Under the pieces are notes generated by a model that worked only from the letters and a program-made list of their open reading frames with translations, made no database searches and was not told the origin of the DNA. Below are positions 1-64,000 of a stretch of 64,000 nt of DNA, one piece after another (within the stretch, counting starts at the first letter, position 1; each line of letters begins with the position of its first letter). Made by a program: the position numbers and the translations under genes. Origin of the DNA: Lepidodermella squamata (Eukaryota; Animalia; Gastrotricha); contig JBLDXI010000057.1 in NCBI GenBank assembly GCA_047495785.1, positions 62,001 to 126,000 on the forward strand, given 5' to 3'.

Positions 1-492
1 TTACTAAAAATCATCCATACATACATTTCGCCCATCCGCATTCATCGAGTGCATAGCTGCGGTGCAATATATGCCGCAGTACTAGCTATAGTAGAAACGC
101 CGTGGGTAATAATATTCATCAATATATTACGCTACAACTAGAGCTCGCATAGCCATCATCATGGCGCCGATTTTTTATAACGTAATATTCAGAAATACGC
201 TGCTTCTTCACGGAACTATCTTGCGCTAATAAACAATAGTTTCATAGCTATTTCTTGATCGTAAAAAGGCCACCAACCGAGTAGTTCCAGTTTGCAAGCC
301 ATTCAGAACAACAGCGTCAATTTCGGACCAAATTTTTGCCCATATCAGCCTGGATTTGAAGACTCCTCTCAAATATAGTTGTAATCCTTTAATACTATTT
401 AGCTTTGATTAAATCGGCTATTGACGAAAATTACGATTGGCAGGCAGCCAAAAATGGCCGTAATATTTCGCGAATAGACTCATAACATAGCA

Positions 493-1401
493 ATGTCTGA
501 CAACCCACCGCCGTCTTACAATGAGGTTATGGATGCCGTTCCGAAATCGAGGCTACCTAGAATCGACGAGATTCCGAGGAGTGAGGCAGGTGCTGCTAGC
601 CTCCGGGTTCATTTCGTGGCGATGCCTCCAGAGGTCGAAATGCCAGACGGACCGCTGATCGGCGGAACATGCCGAGAAGCCAACTCTGATCTCCTCGAAA
701 GTCACTATTTCGACGCATGTACGAGCTCATTCAACTGCCCTGCCCCACCCTCGACCGCCTACTCGCCTGTACCAGTTGCGAAAACTGAAGGATGTCGAAG
801 GGCGAGACGGCCTGTGTATTACTTCAGGCTTTTCCAAATTGTAAGTTGATTTGAAATTTCCAGTTAAATCCTAACATAAAAGATTGTTTAATCTAGTTGT
901 TAACTGTGGGGAATTTTTGTTTCCTGGTCATCTCTTTCAACATCACCCAGTCACGAATCTGTTCGGATTGGGTTTCGATCGTTTTCGCTGTCATCCTGAT
1001 TGGAGCTATCATCTTTTCTTTCTACCAGTTCTACAATGCATCGCCAATAGTGTACTCCATACCGGTAAAGATCCCCTGAAATTCCTCATTCATTAATTCA
1101 TTTCTTTTTTCAATTTTAAAGGAAAGTATTTTGCTTGTCATCCACTTATCGATGGCTATTTACTACTTTTGGTTGATTGCCTACTACGACTGGATCGTCA
1201 TGTCACTCGATTCTAGCTGCCATTATTTGACAATTTCTATAATGGTAAATTTCTAAAACGATGATTCAAAGAGAATGGCTCAATTTTTCTTTCCAACAGA
1301 CAATGTCTACGCTTGCTTTCAGTTGTTATATAGCCACGGGAACATGCCTTCTATGGCTAATAGATCGGTTCAGGAATCAGCGATCAGCAAACCTTCAATG
1401 A
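493..1401 (+). CDS. PPxY/4TM family gene L1 (exons 493-840, 897-1064, 1122-1244, 1300-1401)
   Basis: N-terminus MSDNPPPSY; three phase-0 GT-AG introns of 55-57 nt; four hydrophobic segments; terminal exon contains YIATGT. Confidence 0.85.
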
Positions 1402-1580
1402 TCAAGATTCAATACAAATCATCCTCTGCCTTAGTAGTTGGAAGTATTTTCCTTATCTTAATCATTTTCCTTCAGTCACTCAGTGACCATTCGGACTCCT
1501 TTCCAATAAAACCTTGATATTGGCTGACGAATCGATGCGATTTATTGCTGCTTTTTAGAGCTTTTAAGACAATTTCTGTT

Positions 1581-2350
1581 ATGGGCGAAGAGCTTCCGCC
1601 GAGTTACAAAGATGTGGTGGACAATTACCCTGAATTCCAGAGTCGATTACCGCCCGTGAACCAAGTGTCAAGCGATAGTGGATCGGGCCTTCTAAGGGTT
1701 CAATACGACCCACCCAGGTACTCGACTTCACCGCAAGGACAAGCTCAGCAGTGGTCAAACTATCCTCGGCTGTTCGTGGCATTACCCACCGTATCTGGAT
1801 TCAACCAAGCTTTAATACTCGATGATCAAGTTAAAAAATTGGCCATCAGACGATTTAGGACTGTTCAATCTGTAAGTTGAGGCTAAACTTGAAACATTTC
1901 CTATAATGAATTCTCTCACAACAGTATTGCATCATGATCTTCTACATTTTCTTCGGCCTCATACTCAATAGCTTAGATTGTTGGAAAAATGACCGAATCG
2001 GATTCGCTTATGGCTTGATCCTTCTATTCAGCTTTTTCTATCATATGATTCAACGTCAGCTAAATTCCACGATCTCCTACTCAGCAATGGTAAATTTAGA
2101 TTCCCATAATTTTTGCGAAAATTCATCGTCAATTGCACAGGATACGGTTTTGCTTGTGATACACACTGGAATGTTTTTTTACTGTTTTGGACTCGTGATC
2201 GAGTATAATTACTCACCGCGGACTTCGGAGAAGTACTGCTACGAAGCAACTGTCTTCGCGTTGGCTCTGTCTATCATGAGTACTATCTGGTACATCCCAA
2301 CAGGAACTAACTGCTTGCGTGTTTTACATAAAATTCATGATAATCTGTGA
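1581..2350 (+). CDS. PPxY/4TM family gene L2 (exons 1581-1871, 1925-2089, 2141-2350)
   Basis: MGEELPPSY; two introns, the family's third intron is absent; ends YIPTGTNCLRVLHKIHDNL*. Confidence 0.85.
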
Positions 2351-2466
2351 AGCTTACATAAAATGATCTCAAACCGGTTCATTATCTAGCTTATTTCTAA
2401 TGAAATTTAGGCTTGATTTATTATGCATTGAACGGATTTTGGGGTTGATCGAAATTGTTCAGTTTG

Positions 2467-3312
2467 ATGGAGGAAGATCCCGACCAGTTGCCTCCGTCAT
2501 ACTCGGAATTCTTATCCGTTCTACCTACTGCTCAAAATCGCCTGCCACGCGTTAACGATGTCTCGAGTGAAGATGGTCCCGGTCAACTCAAAGTTAGCTA
2601 TGATGCATTGAGGCCAGTCTCGTCTCCTTCCTGCAATGCCGAGGAGCCAACAGCTGAGCTGTACGTTCTCGACGAATGGGAGCCAAATCTCGTCATCGTG
2701 TCTTCCGGTTCTGATGATTTCGAAGAAATGGCTCGGCTTGAAAAAGCTCGGAAGATGCGAATAATCAGATACCGCAACACGCAAGCGGTAAGAAATTTGA
2801 TGAAATTGTAAATTTTTTCAAATTTTTAAATTTTATAGCTATTTTCTATTGCAAATTTTGTTGTTTTCCTGTGCATTCTTCAAATGATCGGCTGTTGGCG
2901 GGTGAACAAAATCGGCAATGCCTACGGATTTGTGGTTGTCTTTTGCTTCTTCTACCACATGTTTCAGCGTCAACTCGGTTGTGAAATTGTCTATTCAGTT
3001 GTTGTAAGCATGATTTATATCCTGTTCAACCTCATTTTTAAGAGACATGCTGTGTTCTAAGGATACTCTTTTAATGATGGTCCACTGCTCCATGGCTGGC
3101 TTCTGTCTCAATCAAATCTACAATTCAGACTCAGCAAAAGCTACCGGTTGCTTGGAAGCAACAATTACTGCTACAGTTAGTAAATTCCTCAATTTCAGGA
3201 TATGAATGATTCATTGATCTGATAGGTACTAGCTTTGGTCAACGCAGCCGTATTTATCCCGACTGGAACCCGATGCTTACCATTTATCCACACGCTCCAT
3301 GACAATCTCTAA
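2467..3312 (+). CDS. PPxY/4TM family gene L3 (exons 2467-2787, 2839-3003, 3062-3175, 3226-3312)
   Basis: MEEDPDQLPPSY; spliced frame is open; ends FIPTGTRCLPFIHTLHDNL*, a close paralogue of L2. Confidence 0.85.
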
Positions 3313-3415
3313 AATCTCATGAATCTAAAACCGTTTTATTTTCTGCAATGATACTCGATGAGCAATACAAAATCAATATTTATTTGCTTAATGATTTTAG
3401 GAATTGATAAAACGA

Positions 3416-4083
3416 ATGAGTAACGAACAAGTCCCCAGTTATGAAGCAGTCATCTCTGGGGATCATAATGACGCAACAAGAGCCCGCGCTTGTGATCGAG
3501 GGCTTAAATCGCTTTCCGACGATCAATCTAAACGCTTTCGGCTGACCCAAGCGGTTAGACTTGAAATCATTCCGAAATTCACTACAAACTTACATGTTTT
3601 GCAGGCCTTCTCTATGTTCAACATGTTTCTATTTGTCTTCGTCATAAATATGTGGGACTGTTGGCGCCGGCGAAAACTTGCGATCGCCTACAATCTACTG
3701 CTTGTCGTGTGCTGTTGTTACAACATGTTTCAATGGAAATGGAACTGCAAGCTATCCTTCTCCTATATGGTACGAATCGCCTCCTTTTTGGACCTGGTTT
3801 AATTTGCTTATTGATTAGGACACATTTCTGCTACTCGCCCATGGTGCTATGAACGTTTGCTGCCAATATTTGACTTATTGTTTCTTAATAACTACGAAGA
3901 CAAGCCTTTCGGACGGATGCCTTGAAGCTAGCCTAGCGGCTCTGGTAATTTTGACCTCAAAATGATTGTTGCTAATTAGTAATGCCTTGGTAATAGGTGC
4001 TATCTGCGTTACATTCTTTGCTGTACCTTCCAACTGGAACGAAATGGACTCCTTTCCCGAAATTACTCCACCAAATTGTGTGA
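3416..4083 (+). CDS. PPxY/4TM family gene L4 (exons 3416-3553, 3605-3769, 3819-3944, 3997-4083)
   Basis: MSNEQVPSY (variant motif); same intron positions; YLPTGT. Confidence 0.8.
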
Positions 4084-4523
4084 TCCCAATATGTTCTTTC
4101 ATGACTCATTACAACTAAACTTGAAAGCAATAAAATCGTATTTTTTAGCCTTCAGAGTGGAATATACCTCTGCGCCGTGTTTGTCCGCGATAAATAGCGG
4201 GCATGTTGTACTTGGCCGTATCAAATCGGTAATATTTTGACCCAGCGGCGTATCATCGTCGAGTGGTAATTTGTAATTTCTATGTAGAAGCGGCTAGTAG
4301 GTGGTAAACAGGAAGCGGCCCTCTAAGTATTTGCTGGCTTGCTACTCTCTTGGTTTACAATGTGCTATTTGAGGGGCTATTGTCCACACAGAGGAGGATA
4401 CGTGAAGATGCCGCCGAGTGTAAACACATCCATTAGCGCACCTGTATCATCGTCTAATAATACCTACCCTTCGCAGCTTGTTATTCCGATTTTACCTGGT
4501 ATATAGTTGAGAAATAGCCTGCA

Positions 4524-5269
4524 ATGGCTGAGGAAGCTACGATAAAGCCGATCGTGATCGACGAGCCGGCTCCGTCGAACACCGGGGCCGTCAGCCTGAT
4601 TCCGAATGAAAACATCGAAGTTTACAGCGAGGAAAATAGCGCTAAGAAAAAGCTCAACATCAAATACAAAATTTACTCGGGCATGATGCTTCGATACAGA
4701 ATCTGCATTTTGGTAAGCCTCATTTCTGTATTGACGACCCTAACTGGTTGTTTCATAAGGCTATAAATGTTACCATCATTGGATTGATTGGAGCAAGACT
4801 AGGTCTTCAATTGTTGGGTTATTGCGATTTCTACTTCGAAATCCCGCCTCGGATCGCTGGCTGTATACTGGCCATATTAGTGGGTATCGCAGTTTGGAAC
4901 GTGACGCGAGGCGACCCATTCACATATTCAGCAGTTGTAAGTTATTTGTTAGATACATTGCTGTACTCTATCTATTTTTGGGGTGAAGGATACGGTTTCT
5001 ATCGCGTGCCTTTTGGTCATCGCTGTTCCGGCTTGCTATTGGCCGTACTTCGACCAGGCAACTTGCAAGAAGGAAAAATGCTTCTACCTCGTTCCAACGA
5101 TCACGGTATTTTCAATTTGAGAAACAGTTTGAATATTTAGTGTTTGTTTCCTATTCAGATTATCTCACTCATGGCCGCATTCTGGCATCTGCCACATGGA
5201 ACGTGTATCATGCCGCTACTTCGACGTTCGTGCGTTAGGAAGACAGCTGACTCAGGGAACAGTGCATAA
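4524..5269 (+). CDS. 4TM family gene L5, lacks PPxY (exons 4524-4712, 4760-4936, 4989-5105, 5159-5269)
   Basis: Same three phase-0 introns; exon 3 starts DT; HLPHGT motif. Confidence 0.8.
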
Positions 5270-5643
5270 TTTTGAAACGCATGAACAATCAGAGCGCATT
5301 CGTAAAATTCTAATAAAACACCAAGCATATATTTTATCGGTTTCGTCGATTCTTTCTTCTTTCGATTTATCATTTATCAACCTTGTGCGATTTAATGCTT
5401 CTCGCAAATGTACTGCGATATACAAAAATATAGGCTATAAATATATTATTTCAGCACGATCCATTCACAGTATAGTTATTATTACGAAAGTGCACAGCCT
5501 AATATTCGATATATGCTATAGTAATATTACGAATACTACACACTCGTAGTATGCGGCATGTAAATGCATGCAGATGAAGGCTTTTATGCATCTGAAAGCT
5601 GACTAGAAACATTGTTGATTCACAGTGATATCAGTATGCTATC

Positions 5644-6518
5644 ATGACTGAATCGCCGCCTTCTTACCGAGAAGTGTTACTGGCGATCCCGGACACTGAC
5701 CAGAGGCGCCTGCCCGAGGTTAATCCAGTAGGTCATCATCAGCCGCAAATTCAGCGCGATAATGGCGTCTACATCGCCCATTCGAGGCCAGGGCCACTCA
5801 ATTTAGGCTTCCAGCCGGTCCATGACAACACGCAGCCGCCTGTTTCTTCAGATAATTTACCAGAAATTATTGCAGCTAGGAAAACATGTCATCAGTACAG
5901 AGTTGTTCTTCTGGTGAGTTAACCTCTCCCTTGTGGTGAATTTAATATTTTTTTGCTCATCGATTTAGGTCGCACATTTTATGACAATTAGTTTGTCATC
6001 AACGATATCCCTATTCGGACTTACCGGATTTTGTTACCACCCTCTTGCCTTCTTGCTGCTGGCTTGCGCTCTATTACTAGCACTGGTCCTCATCTACTCC
6101 TTCTTTCAGATTCGCACAATGGACTCCTCGTTATTTTACATCCAGGTAAAAATATCGAAAGAATCATTCTTCATAAAAGCTTAACGTGTCCAATTCTAAC
6201 ACAGGACAGTATTACTCTTTTAATTCTCGTTTTGATATTCATAATATGCTCGTCTTTTGTGGCTCTTGAAGCATACAAATCTGGATTCTGCAGATATTTT
6301 CTCGTGGCAACAATTGTAAGTAGAAATATAGGCACTTCAGCTCGTTTACTCCTGTAATCATGTAGATGACGGCTTTAATCACCGCCGCTATGCACGTGGT
6401 GACGGGAACCTATCTTATATCTTGCATTCGGCAAAGGATGGTTGGCAACGTTGGACCCAGGCTGCGGGTGATACGAGAGATGAGAATGGCTGACAGATTT
6501 CTCCACGAACCGCGATGA
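5644..6518 (+). CDS. PPxY/4TM family gene L6 (exons 5644-5913, 5969-6145, 6205-6315, 6366-6518)
   Basis: MTESPPSY; HVVTGT; recent paralogue of L7. Confidence 0.85.
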
Positions 6519-7452
6519 CCCGTGGCAGGGAGACCCAAGACAAAACTCATGTCATCCAAGTGACACACTAAGGGACACATCTAAACTTCGGTAATTAAAA
6601 GCCAATTTATATACCGATGATACTTTCCATGTATGCAACGCTTTATTCTTCAATCTCGCTCCTCAACAATTGAAAATGTTGCTAAATTCACTGCCTCACG
6701 CGACAGTTTCAAAAACAGCAAAAACAAATAAAAAACCCCGCTCATTGGTTGGGACAGAGCACCGAGCCTCATTAATTCCTGACTATCTTGGCACTGTCAG
6801 ACGATGCTCTTTGCTGTCAAGGAAGCTAATATTCGTCTTAGCTTTGGATGAGGCAGATTACTCTTCGAAACGATTAATATTGTGCGATGGTTTAATGACT
6901 TCACCCATCTCGGAGGTGATACTCCACTAAATCGCTCATAAAATTTCTAATGAGTATGACTGATGAAAATACTCTGTTATTTACTTGTGCTTTCTCCTGA
7001 ATAGTGAAATAAAATGGACTTGAATCTCTCGAAATATGTCTATTACTATACTACAAAAATTCACTGAAGAAATGAGACCAAATAATGAAAAAGTGAAGAA
7101 CGGTTTGGCTTAAATTTTTCGATTTCATTTGACGCAATGTGCACGAATAATAGATTGAAGAAATGTACCCAAATGAAGCTAATTAAAAAATACGACAATG
7201 TGGCTTTATTTGATGACTTACACGTTGCGATTAGCTATATGCCTTAGCAGTTTTTTCAAATATGAATCGATACATTACCCATTTGAGATCACGAAAAAAT
7301 GAAAATGACCGGATTTTTGAGCGTGCATCCGATGCTTTGCTCATTGCTTAACGCAGTAATTATAGTATCTCTACATGCATATGAAGCTAAGCCTCCTTGA
7401 ATCGGTTCTACACAATTTTTTAAAACGTTTAGCTGCATATGGGGTTTGTGGA

Positions 7453-8311
7453 TTCGGAGCCTTCGGAGCCTTCGGAGCCACGAAGTTTGTGGATCGCAGA
7501 ACGGCAATAATGATGGCAAATGGATTGGTTTTCAGCCATTTGAACTACGGCGACATCACATTAGGCCAGGCAGCACCGACAAATCTGGCTAAACTTCAAT
7601 CGACACAAGACCGAGCCGTGCGTGCCATTTGCGGGGCGCATCCCTTGGCCGACCCTGAATCGTTGAGACGCCGTCTTGGTTGGGTCGACGTCAATCAAAA
7701 ACACTCCATTCACCTTGCTACTTTGATTTGGAGCTGCTTACACCATCAAGCACCAGTAGCGATGCAAACATTGTTCCGGCTAAACGAAACCAGTTCCTAC
7801 GATGTTCGCCGATCTGAACCAATGTTCAAACCAACTTTCAAAAAGTAACGCGGCACGCTAAGCTGGAGCTATCGCGGGCCGGACTGGTGGAACGTACTGC
7901 CGACCGAAGCTCATCGAGCAGCATCGGCCAAGGAATGCCGCGAAGCTGTGTACAATCATTGTTACTCTACCAATGCTGGGAAATTAAAGTTAATAAAAAT
8001 TAGCGAAGGCCTTGTTCTGGCTATGCTTGAGATGAGATATAAAATGCAATTTGTGATTTTATTTTTATATTTAATGTTTGATGTGCTGATTTTTACTGCG
8101 CTGCGATTTTGTTGTTATGTTGTTTGTTGAGTTTGACATTATCAAACATCAAACTGATCTATAACTTTGTTTCTCTCCTACTACACCTTTCCTGTCCTAA
8201 ATCTGAATTTGTCCTGCAATTATATGTTGTTTTCCTTAAAATTGTCAAGCTGCCCACTCTTGGGCGTATGAGCTTCAAAATAAATAAATAAAATAAATAA
8301 ATAAATATAAA
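7453..8311 (+). mobile_element. 5'-truncated non-LTR retrotransposon (CR1/L2 group) ORF2 C-terminus with 3' UTR and (TAAA)n tail
   Basis: LVFSHLNYG...KLQSTQDRAVRAI...SYRGPDWWNVLP is a typical post-RT region; in-frame TAA at 7846; TAAA repeats at 8278-8311. Confidence 0.8.
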
Positions 8312-8450
8312 ATGACGGATTACAAGCTGCTTCTCAACAAATTCAACATGGTATCGCTGGAAAACAGGCGTTGTCAACGTGACTTATCTCTTATGTTCAA
8401 ACTATATAGAAGCTTCATTGATGCTGAATTCGAGACGTTTTTTAAAAGAT
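8312..8450 (+). mobile_element. Short fragment of a different LINE ORF2 C-terminus
   Basis: YKLLLNKFNMVSLENRRCQRDLSLMFK resembles the L..RR...DL...FK motif of CR1/Jockey-group ORF2 ends. Confidence 0.5.
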
Positions 8451-8994
8451 CCTTTGGCAGATCCGGCTCCGCTTCGGCATCGACTTGGATGGCTTACTGT
8501 CAACCAGAAACATGCGGTACACCTATGCACATTCATATGGAAGAGCTCCACGTGATGGCGCCGGACGACTTCAAGTCGATGTTCAAGCTGAACGATCGCA
8601 GCCATGGCTTTAACTGTCGCAATTTCGAGCCAATGCTCAGACCAACCTTCACTACCGAGCGTGGCCAACTGAGTCTGTCTTACAGAGGCCCACATTTGTC
8701 GTTCACGACGCGCAGTCTGCAAAGGCGTGCCGCGGAGCTGCCTACGCACATGTTTACGCCAGGAAAGCCACACAACCATAGTCAATATATATATTTTGTA
8801 TTTTTGCTCAATTTGTTGTGTCTGATTCTGTTGTTTGTTGTTGGATTTTCTACAATCTACTTTCGAATATTTAATGTCATCTGATTTGTCCTATACCTCT
8901 GCACCCTGTCGTACAATTATATGTTTCTCTTTCATTCAACTTGCTAAGCTGCCCTCTTCTGTGCGATATGGCTTCTAAATAAATAAATAATAAA
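8451..8994 (+). mobile_element. Second, diverged, frameshifted copy of the CR1/L2-group LINE 3' end
   Basis: PLADPAPLRHRLGWLTVNQKH aligns with PLADPESLRRRLGWVDVNQKH of the first copy; SYRGP motif; similar 3' UTR; TAAA tail at 8976-8994. Confidence 0.75.
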
Positions 8995-9335
8995 TTATCT
9001 TTACCTATGTGCCATCGTGACTGCCATAAATTTTCCTTCAATCGCCGATTTATTAATTGGTGGAATAGCCTACCATATGATGTTGTTGCTGGTTCAATTT
9101 ATAATTTCAAGAAATACGTTGCTAGCTTGGATAGAACAAAATTCTTAATTTCTACAGTGAGACGCCTTTAATTGCTACCGATCGTTAGATCAATTGCAAG
9201 TCGAATTAAAATAAGGCAAGGACAAGAGGGTAGAGTTATTATGGTGAATAGGCAGTGGCTGGACTTTTTGTCTGCAAAGTCTGCTTACAAAACAATTGAT
9301 ATACCTTAATTATGATACATGAGTGCCTGCGCCTG

Positions 9336-9374
9336 ATGACAGATTTTCCTCCTTCTTACATCTTGACATCTTGA
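9336..9374 (+). pseudogene. 5' stub of an L8 paralogue (MTDFPPSYILTS*)
   Basis: About 130 bp upstream and the first 8 codons match the L8 region (11995-12148), then similarity ends. Confidence 0.7.
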
Positions 9375-10110
9375 GCATCTGCTTCGAGACCAGCGAAATG
9401 TTCAGATTTACGAATTCTCTGATTCCCGCTCATTGATTGAATCAAAAGCACTTGAGCCTCAACAATTTCTGGCTTCTGGCTTCAGCTTGGCGTTGCTCCT
9501 TGCTGTCAAAGAGCAAAGAGCTCAAATGCGTCTTGTCTTCCGTATGAGACAGATTATTTTGGACAAAGCAATGTAAAAAAACGCGGAGATGATAAAATTG
9601 GAAGCGATTAATAATGTGCTATGGGAACCAAAAAATGACCCATTCACATCTCTGTTCGGCGATAGCCCACTGAAATGCTCAGACGATTTCTAATGAGTAT
9701 AATTGATGAAAATGCTCTGCGACGGCACAGGCAACAGCGGATAATTTTAAAACGGATGAAAAATACAAGGATTCGTAAAATTCGAATAACACACCGATTT
9801 CAACTTGATAGTTTTCATCGGTTCCGTCGTCGAATAATCAACTTCGCGCGATTTAAAGCTTCTCGCAAATGAACTGCAATATTATACACAAATATATAGG
9901 TAATGAATATATTATTTCAGCACGATCCATTCATAGTATAGTTATTACGAAAGTGCACAGCCATATATTCGATATATACGCTGTAGTAATATTACAAATA
10001 CTACACACTCGTAGTATGCAGCATGTAAATGCATGCAGATGAAGGCTTTTCTGCCTCTGAAAGCTGCCCATACAAATATCGTTGCTTCACACTGATATCA
10101 ATGTGCTATC

Positions 10111-10946
10111 ATGACTGAATCGCCGCCTTCTTACCGAGAAGTGTTATTGGCGATCCCGGATACTGACCAGAGGCGCCTGCCCGAGGTTAACCCTACACCT
10201 CATCATCAACCGCAAATTCACCACGATAATGACGTCTACATTGTCCATTCGACTTCAGGGCCGCTGAATTTAGGCTTCCAACCCGTCCATGACAACTCGC
10301 AGCCGCCTGTATCCCCGGATCATTTACCAGAAATGATAGCAGCTAGGAGAAAATGCCATCAGTACAGGGTCATGCTTCTGGTGAGTTGAACTCTCCCTCT
10401 GTGGTGAACTGTGAACTTAACATTTTGCTGATCAATTTAGGTCGCCCATTTTATGACAGTCGGTTTGGCATTAACGGTATCCATATTCGGAGCTTTAGGG
10501 TTTTGTTTCCACCCTCTTGTCTTCTTGCTGATGGCTTGCGCTCTATTACTAGCACTGGTCCTCATCTACTCCTTCTTTCAGATTCGCATAATGGATACCT
10601 CGTTATTCTACATTCAGGTTTGAATTTTGGCAGAATCATCATCTCATCAAATTTAACCTTAACAGGACAGTATTACCCTCGTAATGCTGGTTGTGATATT
10701 CCTAATATGCTCGTCTTTCGTGGCTCTTGAGGCCTACAAATCAGGACTCTGCAGATATTTGCTCATCGCAACGATTGTAAGTAGAAGTAGCTACTTCGGC
10801 TCGTTTCTTGTTAACCCTGTTGTTTCTAGACGGCGGCTTTCATCACCGCGGCTATGCACTTGGTGACTGGAACTTGTCTAATATCTAGCATACGACAAAG
10901 GATGGTTGGTAACGTTCGAGCCAGACTGCGGGTGATACCCCATTAA
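10111..10946 (+). CDS. PPxY/4TM family gene L7 (exons 10111-10380, 10441-10617, 10666-10776, 10830-10946)
   Basis: First 29 aa identical to L6; HLVTGT; ends LRVIPH*. Confidence 0.85.
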
Positions 10947-11067
10947 AACGCTGCGACAGTTTCTCATGAGTACAACTGATAAAAATTCTTTATAACTTGC
11001 TTGGGCTTTCAATTGAAAAATGAAATAAATTCAACTTGAATCTCTCCAAATTTGTGTACCTTATTTA

Positions 11068-11678
11068 CCGTATTTCTCGAAAATATACGACACACCTGTA
11101 TATATCCCCGCTCCCTAATACAACCCGACGAAAAAATCGTTTGTTCATATTTAACCCAGGCCTCGAAATTGTACCACAGCTATTTTAATTTGGGCGAAGC
11201 ATGCGTTGGAACAAAAGAAAAGCCTTATTAATGACGCATTATCGTAATCAGTGATTAGCTATCGCGTAAGCAGCTTCGCAACGTCTGATCTTGGCACCAT
11301 TCATAAGCCAGCAGAAAATGCCCATTCAGCATTCACTAGCTGAGACACAGAGTTTTATTTTAACATTTTCATATCCTTCTTAATCGTTTTAACCTTCTGG
11401 AATCGATGATGGCTGGCTCTCCTGATCGTCTTCAAGATTCCGTCCAGGTGTCCGAAGAAGACAAGCGAAAGCGGCACCGCAAGTATTCCCTCGCATTTTC
11501 ACTGAATCGACAAATAAAACAATCTAAAAACGTCGTCTTAATACGAATTGCTCGCGGCTTTTTGTGATGATTCGCAATTAAACAGCACACCCGTATATAT
11601 CCCCACTCCCTAATACAACCCGAATCAAAAATCATTTGTTCATAAATATAGCCCGCGGTAAATTTTCGAGAAATACGG
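11068..11678. mobile_element. Non-autonomous Tc1/mariner-superfamily (Tc2/pogo-like) MITE
   Basis: TIR CCGTATTTCTCGAAAAT ... ATTTTCGAGAAATACGG; TA on both sides; subterminal direct repeats; empty site near 7045. Confidence 0.85.
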
Positions 11679-12125
11679 TAACTACAAAATTCACTGATGA
11701 AATGATATCAAATAAGCGATGATCATTTTTTCGATTTTATTTAGCACAAAATCTCAGATGAAGACATGTACCCGGAGGAAGCTCATGAAAAATACGATAG
11801 TGTGGCTTAATTTGATTACTTTCGCGTTGCGATGGCCATCCCCTATCAGTTTTTCAATTATGAATCGATAATTTGTTAAAAAGCATTACTTACACGTGAA
11901 AAAAGAAAGTGACCGAACGCCGTATTTTTGAGCGTACATCCGATGCCTTGCTCATAGCATGCATTGCTTGCTGTAGTAATCCTACTTCAAGCCATGGTAA
12001 GGACAAGAGGGTAGAGCCGCTCTGATGGTCAATAGACAGAGGCTGAGCTTTTTGTCTGGAAAATCTGCTTACATAACAATGGCTTGGGATTGATACCTTA
12101 ATTATGATACATCAGTGCGTGCCTA

Positions 12126-12780
12126 ATGACGGATTTTCCTCCTTCCTATGCTGAAGTTATATCGGAAACCTCCACATTGCAAGCCGAAATTGTTGCAGGA
12201 ACGAAGAGCCTTGCTGTTCGGAAACTTTTCTTTTTCTACAGGACATTTTTATTGGTAAGATTACTCTAACAATTTATTGTCAGATCGTTGTAACTTATCG
12301 CTAAACAGGCTGTTAATTTTGTTCTGATAATCCTCGCATTGCTCCAGTACCTTTTGGAGCTTGGAAACTGTTGCCAGGGCGAGGGACATGTTCTCAGCTT
12401 AGCCTTTGTTATTCTTCTTTCTTTAATCACTGTCCTATCCATAATAAGGCTGCTCAAAGCTGACCCAGTCGACTACTCGGTTGAGGTAAGTTATTCTATA
12501 GCCACGAGAAAAGGAAAAGGAGTTCGCTTTTTGCAGGACTCTATTAATTTGATCACTGTAATTGCAATGGCTGTGAACTTCTACCACTCGTATATCCAAT
12601 GTCACCTCGATACAAAAAATTGCGAAATTTACCAGCATAACACGGTAAGGAACTGAAAGGTAAACATTTAAATTGTAAATGCTGATAATTTTGCAACTAT
12701 AGGCGTTTGCACTCGCAGCTGTGATCTTAAACCTCCCTTCCGGCACTTCTTTAGCCAGTTACTTTGCGAACAAGTTTTGA
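12126..12780 (+). CDS. PPxY/4TM family gene L8 (exons 12126-12254, 12309-12485, 12537-12644, 12703-12780)
   Basis: MTDFPPSY; conserved introns; NLPSGT. Confidence 0.85.
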
Positions 12781-13047
12781 AATGGCAATTGGGCTCTTGT
12801 TTGAAAGTCATGCTACTATTCACGTTTATCTATCTTATCGTTGGCATTGAATGCGCCGATTAATAAGCAGCCGTAGTAATAGTGGCCGAGTGCTCATGCA
12901 ATAAAACAACATGCACTTGTAAAGCCTACATACGCCGTATATTTTATACGAGCACGAAAGCCTGGGCTTGTGCTCTGTTTTTTTCAAAATACTACGATTC
13001 ACTCTTTAAAAATTGTCAGAGGCTAATACAGAATTTGGCTTGTAACT

Positions 13048-13820
13048 ATGTCGGACGATCCTCCATCATACAGCGATGTTATAAATGCTACGAAAGCGCC
13101 TGGTAGACTACCAGCAATTAACAATGAGGACCCACATGAGCGAAGATTACTGATATTCGACCCTAACTTTGCCACAAGACTCCAAAATGGACCAACACCG
13201 TTCATCCGAGCCACGATTAGAAGACCTGAGCCGATCAATAAGCTCAACTTTCGCCATCCTATGTTTTTCTACAGATTCTCGATCATGGTAAAAGGGCCGT
13301 AGAGATAATTTCGAGGAATTTTTTAATGAATGATTTCCAGGCATTGAACTTTCCCATCGTCTTTCTCGCTTCATTGATGTTCAATCTGCAACGAACTGGG
13401 GTGTGTGGCCCTCATGCAGACTTGTGGCCACTCGTGCTGGCCGCAGCTCTTTGTCTATCGTCCATTGTTTCAACGCTTTTCATGTTCAAGTCAAGCAATC
13501 CGCTGAAATACAATGCATTGGACACCCTAACTATGTGCAATCTCGTCGCAATGGCCATCATCAATCTCGCTTATTGCTCTGAGAGGGACACATCTATCGG
13601 TAGTAATTTCATGGGAAGATGCAGTAGAAATGGCCCTGACAACTGCCGATCAATGTTAACAGCAAGCTTGGTGAGTGTCCCGTGTTTTTTCGTAGTCGAA
13701 CTTATTCTCGAATTTTTAACCCAGATTTTGTCTGTCATGTCGGCGAGTCTTCATTTGCCTGTTGGAAGTGGCGTGTTACGACTTTTCGACAGCAAAATAA
13801 CCGCTGAAACAAATCGCTAA
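13048..13820 (+). CDS. PPxY/4TM family gene L9 (exons 13048-13287, 13341-13670, 13725-13820)
   Basis: MSDDPPSY; the family's second intron is absent (YNAL-DTL is contiguous); HLPVGS. Confidence 0.85.
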
Positions 13821-14019
13821 TTGTTTGAATCTGAATCTTCTTCCGCTTTTATACGGAGAGTAAATTGATATTAAATGGCTTGACAATCAGATGTCCTCAA
13901 TTATTGCGTGAAATAGAGATGTAACTCAAGACTCATCAAACACATGTAGTCTCGCCCTAATGGCAGCAATAATGTTGGCCTGCGGTTTCACACCCAGATA
14001 AAACAGAAAACTATGTAGT

Positions 14020-14672
14020 ATGGCGCAATCAAGAGGTATGGCGCAAGTGCGATCCAGCAATATCAATGATTATGAAGATGGTCAGCATGGGAACAAGATT
14101 TCATGGTTCAGCAGACACAGACTTGAATGTCTCTCAATGGAAGAAAGTACTTGGGACAGCAAATGTTTCTTTATCCGGCTTTTTCTCCTGGTAAGATTCT
14201 TTCATCCTAGATCATAGCCCATGGACTAATATGAAATGGTTTCAAGATGGGAGATTCCCTCGTTGTTACCCTGGCAGTAGCCGAATTCGTTCTGCAATGG
14301 GTCAAGCGTTGCGGTGAGGAAGTTGATCTATTGCCTTTAATTTTCTCGGCAGTCCTCAGTGTTTTCATTCTATACTCTGGAATTTGTTTATCTCGATCGG
14401 ACGGCATAGCAATCACGATTTCAGTTTACGTTTTACTCATCATCGTGATCTCTAACAAATGAATTTACTTATAGGATGTTGCCCGAGGCGTCGTAGTAGC
14501 TCTCATCGCTGCTCTCCACGTGGTGACTTGCGGCTCTACAGAAGTACAGTGTGAAGCTAATGGCGATGGCTACTGCAAAACACTGCTTTCGTCCAGCTTA
14601 TTCACCGCAATTTTTGTTGCCATCGTACATTGCCCGGTTTGTATTCTCGGATGTAATGTTCGGAATCGTTGA
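14020..14672 (+). CDS. 4TM family gene L10, lacks PPxY, chimeric C-terminus (exons 14020-14190, 14247-14423, 14475-14672)
   Basis: Four hydrophobic segments; HCPV is followed by CILGCNVRNR* encoded by the duplicated DUF4419 flank. Confidence 0.7.
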
Positions 14673-14812
14673 AAAAATTGAAATAAAACTTCCTGCAGAA
14701 TCATGTTTATTGAGACGAAAATTATAGCATCAGCCAATCTCAAAGAAAATCAAGTAGATATATCACCGGAGTTTGATTGCAAGAAAGGTTCTGATGTATT
14801 AAAATATTCGCG

Positions 14813-15802
14813 TTACTTCTTCTCGATAAAAATTGCCCGCGAGAAATCCGGGACCAGAAAATCTCTTTTGTCAAGCCTGGATGAGAATAGCCCGTGATGA
14901 ACAACGTAGTGGTCCTCCAACTCACCGCCAGCTCCAATGACGTGCCATTCAACGCTTGTGATCTGACCCCTTAGATCATACGGCGAACAGCGTTGTTGCC
15001 GATTGCACAGCTCAATCAACCAGCCAACGTACTGCGGATGCCCAGAGCCACAATGGATATCCTTGAACATGCCTGTCCAGAAATCAGAATCGAGTTCGCC
15101 TGATTTTACCTGACCGAGGATGATTCGGCATAGCTCATTGCAACGAGCAATGTAGCTCTTCATGCTAGCGTCAGGTAAGAGCTTTTCCCATTCTGTTAGG
15201 GAAGTTTCGATACTGCTCCAATCTTGCTCATTACCCTCTAGCCGGACTTTCTTGAGACCGCATCGAGTCGTAAAGTAATCGTAATAAGGCGAAGCTGCCT
15301 CGGCAAAAGCCGCATATCTCGCCTCCCGTGCCATGGCGGAATCAGTCGAGAAATTCGGTAGCAGCTTTTCGACATTGGCCGGAACAAGCTTCTTAAGCGC
15401 CTCAATAACTCGCTCGAATTCAATGCACTTCGTGACGTCCTGGACTATGATGATTTTCTGCTTGTCAGGTTTAGTCGTGAAAATTTCGCGGCATTTTTCG
15501 GCATTTTTGACGACATACTGCGCGATTTCGGTGTAAACGCAGAAGTAGAACATGTCCGGCCTGAAAATGATTCCGGCGTGAGTAGCCCAGCATCGTTCGA
15601 TGTAAGAAGCCAGATTGTCGTGGTAGAGGTCAGCGTCTGCCGGGATAAGGTTTTCGTACAGCTTCCACTTGGCTCGACCTGTTTTGCCATGGAGGCTCTC
15701 GATGTGGTTCATCAACTCATCTTTCGCGCGCGTTGATTTACCTCCTTTAAGCCTGGTTAGGGCCTTGTCATCAAGCTGTGAGTTCAGCACAATTTCCAGC
15801 AT
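14813..15802 (-). CDS. DUF4419-family protein, intronless, copy 1
   Basis: Motifs H..I...PD, NAE..R..F, FST, YY.Y....CG...V.LEG...DW, FW, GSG....GW match DUF4419 as I recall the family. Confidence 0.8.
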   Translation of the reverse strand: MLEIVLNSQLDDKALTRLKGGKSTRAKDELMNHIESLHGKTGRAKWKLYENLIPADADLYHDNLASYIERCWATHAGIIFRPDMFYFCVYTEIAQYVVKNAEKCREIFTTKPDKQKIIIVQDVTKCIEFERVIEALKKLVPANVEKLLPNFSTDSAMAREARYAAFAEAASPYYDYFTTRCGLKKVRLEGNEQDWSSIETSLTEWEKLLPDASMKSYIARCNELCRIILGQVKSGELDSDFWTGMFKDIHCGSGHPQYVGWLIELCNRQQRCSPYDLRGQITSVEWHVIGAGGELEDHYVVHHGLFSSRLDKRDFLVPDFSRAIFIEKK

Positions 15803-15889
15803 GGCGGTAAAAATATTATAGAGAAATATACTTAAGCTATCGTACTAATGCTGTTTTTTATCAGCTTTTAAACGCGAGTTGTATGCTCA

Positions 15890-15910
15890 GCGATGAATCA
15901 TCGCCACGTG
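15890..15910. promoter_or_regulatory. Palindrome GCGATGAATCATCGC plus E-box CACGTG upstream of DUF4419 copy 1
   Basis: 7-1-7 inverted repeat about 90 nt upstream of the ATG; identical in copy 2 at 23441-23461 while flanking bases differ. Confidence 0.45.
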
Positions 15911-16699
15911 TGAATAAATAGCGCTGGCCAATAAGATTGATGAATAATAAATCAGGACAAAAAACTGCTATGCGGAATTTATTCAATCACATTTTTTTCA
16001 TACCAAAATCGGATATTTCGTCGAAAAGTGGAAAATCAACAAAAAAACGGATAAGGCTACATTTTATTTTTCTACTTTTCGGCCACCGGCAAGAAGTTTT
16101 GCCCACTTGTGTATAATTGTAATTGCGATAATAAATTTCCGCAATTTCGAATCTATTGAAAGCGTCGTTGAAAACACACTTCAACTCGTTTGTTTAGCGA
16201 TATGTTCGCATGTTGACCGTCCTGATTCTTGATTATGGCTAAGTAAACAAGTTTCGTGTGCGGAGAGAATCGTGAGATTTCAATCCGTATTAATGTCCAT
16301 GCAATTAGAAATTAAAGAAGGCGAAACTAAATGTGTTCTAAATCTTATTATACGTCTTATGGCTGTTGACTGTTATCTTTATCAAATATTAATTAGCCAT
16401 GGCTGGTGAGGTTAACTCGCGCAATGCGGCTCACACTTGATGGCCCAGTAAGTTAATGTTCACCGCGCGGCGGCTATTATACACGCACGAGTTCATAGCC
16501 GCTGTAGTGTGTAATGACTACTACGATCGCGTCGCCATTAACCTGTTTGCTCAAGACGCAGCGCGCGGTGCCTCTTGATGCGAAAAGGTAACGCTCGTTA
16601 GACGCTGAATACGCGACTACGTCAGAAAAGTTACGCTGACCACACGCATTACTATATACTTATATGTAGCCGGAATCTGGCAAATGAGTACATCGCGTA

Positions 16700-18007
16700 A
16701 TGCGGATAATGCTGCTTTTCGCAACGATAGTCCTCGTTTTCATTGAGTCAACTGCATCCACCTCAAATTTCACTGATTATTGCGATTTCTGCGAAAAGCA
16801 AGAATCGGCTTCCGATTATTTCCAACAAGCAGCAGGAATTTACAGGGATGATGCTGAAACCGCTATAGCTTTGCTACGAAAAGCTCTGGAAATCTACACT
16901 GCAAACAGGAAAGATCCGCGATATAGACAAACATTGCTGCCAGAAATTTTGAATGGGTTGCAATATACTCATTTTATTTTGAAAAATTACGAAGAATCTC
17001 TTGAGGCTGTTGAAATCGCCCTGCAGCAGCCTGAAATCACGAATGATCTCTATTGGGCGCAACATTTCATCGATCGAAAGCGGCTAATTCGGCAAGAAGC
17101 GATCCTCCACTACTTCTCAGTAATTCCATTGAGTCCATACCTGATTTATAATTGGTTTTCATCCGGCTATAGGAACTTGGCACGCATCAAAATTTGACTG
17201 AGGCCACTCTGATCGAGAAAGCCGAGCAGTTGGAAGATACTTCACTGTACCAACTATGTAAGCAATCAGTTGCTGATAAATTCAATGTTGTTTCATCTCT
17301 GACTTGTCGATTCGATACGCGTGGGAATCATCCTCTTTTCATTCTCTCACCGTTGAAAGAAGAAACTCTCAATATCGACCCGGTGTTAGTGATGATTCAC
17401 GATCTCGTGCTGCCGAAAGAGCAGCAAACATTAATTTCACTATCTCGGCTCAATTTAGAACCAGCAGCGACTCTTGTCCATGAAAACCGCTCGACAAAGG
17501 TGTCGTACAATGATCGGCATTCAGATGTTGCATGGCTACGGTCGAATCATGTCACTGGTTTGACGAACCGAATTCAAGCTGCCGTTCAGATGAATATCGA
17601 AGATGACAACGGAAGTGAGCTATACCAGGTAATATTTGTCCAAGTTAATCCGGTAAATAGTAATGAAAGTTGTTTAGGTTAGTCACTACGGCATTGGTGG
17701 CCATTTCGCTCCTCATCCCGACTACATGGAAGTCTCAGCTGAGCCTCATCTCGGTGACAGGATTGCCACTCTTCTCCTTTATTTGAATGATGTCGAGCAA
17801 GGAGGAGCAACTATTTTTACGTGGTTAAATCTGCGGGTTGAACCTGAGAAAGGCTCGGGCGTTTTCTGGTTCAATATGAACGCCAATGAAACCGGCGATG
17901 TGCGAACTTACCATGCTGGCTGTCCTGTGATACGAGGCGAAAAATGGGTGGCTAACAAATGGTTCCGTTACAGGGCGCAATTTCTTCACAAACCCTGCGC
18001 CAGATAA
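16700..18007 (+). CDS. P4HA: Prolyl 4-hydroxylase alpha-like (exons 16700-17119, 17173-17628, 17678-18007)
   Basis: Signal peptide; TPR-like region; YGIGGHFAPHPD, RIATLLLYLNDVEQGGAT, HAGCPV, KWVANKW catalytic motifs intact. Confidence 0.9.
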
Positions 18008-18129
18008 CTCGCTCCAAAGTGGCAAAATTCTGGGATCTCATTTTATTTTCATTTAACTCAGATATGAAGAAGTAAAACGATCAATTAGATTGACTATCTG
18101 TTGTTTGAATTTTCGGCCAATGTGAGGTA

Positions 18130-20445
18130 TTATGATGAAATGGCTAAACGCATGTGAGGCAACAAAATGTGCAATACAACCGACAGACTGGAGCCGAACG
18201 AATAGAGCAGAAGCCCAGAAGATGCGATTCCGATTTCGAAATCTCGCCATCCAGCCTCGTCGGGTATGATAAGAATTGAAATTATACACAAAAACATGAT
18301 TGATGCCAAAAAAATATTCGTCACCATAAAGTTGATGGCTTTGATTTTCAATCGGGAATTTCTCGCGGGGAACTTTCTCGTCGTTAAAGCTTTAACAAGT
18401 CCAAGAGCATGTGCAGCTGCGACGACTGCCGTATACATCGGATAGAATATCTCAGCCTGCGGGGCGTTGCACCAATGGATTTCCACCTCAAAGTAGAGAT
18501 CGTTCAGCTCCTCGTACGAGACTTGGGAAGTCGTTTTTCCAACGGTGGCAGGACCGAACAATTTGAACCAAACAAAAAGTGAAATAGTGGTCGCTACAAG
18601 AGTTATTGTTGGTGAAATTACAACCCGGGTTTCGTCGTTGAAAAACCAAGCCTTTTTAAACTTTCGCCTGGGTTTGCTTCGCCTTAACTTTAATTTCTTT
18701 GAGTCAAATGTAACACGTCGGCTTGCTCTATTCTGGGCTTGAATCGATAGCCTCTCAGTGCGCAATTTTCGGCCTACTGAAAACAGCCGAGGCAACACGA
18801 CGCTCAACACCAGGAAGATTCCATAAATCATGAAAATTAAGGCACACGTGCACGATTCCGATGATACTGGACTAACCAGGGATATAGCTGCAGCGGGGCA
18901 GAGAGCCGAACCAAATAATAGTAAGAGGTCGGAACGTCTGTTAGTATTAGTTGATTTTTGCTTGGCTAAGATTAGGCCAAAGTTGAAGTTCAAAATGATC
19001 AAAATTGATGCCAGAGAAGTGAATATCCATCGCGCGACATCGGGAAAATGTCGAAGGAAAATATGAATTTCCGACATATCTTTAGGTGGCTTGCCATGCT
19101 TGTTGTACCAATTAGGCTCGGCGATAGTAATAATGTCATATGATGAAACGTTGATGTTCTCTAAACTCGGGCTATTCAGGGGTGATCTGAGAACAACTCG
19201 ATACAGCGAGTTCAGCTTCGAGTTGAAGTGTTGCGAGATAACCATGTCTTCGTTGTCTATCTCGAGAAATTGTGAGTATTTTAGCCTGCCAACACGAATG
19301 CCGATGATATCTGATGCTGCAACGCTTGAATTAACAACTCTTCCAACAAGCTGTGGATACCGAGAATAATCAGCAAGAGTTTTGTTAAACATCTGTTTGA
19401 GAACTACGTTGCTTCTATCAAGAGCAAGGATGGCCATCATCATTGCGTCATGGCAAAAGTGTCTCAGTGGATACTCTGAAGACCTTGAATAGTTTGTCAT
19501 TCGATCAAGGGCTACCTCAAACTCAGTTAAATTGTAACCAAACGCACTTGGACCAAAATCCTTCACAGCTTCATTCGCAATTCCGTGGAAAAACGCCAGC
19601 TTCATTTGCTCGATGATGGTTTCACGCGTGCATCCGGATGGTAGGTCATCGAGACTGCTAGGGTCGATATATGCCAACTGGTAAATGATGGAAACATATT
19701 GAGGTGCCCTGATGCCAGCTTTGTGGGCCGCACACAAGAAACTGCGGATCAATATGCTCTGAGAGAACTGAAAATTCAAGATTCGACTGTTTGTCGATTT
19801 GATCGATTCAAAGACTGAAGGATCAATTTCATCTTGGACTGCTGTGAAGAGCGACACATTCAAGCCATTCGCGGTTAAAAGTTTGAACAGAAAATTTGCG
19901 TTCACGTATGATTGTGGATTTCCGGTGTAGTATATTACGGCGACACGTTTCCATTTCCCGATTCGACTCATGAATAAATATTGACTAATAGTGCTGTAAT
20001 CGGCTGCCATCCTAACTCGATAGAGGTTTGGATATAGGCCGCGGTTCGCTGTGAAAGAGCTACCGCCGCAACCTGTTGATATCTGTGGAATTTCCATTTG
20101 GCGTGCTATTCCAGCTCCATTCTGACAAGCTACGGAGGGACCGATTATGATTGGAGCAAGGAGTTTCCCTCCGACTTGGATGCGATCGGTTGTGCGAATC
20201 GAACTGATTGGAAAATACATGCCGTTCTTACCTTCATCAGTGTACTCAGGGCTCAATTCAAAATCTGGGAGAACATCTGCGCGCGAATAGGCGGCATCTA
20301 CAACGATCTGCATGGCTGCCTGGCATTCCGAGTTTCGCTGCGATCCAGGCGTTAAGGCTACTAAATATAGCTTTCCGGCCTTCGATCCTGCTTGTACGGC
20401 GACAAGGAAATAGCAGACTGTGAAGGTGAATGCATTCAGTAGCAT
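18130..20445 (-). CDS. Class C GPCR, GABA-B-like (Venus flytrap + 7TM), intronless, G1
   Basis: Signal peptide; IIGP and YPNLYRV VFT motifs; no Cys-rich domain; 7 hydrophobic segments; TM3 and ECL2 cysteines. Confidence 0.85.
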   Translation of the reverse strand: MLLNAFTFTVCYFLVAVQAGSKAGKLYLVALTPGSQRNSECQAAMQIVVDAAYSRADVLPDFELSPEYTDEGKNGMYFPISSIRTTDRIQVGGKLLAPIIIGPSVACQNGAGIARQMEIPQISTGCGGSSFTANRGLYPNLYRVRMAADYSTISQYLFMSRIGKWKRVAVIYYTGNPQSYVNANFLFKLLTANGLNVSLFTAVQDEIDPSVFESIKSTNSRILNFQFSQSILIRSFLCAAHKAGIRAPQYVSIIYQLAYIDPSSLDDLPSGCTRETIIEQMKLAFFHGIANEAVKDFGPSAFGYNLTEFEVALDRMTNYSRSSEYPLRHFCHDAMMMAILALDRSNVVLKQMFNKTLADYSRYPQLVGRVVNSSVAASDIIGIRVGRLKYSQFLEIDNEDMVISQHFNSKLNSLYRVVLRSPLNSPSLENINVSSYDIITIAEPNWYNKHGKPPKDMSEIHIFLRHFPDVARWIFTSLASILIILNFNFGLILAKQKSTNTNRRSDLLLLFGSALCPAAAISLVSPVSSESCTCALIFMIYGIFLVLSVVLPRLFSVGRKLRTERLSIQAQNRASRRVTFDSKKLKLRRSKPRRKFKKAWFFNDETRVVISPTITLVATTISLFVWFKLFGPATVGKTTSQVSYEELNDLYFEVEIHWCNAPQAEIFYPMYTAVVAAAHALGLVKALTTRKFPARNSRLKIKAINFMVTNIFLASIMFLCIISILIIPDEAGWRDFEIGIASSGLLLYSFGSSLSVVLHILLPHMRLAISS

Positions 20446-20879
20446 TGCAGAAAACTTAACTTTTAAATAGAGTTAAGGTGCCAAGTAGCTGAGTAAACTA
20501 TTACGCAGAATCCAGCACGGGCAATCACCGACAAGATTCAATTAGACAAATTTCGCCGTAACGTTACGTAGACATGTTTTTCTGCGCTTTATTACCCTCA
20601 ACTTTCATATCGGCATGAGCTCAATGCTCATTGGCATCGTTTCGCAACGCCCTATCCCCAGTAAGATGGAGAGCACTCGCAATCCCTTTACTCTTATGAT
20701 ATATGCTGAGGATTCTGAGAACTTGAACTGTAGCGTCGGCTAATTCAGCAGACATATCGCTAGCCGTTATTGTCGCTGAGCAATTCGGATTATGAGCTTG
20801 TTTACATCAATTTCAAGGTAATCTAACACGATTCCATACATATAACGCGCCAGCAGATAATTGCATTAGTGAAAGCTCA

Positions 20880-21171
20880 TAGACATCTTTCTCCAGTATT
20901 GCAACAAAAGTTTATTCAGCACTTGAATTCAAAACAGTGCCTTGCAATTATAATGAAGATCAGAGCTCGGTCAGCGTAGACATCTTTCTCCAGTATTGCA
21001 ACAAAAGTTTATTCAGCACTTGAATTCAAAACAGTGCCTTGCAATTATAATGAAGATCAGAGCTCGGTCAGCGTAGACATCTTTCTCCAGTATTGCAACA
21101 AAAGTTTATTCAGCACTTGAATTCAAAACAGTGCCTTGCAATTATAATGAAGATCAGAGCTCGGTCAGCGT
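20880..21171. repeat. Perfect 97-bp tandem repeat x3
   Basis: Unit TAGACATCTTTCTCCAG...GCTCGGTCAGCG starts at 20880, 20977 and 21074. Confidence 0.95.
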
Positions 21172-21397
21172 TAGCCCAGAAACCGCATCACGCTACAGAC
21201 GGCTTATCTTGCGATATTGAAAGCAAGAAGATAGGACTGCGATTGAGGTAAACATCTATTTTATTTACTCAGACATGACGAAGTAAAGCGATAGCCAAAT
21301 AAACGCGAACGGAGGAAGTTGTTTGTTTACAATTTTTTATTAATCAGCAGGTTATAATTGGTAAGACCGGGGCGCACAAGCACGTCTGAACGGAAGT

Positions 21398-21877
21398 TCA
21401 ACCTTGAGTAAGTTCAAGCGACAAATCAATGATCACAGGTCTGCGAGTGAACAAAATGTGCGAAACCGCTGACAAGCTGCAGCCCAACGAGTAGAGCAAC
21501 AGTCCGGATGTTACTCTTCCGGTTTCGAAATCTCGCCATCCAGCCTTGTCGGGTATGATGAGCAGGGAAATTACGCATAAGAATATTATTGATGCCAGAA
21601 AAATATTAGCGACAATCGTTATTATAGACTTCATCCTTAGTTGCTGGTTTCTCATCGGGAATTTCCTCAAAGCCAGGGCTTTAACAAACCCAAGAGCATG
21701 TGCAGCTGCGACTACAGCCTTATACATCGGATAGAATATCTCAGCCTGCAGAGCTTTGCACCAGTGGGTTGTCACCTCGAAGTAGGAATCGCCCATTTCA
21801 TCGTAGGAAATCGGCGTAACGGTTTTTCCAAGGGTTGCTGGACCGAACAGTTTGAACCAAAGAAGTAGTAGCAGCAT
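21398..21877 (-). pseudogene. Class C GPCR fragment (end of TM4 to TM7), G1-like
   Basis: WFKLFGPAT...HWC..QAEIFYPMY...IIPDKAGWRDFE; no upstream continuation. Confidence 0.85.
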
Positions 21878-22223
21878 TCAGTGGCATTACTGAATTAATT
21901 CTTAAGTCAAATCTGAATAAAAAGCCCTGGTAAATTGCGACAATCCTTCAAGATGCAGCATGACCTATCTTCGGCATAAAACAAGCGGACACATTTCGAC
22001 GCAACGTTATTGCGTACGTGCGTGTTTTTCTGCGTCTTTTATCCTAAAAGTTCGCACCTAAGAAACTTTGAAAAAAAGCTAAGTCGTATCGTTTCGACCC
22101 CACAGAGGTCATAATCCGGCAATCACTAATAAGTCCGAGAACGTTTACGCAGAAGGCTATACACCGGCAGAGCTTCTTTATGTGGAAGGATTTGTCCGAA
22201 GTTCCGAGGTTTGAAGGGGAAGC

Positions 22224-22523
22224 TCCTGAAACTTCGCTGACCAACGAAATGACAGCTGCTAAGCACTAAGCATGAAGTACTATGTACCTAATGCGATTGT
22301 AATATTGCCTGAGAAACTATGCTTGGCATGCTTTTTCTACCGAATCAAAATTATTGCAACAGCAAGATTGATCACAGCTAATAATTAAGCAAATCTTATG
22401 TAGCACCACTTTGTATCATCTGGGATTTCTCATAGAATTTGAAATTTCCGACAGTCTTTCATGGCTATATCATACCACTTAGGTTCGATAAATTTTAGAA
22501 TTACGTAAGACAGTATGTTGATA
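22224..22523 (-). pseudogene. Degraded class C GPCR fragment (stalk to TM2), G2/G3-like
   Basis: Nucleotide similarity with indels to about 44535-44835. Confidence 0.7.
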
Positions 22524-23364
22524 CAGTGCTCCCTCGTTAGTGGCACCCTCCTTAAAAGAACTCCCTCGTTAGTAGACCGTAATTTTCGAATGAAAATCAG
22601 ATCGCGCCTGAGAAGATACAAATTTATTCTATTCAATCTAAACATCCTCTTGTTCCCTTTTCCCTCTTGACCCACACTTGAACCACACGTCTTATGCCTT
22701 GAAATCGGTCCGTGATTGCTCAATGCCATTCGATGAATTTAAAAAAAGAAAAATACATTATTCATCACAATTGTTTCACATTTTATATTATTTAAAAAAA
22801 ATAAAAATCCAACGAATTTTAGGCGAAGCATGAGTTCTGGATTGAACACTGCAGCTTGAGAATGTTTGGCTGAATTTGTTGGTGATTTATTCAGAAGTAT
22901 TCTGGTCAAACTTGATTGGTGATTGATTCAAAAGGTGATTGATTTTTTAAGCTGCTATTTCAAATGAAATTTTTTTGCGAAATCGGACGAGCTGGGCATT
23001 TTTGGAGTAAATTGAAATAATGAGATTCCAGGTTTTTTTTATGCTGAGTTCGTTAACCCCAGGCAGGAATTGAAATCAGAGTAAAAAACAAGGCCAACCA
23101 GTCAAATCAAAGCCGCCCTGGCAAATAAGAATAAAAACTTAGCGACGAACTTATAATTCATAGTGTTACTGTTTCACAGCCTTCAGCGAGCGAAATTTGT
23201 AATCCGTGTCCGTCTCTTTCTGCGTGTTGGCATGCCAACTGTCTTAAGTCGTAGAAACGGTCTATTTTTAGCTTCTGCATTCAATTATAGCCCTCGTTAT
23301 AGCTTTACCTTGTTTAGAGACCGGGTCTGGCTCCCGACCCAGTGCTTTTATCGAGGGAGTAGTT
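22524..23364. mobile_element. Possible degenerate pogo/Tc1-type MITE
   Basis: Left end TA|CAGTGCTCCCTCGTTAG with an internal CTCCCTCGTTAGT repeat; only an imperfect inverted match at 23341-23364. Confidence 0.3.
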
Positions 23365-23543
23365 CAATAAATTGACGCAAAGCAGTATGCTCTGCAGATT
23401 TATTATTCATCAATTTTATTGACCAGCGTTTTTTTATTCACACGTGGCGATGATTCATCGCTACTCACACAACTCGCGTATAAAAGCCGATAAAAACAGC
23501 ATTAGTACTACAGCGTATATTTCTCTATAATATTTTTACCGCC

Positions 23544-24533
23544 ATGCTGGAAATTGTGCTAAACTCACAGCTAGATGAAAACGCCCTAGCCGGGCTTAAA
23601 AGCGGCAAATCAGCGCAATGGAAAGATAAGTTGATGGACCACATCGAGAGCCTCCATGGCAAAACAGGTCGAGCCAAGTGGAAGCTGTACGAGGACCTAA
23701 TCCCGGCAAACGCTGACCTGTACCATGACAATCTAGCTTCTTACATCGAACGATGCTGGGCTACTCACGCTGGGATCATTTTCCGGCCAGACATGTTCTA
23801 CTTCTGCGTTTACACCGAAATCGCGCAGTATGTCGTCAAAAATGCCGAAAAATGCCGCGACATTTTCACAACTAAACCTGACAAGCAGAAAATCATCATA
23901 GTCCAAGACGTTACGAAGTGCATTGAATTCGAGCGAGTTATTGAGGCGCTTAAGAAGCTTGTTCCGGCCAATGTCGAAAAGCTGCTGCCGAATTTCTCGA
24001 CTGATTCTGCAATGGCACGAGAGGCGAGATATGCAGCTTTCGCCGAGGCAGCTTCGCCTTATTACGATTACTTTACGACTAAATGCGGTCTCAAAAAAGT
24101 CCGGCTGGAAGGCAATGAGCAAGATTGGAGTAGTATCGAAACTTCACTGACAGAATGGGAAAAACTGTTACCTGACTCTAGTATGAAGAGCTACATTGCT
24201 CGTTGCAATGAGCTATGCCGAATCATCCTCGGTCAGGTAAAATCAGGCGAACTCGATTCTGATTTCTGGACCGGCATGTTCAAGGATATCCATTGTGGCT
24301 CTGGGCATCCGCAGTACGTTGGCTGGTTGATTGAGCTATGCAATAGACAACAACGCTGTTCGCCGTACGATCTAAGGGGTCAGATTACAAGCGTTGAATG
24401 GCACGTCATTGGAGCTGGCGGTGAGTTGGAGGACCACTACGTTGTTCATCACGGGCTATTCTCATCCAGGCTTGACAAAAGAGATTTCCTGGTCCCGGTT
24501 TTCTCACGGGCAATTTTTATCGAGAAGAAGTAA
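23544..24533 (+). CDS. DUF4419-family protein, intronless, copy 2
   Basis: 329 aa, near-identical protein to copy 1, inverted orientation; TATAAAA upstream. Confidence 0.8.
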   Translation: MLEIVLNSQLDENALAGLKSGKSAQWKDKLMDHIESLHGKTGRAKWKLYEDLIPANADLYHDNLASYIERCWATHAGIIFRPDMFYFCVYTEIAQYVVKNAEKCRDIFTTKPDKQKIIIVQDVTKCIEFERVIEALKKLVPANVEKLLPNFSTDSAMAREARYAAFAEAASPYYDYFTTKCGLKKVRLEGNEQDWSSIETSLTEWEKLLPDSSMKSYIARCNELCRIILGQVKSGELDSDFWTGMFKDIHCGSGHPQYVGWLIELCNRQQRCSPYDLRGQITSVEWHVIGAGGELEDHYVVHHGLFSSRLDKRDFLVPVFSRAIFIEKK

Positions 24534-24685
24534 CGCGAATATTTTAATTCATCAGAACTGTTCTTGCAATCGAACCTCGGTGATATCTATTTCATTTCCT
24601 TTGAATTTTCGAGATTGCATGATGCTATAATTTTTGTCTCAATAAACATGAATCTGCAGGGAGATAGAGTTTTATTTCAAATTGT

Positions 24686-24982
24686 TCACCGATTCCGAAT
24701 ATTGCATCCGAGAATACATAAGCTGTAGTTTGAGTTGGCTGATTGGAATGTAATAGCAACACATTGCCACCCGTTGCTGAAGGAACAAGGGGCTGTCTGT
24801 TGCTCATTCAAGTTTGCAAATATGTAGTCTCTATTGGCGCCTCCCGACCCGTAATTTGCCCATAAGTGCAAACCGTGGAAAGCACCCCCGCTCGGAATGT
24901 ATTCGAATATCGGTATGGCATCAGCGCCTGCGAACGATCGGAGCACTGCCGAGATGAAACTTCGAATCTCTCTTTCCTTCAT
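24686..24982 (-). pseudogene. LamG/concanavalin-like domain relic
   Basis: PIFEY...GLHLW...IFANL...WQCVAITF strand pattern; no signal peptide; frame breaks after NYSL. Confidence 0.45.
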
Positions 24983-25051
24983 TAAATGATAGGCGTTTAT
25001 TTGTCGATGAGGGTAGCTTATTTTTGTATTTGTAAAATCATGAAATCAACA

Positions 25052-25657
25052 TCACTCCCCAGTTATTATGGTCGAGTTTCTCTGTTCATCCTCTCCGTTC
25101 AAGACGCCCTCCATGAAATCAGTTAAAACGCGAGCTATTTCGTCGCTGTTCGACGAGCCATGAGCCAGTTCCATGGCTATCCAAGCATCTTCGCCAGGCA
25201 TCGGCAACGTAGCATCAGCGCCGTGGTCCAACAGAAATTTATACATGACAGAGAACCCGCGCCCGGTCGCTATCATCAGCGGGGTAAATCCAAATATATC
25301 AACCGAATTCAAGTCAGCACCGGCCTTCAACAATGCTTCAGCAATCGGCAGTTGATTCAGACTGGCGGCGATTTCGATAGCCGATGTGCCCCAAACATCG
25401 GCCGCATCGACCTCGGCGCCCTTCACCAATAAAAAGTCGACCATTTCAACGTCGCCCTGCTTGACGGCTTTTTTCAACGGAGTGTCACCGGCTTCGTTGC
25501 TCTCGGCTTCGTTGATAAGAGCGAGGGAAAATGGACTGATAGAAGTCGCAGGCCCGATTATTTCGCGTACTCCTCCGAGATCGTTATTGCCGATTGCAGT
25601 CATCAAGTCCTCAAAAGACTTGTAATAGTCTTCATTTTTGACGACATCGCCACCACC
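25052..25657 (-). CDS. Ankyrin-repeat protein (last exon; 5' exons unresolved)
   Basis: GDTPLKKA...LLVKGAEVD, GTSAIEIAA...LLKAGADLN, GFTPLMIA...LLDHGAD; splice acceptor near 25657. Confidence 0.8.
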   Translation of the reverse strand, partial: GGGDVVKNEDYYKSFEDLMTAIGNNDLGGVREIIGPATSISPFSLALINEAESNEAGDTPLKKAVKQGDVEMVDFLLVKGAEVDAADVWGTSAIEIAASLNQLPIAEALLKAGADLNSVDIFGFTPLMIATGRGFSVMYKFLLDHGADATLPMPGEDAWIAMELAHGSSNSDEIARVLTDFMEGVLNGEDEQRNSTIITGE

Positions 25658-26064
25658 TGTGGTACACGAAAATCATACTGAGACATTTTGGGCTATTTTT
25701 AATTGTCACCCTCTCTCGAGATTGTCGGCGTCGCTGAGACGTGGCTGAAATATATTACAACCGTTAATAATACAAACATTTTACTGAAAAAGCAACTCAC
25801 TGAAAAGAAGACGTTTTCTCTATTACCTTTGCATGTCTCGTAACTACATGAACAAATCTTCTATGTGCAGGAATGCAGCGATGACAGGACACTCTTATTC
25901 ACAATCATGCAAAAATTTTGAAACATATGGAAAATAATTGGGTTGTATAAGAAATTCCATTATACAACACGCTGCGCATTCATTTCATGGATGCGCAGCG
26001 AATTCCCACTCTGCGGAATTTTTTGGCCACCCTGTATGAGCGCAATGATGGGAACAACAAACGG

Positions 26065-26210
26065 CAGTGATCCGACTAGGTCCAGCTCTGAGGGGGGTAA
26101 ATAAAGCATTTTGAGCCCAAAAGGTACAAATCAACAGGGGGACCCTTACGTTTTTCAGAAATTTCAGAAACGCCAGGGGGGTTAATTTACCCCCCGTACT
26201 CGGACCACTG
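26065..26210. mobile_element. 146-bp hAT-type MITE
   Basis: TIR CAGTGATCCGA / TCGGACCACTG (10 of 11 match); 8-bp TSD ACAAACGG at 26057-26064 and 26211-26218. Confidence 0.85.
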
Positions 26211-26241
26211 ACAAACGGTATGAAGATACTTCATAACAGTT

Positions 26242-26661
26242 AGAGTGACTCTGGTCGTACATATATATGTACGAGATTTTTGATAGTCGTACATATATTC
26301 GAATGAAAACTTAGAATTTCAGCCAATTACTCAATTTCAATCCTGGCAAGTTCATTTTTTGAGGGCAAATGCCTCTAACAGGGTTCCACAGACATGCACA
26401 TTTTTACCCGCCCATCGGTTATGGTTCCGACTTCGGGTAATTTCGGGTTTCAGATTGGCTAATAATAGGTATTCACCCTATGCATGGTCAAACTTTGAGG
26501 GGAGGTTGATCACGCCTCGATGAACATATGGTTAAAATTTGGAACATTTGCGATCAAAATTGATTAATCCATTTAATTTCAAAGTTCAACAGAAATATTT
26601 TTGAAATATATGTACGACTAGCAAAAATCGCGTACATATATATGTACGAGCAGCCATTCCG
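26242..26661. mobile_element. MITE with about 50-bp inverted repeats
   Basis: Both arms contain the palindrome CGTACATATATATGTACG; flanked by the direct repeat TAACAGTT. Confidence 0.7.
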
Positions 26662-27254
26662 TAACAGTTTTATAAGACAGTAGAGCATCCGTTATATTGA
26701 GCGGACAGGATTTAAATAATCTTATAACCTTATAATGCTGAAGTTAGAGCCAGCAATTTAGACTAGACTGTGGGCAGGATACTTAGTCGTTGTCTTCCGA
26801 CAATTCCGCCTAACTCAATCGAATCCTGCTAAACTTGCGATGCATTTATCCTCATTTAATAAATAAAAACAAGTAATAAAATTGAACACGATGAAATATC
26901 AATCTGCCATAATTTGTATGTTTCATTTCATGGATGCGCACACCAGGCCGGTTAAGCATAGCCATGACAATTTTGACCCCTATAATTTCGAATCATTGGC
27001 AAGCCCTGCCATCATACGGTTTGATATACGCCCATGTTTATTACCGGAGAAAAAATGCAGAGGGTGGTCTGTGGATTCCTCATTCTTCATGCTATAGTGT
27101 GACACTCATTTTGTCACCTGGCAGCATTAGGCCTGTAATCACTCATTTTTTTCTGCGTTTGATAAGCTAATTTCGACTGGCATGTGCGCCTGATAAGGGC
27201 TGATCCGGGTACAAAAACTTACATTGGGTCCGTTGAGTAGCAGCATTTTCCAAA

Positions 27255-29521
27255 ATGTATTCAATCGTTCTATTTTTCTTGATTGGTCTCAGTAGTTCAA
27301 CTAATGCGACGTGGGTCCGCCCGGAGAGTCTTGAGCTCTTCGCGGTAATGGATTCTAAAAACGGTGTTAACGACCTCTCAGGCAAGCAGGCGATCAGGTC
27401 GAGCGACGATGCGGTTTTGAATTCCAGATTCAATGGACCTTTCAACGAGCCGCAATCGAGCTACAGCGTCACATCGAATTGGCGGGCCATCGTTTACTAC
27501 AACACCACGAAGAACACTTACAGAAGCTTCACATACACGATGTATTTCCACGCTGATACATCTGGGGATTCTGGTTTATTCTCAGAGCAGAACACAGCCC
27601 CGAGAAGACTCGGTCTCGTGCAACAGAAAAACACGCTGGAAATTCACGGCTACAGCGGGACAGAAGACAAATCTTCTTCAATCCGTGTTGAGAAAGTAGC
27701 AGATTTCTTTGCGTTCTCCCGTTGGCATTTCATCGCAGTTACCTACGACGACGCGAATAACGAAGTAACCCTCTACGATTCGGCTGGATTTGCGAAGAGA
27801 AGCTTTAAAAACTTCCACATCGAGCCGAGTTCCTCGACGGGCTACGTCGTTGGCAACGCAAGGGATAACAATGGCTATTCGTATGGTCTACAAATGAATG
27901 AAGCCATAGCTTGTGTGACAGTTCACAGCACCGTTCTCAGCCCGTCTGAAATAAGTCAGCTGAGTGATGCCTGCAAATACAAGGGCGAGTACCCGCCAAT
28001 GTGGCCTTCGTCCGACAACTTGATGGCCGTGTGGCCTCTCACCAATAAGTACAAGTTCAAAGATTTGGGGAAGAATGATCTTTCCTCTAGTTTTCCCTCT
28101 AATGGTAATTTCCTCCCAGTCAACGGTCCATTCGGAGGGGAGCTCAACGCAATCATGCCAGCAAAAGACACGTACATGGAAATGTTCAAAGTCTCGCATT
28201 CAGCTTTCAAAAGTAGCAAGAGGTCTTTCACAGTTTCGTTTTTCCTCAGGCTAGATAAAAAAGACTCGAAAGGAGGGATATTTCAGTTCTTCGCAGAATG
28301 GGCTACTGCCAACAAACTCCCACAAATTCACTACTCCGGTAATAAAGTTACCCTATCCGCCGGAGGAGTCGTCGCGGGCACTACAATGCTAAGCTCAGAT
28401 TCTGTCTGGAGTTTTATCAGCTTCAGTTACAACGGATATTCCCAGCGATTGACTGTTTACAACAAGCATGGTGTCGCTTACAAGAGTACGAATATTGTTC
28501 CGATTGAAATAAGCAATTATATTAGCGGTGCGCAAGTCGGGTATGCCGCCACAGCCGGTGGTTTGAAGCCTGGAGACAGTCTGTCCTGCTTATCGGTTTA
28601 CTACTCTGACCTATCCTGGCCTGAAGTTCAGCGTCTGATCAGCGCCTGCCGGAACACACACGAAGTCACGATGCCTGGACAGCCGAAGTTGCCGCTTTCA
28701 CCGATTCCAGCTCACACGTCCTCTTCAGCTCAAATCCCACGAGCTGGCCAGTTTCCATGGCTTGGTGTCCTTAGCAACGTATACGGAAATGAAACCATCT
28801 GCACTGTGTCGATTATCGACGAACTGTGGGTCCTAACCTCGGCTAAATGCGTGAATTCAAGCGATGCATACAAGCTTCCAGTTGTGACAGGTGTTCACGA
28901 TTTTGCAGTCTCTTCTGTCTATAAAAAGACGCATGCCATCTCCAAAATTATTCGATCCGGTAACTCAGAACGCGACATTGCTCTGCTGAAGTTGAAATCA
29001 CCAATTGACATGACATCAACTTACGTAAACGACATTTCGATCTACGGCAAGGATTCTAATAATGTCGATCAGAGTTCGTTCCAATTCATAGCCGGCTGGG
29101 GTAAAAATGGCCGATCTGGCCCGACAAGTAAAACCCTGCCAAGATTCGTTCATGGCGTGAAACTGGACGATGAGAACTGTGTGATTTCGTGGAAAGATGG
29201 GTTCGAGCCAGCGACTGACAGCTGCTTCCAATCTGCCACTCGAGATTTGAACGTACCCTGCGACGGCGACGAAGGCTCCCCGCTCATGTTCCAATCACTT
29301 AGCAATGCGAAATCAGGAGACAGCCTCTTGCAGGTACTGGAGACTAACATTTATAATATGCTTATTTTATTGCTAATTGTTTTCAGTTCGGGATTTATTT
29401 TGGCCGCGATGAGAAATGTTCAGCCAACAAGTTACCGCTGTTTGCAGACCTTGAGCCCTTTGGATCGTGGATTTCCGAAAAGTTGGTTTGCGACGTAACC
29501 ACAGACAATCCGAGCTGTTGA
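27255..29521 (+). CDS. Secreted LamG-LamG-serine protease homologue, catalytically inactive (exons 27255-29333, 29387-29521)
   Basis: Signal peptide; two LamG-like domains (WHFIAVTYD, WSFISFSYN); trypsin fold GQFPW, TSAKC (H to K), DIALL, GDEGSP (S to E). Confidence 0.85.
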
Positions 29522-29974
29522 GGGATTGAATGCTATTTGACTTTTCAAAATTGATTTTCCTTCAATTGTACATTCAACAATGGCGTGGCCTTCCAATTGG
29601 TTATGATTACTAATAATATCCATTTTAATATCCATTTTAATCGAATAAAGATTAAGAACTGCAATTTCAAAAGATCTTCTGACCATGTAAAACGTTAAGC
29701 TCCCTTTTGCTTATTGAATGAGTATCAGTTTCATGGCCGTAAAATCTCAAAATATTCCCATGAGCGAAGAAGGTAGGTTGACGGGAGGAGGGTTGAGATT
29801 GACCCAGGACCCAGCTCTTCGACTATGATGACACTCCTCGTTTCCAGTCGGTCATATAATGGGCTATAGGGAGTCTGGAACCACAATAAAAAATTTCATT
29901 TTGATTCTTAATCAACGCACACCAGAGGTTCTTATATATTTCTTTTCAAATAGGCTTAGGGCTTATTAATCGGT

Positions 29975-30290
29975 TTATCCGCGGTCTTCGACGTCGAAGA
30001 CTATATATACTTCGTGTTTTTTCGTCTCTCTAATCTTGAGCTGGCTAGCTGCGTACCTGTCAGAGAGCGAAGCCGGACAGCCGAATTGGTTATGATAAGT
30101 AAAATCGGCATTAGGGTTCCCGATTAAGTCATTGACTGGGTTCACCTGGCAGACCGATTAAACTGGTAGGGATGATCCCCACCATTCCCTAGCGGTACAT
30201 CGCTCGCTGGTACTTTCTGGTAACACCACGAAGAAAATCCACTCGAGACCGCGGTTTCATCCCTCCCGGTGTAGGACGCCATTCACCTCC
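29975..30290. mobile_element. Possible non-autonomous Helentron/DINE-like element
   Basis: Subterminal IR CCGCGGTCT (29979) / AGACCGCGG (30246); 18-bp palindrome GTCTTCGACGTCGAAGAC at 29984-30001. Confidence 0.3.
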
Positions 30291-30789
30291 ATATATCATG
30301 GTGGCGAAATAATAATTCCATGTTACATTTTTCTGCAGGAAAAACGTGAATGATGTTATTGTTTTTTCATGATTACATTGTTTTTTCTTAACTGGTGCTT
30401 AAAGTAGTTTCTGCCCTTAACTCCGTTAAGGAATCCTTAATTTCTTAGACGAGTAGTAAATATACATTCATTACATAAATTCTAAGCTTGCAATTGCCGC
30501 ATGTTTGGAAATAATAGTGCTGAATTCGATGAGAATATGGAATATGCATAACAATACGTCCTTCATCGTAATTCTTAATGAGGATTGGAGCAAAAAAGCG
30601 TTTGTTGCAATCATAACACCGGTTTACATTCAGCGCTCCTGAAAGCTGAAATCCGAAAGCACTCAACGCGCACTCTTGAGTACGATCGAACAAGTCAACT
30701 AAGAGCGCAGCATAGACAAATAATGAATTATTTGCCTATGCTGCGAAGGTAGTTGCATAGCCAATGCAAGAATTTGTAGAATTGAAATA

Positions 30790-32322
30790 ATGCACTTGGC
30801 AATCGAAATTCTAATTTTTAGCTTGATTCTGCTGAGAATCTCTTCTTGCACCTCCCTTCAGCCTACATCACGAGCGATTGAGTGCGACTCTGCTCTAGAT
30901 GGTACAACGTGGAGAAATTACTCGGCGCGAATCAAAGAGGCTTTCCTGGAAAACTGCCCCGAAGCACGATCTGAAGCTCTGCCGTTAGACGCTTTGATCG
31001 CAAAGAACTTCACAGCTCCCATCGATGTCACTGTAAATCTGGATCTCTATCGGCTTGTGAGCATAGATGATATGCAGCAAAGGTAAGTGTCTGATAAGTG
31101 ATAAGATGTGTGTATAACCTTTAAGTTGTTTGCTGAAATCCGCTGAAGTCAAGGTTTTTGTAAATTTATCGGCAAAACGAAATAGAGAAGGAGTACCACT
31201 GAAGTCTATTCAAAAGGCATTGAAAGCAATTTAGACATAGCCCATTGTAAATTCGGCTTAATAATTTATTCCCATACATTTTTCTCAAGCCTGTCAGTGT
31301 GGGCGATCGTGATCATGGCATGGACTTATCCGTGCAGTTTACTTACCTGCCTGGATGTTCTCGGAAGCGAATCACTTTGCTCGACGGCGAGCACGCGTCT
31401 ATCTGATACGGATTATGAATTTGCCATGGCTATGACACTCCCAGCAAGAGACGTGTGGACACCCTCTTTCAATCACATGAATGCCGCTGCGACAACACGG
31501 CCTTTTGAAAAGTCAAAAACTTACATGGTTCGTTCAATCTATTGCAAAAGGTTTTTATTTATTTTCAGATACAGCAATGGACGTGTTTACGTTTCTTTCT
31601 TGCATAATTACGCTTCTATCTATGCAACAGGCCGTTATGATACGATTTGCGATGATTTCTCATTTCGCAAGTTCCCATTCGACAAAGTTAAATGCTCGTT
31701 TATTTTCGACTCTGAAGAAATAGCAGCCTTGGTCAATTACACCCTGAAGAGATTCTTCATCGACGAATCGTCAAAGGATTCGTTTTTATCCGACTCTGAT
31801 GTTTGGGACTTGATTGAGCTCGATGAGCCTAAAACTGAAACTTCGACTCAAGCTGGCGGTTTGAAGCTAACGAGAATGATAGCAACTATTACGTTCAAAC
31901 GTAGACCTAGTTACTTCGTGATAAACATCATTTTTCCTGTCTTCGCATTGTACTTCATGCAGTTGGCTGCTCTGATCATGCCACCCGAATATCCTGATCG
32001 ATCTGGTTTTGGGATGACAGTCGTATTAGCTTTCTCTGTCATTCTATCTATTATTGTTTCCCAGATTCCACGAACATCGGAACGTGTATACCTGGTCTAC
32101 TTGGTCGTATTCAAATTTGCATCTGGAGTAGTCATCAATATGTACGAATTAGCTTCACTGGCTATGTACGAAGAATTGAAAATCAACTGGAAGAGTGTTA
32201 ACATTTCAGGCAGGTTCAAACTTTCATGGCCCAGATTGATCGACATTTGTTTCGCTTCTGTTGTAATCTTCATTAGCTTTGCTTGTGACGCTGTCTTCAT
32301 TTGCCTTATGATTTCATCATAG
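30790..32322 (+). CDS. Divergent Cys-loop ligand-gated ion channel subunit (exons 30790-31082, 31290-31511, 31569-32322; second intron tentative)
   Basis: Signal peptide; WTP; C...FPFD...C; FKRRPSYFVINIIFP pre-M1; four TM helices. Confidence 0.85.
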
Positions 32323-32896
32323 GCTTGCTTCATAATAAAGCTTGTGCGATATTGGTGCGAATCTATTGACTACACGGTTGGGACATTCACACGAAAGGAG
32401 GACATCATCAGCCCACGATGATACATAGGTTGACATATGGGAGGCAGCGAAGGTATTGTCGAATTTCAGGAGAACAGGGGTATTTCGAATAATCTCTTAT
32501 CATATCGTTAACGATGCGCCAAAACAACCACTTAGATGACTCATTCGATCGTACTTTTAGTCGCCTAACGTAATGTTGAAGTACGTTAGGCCTTTTGAGC
32601 ACCGATTTTTTCCTAATTTCGAACGTACTTTCCTCATAAAATCTATAAATAGTAAAGTGGTTGTTTTGGCGCGTCGCTAACGATATGCATCTTACGCGCA
32701 GAAAAAACAAGATATTTTCCCAGATCGATTTAAACTTGAATTTCAGAAAGCACCATAACCATACAGGCATGTTCACACATCATCGCTCGAGACGCGGAAG
32801 AGCCACGAGCCACTTCAAGCGGAAAGTATCCTATCATTATATTTTTTGCTTATTGAAGTGTTTCTTCTTCCGCGCCACAAACGACATAGGCACGTA

Positions 32897-33321
32897 AATC
32901 TCGGGCTAGTTAATGCCGATCTGAGGACAATTCCGGACAATGAATTCAGCGCCGAGTTGAAGGTTTGCGAGATCAGCATGTCCTCGTTATCAATCTAGAG
33001 AAATTGAGTATTTCAATCTGCCGATTCTTATTCGGATAAAATCAAACGGTGCAACGCTTGAGTTCACAACTCCTACCACGAGCTGCGGATCGCGGGAATA
33101 ATCTTTTTTTGGCTTTTGTTAAACTGATGTCCGAGAACTCTATTACCTCGATCAAGGGCCAGAATGGCCATCATCATCGCTTCGTGGCAGAAATGCCTCA
33201 ATGGGTAATCAGCGGATCTTGAATTGTTCGTCAGTCGGGCAAACGCCACTTCAAACTGTGCCAGATTGTAGCCGAACGCAGTCCCAGATTCCTCTCCGCT
33301 TCATTTGGAATGCCATGAAAA
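32897..33321 (-). pseudogene. Class C GPCR VFT fragment
   Basis: Similar, with indels, to about 47783-48213. Confidence 0.8.
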
Positions 33322-33776
33322 CACGAAACATGACATGAAGCGTTACACCTTCTGAGAATCTTTCACCACCCCTTAGTTCGACAGACATTGATTTTGAGAA
33401 GTGCCAAATAATTGTTCTGGATGGTGGGCTCTGCTTAGCTACGACCCTGTCCAGAACTCATCCAGCGCCATTCTGGTGATCCTGCCCGAGTTCTAGACCG
33501 AAAGCCGAAAGTAAGATTTCACAAATTATGTATGAGTTTCAGCTGTAGTGATTTGTAGTGATTTAAGGTTCCTAATCTTCCTAATATATCTGCCAAGCTG
33601 TGTAACTATTTAGCAATTTCTTGCGCATGGGTTCAATATTTTTAAGATTTCGTAAAAGTGAGGTAAAAATCTCATTTAATCTTTGAAACTCAGGCAGGAC
33701 GTAGTAAACCGATGGCCTAATCAAAGCGAACGGGGGAAGTTGTTTGCTGGAGCTTTTCATTTTGGTCAATTGGCCT

Positions 33777-34033
33777 ATTGGTCAATCGATTGTTGCTATG
33801 ACTCCCGGATGAAACATTATGGTCGTGCGATCCATGAAATTTGTAGCAACAAAAGTGTTTTTGCCGCAGTAGTTTGCCACGATTAATAATATGGAGTTTA
33901 CGCTCGTGGTCAATGGAAACCGTGCAGAGGGTGTGGCAAGGTCATTTTTTACATAAATATAAATTAATTCATTAGTGGATCGCACGACTAAATTTTTTCA
34001 TCCCGGAGTCATAGCAACGATCAATTGACCAAT
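33777..34033. repeat. Foldback inverted repeat of about 58 bp (probable MITE core)
   Basis: ATTGGTCAATCGATTGTTGCTATGACTCCCGGATGAAA at 33777-33834 is inverted at 33976-34033. Confidence 0.75.
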
Positions 34034-34803
34034 CAGCGTGCGCGCCAAAGTTCAACTTTTTAGTGGTTCCTCAATGATCCTGAACAGCATTGAAAAGCAA
34101 TACATGCATGCCGTTCGCGATTAGCAGATTAAAAAGCAAATGTGATTACACGTATGATTGCGAATTTAAGCTGTAGAATATTATGCTCTTTAGGACAGTA
34201 CGACGCCCGAGAATGTCACGGTGACGGCCCTGTGCTAGGTACGCGTCCCTCGTGCGCTTTGTTGCCAACTTCGGCTTTGTCACGTTTGCCTTAATGGTAC
34301 CAAGATACAACTTTGCCGCAAGGACATGTTGCCAAACAACACACTCCGTGCCATCCTGGGAGTCCTATGCCTGCTACTTCGGAGACTCCGCCTTCGTGCT
34401 TCGTGCGTAATAATGTCGTTCGCCATGGCGTGCATTTTTCTTGTGGCGCATTCAACGCCGTGGCTCAAATAAAGGGCAGTGTCAAATATAAGACGCGGCT
34501 TCGACTTGTTTTGAAACAAATAAAGGACAGGTCCAACATTTCGGGCTGTACGGTATGTTAAACTTTGTGATTTGAAGCAGAATTGGGTGAATTTCAGAAT
34601 TTCAGAATATTGTTGTCAAACTGGCGCACGACACAAACACGTTAAATCCAAGAAGATTTTCAAAGATTTTATTGTTATTGTTTTCCAAGTAACAAGCTCT
34701 CATGGCAACTCAGTGTACCTATTGATCCAAGTTTGAAGTTGATAACACAGTCAGAAGTTTTGTCGGCGATAGATGACTGAATTTCCCAAATCCACAGTAC
34801 GCT

Positions 34804-35850
34804 TCATACTTTGCACATCTCAAACGTAGTGACGCCATAGGCGCTGCCGGTGGATAAATATGTGACAGTTCCGGGCGATAGCTTCACGCAGCACTCGTGG
34901 AAACTTGCAGCGGCGCCGTACCCATTTTTGACTGGCTATAAGGAAAAAGAGCTATAAACAATCAACATCAATTTTAGTCTATAAAGCAATACCAGGATGT
35001 TGGCGACGGCCTTGTGTGCTGGGTCCGATGCGGTGTAAGGGAAGCGGAAACAAAATGCATTTGGAGTCCCATCAGCGTTTTGCGCTGTTATTGAGTACGC
35101 GTTACTGAGGGTTTTTGCAATACACGCCGTCACCGGTGGAGTACCAGGAACGAGCTCGTATATGAGACCTTGGAAACCGCCAAGAGAGAACGCAGCTTGA
35201 CAGCACTCAGAAAAAGTGGTGGCAGTGAATCCACTCGAGTCTGCCTGGAATGCACACCCCTTTCAAATTGCATTCATTTAAATCAGTTGATTCTTACAAT
35301 CGCTCCAGTTGTAAGGACCGAGTCACAAGCGCCAGCATTCGCTGTGCAGAACCAAAGATTGCTTACTCCAGAATAGCCCTGCGTCGGGGATATTTTACAT
35401 AATTTGTAGGTGAGCTGTTATATATGAAAATGAACAGAAAATGAACGTTTGAATGAAAATGGCTCGTCTTCCGCTTACAGGGGCCGTGCAAGCTTGTGAA
35501 TCCGGGCATTGAGTTGCTGCCTTTGCGATGCAATTTTTCGCAGAAGCGTCGCAAATATTGGCGGACGGCGTGCAGGTTTGGCCGCTTGTACACGAAGAAG
35601 TTCCACCCGACCCACTGGTTTTAGCGACACATGTGTTGGTTGCTGCGTCGCATACGTTGGCTGCTGCAGTACAGGACGAGCCAGAGTTGCAGGGGTTGGC
35701 CGTCGTGTAACACGCCTGGCCATTCGGGCAAGTTCCAGGCGAATCCGTTGCAGTCGCCGATCTCGGGCAAGGAGTTGTCGAAGAAGCTGGGCAAGCTGTG
35801 ACTACGCTACATGCAGTGGCCAAGAGAATAGCGAGGATGAAATATTTCAT
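34804..35850 (-). CDS. Secreted cysteine-rich repeat protein, about 290 aa (exons 35850-35479, 35414-35298, 35244-34993, 34935-34804)
   Basis: Signal peptide MKYFILAILLA; repeated CT..AN.CDA....C.AK; three phase-0 GT-AG introns give an open frame. Confidence 0.75.
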
Positions 35851-36994
35851 GCTAAAATCAAGTAATTTTAAAGAAATGGAAATAATGAACAACAGCCGCC
35901 ACCTCAGAAGCTCTTAAATATCCCCTCCGGCTGTCATTACTCGAGCATTTTTTCATTTTGGACGCGAGCTGTGTCGTGCTGAACTTTGCTATACAGCTGG
36001 TCGCATTCATGTCGCAGTGTTCGACGGAAAATTACACAGAATGGATGCGGCCCTGCGAACGGCCGCTTGTCAAGTTTAACTTTTACAGCCATTATTATAC
36101 AGAGAAATGGACTACGCAACAAAGGCAGAAAGCAGCCCCAACACGCAATCTGCCAGTGGATAAGGGAAAATCGTCATTTCAACTTAATTCACGTGTGAGC
36201 AGCTGAAGTAAAAGGGTGCATAGCAACAAATTAATAAATTAGATACGGTAAAAAGATATCGGAGCTAATGCTTGGCCAACACACACACACACCATGAGCG
36301 CTCCACACATGCCGTGGCATCTGTTCACACATGAAAAAACTGAGCACACAGCGCCCAATTACACGGGTTACTAATGGCTTAACATTATGAAATTAGTTTA
36401 AAGAAAATGTGAAATCAAGAAATAATTAAATTAAAGTATTAATCTCCCAATCAGCATCGAGGTGAGACGGTGGTGGAATCTGCCATGAAAGCGCACTACG
36501 GGCTGGTACAACTTACTTTATGGTTTTGGTGATCAGTTTTGACAGTTTTGATTAGGTTATGTAAAACATCGTTTTGGGGATGCTTAAGGAGTCTACAAAT
36601 TCATGCTACATCATTGGTCTTGAAGGCATCACCATAAACTTGGTGAATTTTCCGGCAGATACCATTCTAATAGTGTCGTTTGGCGAAGAAATAGTCAATA
36701 TGGCAAAGGTGTTCGGGATCGGCCCTGCGTATCGACGCGTATTATCGACGCGACGAATCAACCAGCCAGAACCATTCAACTCAGCTGAACTCTGGACATT
36801 AGGCTCGCTTTTAGCACTTCGCAACAGGCGTGTTTTTAAATCTGAATAGCAAATACAACCGAACCCCTCATTTCGCTATTTGTAATATCTAATGTAATAA
36901 CTGTATTAAAAAGATACAAGATACAAAACAGAACACGGCCAGCCACAGAATTAGCGCAGCGCTGGTTTTATTGCAGACACATAGCGAAGCAAGA

Positions 36995-37381
36995 ATTCCG
37001 ATAAAATCTGACGCTGCAACGCTTGAATTTACTACTCCTACCACGAGCTGCGGATCGCGGGAATAATCCGCTAGGCCTTAGGCTTTTGTTAAACTGATGT
37101 CCGAGAACTCTATTAACTCGATCAAGGGCGAGAATGGCCATCATCGTCGCATCGTGGCAAAAATGCCTCAATGGGTAAAATCAGCGGACCTTGAATTGTT
37201 CGTCAGCCGAGCAAGCGCCACTTTAAACTGTGTCAGATTGAAGCCGAATGCTGTGAGCCCCAAATCTCTCTCAGCTTCATTCGGAATGCCATGAAAAAAC
37301 TGAAGAATGCCATGAAGAAAGCTTTAATTGTTCGATAATGGTTTCACTCGTGCAACCTGTATTCAGATCATCGACGCTGCC
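36995..37381 (-). pseudogene. Class C GPCR VFT fragment
   Basis: RHFCHDATMMAILALDR; sister of the 32897-33321 fragment. Confidence 0.8.
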
Positions 37382-37513
37382 TTTATTTTAGTTTAGTACC
37401 GAGCTTTAGTTACTTTCTATACGTATTTAAAATACATTCTGATAGTTAACTTGTTTTTCGATAGTTTGAGTAAAAAGATTAGCGCGTACAGTCGAACTTT
37501 TTTATTTCTCGAA

Positions 37514-37545
37514 GACGACGTTTCGGCACAAGCCATCATCAGGTC
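37514..37545 (-). ncRNA. Minimal type I hammerhead ribozyme
   Basis: GAC CUGAUGA U GGC-UUGU-GCC GAAAC GUC GUC. Confidence 0.75.
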
Positions 37546-37825
37546 ATATATAAGGAAACAAAAATCTAAACAAAGATAGTATAGTTAAAGGCTACAACAA
37601 TGAGATAGGGTTAATCAGTGTAAAGGCTACAACAAGGAAAACGACTAGATAAATAGTTTAGCTTTGATAGAGTCCTTTTGCTTATTCAGGTTAGGCTTAA
37701 TGGATCAATCAAAGCTAAACTATTTATCTAGTCGTTTTCCTTGTTGTAGCCTTTACACTGATTAACCCTATCTCATTGTTGTAGCCTTTAACTATACTAA
37801 CTTTGTTTAGATTTTTGTTTCCTTA

Positions 37826-38605
37826 CAGTGCTCATAAAAAGTCATGTCAACTGAAGAAAAGAGGCACGCGCCGCCAAAATTTTCGAAAAATTTTTTTGCA
37901 CGTGCCAGCGTGTTATTTACGCCCAATTCTCACTAAATTTCATCAAGTCAATAGTAAAAGACCTAAAAAGAGTAGATTGATAATGAGAGTAAAACATTGG
38001 TGATGAATCTCGCCAAATATTATACCAATCCACCTAATCCACCTAATCCGCCTAATCCGCCTAATCCGCCTAATCCGCCTAATCCACCTAATTCGCCTTT
38101 ACTGAGAGCTTAGAATTATGGTTTTCAGCTTTGAGGAGCTAATTGTAGGTTTAAGGACGCCAAATCGCTGACTCAAGGAAAGATCAACAGTGAATAGACA
38201 GATAGTATTCGGCTAGAGTTTATTAGTTTGAATCTAAAATGTGATGACACTGGCCCTCACCAAAAAACTTTCCAAATGAGCTTTGAAGATGGCGAAGATT
38301 AAGAGATATTACAAAATTGGAATTAAAATATAGCGACAAATGGAGCGATAATTCAATGTAAGGAGAGATAATCGGTAATCGTTCATAAAACAAAAATATA
38401 TAATTTTATCAAGCAAAATAACTGCCTCTTAAATCAAAAATTTCCGTTACAGAGCATGTTTAAATGGATGAGATTGTGTTGTTTATGTGTTAGTTTTTCA
38501 TTAAAGCCGGGGCCGTGTTTGAAGAACATGTGCAAAATGAATGAATTAATGGACTTGGCACGTGCCAGTGTTCAGCTACTATGACATGACTTTTTCATGG
38601 CTCTG
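37826..38605. mobile_element. Tc1/mariner-type MITE nested in the Penelope arm
   Basis: TIR CAGTGCTCATAAAAAGTCATGTCA / TGACATGACTTTTTCATGGCTCTG; TA duplication confirmed by the empty site in the opposite arm. Confidence 0.85.
38027..38098. repeat. 9-bp minisatellite (CCTAATCCR), about 8 copies
   Basis: Directly visible inside the MITE. Confidence 0.9.
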
Positions 38606-38612
38606 TATATAT

Positions 38613-38650
38613 GACCTGATGATGGCACCCGCTTGTGCCGAAACGTCGTC
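38613..38650 (+). ncRNA. Minimal type I hammerhead ribozyme
   Basis: GAC CUGAUGA U GGCAC-CCGCUU-GUGCC GAAAC GUC GUC. Confidence 0.8.
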
Positions 38651-38806
38651 TTCCAGAAATAAAAAAGTTCGACTGTACGCGCTAATCTTTTTACTCAAAA
38701 TACATTCTACTCAAAATAGATGCTCGGATAGTTAGGGCATCTTTGCCCGAATTCGACTGATAAAGACAAGTTTACGGAAACAGAAAAGCTGTCATTAGTG
38801 CTGGGA

Positions 38807-41128
38807 TTAGAATACGAAGGGATGGAAAATGGGGAAACCCGTTGATAGGGCGCAGCAGGATGAGTAGAGCAGCAGTCCGGTCGATACGATCCCGATTTCA
38901 ACGTTGCGCCACTCCGCTGTGTCCGGAACTATAAGGACCGATACGATGCACAGAAATATCAAAGAGGCTGAGGTGGCGACCGTGAAAACGAGAATTTTCA
39001 CTTCAAATCGGACCAGCTGATCTTTCACATGAAATCTTCTAATCGCAATTGCCTCAAGTAACTTCAGAGCATACGCGAGTGCTATCACAATCGCGTACAT
39101 CGAATAGAAGACTGCCGCATGCGGAGCATCGCACCAATAAGTTGTCATTTCGAAGTAGAAATCTTCTATTTCGTCATAAAGTATCGGCTCAACCGTTGTA
39201 CCGACAGTGGGTGGACCGTAACCGATTAGCCAAATCAGAATTGAGATAGTTGTCAAAATGAGCGTGATGGCCACCGAGATGAATAATAGCTTTTTGTTGT
39301 AAAGCTGAGGCGCTGATATATCTAAGCCAATCTCCTTATGAACTATCGCCACTTTGCCTTTCCACAAATCATAGTTCGCAGGTTTTACAGGCTTCGTCTT
39401 AGCTTCAGGCAGCTTACTTTTGTCTCGCATCTGATGGCTAAGGAAAAATATTCGCGGCAATAAGATGCTTGTGACTGAAAATATTCCGTAAATCATCAAG
39501 ACGAGAGAGCTTGTGCAAGATACAACTGAAACTTCGCTGACCAAAGAAATTATAGCTGCTAGGCATAGGGTACTACCCACCACGATTGTAATATTGCCTA
39601 AGAAACTATGCTCAGCGCGATATCTACGTCTGACCAACATGATAGCAATTCCAAGGTTGATTGTAGCTAAAAATGAGACAAAGCCGATGTAACACCATTT
39701 TGCTATCTCAGAGAAGTTTCTGACAATTTTGTAGATTTCTGACAGATCTTTAGGGGGCTCGCCATGGCTGTTGTACCACCGCGGTTCGACGATTTGTTGA
39801 ATTTCGTAAGATGATACGTTGCTATTCTCCAATCTTGAGCTAACCGTCTGCTATCTGAGCACGACCCGATACAGCGTGTTCATTACTGAATTAAAGTACT
39901 GCGAAATTTGCATATCTAAGCCTTCAATTTCGGTGATTTCAGAGTATTTCAACCTTCCTACTCGAATGCCGATAAAGTCCGATGTCGCTACGCTTGAGTT
40001 AACGATTGATCCAACAAGCGTTGGATATCTGGCATAGTCAGCTAAACTTTTTTTGTGATTCTTCACAAGTGCTCTGTGGCTTCTATCTAAGGCAATGATA
40101 GCCATCATTGCAGCGTCGTGACATAAATGCCGAGAGGAGTAGTCGGACGCCCTGGATATGTTCGTCATACGGTCAATGGACTTCTCAAACTCAGTCAGAT
40201 TGTAACCAAATGCACTTCGTCCGAAATCTCTTTCAGCTTCATTTGGCACTCCGTAGAAAAACGATAGCCTCGATTGTTCTGTAAGCATTTTTCGAGTGCA
40301 ACCAGGAGGTAGGGATTCGCTGCTGTTATCAGAACCGGAGAAGATGTCGGTGCTCCTGCTAATAATGAAAACGTACTGAGGCGCCGTTATTCCTGCTTTA
40401 TAGGCCTCACAGAGAAAATTGACAACCAGAAATATCTGAGAGAGCTGCAAATTAAGAATTCGACTGTTTGTCGTCTTGATCGATTCAAAAACCGAGGGAT
40501 CGATTTCATCCTGAATAGCTGTGAAAAGAGATACCTTCATGCCGTTCCTCGTGAACAGTTTCAGCGCCATATCAGCATTCAAATAGGATGTCGGATTTCC
40601 TGTATAGAATACCATTGCAACGCGATTCCATTTACCAACTCGACTCAAAAATAGAAACTGCGCTATCAGCTCGTAATCCGCTGCCATTCTCACTCGGTAC
40701 AGATTTGGATACACAACGCGATTAGCGGTGAATAGGCTACCGCCGCATCCTGTTGATATCTGAGGCATTTCCATAAAACGCGCTATTCCCGCTCCATTCT
40801 GACAACCAGCCGATGGACCGATTATGATAGGAGCGAGTAGTTTATTCTCGACCTGAATGAGGTCGATTGCGCGCATCAAACGGCTGGGAAAATTAACAGC
40901 AACTCTTCCTTCGTCAGCGTAGACGGCTACCAGTTCGAAGTCGCGTAAAATGTCCGTTCGTGAGTTGGCTGCATCGATAGCGATCTGCATTCCAGCCTGG
41001 CATGACGAAGCTTTCTGATTCGGCTGAACTGTTGGCGTGAATGCTACTAAATGAAGCTTTTCAAACTTCGTCATAGTTTTTGCCACTAAGATCGAGCAAA
41101 CTATTAAAGTAAAGAATTCTCGAATCAT
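38807..41128 (-). pseudogene. Class C GPCR G2 with a single in-frame TAG at 39853-39851
   Basis: The two ORFs are in the same frame; paralogue G3 has TCG (Ser) at this codon. Confidence 0.8.
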
Positions 41129-41954
41129 TTTGTAGAACTGATTATTTTCCGAAGCGGACAGGAGAATTTCAGGTTGAGGATTCTGATAAGCGTGCTTAAA
41201 TAGCCTCAGCTACCTCGTGGGCGGTCCATTGCAATCTGCGATCGGAATCAACGTCGTGACATACATTTGGCATCATACTTGCGCACTTTCACGCAAATTG
41301 ATAGTCTAATTATGCGAAAGCATGCTCTTTCTCGCTCATGTAAACATGCTTTACGGCGTATAAGATTTTCAAGTTCAAACCATGACTGTAGAAAATTGCA
41401 CAATGTCACACCAAATTATCGCGAATGCGTTGTCGGGTTTTTTAATGCAATCCTCTTAATTGAAGTATTAATAAAAAATCTACGCAGATGCTCCTAGGTC
41501 TTTCCTGCTATATTGAGATTGTTTGTCGTAACATTCGGAATCCTTGTGTACGACTCCTCCAACCTCGCGAAACCAGCTAGTATACAATATCCACCCGGAT
41601 GTGGCTGTGAACCCTCGGAAGGCTGCTGCACAAGATGTTATTGTGTTGCTCAATCAAGGGCTCGGAACAGTAACAAAACTGACTCTCATTTATTGTTCAA
41701 ATTATGTTTTTAATTGAGGAATGCTGAGGATATGGATTATCAGTGGGGCCTACCCGGAGATGGCAGATGCATAACGAAACGAAACCTTTGCCAAAGCCGA
41801 TGCAATGCAAGATAACGAATAGAGTATCAACCCAGTTGATACAATGCCTATCTCAAAATTCCGCCACTCAGCCTTGTCCGGAACAATTAGGAGCGAGATG
41901 ACGCAAAGAAATACAAGCGACGCACAGGCGAAAACAGTGAAAATCAGAATTTTC
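40621..41954. repeat. Near-identical direct duplicate of 45631-46964 (offset 5010)
   Basis: Identical by eye except a divergent patch at about 40847-40874. Confidence 0.9.
41750..41954 (-). pseudogene. 3' fragment (TM6-TM7) of GPCR G4
   Basis: Identical to 46760-46964; breaks at 41954. Confidence 0.85.
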
Positions 41955-42112
41955 TATAACTCTTCCTATTTATTTTTTGCCGCCTGCTATCGGTCTTCAC
42001 CTCAGATTGTGTCAATACAAAGAAAAAAGACCAGGCTGCGATCCGTAGCATTGATTTTTTTACCCATCGCCTGTTTGTCAAAACCAAAATACCAAATGTT
42101 TCGAAATTGAAC

Positions 42113-42819
42113 ATGTTTTCGCATTAAGTAGCTCTGATCGCTTTTTCGCTGACTGCTGCTGTCAGTCTCGCTCAGGATAATCCATTTTCGCCGACAGAAA
42201 CGCGATTAAGGCGATATTTTCATATGAATTGTGACGTGTTTGAAAAGACGATCCCGCGCAACACGTACAGCCCGATTATGGTTGATCTTGAATTCGAACC
42301 AATCTATTTTCGCGGGCTGATCGAGCATTCGGAAACCGTCAGCATCACGGCTGAACTGACACTTTACTGGAGGCATCCGTGCGTCCATTGGAATATCTCC
42401 GACTGGGATGGAGTGAAGTGGTTTTCTATAGACACTTCGTCAACGTGGCATCCGGTCATTCAGCTGATGAACTCTGAAGATGACATGTACCTGCAGCATC
42501 TCTTCGAACGGGGCCATGTCCGATACACTTACGATGGTTCAGTGTCGTTTTTGTCTGACGGAACTGTCTCAGCGAAATGTCCTTTAGAGTAGGTTTCCAT
42601 TGAAGTAAAGGCATTTGATAACCAAGTAAGTTTACTTCTAGCTTGGTCAAGTTCCCGTTCGATGAACAGAACTGTACGTTCAACATTGAAATGGCTCTGA
42701 CTACGAAACACACCAAAATTAAAGAAGTGCTGTATGCTATCATGACCGAAGCTGAGAGTCGGTTCATAACAGAGATCGACGTTTGGACACTCGAGGGAAT
42801 TGAGCACTCAACTTCCTAA
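42113..42819 (+). pseudogene. Cys-loop receptor extracellular-domain pseudogene (exons 42113-42588, 42642-42819)
   Basis: TAA at codon 5 inside the signal peptide; WHP; spliced CPLDLVKFPFDEQNC; ends before any TM helix. Confidence 0.8.
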
Positions 42820-43144
42820 GCAGACTATCGGAGGAAACGGAGAACGATGTCGCAGTTGAATCTCCCACAATCTGAGCGATTTGCGAGCTTGGAACTTCGA
42901 AGCTCCACAGCAAGCATGTCAGAGTTGTCGATTTGAATTGGCCAGATTTGCAGGCATCGTTAGAATTACAGGAAGCCACGCAATTAACAACGAGTTTCAC
43001 AGAACTGATGTTGGCAACTAGGTAGGTTGATAGATTGTAGCCAGGCGTTACTGCATCAACTGATTTTCCAGGGTAGATGTTGTAATGATAACCTCCGGCA
43101 GCCACCGGGGCTATAAAATATAGCAAAATGAATACTTCGAACAT
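42764..43144 (-). CDS. Small secreted PAN/apple-domain protein (possibly 3'-truncated)
   Basis: Signal peptide MFEVFILLYFIAPVAAG; CVASC.....CKS.QF......CLL PAN pattern. Confidence 0.65.
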   Translation of the reverse strand: MFEVFILLYFIAPVAAGGYHYNIYPGKSVDAVTPGYNLSTYLVANISSVKLVVNCVASCNSNDACKSGQFKSTTLTCLLWSFEVPSSQIAQIVGDSTATSFSVSSDSLLRKLSAQFPRVSKRRSLL

Positions 43145-43753
43145 CTGTCCGGCGATGAAGAAATGTTTTAAATAAAGGAAAAGGCTGCACATCCGGTTGG
43201 TGAGGGTGGGCGCAACCTGCGACGAACTACACGTCAATCAAACTGTCGTCCTATACGCCAATATTGCTACGATATGATCGACCTGTTTCTATAATTAAAT
43301 GCTACAGTCTACAGTGTACAGTGTGTCCAAGAAATGTAGGTTAAAGTTTTTCAACTGCCACTTCATTAATTCCAGGAGGAGTTTTTCCACGAGGCTCCGT
43401 TCGAAAATCGCTGATTTCAGCTCCCTTAAAAAATTGACTTTCCAGACTTCTAGCGTTTGATATGTAATTATTGTCAGTCCTCAACTGCTGCTTTACGCAA
43501 ATCCCGAGACTCATCTCATGCCGCATGATTTTCTTCACATGTCAGAGATGAAGTTAGACACGAGTCAGAAGGTGTCACTCTTTATTTATTGAAAATGTCG
43601 GAATAATCGATCTCGACTTAAAATAATTATTCGGACACTGTCCGGGCGTTTTTCCTTTCAGCTAATTAGAAAATACGGAAGGAGCCTGTGTAGGATCGTG
43701 CGTACACAAAGTCGTCGGGTGAAAACAAGTACAAGAAAAATCAAAATTTGTCG

Positions 43754-46138
43754 CTAGTGGTCAGGTTCAGCAACGAAGGGAAATAGAAGCGGGAAAACGG
43801 TAGATGTGACACAGCAGGATGAGTAGAACAGCAATCCAGTCGAAACGATGCCGATTTCTACGTTGCGCCACTCCGCCGTGTCCGGAACGATAAGGACCGA
43901 TACGATGCACAGAAATATCAACGAGGCTGAGGTGGCGACCGTGAAGATGAGAATTTTCACTTCATATCCCACCATTTGATCTTTCACATGAAATCTCTTT
44001 ATCGCCACTGCTTCGAGTAAGCCGAGAACATACGCGAGTGCTATCAAAATCGCATACATCGAAAAGAAGATTGACGCACGTGGAGCATCGCACCAATAAG
44101 TTGTCATTTCGAAGTAGAAATCTTCTATTTCGTCATAAAGTATCGGCTCAACCGTTGTACCGACAGTGGGTGGACCATAATTGACAAACCAAATCAGAAT
44201 AGAGATTGTCAATAAAACGACGGTGACCACCATAGAGATGAAAACTTGCTTTTTGTTGTAAAGATGAGCCGCTGATATGTCTAAGATTGTCTCTTTGTGA
44301 ACTATTGACGTTCTGGCACTGTGAACTGTGAAGCTAACATTCCCAGCATAGTGAGTAGACATTCTGTCTTTCGTCAAATCGTAGTTTGTGCGCGGGTCTG
44401 GCCTCGTCTTGAATACATGCCGCTTACTTTCGTCTCGCATTTGATGGCCAAGGAAAAATATTCGAGGCAAGATAATGCTTGTGATTAAATAAATACCGTA
44501 AATCATCAAGACCATAGAGCTTTTGCATGATTCAGCTGAAACTTCGCTGACCAAAGATACGGCAGCAGAAAGGCAAAGAGTACTACCTACAACGATTGTA
44601 ATATTGCCAGAGAAACTATACTTAGCGTGGTATTTATGCCTGATCAAAAGGATTGCAGCTCCAAGGTTCATTATCATTAATAATGAAGCAAATCCGGTGT
44701 AGCACCATTTTGCTACATCTGGGAATTTCTCATGGAATTTGTAGATTTCCGACAGGTCTTTCGGGGGCTTACCATGGCTGTTGTACCACTTCGGTTCGAC
44801 GATTTTTTGAATTTCGTAAGACGATATGTTGATATTCTCAAATCTCGAGCTTGTCTGCTGCGATCTGAGCACGACTCGATACAACGTGTTCATTGTTGAA
44901 TTAAAATACTGCGAAATTTGCATATCCTCGCCATCAATCTCTATGATTTCCGAGTATTTCAACCTTCCTACTCGAATACCGATAAAGTCCGATGTCGCTA
45001 CACTTGAGTTAACGATTGATCCCACAAGCTTCGGATAACGTGAATAGTCAGCCAAACTTCTGTTGTAATATTGAACGAGTGCTTTGTTGCTTCTATCTAA
45101 GGCAATGATAGCCATCATTGCAGCGTCATGGCAGAAGTGCCGAACGGTATAGTCGGACGCCTTGGTAAGATTTGTCATCCGGTCAATAGACTTCTCAAAT
45201 TCAGTCAAATTATATCCTAAGGAACTTCGCCCAAAATCTTTTTCAGCTTCATTTGACAATCCGTAGAAAAATGACAGCCTCGACTGTTCAGTGAGCATTT
45301 TTCGAGTGCAACCGGGAGGTAGTGAATCGCTGCTGTTATCAGAATCGGAGAACACGTCTGCACTCTTGCTGACAATGAAAACGTACTGGGGCGCCTTGAT
45401 TCCTGCTTTATGTGCCTCGCAAAAAAAGTTGGCAATCAGAAATCCTTGGGCGATCTGCAAATTAATAATTCGGCTATTTGTAGTCTTGATCGATTCGAGA
45501 ACCGAGGGATCGATTTCATCCTGAATAGCTGTGAAAAGGGATACATTCATACCGTTTCTCGTGAATAGTTTCAGGGCCATATCAGCATTCAAGTAGGATG
45601 TCGGATTCCCTGAATAGAATACTATGGCGGCGCGATTCCATTTACCAACTCGACTCAAAAATAGAAACTGCGCTATCAGCTCGTAATCCGCTGCCATTCT
45701 CACTCGGTACAGATTTGGATACACAACGCGATTAGCGGTGAATAGGCTACCGCCGCATCCTGTTGATATCTGAGGCATTTCCATAAAACGCGCTATTCCC
45801 GCTCCATTCTGACAACCAGCCGATGGACCGATTATGATAGGAGCGAGTAGTTTATTTTCCATTTGAATTCGATCTATTGCACGAATCAAACGGCTGGGAA
45901 AATTAACAGCAACTCTTCCTTCGTCAGCGTAGACGGCTACCAGTTCGAAGTCGCGTAAAATGTCCGTTCGTGAGTTGGCTGCATCGATAGCGATCTGCAT
46001 TCCAGCCTGGCATGACGAAGCTTTCTGATTCGGCTGAACTGTTGGCGTGAATGCTACTAAATGAAGCTTTTCAAACTTCGTCATAGTTTTTGCCACTAAG
46101 ATCGAGCAAACTATTAAAGTAAAGAATTCTCGAATCAT
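43754..46138 (-). CDS. Class C GPCR, GABA-B-like, intronless, G3
   Basis: 794 aa; VFT + 7TM; paralogue of G1. Confidence 0.88.
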   Translation of the reverse strand: MIREFFTLIVCSILVAKTMTKFEKLHLVAFTPTVQPNQKASSCQAGMQIAIDAANSRTDILRDFELVAVYADEGRVAVNFPSRLIRAIDRIQMENKLLAPIIIGPSAGCQNGAGIARFMEMPQISTGCGGSLFTANRVVYPNLYRVRMAADYELIAQFLFLSRVGKWNRAAIVFYSGNPTSYLNADMALKLFTRNGMNVSLFTAIQDEIDPSVLESIKTTNSRIINLQIAQGFLIANFFCEAHKAGIKAPQYVFIVSKSADVFSDSDNSSDSLPPGCTRKMLTEQSRLSFFYGLSNEAEKDFGRSSLGYNLTEFEKSIDRMTNLTKASDYTVRHFCHDAAMMAIIALDRSNKALVQYYNRSLADYSRYPKLVGSIVNSSVATSDFIGIRVGRLKYSEIIEIDGEDMQISQYFNSTMNTLYRVVLRSQQTSSRFENINISSYEIQKIVEPKWYNSHGKPPKDLSEIYKFHEKFPDVAKWCYTGFASLLMIMNLGAAILLIRHKYHAKYSFSGNITIVVGSTLCLSAAVSLVSEVSAESCKSSMVLMIYGIYLITSIILPRIFFLGHQMRDESKRHVFKTRPDPRTNYDLTKDRMSTHYAGNVSFTVHSARTSIVHKETILDISAAHLYNKKQVFISMVVTVVLLTISILIWFVNYGPPTVGTTVEPILYDEIEDFYFEMTTYWCDAPRASIFFSMYAILIALAYVLGLLEAVAIKRFHVKDQMVGYEVKILIFTVATSASLIFLCIVSVLIVPDTAEWRNVEIGIVSTGLLFYSSCCVTSTVFPLLFPFVAEPDH

Positions 46139-46759
46139 TTTGTAGAACTGATTATTTTCCGAAGCGGACAGGAGAATTTCAGGTTGAGGATTCTGATAAG
46201 CGTGCTTAAATAGCCTCAGCTACCTCGTGGGCGGTCCATTGCAATCTGCGATCGGAATCAACGTCGTGACATACATTTGGCATCATACTTGCGCACTTTC
46301 ACGCAAATTGATAGTCTAATTATGCGAAAGCATGCTCTTTCTCGCTCATGTAAACATGCTTTACGGCGTATAAGATTTTCAAGTTCAAACCATGACTGTA
46401 GAAAATTGCACAATGTCACACCAAATTATCGCGAATGCGTTGTCGGGTTTTTTAATGCAATCCTCTTAATTGAAGTATTAATAAAAAATCTACGCAGATG
46501 CTCCTAGGTCTTTCCTGCTATATTGAGATTGTTTGTCGTAACATTCGGAATCCTTGTGTACGACTCCTCCAACCTCGCGAAACCAGCTAGTATACAATAT
46601 CCACCCGGATGTGGCTGTGAACCCTCGGAAGGCTGCTGCACAAGATGTTATTGTGTTGCTCAATCAAGGGCTCGGAACAGTAACAAAACTGACTCTCATT
46701 TATTGTTCAAATTATGTTTTTAATTGAGGAATGCTGAGGATATGGATTATCAGTGGGGC

Positions 46760-49072
46760 CTACCCGGAGATGGCAGATGCATAACGAAACGAAACCTTTG
46801 CCAAAGCCGATGCAATGCAAGATAACGAATAGAGTATCAACCCAGTTGATACAATGCCTATCTCAAAATTCCGCCACTCAGCCTTGTCCGGAACAATTAG
46901 GAGCGAGATGACGCAAAGAAATACAAGCGACGCACAGGCGAAAACAGTGAAAATCAGAATTTTCGCCTCAATGCTAGCCAGTCGATCTTTAATCGTGAAT
47001 TTTCTCATCGCTAATACTTTGAATGCTCCCAGGGCATGCAAAACTATCATTACAACCGAGTAGATCGGATACCAAACTTCAGCGTGTGAGGCATCGCACC
47101 AGTAGGTTGTCGCTTCAAAGTAGGAATCGCTTGGCTCATCGTAATCCATAGGCGCCGTCGTCATTCCTAATCTAGGGTGGCCTTGGCCAGCGAACCAGAT
47201 GATTATTGAAGTTGTTGTCACAGTTAGGGTGATCGACAAAGATACAAACACTCGATTGCTGCTGTAAAGCGGAGAAGTTTTTAATTTCCGAGTGGTTTTT
47301 GGGCATTTTGACAGAACACTGCCTTCAGATGAATCATATATAGCTCGGTTGGCTGGTATTTTTAACTTCCTCTCGTATCGCATTCGCTGGCTTAGTATAT
47401 AAATTCCTGGCACAAGGATACTGCTAGCTAAGAACAGTCCGTAAATCATTAAAACCAAAGACGCTGAACAGGATTCAACAGAAACTTCGCTGACTAAAGA
47501 AATGACGGCTGCTAGGCAAAGATTGGCACCCACCAGCATTATAATATCCCCTCCAAAGCTGTTTTTGTTCTCTTTTTTGTGTACGAACAAAACAAAGCCA
47601 AGTATCAAGCTGAATGAAATGAAAATTGAAGAAAAACCAGTGTATACCCACCTCGCAACTTCAGGAAATTTGTTAATCGAACGATAAACTTCTGGCACGT
47701 CATTCGGCGGATTTCCCCGTTTGCTATACCAATTTGGTTCGGCGATGCTCAGGATTTCATAAGAAGAAATGTTGATATCCTCCAATCTCGGGCTCGAAAG
47801 TGGCGATCTGAGCACAACTCGCTTCAATAGGTTCAGCGACGAGTTGAAGTGTTGAGATATCAGCATATCTTCGTTATCAATCTCGAGAAATTGCGAGTAT
47901 TTGAATCTGCCAATTCTTATTCCGATAAAATCTGACGCTGCCACGCTTGAATTGACCACTCCTACCACGAGTTGTGGATCGCGAGAGTAATCCGCTAAGC
48001 TTTTGTTAAACTGTTGCTCAAGAACTTTGTTGCTTCGATCGAGAGCAAGAATGGCCATCATCATCGCGTCGTGGCAAAAATGTCTCAGTGGGTAATCAGC
48101 GGACCGTGAATAGTTCGTCTGCCGGGCAAGGGCCACCTCAAACTGCGTCAGATTGTAGCCGAACGCACTAGGCCCAAAATCCCTCTCAGCTTCACTCGGA
48201 ATGCCATGGAAAAACGTAAGTTTCATTTGTTCCAGAATGGTTCGACGCGTGCATCCAGGTGGTAGATCATCGACGCCGCCATCAACTTCAGGATTGATAT
48301 AAGTCACCTGATAAATAATGAACACATATTGCGGCGCCTTTATGCCAGCTTTGTAAGCCTCGCACAAAAATCTGCGAGTCACCGCGCCTTGGGTAGACTG
48401 TAGGTTCAAAATTCTACTGTTTGTCGACTTGATTGATTCGAAAACTGAGGGTTCAATTTCATCTTGAATAGGCGCCAGGAGTGACACTTTCATGCCGTTT
48501 CTCGTGAAGAATTGAACAAGCAAGTCAGTGTTCTGATAGGATTGAGTATTCACACTGTAGTATATTATGGCGACACGATTCCATTTACCAATAGGGCCCA
48601 TAAATAAATGTTGAGCTACAGCACTGTATTCAGCTGCCATCCTTACTCGATAGAGATTTGGATAGAGAACCCGGTTAGCTGTAAAAGCGCTACTGCCGCA
48701 TCCCGTTGCAATTTGAATGATGTCTATTTGCCGGGCCATTCCAGCTCCGATTTGACAAGCTGCGGAAGGGCCAATTGCGATTGGAGCAAGCAGTTTCCCT
48801 TCGAGTTGGATGCGATCAATTGATCGAATCAAATTGCCTGGGAAATTCATAGCATTTCTGCCTTCGTCCGCGAATACAGGGTTCACTTCGAAATCGGGGA
48901 GAATGTCTGGGCGGGAATTGGCCGCATCGACAGCAATCTGCATAGCTGCCTGACATTCTGAGATCCGCTGCGATCGAGGGCTAAGCGCTACCAAATGAAT
49001 ATTATTAGGCTTCGATCTAGCATTTGCACGAGTAAATGAAAGCGCCGTTAAGGCGACAAAAAATGTGAACAT
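46760..49072 (-). CDS. Class C GPCR, GABA-B-like, intronless, G4
   Basis: 770 aa; VFT + 7TM. Confidence 0.88.
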   Translation of the reverse strand: MFTFFVALTALSFTRANARSKPNNIHLVALSPRSQRISECQAAMQIAVDAANSRPDILPDFEVNPVFADEGRNAMNFPGNLIRSIDRIQLEGKLLAPIAIGPSAACQIGAGMARQIDIIQIATGCGSSAFTANRVLYPNLYRVRMAAEYSAVAQHLFMGPIGKWNRVAIIYYSVNTQSYQNTDLLVQFFTRNGMKVSLLAPIQDEIEPSVFESIKSTNSRILNLQSTQGAVTRRFLCEAYKAGIKAPQYVFIIYQVTYINPEVDGGVDDLPPGCTRRTILEQMKLTFFHGIPSEAERDFGPSAFGYNLTQFEVALARQTNYSRSADYPLRHFCHDAMMMAILALDRSNKVLEQQFNKSLADYSRDPQLVVGVVNSSVAASDFIGIRIGRFKYSQFLEIDNEDMLISQHFNSSLNLLKRVVLRSPLSSPRLEDINISSYEILSIAEPNWYSKRGNPPNDVPEVYRSINKFPEVARWVYTGFSSIFISFSLILGFVLFVHKKENKNSFGGDIIMLVGANLCLAAVISLVSEVSVESCSASLVLMIYGLFLASSILVPGIYILSQRMRYERKLKIPANRAIYDSSEGSVLSKCPKTTRKLKTSPLYSSNRVFVSLSITLTVTTTSIIIWFAGQGHPRLGMTTAPMDYDEPSDSYFEATTYWCDASHAEVWYPIYSVVMIVLHALGAFKVLAMRKFTIKDRLASIEAKILIFTVFACASLVFLCVISLLIVPDKAEWRNFEIGIVSTGLILYSLSCIASALAKVSFRYASAISG

Positions 49073-51559
49073 TTTGAGAAATGAGTCTTCAAAGCGTAGA
49101 CACTACGAAAAAGGCAACCTAAAACCATAATGGCACTTTAGAATCCGGAAGGATGCGTTCCAAGCATCTCGAGTTGCGTGGCGAGGGACTATTCTTCTCC
49201 TATCAAGTTGTTCATAAAAATTAGGTCGTTTTCTGAGTAATTGCGAAACACTGTTTTCAAGTGATTCGTCCAATGCGTCGATGAGAAGAAAGCTGCTGAA
49301 CGTTTTGCACAAAAATGCTCGTCAGTTCCATCTGATTATTTTTCGGAGTTTCAAATTATCCGCACAGATAAATAGTAATTGTGAAATATGAATAGCTTGT
49401 GCGTGCCCTGTTGATTTTTGTTTGCAAAGCGTGTGCGTGATGAGGGGTAATACAGTTTCCCGATTCCCGATAATTCACTAATCTCTGGCCACTTGCCACG
49501 CCCGGTTTACTTTTCTCCGTGGCATCCATTCTTTATTCTGTCGGATGGCAGTGTATTGCGGGAGGTTCTGGCATAGAGATGTACACCATTGACAAAACAC
49601 ATTGCTCCATTCGATCTTGTTTGGTGGTTGTTATGGATCTGAGAGTGAAATTTTCATTCTTTCATTCTGGAAAATCCAAGGTCGGCGAGTGCCGATTTTC
49701 AATGACGGGGAACTCCCGTTGTCGTGGGGCGTGTTCGGCCTGTCGGCCTGTCGGTCGTCAAGGAGGATAGTGGGGTACCTATGAAAAATAGCGGTGTAGT
49801 CACAGTTAACCGATGCAAGCTGTATTCCGTTGTTAGGTGTGTCGTCAAGGAGGATAGTGGTGTACGTAAAAAAAAACATCCAACTGTCCACTATGACGGG
49901 GCGTGTTCCGTCCGTCGTTCCGCCCGTCGTTCCGTCCGTCGTTAAAGTAGTATGTGTTAGTGTTGTCATAAAAATGAGTCCTATGTTTGAGGAGGATGTG
50001 TGTTGCAGTAAAAAATGCGTTGTCGTGTGACGGGGAACTCTCGATGATGTGGGGTCTTGTTCCACTCTGTCGGCAAAAAAGCATCAGTAACGGGTGTTAA
50101 AAATTAATCCCATTTACAGCAGGATTAGGGTGTGCCAGTAAAAAATGCGCTCTGTGCCGTGATGCCAGTCAATGACGCGTGCAGTTGTGCGCACGGCATC
50201 GACGCACTACATGGGCTGACTAGCGTGACAGGTGATTACCGTTTGCGCTACTCGGTTTGCGCGACGCGATCTGCTCGCCTATTACATGGTGCATATGCAT
50301 GTTAAGTGCCGCGCAAAATGAGTAGCGCAGACGGTAACCGCCCGTACTATTTTTGCATGTGCGGCGTGACAACGTTTGACCTGCGACTAACAGTAATAGC
50401 ACATTCCCAGACTCGCTTACGTTTTCGTAAAAACCATTACGCTACGCATTTGCGCTATTTTAACCGTTGATAAGCTAATGTGACGTAAAACGTAAATGTT
50501 CAAATACTAGCACATTCATGATTTGTTGCTAGAATTGAAGCCCACAGCCCACCTAAGCAACGATACATTGACTTGCAAGCCAATCTCAAAAATAGCCCGG
50601 GCGCTACAACGTAATACGCGATAAGCTGCGAGATATGGACCCTAATGCTAAGCGGTGTAGGTGACGGTTACCGAATGAATCTCAAATGAAGGATCGATTC
50701 CATCCGGGAATTACGCCGTCGTCGCGTGTGGATGACACGCTACTTGGTTATATGCGCAAAGCTGGACAGCAACTCAAAGATGTGCACGAAAACGTTATAC
50801 CTAGGTCTTAGGTTATGCATGTTCAGAGTCACACGTGCCCACGTGCTTGACGAAGTCACGGAGTTCCCCGTCAACTGTCAAAGGCCGCAGGCCGACAGTG
50901 GTAATAAGAAATATCGAGAATATCGGGATTTCGAGCGAGGCGAGAAATAATTTGGCAATTCTGCAAAACAATTCCTCCAGTTTTTGAGCAAAATATGAGC
51001 CATTTTGTAATGGAAAAAAGCCGAAGAGGGCTTCTTAATAGATCGGCGGTTTTAATGGGAAACTTTCTCTTGTAAAGCACGGAATGAAGCCAAGTGTTGA
51101 GGTCTAATACTATAATCATTATTAAAAATAATTAAAAGAAATAAATAATTTAAGGTTTGAAAAACAAGTATGCGCACGTGCCAATCTGGTCCGAAATCAA
51201 TCAGAGTGAAGTAGAGAGCAGATATACTACTACTCGCGTGATCTAAAAAGCTATTTTTGTTTACCGATTTTCTTTGCTTTCACTTTTATTTTCTGATTTT
51301 TATAAAAGCGGGTGGTTTTTCGTCACGCCGCCGGCTGCCAAAAATCCGCCAGATGGCTATTGTTGCTAAAACAGCAGGCAATAAACTTATTATCACCCTT
51401 CTCCGCCACTTCTCAAATTAAACGTTGAACAATGCTCGAACGTGTCTTAATTGATGCGTGAAATGTCGAAAAAAGGGACGGACTGAGAAAACACAGGGAT
51501 AATACCGTTCACCATGACCTTTACCTTTGACCTTTCACCGTCTTAAGACAAATCCAACG

Positions 51560-51613
51560 GGCGGACTTGACAAATTACTCCGGCGGACTTGACAAATTAC
51601 TCCGGCGGACTTG
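51560..51613. repeat. 22-bp tandem repeat, about 2.5 copies
   Basis: GGCGGACTTGACAAATTACTCC repeated. Confidence 0.85.
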
Positions 51614-51786
51614 TATAAAATCGGCCAGAGTAATTTTAAGCCGAACCACTGTGCACAATGAGGCTGAGTAATTTTACAACCCTGGCAGATTTTAATATGA
51701 GTAGGGTAATAATTTCATGTATCACCTTGAAACAGAAGTAAACAGGCTTAATTCACATTTTTCATTGACGCTAGTGATGTAAATAA

Positions 51787-54096
51787 TTACCGTGGCCTTT
51801 GAAGCAAAAACGTGGCCATCGTCGATGCTATGCCGCACAACGAGTAAAGCACCAACCCGGTTGACACTATCCCGATTTCAAAGTTCCGCCACTCAGCCTT
51901 GTCCGGAACAATCAGGAGCGAGACAACACTCAGAAATATGAGTGAAGCACAGGCAATAACGGTCAAAGTCATAATTTTAGCCTCAATGCTTGCTAACCGA
52001 TTTCTTATGGAGATCTTTTTCATCGCCAGAACTTTTAGCATTCCCAGGGCATGCGTGGCAGTGGTTAAAGCCGCATAAATCGGATACCAAATTGCAGCGT
52101 GTTGGGCATCGCACCACTGAGTTGTCACCTCGTAGTAAGAATCGCTCAAGTCATCGTAAAGAATCGACGTCACCGTCATTCCAACCTCTGGAAGACCAAA
52201 GCCAAAAAACCAAATACCTATTGAGATGGTTATCGCCACCAGGGTGATCGGCATCGCAAGTTTTTCTCTTTTAGCTATGTTAAGTTGAGCATAATTATTC
52301 AACTTCTCACCTATTTCTTTGCGTGCTAACGAAACCTCGCTCGTTGAAGAAGAAGTGAACTTAGTTTGAAAAATCCTTGTCGGCTTTGGTTTTCTTTCTT
52401 GTCGCATCTGTCGGCTGAGAAGAAAGAGCCGCGGCACAATGACACTGTTGACTAAGAACAGCCCGTAAATAGTGAAAACCAAAGAACTTGTACATGATTC
52501 AACAGAAACCCTGCTAACCAAAGATATCACAGCTGCAAGGCATGAAGCTGAACCAATCACAATTATGAAATCGCCGGAAAAACTGTGTATGTTGGCCTTT
52601 CTGTATACGATCAAAACAACGCAAAATCCAAATGAGAATGCCATCATTATTGAAGAAAAACCCGTGAATATCCACCTCGCAACATCGGGAAAATTGTTTA
52701 TCAATCTTCTAACTTCTGATAGATCTTTAGGCGGATTTCCATGCTTGTTGTGCCACGTAGGCTCAGCCATTATCAGAATTTCATAAGATGAAATGTTGAT
52801 ATTCTCTAATCTCGGACTATTCAGAGGTGATCTCAGAACAACTCGGCATAAAGGATTCAGCGTCGAGTTGAAGTGTTGTGAGATCAGCATATCTTCGCTA
52901 TCAATCTCGAGAAATCTGGAGTATTGTAATCTTCCTATTCGAATGCCGACGAAATCTGAGGCTGCAACGCTTGAATTAACAACTCGTCCGACAAGTTTTG
53001 GATAGCGTGAATAATCCGCTAAGCTTTTGTTATACTGTTGCTCAAGAACTTTGTTGCTTCGATCGAGAGCAAGAATGGCCATCGTCATTGCGTCGTGGCA
53101 AAAGTGTCGTAAGGGATATTCTGACGACCTAGATTTGTTCGTTATTCTATCTAGTGCCCCTTCAAACATGGTTAAATTGTAACCGAAGGCGCTCGGCCCA
53201 AAATCCCTCTCAGCTACATTCGGAATGCCGTGGAAAAACGACAGCTTCATTTGATCCAAAATGATTTGACTGGTGCAGCCTGAGGGTAGATCATCGACAC
53301 CGCCGTCAACTTCAGGATTGATATAAGTCACCTGATTTATCATGAAAACGTATTGCGGCGCCCTAACGCCAGCCTTGTAGGCCTCGCACAATAACTTCCG
53401 AATAATAACGTTCTGTGGAGCCTGAAGTATGACGATACGACTGTTTGTCGATTTGACGGATTCGAATACAGAGGGATCGATATCATCTTGAACAGCTGTG
53501 ATTAATGAGAATGTCATTGCATTTTTCGTGTAGAGTTTGAAAAGCAAATCTGTGTTCAGGTATGCTAGGGGGTTCACACTGTAGACTATTATTGCGACAC
53601 GATTCCATTTCCCGATACGGCTCAAAAATAAGTATACAGCTATAACGCTGTAATCGGCTGTCATTCTAACACGGTACAGGTTGGGGTATAGACCGCGATT
53701 CGCTGTGAAAGAGTTTCCGCCGCAACCTGTCGTAATTTGAGTAATTTCCAGCTCTCGAGCTATTCCAGCTCCGTTTTGACAAGCTACCGAAGGGCCGATG
53801 ACGATTGGAGCAAGCAATTTCCCTTCGACTTGGATGCGGTCAATTGCGCGAATCAAGTTGCTTGGGAAATTCATAGCATTCCTGCCTTCATCTCCGTATT
53901 CAGGGTTCAATTCAAAATCGGGTAGAATGTCTGGGCGGGAATTGGCGGCATCGACAGCAATCTGCATAGCTGCCTGACATTCTGAGATTCTCTGAGATCG
54001 AGGAGTTAGTGCCAACAAATGAAGCTTATTAGGCTTCGATCCAGCATAAGCGCAAATAAGTGAAAGCGCTGTTACAGCGAAAAAAACGTGCAACAT
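51787..54096 (-). CDS. Class C GPCR, GABA-B-like, intronless, G5
   Basis: Start placed at MLHVFFAV by alignment with paralogue signal peptides and the AAAATG context. Confidence 0.88.
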   Translation of the reverse strand: MLHVFFAVTALSLICAYAGSKPNKLHLLALTPRSQRISECQAAMQIAVDAANSRPDILPDFELNPEYGDEGRNAMNFPSNLIRAIDRIQVEGKLLAPIVIGPSVACQNGAGIARELEITQITTGCGGNSFTANRGLYPNLYRVRMTADYSVIAVYLFLSRIGKWNRVAIIVYSVNPLAYLNTDLLFKLYTKNAMTFSLITAVQDDIDPSVFESVKSTNSRIVILQAPQNVIIRKLLCEAYKAGVRAPQYVFMINQVTYINPEVDGGVDDLPSGCTSQIILDQMKLSFFHGIPNVAERDFGPSAFGYNLTMFEGALDRITNKSRSSEYPLRHFCHDAMTMAILALDRSNKVLEQQYNKSLADYSRYPKLVGRVVNSSVAASDFVGIRIGRLQYSRFLEIDSEDMLISQHFNSTLNPLCRVVLRSPLNSPRLENINISSYEILIMAEPTWHNKHGNPPKDLSEVRRLINNFPDVARWIFTGFSSIMMAFSFGFCVVLIVYRKANIHSFSGDFIIVIGSASCLAAVISLVSRVSVESCTSSLVFTIYGLFLVNSVIVPRLFLLSRQMRQERKPKPTRIFQTKFTSSSTSEVSLARKEIGEKLNNYAQLNIAKREKLAMPITLVAITISIGIWFFGFGLPEVGMTVTSILYDDLSDSYYEVTTQWCDAQHAAIWYPIYAALTTATHALGMLKVLAMKKISIRNRLASIEAKIMTLTVIACASLIFLSVVSLLIVPDKAEWRNFEIGIVSTGLVLYSLCGIASTMATFLLQRPR

Positions 54097-54768
54097 TTTG
54101 CAGTTAAAAGTTAAAAGTCGGAATTGTAGACTGAAACGGTAGAGGATATTCGACATTGCAATTTGAAACCATAATGGAAGGCTAGACTTCGGAAGGATGC
54201 TTTCGGAACACCTACAGAGCCGAACGGTTGCTTCCGTAAACGTTGGCGGATTTATTTTTTGGACTAATCACGAGGCATCATCGAGGCACGATTACTTATC
54301 AGGCAAATTTATAAATAATACTTGAAAATAAGTGTTAGATGAAATTGCAACTGTTGAAATTGCTATAGCAAAACACCTCAAGAGCTGCTAGTTCGTAGAG
54401 CTTCCCCGTGAAATGAATGGCTAGCTAGTAAGGGAACCATTCTGAATTCTGAACCATATCGACCTGTCCAGAACTCCAGCGTCCTGGGAAGGCCGTCTAG
54501 CTTGAATCTTGTGTCCATGTGATGGGTTAATTACCCCAATTGCATTGCAGTGAGAGCTCGAGAGCTATATGACCCTACAAACTGGGCAATACTAAGCGCG
54601 ATGGTCATCTATAAGCAAATGGGCTATTATTTCAACATTTACGGCAAAGAACATCGATGAATGCGTAATGCACAACTTTTGTAATGCAAGAAATGCAAAA
54701 CACATTTTTTCAGGTGCCTAAGTATATAATCAAACGATAAAAGCAGTGAGCCACAGGCCCTCCATCTA

Positions 54769-57114
54769 CTAATGCAAAGTTGGATGATTCGGCTTGAATC
54801 CGGTCCTGTAACGGAACCAAACCTTTGTCAACGTCGATGCAACACAGCATAACGAATAGAGCATCAATCCAGTTGACACTATCCCGATTTCGAAATTCCG
54901 CCACTCGGCCTGGTCTGGAACAATCAGGAGCGAAATGACACCCAGAAATACAAGTGAGGCACAGGCAATAACAGTGAAGATCATAATTTTAGCCTCGATG
55001 CTAGCCAGTCTATTTCTTATCGAGAATTTTCTCATCGCCAAGGCTTCCAGCAACCCAACGGCATGCAAAAGTGTGATTACGGCCGTATAGATTGGATACC
55101 AAATAGCAGCATGAGGGGCGTCGCACCAGTGAGTTGTTACCCCGTAGTACAAATCATTCAAGTCATCGTAAAGAACCGGTTCCACCGTCATTCCAACTAT
55201 TGGATGTCCATAGCCTATGAACCAAATGCATATTGAGGTAGTTACCACCACTAGGGTCGACATGATCGAAATGAAAACTCGACTCTTGCTGTAAAGCTGG
55301 GCATTTTTTAGTTCAAGGCTGGTTTCTTCGTGAGTTAGCGAGACACTGCTTTTTGAGGCATCATAGCTTGCTCGATGGATAGCGTTAATTCTCGCCTGTG
55401 TCAGCTTTCTTTCGTCTCGCATTCTCTGTCCGAGATGAAATATTCGGGAAGAAGTGACACTGCTGACTAAGAATATCCCATAAATCATGAAAACCAAAGA
55501 ACTTGTGCATGATTCAACAGAGACCTCGCACACTAAAGAGATGACGGCAGCAAGGCATAAGTTGGAACCAAGGACAATAGTAAAATCGCCTGAGAAACTA
55601 CGTATGTTATCTCTTCTACGAACTATCAAAAAAATGCCCAATGCAAAGCTGAATAGCATTGAAGAAGTAGATAACCCAATGAAGATCCATTTCGCTACTT
55701 CGGGAAATTTGTTTATCGATCTATAAACTTCTGATAGATCCTTGGGTGGTTTGCCGTGTTTATTGTACCACTTGGGTTCGGCTACTTTCAGAATTTCGTA
55801 GGCTGAAATATTGGCATCCTCCAATCTTGGGCTTGTCAATGGCAATCTGAGCACGACTCGGTTCAAAGTATTCAGCGTCGAGTTGAAGTGTTGAGAGGCA
55901 AACATATCCTCGTTGTCTATCTCAACAAATTGGGAGTATTTCAACCTTCCAATTCGTATTCCGATAAAATCGGATGCTGCAACGCTTGTGTTCACTATGT
56001 TTCCTACAAGCTGTGGATCACGAGAATAATCCGCTAGGGTCTTGTTGAATTGCTGAACAAGAACTCTGTTGCTTCGATCCAGGGCAAGAATAGCCATCAT
56101 CATCGCGTCGTGGCAATAATGCCTTAGAGGATACTCGGATGACCTAGATTTGTTTGTAATTCTGTCAAAAGCCACCTCAAACTCGGTCAAATTGTAACCT
56201 AACGCACTCTTGCCAAAGTCTGTCTCAGCTTCATTCGGAATGCCGTGGAAAAACGCCTGTCTCGTTTGTTCAATGATCATTTGGCGAGTGCAACCGGCCG
56301 GTAGCGGGCCACCATCAGATTCAGGGTTAGCATAGGCGATCTGGCTTATCATAAACACGTATTGAGGCGATTTTATTCCAGCCTTATAGGCCTCGCATAA
56401 GAAGTTGATCACTAAAAAGCCCTGACCGAACTGTAGGTTCAGGATACGGCTGTTCGTCGACTTGATCGATTCGATAATCGAAGGGTCGATTTCGTCTTGA
56501 ATAGCGGTGAAAAGCGACACAGACATGCCGTTTCGGGTTATCAATTTCAAAGCCAAATCAGCATTCGCGTACGATGTAGGATTCCCTGTGTAGAATATTA
56601 TGGCGACGCGGTTCCATTTACCAGCGCGGCTCAAGAATAGGAACTGGGCTACTACGCTGTAGTCGGTGGCCATTCTTACGCGATAGAGGTTTGGATAAAT
56701 GGCGCGGTTCGCTGTGAAAACGCTACCGCCGCATCCTGTTGATATCTGAGGCATTTCCAGGAATCGCACTATTCCGGCTCCGTTTTGGCATGATATCACA
56801 GGACCTACTACGACTGGAGCCAACAGCTTCCGCTCACTTTGAATTCTATCGATAGCGCGAATCAAACGGCTAGGGAAATTCACAGCATTCCTATCCTCAT
56901 CAGCATAGACAGCGACCAAATCGAAATCGGGCAGTATGTCTGAGCGAGAATTAGCGGCATCGATAGCGATCTGCATAGCTGCCTGGCATTCGGAGATTCG
57001 CTGGTTCAACTGACCTGGCGACTTGAAAGCAATCAGGTGCAGCTTTCCGGCTTTTGATACAGCCTTATCTGCTACAAGCAAACATGATGTAAGTGCTAAA
57101 ATTTCGCGAAACAT
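54769..57114 (-). CDS. Class C GPCR, GABA-B-like, intronless, G6
   Basis: Start placed at MFREILAL (compare MIREFF of G3); VFT + 7TM. Confidence 0.88.
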   Translation of the reverse strand: MFREILALTSCLLVADKAVSKAGKLHLIAFKSPGQLNQRISECQAAMQIAIDAANSRSDILPDFDLVAVYADEDRNAVNFPSRLIRAIDRIQSERKLLAPVVVGPVISCQNGAGIVRFLEMPQISTGCGGSVFTANRAIYPNLYRVRMATDYSVVAQFLFLSRAGKWNRVAIIFYTGNPTSYANADLALKLITRNGMSVSLFTAIQDEIDPSIIESIKSTNSRILNLQFGQGFLVINFLCEAYKAGIKSPQYVFMISQIAYANPESDGGPLPAGCTRQMIIEQTRQAFFHGIPNEAETDFGKSALGYNLTEFEVAFDRITNKSRSSEYPLRHYCHDAMMMAILALDRSNRVLVQQFNKTLADYSRDPQLVGNIVNTSVAASDFIGIRIGRLKYSQFVEIDNEDMFASQHFNSTLNTLNRVVLRLPLTSPRLEDANISAYEILKVAEPKWYNKHGKPPKDLSEVYRSINKFPEVAKWIFIGLSTSSMLFSFALGIFLIVRRRDNIRSFSGDFTIVLGSNLCLAAVISLVCEVSVESCTSSLVFMIYGIFLVSSVTSSRIFHLGQRMRDERKLTQARINAIHRASYDASKSSVSLTHEETSLELKNAQLYSKSRVFISIMSTLVVVTTSICIWFIGYGHPIVGMTVEPVLYDDLNDLYYGVTTHWCDAPHAAIWYPIYTAVITLLHAVGLLEALAMRKFSIRNRLASIEAKIMIFTVIACASLVFLGVISLLIVPDQAEWRNFEIGIVSTGLMLYSLCCVASTLTKVWFRYRTGFKPNHPTLH

Positions 57115-57406
57115 TTTAGTGCAGTACTGCAGATGAACATTTTGAAACGTAGAGAATCGCATATTTGCGTAAGAGGATACGGGCAACTAAGCTGTCGGGG
57201 TCTTCGTAGGCTGATGTTGTTTGACCTAGGCGAAGCTAGACTCAATAAATGACACTATCCTAATTATTTTTATAGAATGTTCAAAACTCTTAAGATTCAT
57301 TTTATTTTCACGTACAGATGTAAACCTGCAAAACTTCTAATAGATGTTTTTGAGGATGTTTTTTCTACTCATAAAAGACTTTTAAATCGAATTAGCTTCC
57401 GTATTT

Positions 57407-58084
57407 CTATGCTTCGGTTTTGCGACAGGATTTCTCGCAATCTTCCAGTGACTCGAAGTTGTTTTCATTAGCATCGCAGCCCTGTTAAAACAATATTGCC
57501 TCATGAAAGGATTGTCAGTTGGCCTTTAACTTACGCCATAAGTGAAAAGCATGCAGCGTCCCTCTGAGGCGTCGTAGTAGTAGCGACGGAAGAAGGCCTT
57601 GCATCGGCCCGTAACTCGAGGCTTCAGACAGGCCTCAACTGTCGAATTGAACTGTTCGGATGAGAACGTCCGGCGAGCATTGGCAGATTGCGGCTTCTGA
57701 ATGCCACAAGTCACGAGGCATTCGTTGGACGATCGGAACCCAGCACCCTGTCCACGAGGCATGCATTCACTCCAGGGAGCGTCGACGCAGCTGTTTATGG
57801 CCTGGTCGTAGTAGAAATCCTGCTGTGTTGCCATGCGACAAGCAGGGCCTTCGTGTTCGGGCGGGACAGGCAACGAACATCGTCTATCGCGATACACCAT
57901 CACCTTATGTACAACCTGCCTCACCTCGTAATCATCGTCGTCAACTAGATTAGAGGAAGGTTGGCAAAGCTTAGGATTTAGGAAAAAACAAGGCGAAATT
58001 ACCGTCAGGGTCGACGCAGTCTGAATTACAGGCAGCGGCGAGAGATACTGAGAGAGCTAGAATCGAAAAAATTAAGCGCATCAT
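57407..58084 (-). CDS. Secreted two-domain Kunitz protease inhibitor (exons 58084-58003, 57944-57535, 57481-57407)
   Basis: Signal peptide; GRCKAFFRRYYYD....C..FTYGGC.AN.NNF....C...C after splicing. Confidence 0.9.
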
Positions 58085-58447
58085 GTTGATCATTGGCTGA
58101 AAAAACTCACTGAAATGCTGGGTTTTATGTAATAAGAATTTTAATTAATTCACACTCGAAGGTCAAAAATGCGTGAATTCACAACTAAAAAATGCGGCTT
58201 AAATTCCAGGATCCAGGCCAGGATTTTTTGCGTGCCCAAATTACACTGAGATAGATAAAAAGTGGCGTGTAATTATTTATTAAGTGCGCAATTGCGAGAG
58301 TGAATGATGTCCATTTGCGGCCATTATACATCAGCGCTGAGTGTTTGCTTAGATCTCACAAGGGTGCAATAATGACGTGCGAATTTCTGGACATTCACAC
58401 TTAGTCGAGTAAGAAAAGGCGTTAGAGTCATACTCTATTCACACAAT

Positions 58448-59342
58448 ATGAAAATCATTTATATTCCACTGATTTTGATTTACATCGAAGATCACTGCTT
58501 CGGTAAGATTTTTTTCGTTATTTCCAATATTTTTCCAATTTCAAAATTTAGGATTGAATTGCTTCAATGAAAGCAAGCCTGGCAAAGGTCGAGTTGAGTT
58601 ACAAAATTGCAACGTTTGCTCGAAACAGCTCATTTTCAGTCATGCTGAAATCAAGTCGGAAGTTTCCTGCGTTACCAGCGATGAAAAATGCGAAGAAACC
58701 CTGCTGATATCGAAATCATCCATGATTTGCACTTGCTGTTCTGACCGCTGCAATGGGCGTGAGAAATTCTGCGAATTGACCTCGTTATTTTTAAGGAGGA
58801 AGCGTCGCAACTCTGCGGCCTTGTGTGGCTTGAATGAATATGGCCAGTACCCAGCTGGCAGTGATTGCAACAGCTACACCTACGGTTCCGGGGGTCTGAA
58901 TCCTGGCCTGGCCTATGGACTACCGACCATCCCGCCTAATTTGTTCCCGCCAGTCTTTTACACAACTCGACGACCGAGACAGCAGCCTGTGTTGGTTCAG
59001 CTGTACCCAAGTGGGCAAAATCAGCAGCAGCAGAATACATTACCGGTTAGACAACAGGCCGCCCCAGCAGCAGCAGCGAATCAATCGCAATCTGGCACGT
59101 TGTTCCAGCCTCAGGCCCTTCAACAACAGCCGGTTGTCCAGCAGAGTGTTCAGATAAATGACGGCGGTGGCCGGCGTGGTTCTTCGATGGGTAAAGGCTG
59201 GTCGTCGCAGAAGCAGTACCCCGAGAAGCCGAGGCAGTACTTCAATCTCGAGCTCACTATGATTTCCAGCGCCGAAAAATGCAGCGCCCTGAATTTGAAA
59301 ATCATTTCGTTCTTCTTCTTATGTTTGACCCAGATAGTTTAG
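58448..59342 (+). CDS. Ly6/uPAR three-finger-like protein with furin site, Q/P-rich stalk and GPI-like tail (exons 58448-58502, 58552-59342)
   Basis: Signal exon with phase-1 intron; LNCF...CCSDRCN; RRKRR; hydrophobic C-terminus. Confidence 0.7.
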
Positions 59343-59608
59343 CTTAGAAGCTTCTTTATTACACTTAATCTCTTGAAATTGATCCTCAAATATAATTATC
59401 TAATTAATTAATTTAATTAAATAAAATAATCAGAGAAATCGCCAAAAATTAGCTTTCACTTTATTTGCTGCTGGAAATACTGAAAATATTTTAGGATGAG
59501 CAGGTTATTTTTTTTTAATTGAGCCACGAAGCTGCGATTATTCAATTATTAAAATAAAATCAGTTATTCAAAGTGCGATGATTTTTATATTATTGATTTT
59601 TCGTGATG

Positions 59609-60531
59609 TCAGTTGGCGAGCACGAACCAGCAGCCACTGGGCAGGTAGGCGAGCACGAGGCCGAAACTGAGCACGGCACTGGCGAGCGAGTACTTGAAGC
59701 AGTCCATTTCGTCGAGGAAGTACGCGTTCACCACCAGGAAGCACGACATGATGAAATGGCTGATGTTGATTATTAGGCCAAAAGTGTCCTATTTTAAAAG
59801 AATTAATTTGAAAATAAAAAATTAAACAAATTAAAAAATAAAATAAAAATAAAAAAATATAATATTGATTTTTGTTTAAATCTTCATATAAACTTACCAG
59901 GCATATTGTGATGCGGGAATTTCGCACGGAACAAAACGGCCGAAGCGAGTAGGCGACGATGACGAAAGCCGATGGCACGATGAAGGTCGCCCACCGACCC
60001 GAGTGGCAATTGCCGTAAATTATTGACAGCATAATCAGGTAACTGAGCGCCAAAACCTTAAAATTGAAAAAAAATCAAAATATTAGCATTTTTGTCCCAA
60101 ACTAGGTCATTATTTGTCAACCTGATTTTCTAAAAAATTAGTTATTAATTGATTAGCAGTTTAACAAGTAAAGAATTGATAATTAATTCGAGACTCACGA
60201 ATGGAAGAATTTTTTGGCAGCAATGTCGATGTTTTTCTTCAGGTTGAAGCGATAGCCGGCGGAATGACAGCGTCGCGGCCGAGCAACGCCGGCTAGTTGT
60301 TACAACAGGCTCTTCACCCGGCGATAGTAGAATCACCGTACCAGCAGAAGGTTGCGCTGATGAATCATGGCCAAGCGCCAAATTGCCATTTTCGTCGTAG
60401 TGCGACGGTCTCAATGACGACGGGTCGTAGGGCGGCGGGGGTGATGAGCACGTCGGCCCACCTGATTCGCAGCTGTCTTCAGGTAGCAACGACTCAACAC
60501 TGCCAGTTGCATGGCCTGAATTCGAAGCCAT
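59609..60531 (-). CDS. PPxY/4TM family gene R1 (exons 60531-60199, 60056-59898, 59788-59609)
   Basis: PPPPY; exon 3 starts DT; YLPSG; third intron absent. Confidence 0.8.
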
Positions 60532-60858
60532 TATTTGCAAATAAGTAACGCGATCAAAATTGAAATTTCACACAGCACAAATTTGGATGTTGTTGATCGA
60601 GGGTGTTTAAACGGCACGGCGAAAAAACGTAAAGCGAACGGCACGTGTCAATCAATTAACGAGCCCGGTTCCAGGTCGCGTGGGGTCATCGTGACGCGTT
60701 TTCGCAGTGAGAAAAAAACCAACTATTTGATAACACTCTAAATATTGATCTATAAGGTGAATGAAAAACACGCAAAATCATATAATGCTAATAATTTTTC
60801 TAAGGCAAAAAAATTAAGGCGGCTTTTTCGTCTTTGAAGCGCAAGAAAAATATGACGA

Positions 60859-61657
60859 TCAGTTGTTTTGTTCGGCGTGAGACAGGTCAAGTTTGATTCT
60901 CTCGAAAGAGGAACGCATAAAATTGAGCAAATAAGTTGAAACCGGACACAGATAAATGACGGTGAGAATCGTGGACAGGGCCTAATATAGTTAAAAATTA
61001 ATCAAAATATATTTATATTTTTAATTTAAAAATATTTAAAAAAAATTAGCAATACCAGAATCGAGCTTTTCAGAGCCTCGGCTTTCTCGGATCCACTGGC
61101 ATAGCCGTGAGCCGAATTTCGCTTGAAGTGAGTATATCCGAAATCAACGGCAGTTGCAGCGTGAACGAACAACAAAAACATGTCCTGAATATTGAAAAAT
61201 TTAGAAAAAATATTTCAAAAATTTTCGACGCACTCCACGTTTGAAATTCGGGTCGATGAAGGCTTGGAAGAAGGCGACGATCAGTGCCCCGCCGATGAGT
61301 GATGAGAAAACTGCCGGTGAAGAAAACCAGCTGATTTCGCACGTCAAAAATAGCAGCATGAAAAATTCAGCGACGGTCAACGCCTGATAATTATTTCCGA
61401 ATTTAACAGCTTAAAAAATCGATGGCCGAACTCACAAACGGAATTAAACGCCACAGTGCTCGCATTTTTCGAGGAAAATCGGGTATAGGTAAAATATAGG
61501 TGTTGGGCGCATCTAACTCAATGCGGAGATCTTCAACAGCGTAACGAGCTGAAATTTTCGGAACTATTGCCGTAGTCGGAGATTCAGTCGGCTGTTGCGC
61601 GTCCGAAATTGTCAGCATAACGACGCTGTAACTAGGCGGCGCTGTTGGGTCTCTCAT
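60859..61657 (-). CDS. PPxY/4TM family gene R2 (exons 61657-61436, 61383-61234, 61184-61056, 60981-60859)
   Basis: MRDPTAPPSY; three phase-0 introns at family positions. Confidence 0.8.
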
Positions 61658-61746
61658 CGTCAACAAAACCTAGAGCTGAAATTTTCGATTTTTTTATATA
61701 GAAAAATAATGATGATAATATTAGATTTGCCGTCGTCTTGCAATAA

Positions 61747-62626
61747 TCACGCGAGTTCGACCTCGCGATGTTGTGACCTCGATAAAAAGCTAGTGAGCAA
61801 GAAAAAGTAGGTCATCACGAAGACAGACGACGCAATATTGCGGAAAAAGCGGGCGTGGAAAAATGTCGATGACGTCGACCACTGCTTGTTAAACATTTCC
61901 ACTTGGATGATGGTCATTTTGTATAAAATCGCCATAATTTTACAAAAATACACGCAAGTCGCAGAGAGGTAGATAACACTCAGGGCCGCCGATAAACCCT
62001 ACAAAAGTTCTGAAAATAATTGCGAAAAAAATAAAAAAATCTCAAAATTTACGAAAATCGTGGCCCTCAAGCCCTCGGCTAAATCGATTTGCGGCTTTTT
62101 CGGAGAATCCATGAACCGATGGCCATACATGATCGAAGCATGAATAAGGAGCAGAATTAAATCCGCAAATCTTGCGCTGCTGTCGATGACAATTTGAAAA
62201 ATGCAAACAGTTGCCGCAAAAATCGTGAGAAAAACGAATTCGGACAGCGTCAAACAACTGATTTTCATCGGAAATAGCGAAAAATAGCAAGCCGCTAAAA
62301 TCAGCAGCTGGAAGACAAGCTCGACAATAGTTATTGTCTGAAATAATGAAAACAATTATTTTTTCGCCGAATTATTTCCAACTAACCAACGGAATCAGTC
62401 GTAAATAAGCTCGATTCGTCATGTCGTAGTCGTATTTTTTCTTCGACGCTGTTTTTCGTTTTTTGCGTCTAGACGGTTCGAAGTCACATTTTAGGGCGTA
62501 GTTGTGGCCGCCAGTTAATTTGAAAAAATTCGAGTATTTAATTTTCGGAAAATCAATCTCATCTCTCGGCTTTGATTGATGAACGGCCAAGCTGAACTTT
62601 GATCTATCGTCATCTGAGAACATCAT
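61747..62626 (-). CDS. 4TM family gene R3, lacks PPxY (exons 62626-62387, 62337-62053, 61998-61747)
   Basis: RLIPL then intron, as in R2; second intron absent; extra hydrophobic C-terminal segment. Confidence 0.75.
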
Positions 62627-62749
62627 CAATCATCATTAAAAATGAACACTATCAGGGCCAGTTCAAAGACGTGATAAAATAATTTTTCAAATCTTCACAA
62701 TAAATTGTAATGCGAGAGTTTGCTCATGAGAATCATGGGAGAAAGAAGA

Positions 62750-64000
62750 TCAGTGCTGAGCGAAAATTCGTTTGATAATGTTTATGAGACAAGTTCCAGT
62801 TGGGACGTAGAAAGATGTTAGAATTGTCGATAAAAGCTGCAGGAAAAAAATAATTAATTTCACAATTTTTGGCAGATTTCCAGAAAAATGCTCACCAATA
62901 CGGCGTTATAGACAGCGGTGGATGGGCCTCCGTTAGCAGGCGGACTGGTGTGGCCCTTTCCGACCTCCCTCAGAAATATGAGTAGGGCATAAGTGACGAG
63001 AGTTAGCAAAAATAGCAGAGCAGTGTCCTAAATTTAGGAAAAATTATCAAATAAATAATTAAAAAAAGCAAATTTCTCACGTATATTGTGTATTTAATTG
63101 GAGCGGCGTGTAGCAGCCGCGAGATCGAAACAAATGAGACGAGGATGAAAACGCAAGTTGATATCAGCGAAACGAATTTGGTCTCACCATTGAATACCAG
63201 CAAGCAAAAGATGGCGAAAGACAGCAGCTAAAATAGGGAAAAACGGTAGATAACAGATTTAAACAAAGAGGAGCCAAATGCTAACCCTAAATTCGGGGCT
63301 CAAGCTATAGATTTTTTCAATTTGGACTCTATACTAGTTTCGCGTCTTTACTAAAACCTGAATCCTAACTCGATAAATACTTCTGCCTCCAGATCTGATA
63401 TCGGTCCTACTATCGATTTTGGAAATCACTGATTTTTCTAATATCACGAACATTGGCACACAAAATGCAGTGCCAAAATGGAAAAATGGAACCTCAATTT
63501 TAGCGAAAATATGTTGACCTGATTAATAAATTAAATTGCGAATAATTCGAGCGATTTTATTAATTTTTTTCTTTTCAATCCAACTTTTTTTCTACGATTT
63601 TAATGAGCTCCTCAATAATTTGAAGATCGATTTTTCCTCGCTTTTTCCGATTTATTGCAATATTTTTTACGCTTTCATAAGCCTTGAATCATATTCGATT
63701 GATGAAAAGCAACAAACACAAGGTAGAGAGTGGTAGATGCCGATCGAGATTCGGGACATTTGCCGCATGTTCTCAACGCGGTGGTACTCAGTCGCGTACA
63801 AGTGGCACAGCGTCGGGTGGCTCGTAAATGACGTGTCTATTTCGGCGGCGGCGTCTCCGGCACGTGGCGGTTCAACCGTGTACGTATGCACGACAAGCTG
63901 CGGGTTACCAGGAGCTGCCGGGTGGTCGCTAGGCGGTAACAACCGGTTCTGAGCCGGTTGGACGCGCTGTGATCTCGTCGCCTGTAAAAACTCGGCATAA
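62750..64000 (-). CDS. 4TM family gene R4, start lies beyond the window (exons >64000-63718, 63227-63081, 63027-62896, 62836-62750)
   Basis: Frame open at the window edge (YAEFLQA, compare PPSYSEFL of L3); exon 3 starts DT; FYVPTGTCL; first donor tentative. Confidence 0.75.

Follow-up and report, generated by a model that had tools for sequence, protein, structure and literature searches.

A tandem array encoding an expanded family of predicted PY-motif tetraspan proteins in Lepidodermella squamata

Gene models of the array

Fourteen gene models of one protein family were found in the window, which is the whole 64-kb stretch of DNA analyzed here. Ten are located head to tail on the + strand at positions 493-14672 and four on the - strand at positions 59609-64000, where the window edge truncates the last one (g14). 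The original prediction of 10 genes in the first region and 14 in the window holds in count, coordinates and architecture. Apart from a 5′ relic of g08, no further members were found in the six reading frames of the window. The encoded proteins have a length of 163-258 amino acids. The window has a GC content of about 42-43% and most introns of the family measure 47-60 nt, as in a compact animal genome stretch; the published GC content of L. squamata is 43% (PMC11660948). The gene models are as follows:

g01, 493..1401, + strand; exons 493-840, 897-1064, 1122-1244, 1300-1401; 246 aa; PPSY at 6, RLP box; 3 of 3 introns in cDNA
g02, 1581..2350, + strand; exons 1581-1871, 1925-2089, 2141-2350; 221 aa; PPSY, RLP box, second PPxY at 44; without intron 3; source of the folded ORF 1925-2347; 2 of 2 introns in cDNA
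g03, 2467..3312, + strand; exons 2467-2787, 2839-3003, 3062-3175, 3226-3312; 228 aa; PPSY, RLP box; 3 of 3 introns in cDNA
g04, 3416..4083, + strand; exons 3416-3553, 3605-3769, 3819-3944, 3997-4083; 171 aa; VPSY (non-canonical); 2 joints in cDNA and loose ends spanning intron 1
g05, 4524..5269, + strand; exons 4524-4712, 4760-4936, 4989-5105, 5159-5269; 197 aa; without PY motif, tail lysine-rich; 3 of 3 introns in cDNA
g06, 5644..6518, + strand; exons 5644-5913, 5969-6145, 6205-6315, 6366-6518; 236 aa; PPSY, RLP box; intron 2 in cDNA
5′ relic of g08, 9336..9374 (approximate), + strand; start codon, PPSY, early stop; in the duplicated block 9215-9358
g07, 10111..10946, + strand; exons 10111-10380, 10441-10617, 10666-10776, 10830-10946; 224 aa; recent duplicate of g06 (78% aa identity)
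g08, 12126..12780, + strand; exons 12126-12254, 12309-12485, 12537-12644, 12703-12780; 163 aa; PPSY, short tail
g09, 13048..13820, + strand; exons 13048-13287, 13341-13670, 13725-13820; 221 aa; PPSY, RLP box; without intron 2
g10, 14020..14672, + strand; exons 14020-14190, 14247-14423, 14475-14672; 181 aa; without PY motif; without intron 3; intron 2 donor weak
g11, 59609..60531, - strand; exons 60531-60199, 60056-59898, 59788-59609; 223 aa; PPPY at 32; without intron 3; 18 bits in the leave-one-out test
g12, 60859..61657, - strand; exons 61657-61436, 61383-61234, 61184-61056, 60981-60859; 207 aa; PPSY; without loop-2 Cys
g13, 61747..62626, - strand; exons 62626-62387, 62337-62053, 61998-61747; 258 aa; start codon uncertain; without PY motif, lysine-rich tail, C-tail long and with a fifth hydrophobic stretch; the most divergent of the 14
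g14, 62750..64000, - strand; exons >63999-63718 (donor uncertain), 63227-63081, 63027-62896, 62836-62750; 5′ end beyond the window; starts at the Tyr aligned to PPSY; without either loop Cys

The block of the g08 relic is 79% identical to 11996-12148 in a self-blastn comparison, and the reading as a relic comes from its translation.

Splicing, divergence and selection

All 37 introns are GT-AG introns in phase 0. Their positions are homologous and three in number: one early in TM1, one directly ahead of the D/E with which TM3 begins and one within TM4. One of the three is missing in five genes. The shared phase-0 introns of the original prediction are thereby confirmed. For g01-g06, splicing was compared with the contigs of a cDNA run from 2015 (X1), which has a SMART cDNA adapter among its loose ends. 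At least 14 splice joints are listed, each of which matches a model intron exactly; none of the X1 joints listed lies off the models, so that for these six genes the RNA agrees with the predicted splicing. Intron 1 of g04 forms a 15th junction, visible as loose ends in X1, and the last two introns of g06 are absent from the X1 matches listed. Each listed cDNA piece is confined to a single gene, and no splice joints were found in the DNA run X2.

Between X1 and the window 17 coding differences were counted, 14 of them silent (pN/pS 0.07, p about 1e-6). The polymorphism is thus strongly purifying. From the cDNA joints of g01-g06 and the purifying selection, g01-g14 are regarded as an array of real, spliced and working genes; an artefact or an array of pseudogenes was rejected on the same joints and selection tests.

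The paralogues are as divergent as had been claimed, with a pairwise identity of the membrane core of 10-38%, the exception being g06 and g07 (78%), which lie in a 1.2-kb segmental duplication. A family HMM of the kind originally proposed was built, and in leave-one-out searches it recovered 13 of the 14 members at 18-91 bits, the best shuffled score being at most 9. The exception is g13, which fails this test and is joined to the family solely via its sister g12 (30% identity, 97/94 support) and the common intron positions.

For g06 and g07 the dN/dS is 0.36 overall and 0.58 in the helices. The pooled outer loops give 0.39 from a small sample, with about 7 changes behind the figure for loop 1. 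This pooled value, which lies below that of the helices, does not support positive selection on the loops, nor the diversification expected from the original proposal.

Protein architecture and relatives

The proteins are predicted to be small tetraspans with both ends in the cytosol, comprising a disordered N-tail, four helices and a short amphipathic C-tail. The Pro-rich N-tail of 39-112 amino acids opens with PPSY-x-x-(V/F), which in six genes is followed by an RLP-x-(I/V)-(N/D)-like box, in agreement with the RLPx(I/V)N said to follow PPSY often. All PY motifs are N-terminal and the C-tails are free of them. An aromatic-Arg pair precedes TM1 in the family core. The two outer loops are very short, with means of 10 (loop 1) and 12 (loop 2) residues, and are probably tied by one disulfide. 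Loop 1 has a Cys in 13/14 and loop 2 a Cys just before TM4 in 11/14. TM3 begins with a D/E in 14/14, and TM4 is followed by the motif (Y/H)-(I/L/V)-P-x-G-T, in which P and G are each kept in 10 and T in 9 of the 13 members counted without the near-duplicate g07. The loop cysteines, the D/E at the start of exon 3 and the P-x-G-T motif had all been read correctly from the sequence.

An AlphaFold model of the natural ORF 1925-2347, computed with an alignment of exon rows, gave a four-helix bundle with a short C-terminal helix (pLDDT 80, pTM 0.62). This ORF keeps the in-frame intron 2 of g02 as a 17-residue intron-encoded insert and is missing the N-tail. The fold from a single sequence (pLDDT 54) was unusable. 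Foldseek searches with the read-through-ORF model found no relative in the PDB and viral libraries. An internal 2x2-helix repeat, an idea which came from misaligned mixed-exon alignments, was rejected (hhalign probability 0.5%).

The database queries were single exons, exon alignments and two natural read-through ORFs (1925-2347 and 13341-13817, the latter retaining the in-frame intron 3 of g09). With these queries no match was found in Pfam, the PDB sequences, 1.84 billion representatives and 5.8 billion proteins, and exon and ORF queries found no relatives in metagenome contigs and phages. The best Pfam score, to Acyl_transf_3 (E 4e-4), is 20 bits, below the cut-off of 31, and was taken as a hydrophobicity match. 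Commissureless in Pfam (E 0.06 on two exons) and the PPSY of adenovirus protein VI among the PDB sequences (E 1.9) were not significant. In the ESM Atlas, the search by features gave values all <0.9 and the search by shape no match.

The known tetraspan families were compared one by one. The MARVEL profile of Pfam, the family type of occludin, synaptophysin and synaptogyrin, gave no match for exons and four-TM natural ORFs with E up to 1-10, a search in which the HMMER filters drop weak matches; the array proteins also differ from occludin in their much shorter loops and in the lack of its coiled-coil C-terminal domain. Sarcospan and MS4A (CD20) differ by a pair of loop-2 cysteines as opposed to one Cys per loop, and the CD20 profile and the PDB sequences gave no match to exons and natural ORFs. 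No match was obtained to the LAPTM profile (Mtp) of Pfam, and the several C-terminal PY motifs of LAPTM proteins are also absent. The tetraspanin hallmark (large loop 2, CCG, 4-8 Cys) is missing, loop 2 being short and without CCG, as is that of claudin, PMP22 and TMEM127 (long beta-rich loop 1, W-GLW-C-C), since loop 1 is short and has no strand in the model. The 2-3 Cys per long outer loop of innexins, pannexins and connexins are replaced by one conserved Cys per short loop. A TMEM272-like origin is a further possibility, these being four-helix proteins with one Cys per short outer loop and, in invertebrate members, an N-terminal PPSY; the profile searches returned no such protein, and a literature search gave no functional paper on TMEM272.

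By these sequence tests the genes encode an undescribed, expanded family of predicted PY-motif tetraspans without the sequence hallmarks of MARVEL, MS4A, LAPTM, tetraspanin, claudin or innexin proteins, and the exon and ORF searches uphold the original view of an unrecognised, lineage-restricted family.

The PY motif and putative function

One mark of the functional class of NEDD4-family adaptors, a PPxY conserved within a Pro-rich cytosolic tail, is found in 9 of the 13 complete genes; g04 has VPSY, and g05, g10 and g13 have none. PPSY had been ascribed to the genes of the + strand array in general, where PPxY occurs in 7 of 10 and is lacking in g04, g05 and g10. In the tail P, S and Y are invariant or near-invariant columns, and the PPSY box is its most conserved part. 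Codons 1-28 of g06 and g07, comprising PPSY and the RLP box, differ by 0 replacement and 4 silent changes, with PPSY identical. After shuffling of the independent exon-1 peptides, PPxY occurred on average in 0.36 of 12 genes against 8 of 12 observed, which at an identity of 10-38% argues that the motif is kept by selection: descent explains its sharing, and its retention at such divergence needs selection.

PPxY binds the WW domains of NEDD4-family E3 ligases, as in the NDFIP, LAPTM and Commissureless adaptors, and is also bound by WW proteins that are not ligases. Among NEDD4 interactors, Ser is one of the three commonest x residues, and a Pro-rich disordered context is typical (PMC8509885). 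From the motif and its setting, PPSY is likely to bind the WW domains of NEDD4-family HECT ligases, and the proteins probably direct either themselves or their membrane-protein partners to degradation.

The PY tails are poor in lysine. Whole tails contain 17 Lys in 686 residues (2.5%) vs 4.7% in the proteins of the window (p 0.002), which is the fair figure; the distal tails, defined by the analysts' own choice of excluding the last 20 tail residues, contain 5 Lys where 16 are expected from base composition. The PY-less tails have 22 Lys in 230 residues, an excess that comes mainly from g05 and g13, and the contrast between PY and non-PY tails rests mainly on these two genes. Every PY paralogue retains 1-2 lysines no farther than 16 residues from TM1.

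If WW binding is granted, the chance that the proteins act as membrane adaptors, like TMEM127, LAPTM4 and NDFIP, is put at slightly better than even; taken as a whole, the adaptor reading is rated slightly under even. The divergent helices of each paralogue would make the contact with membrane clients, and PPSY would bring the ligase to the client, leading to ubiquitination, endocytosis and lysosomal sorting. The lysine-poor tail may limit the tetraspan's own ubiquitination, and PY-less paralogues may be non-recruiting or differently regulated versions. Four-TM PY adaptors do exist, and outer loops of this size could not form a classical ectodomain. One such adaptor, TMEM127, delivers a ligase of the NEDD4 family to other membrane proteins and resembles the array family in its four helices, both ends cytosolic, and a single PPxY, with which it recruits a WW-HECT ligase (PMC7342019); however, its PY lies at the extreme C-terminus and not in the N-tail, no sequence similarity was detected, and here the family is expanded to 14 genes. 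LAPTM4A, LAPTM4B and LAPTM5 are likewise small multipass proteins, which bind Nedd4 for lysosomal sorting via PY motifs that overlap tyrosine-based sorting motifs (PMC3214061), but these motifs are several and C-terminal. The lysine-poor tails lean toward an adaptor role by analogy with HSV pUL56, a lysine-free, reusable NEDD4 adaptor with PPxY in its lysine-poor cytosolic tail (PMC7539533). pUL56 is tail-anchored and has three PPxY, whereas the array proteins are host-encoded, with four predicted passes and a few remaining lysines. The ubiquitin-ligase link of the original prediction finds indirect support in the conserved PPSY box, its invariance in g06/g07 and the lysine-poor PY tails; about a third of the paralogues are without a canonical PY.

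Other observations speak against an adaptor role. Most of the proteins have one PY motif (g02 has two), whereas the LAPTM and UL56 adaptors have several. The juxtamembrane lysines kept in every PY paralogue make a plain-substrate role possible. Four of the 13 complete genes are intact without a canonical PY and two of these (g04, g05) are spliced in cDNA, which suggests that the membrane domain has a ligase-independent job. These three features, the lone motif, the lysines kept near TM1 and the intact genes without PY, lean toward the substrate reading. On that reading the proteins would be highly divergent examples of the MARVEL, sarcospan or MS4A fold type, serving as membrane organisers or accessory subunits at a junction, vesicle or microdomain, and their PY would control only their own turnover; we consider this possible, though on the doubtful side. 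Occludin is a precedent, a MARVEL tetraspan with an N-terminal PPxY that is itself a target of Itch (PMC10577960). By analogy, the array family would work most like TMEM127 and LAPTM or like occludin.

MS4A tetraspan arrays are chemosensors in mouse, and the family was originally proposed to comprise diversifying receptors. A diversified chemoreceptor or ligand-sensing family like the mouse MS4A necklace receptors, with NEDD4-driven desensitisation, is improbable: the outer loops average 10 and 12 residues, the pooled loop dN/dS (about 7 changes in loop 1) is below that of the helices, the polymorphism is strongly purifying (pN/pS 0.07), the exon and ORF searches gave no MS4A sequence signal, and MS4A is reported only from jawed vertebrates and absent from invertebrates (PMC2826416). 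Subunits of an oligomeric large-pore or small-solute channel with pannexin, innexin, connexin or CALHM topology, down-regulated by NEDD4, are more improbable still, as the structural matches, at an rmsd of 3.1-6, extend over less than half of most target chains, each loop of about 10-12 residues has one conserved Cys where innexin, pannexin and connexin loops are far longer, and Pfam gave no match to exons and natural ORFs.

To our knowledge, NEDD4 ligases have only a few membrane adaptors, and these occur in low copy number. In the most far-reaching form of the adaptor reading, the animal would have evolved its own host-encoded set of multipass NEDD4 adaptors independently, with different clients selected inside the bilayer by each paralogue. 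This is unlikely but would be part of a diversified degradation code for surface proteins, of a kind so far described largely from viral adaptors and from vertebrate genes in single copy. If the proteins are organisers, they would form a new, extremely divergent tetraspan-organiser branch from a barely sampled phylum, a useful annotation and less surprising. As adaptors, the 14 members, which keep the docking motif and the helix core while the rest has diverged to about 15% identity, would offer a natural panel for the choice of clients, and may serve as compact scaffolds for the targeted degradation of membrane proteins.

Gene spacing within the tetraspan clusters

The genes for the PPxY-bearing four-TM proteins are separated by stop-to-start gaps of just 89-327 nt from g01 to g04 in the plus-strand cluster (these four genes at 493-4083) and among g11 to g14 of the minus-strand cluster (59609-64000), a close packing which is operon-like. 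Each of the cDNA pieces listed from run X1 is confined to one gene, and a spliced leader was not found among the loose ends listed from this cDNA. The minus-strand member g13 carries a long C-tail (61747-61998, minus strand) with a fifth hydrophobic segment, in which it differs from all other members.

Duplicated and repeated DNA

The regions 14640-15986 and 23363-24718 form an inverted duplication with 91% identity. It contains two DUF4419 genes (Pfam E 9e-33), both intact and free of introns, and includes the final codons of the tetraspan gene g10. A 97-bp unit is present in three perfect head-to-tail copies at 20880-21171; this repeat may either exist in the genome or stem from the assembly. 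Between g06 and its recent duplicate g07, ORF fragments were found at 7375-8995. By eye, these resemble 3′ ends of non-LTR retroelements that have decayed. A Pfam search with one of the fragments gave no match.

Receptor-like and other genes

Further genes in the window
18133-20472, 38810-41209, 43757-46219, 46763-49102, 51790-54267, 54772-57186, minus: class C GPCR-like (at least six), related, mostly intronless
30727-32319, 42128-42815, plus: two Cys-loop receptor-like genes
27237-29495, plus: single-exon secreted protein, LamG/concanavalin domain joined to trypsin domain
16688-18004, plus: prolyl-4-hydroxylase-alpha-like, identified by eye
25055-25672, minus: ankyrin-repeat gene
57529-58056, minus: Kunitz-domain gene

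The ligand-binding domain of the second Cys-loop receptor-like gene was confirmed by Pfam. The first class C GPCR-like gene shows an ANF_receptor domain and a weak match to 7tm_3. The class C GPCR-like genes are located between both tetraspan clusters, and their products could conceivably be clients, i.e., membrane proteins to which the tetraspans, if they act as adaptors, would bring a NEDD4-family ligase.
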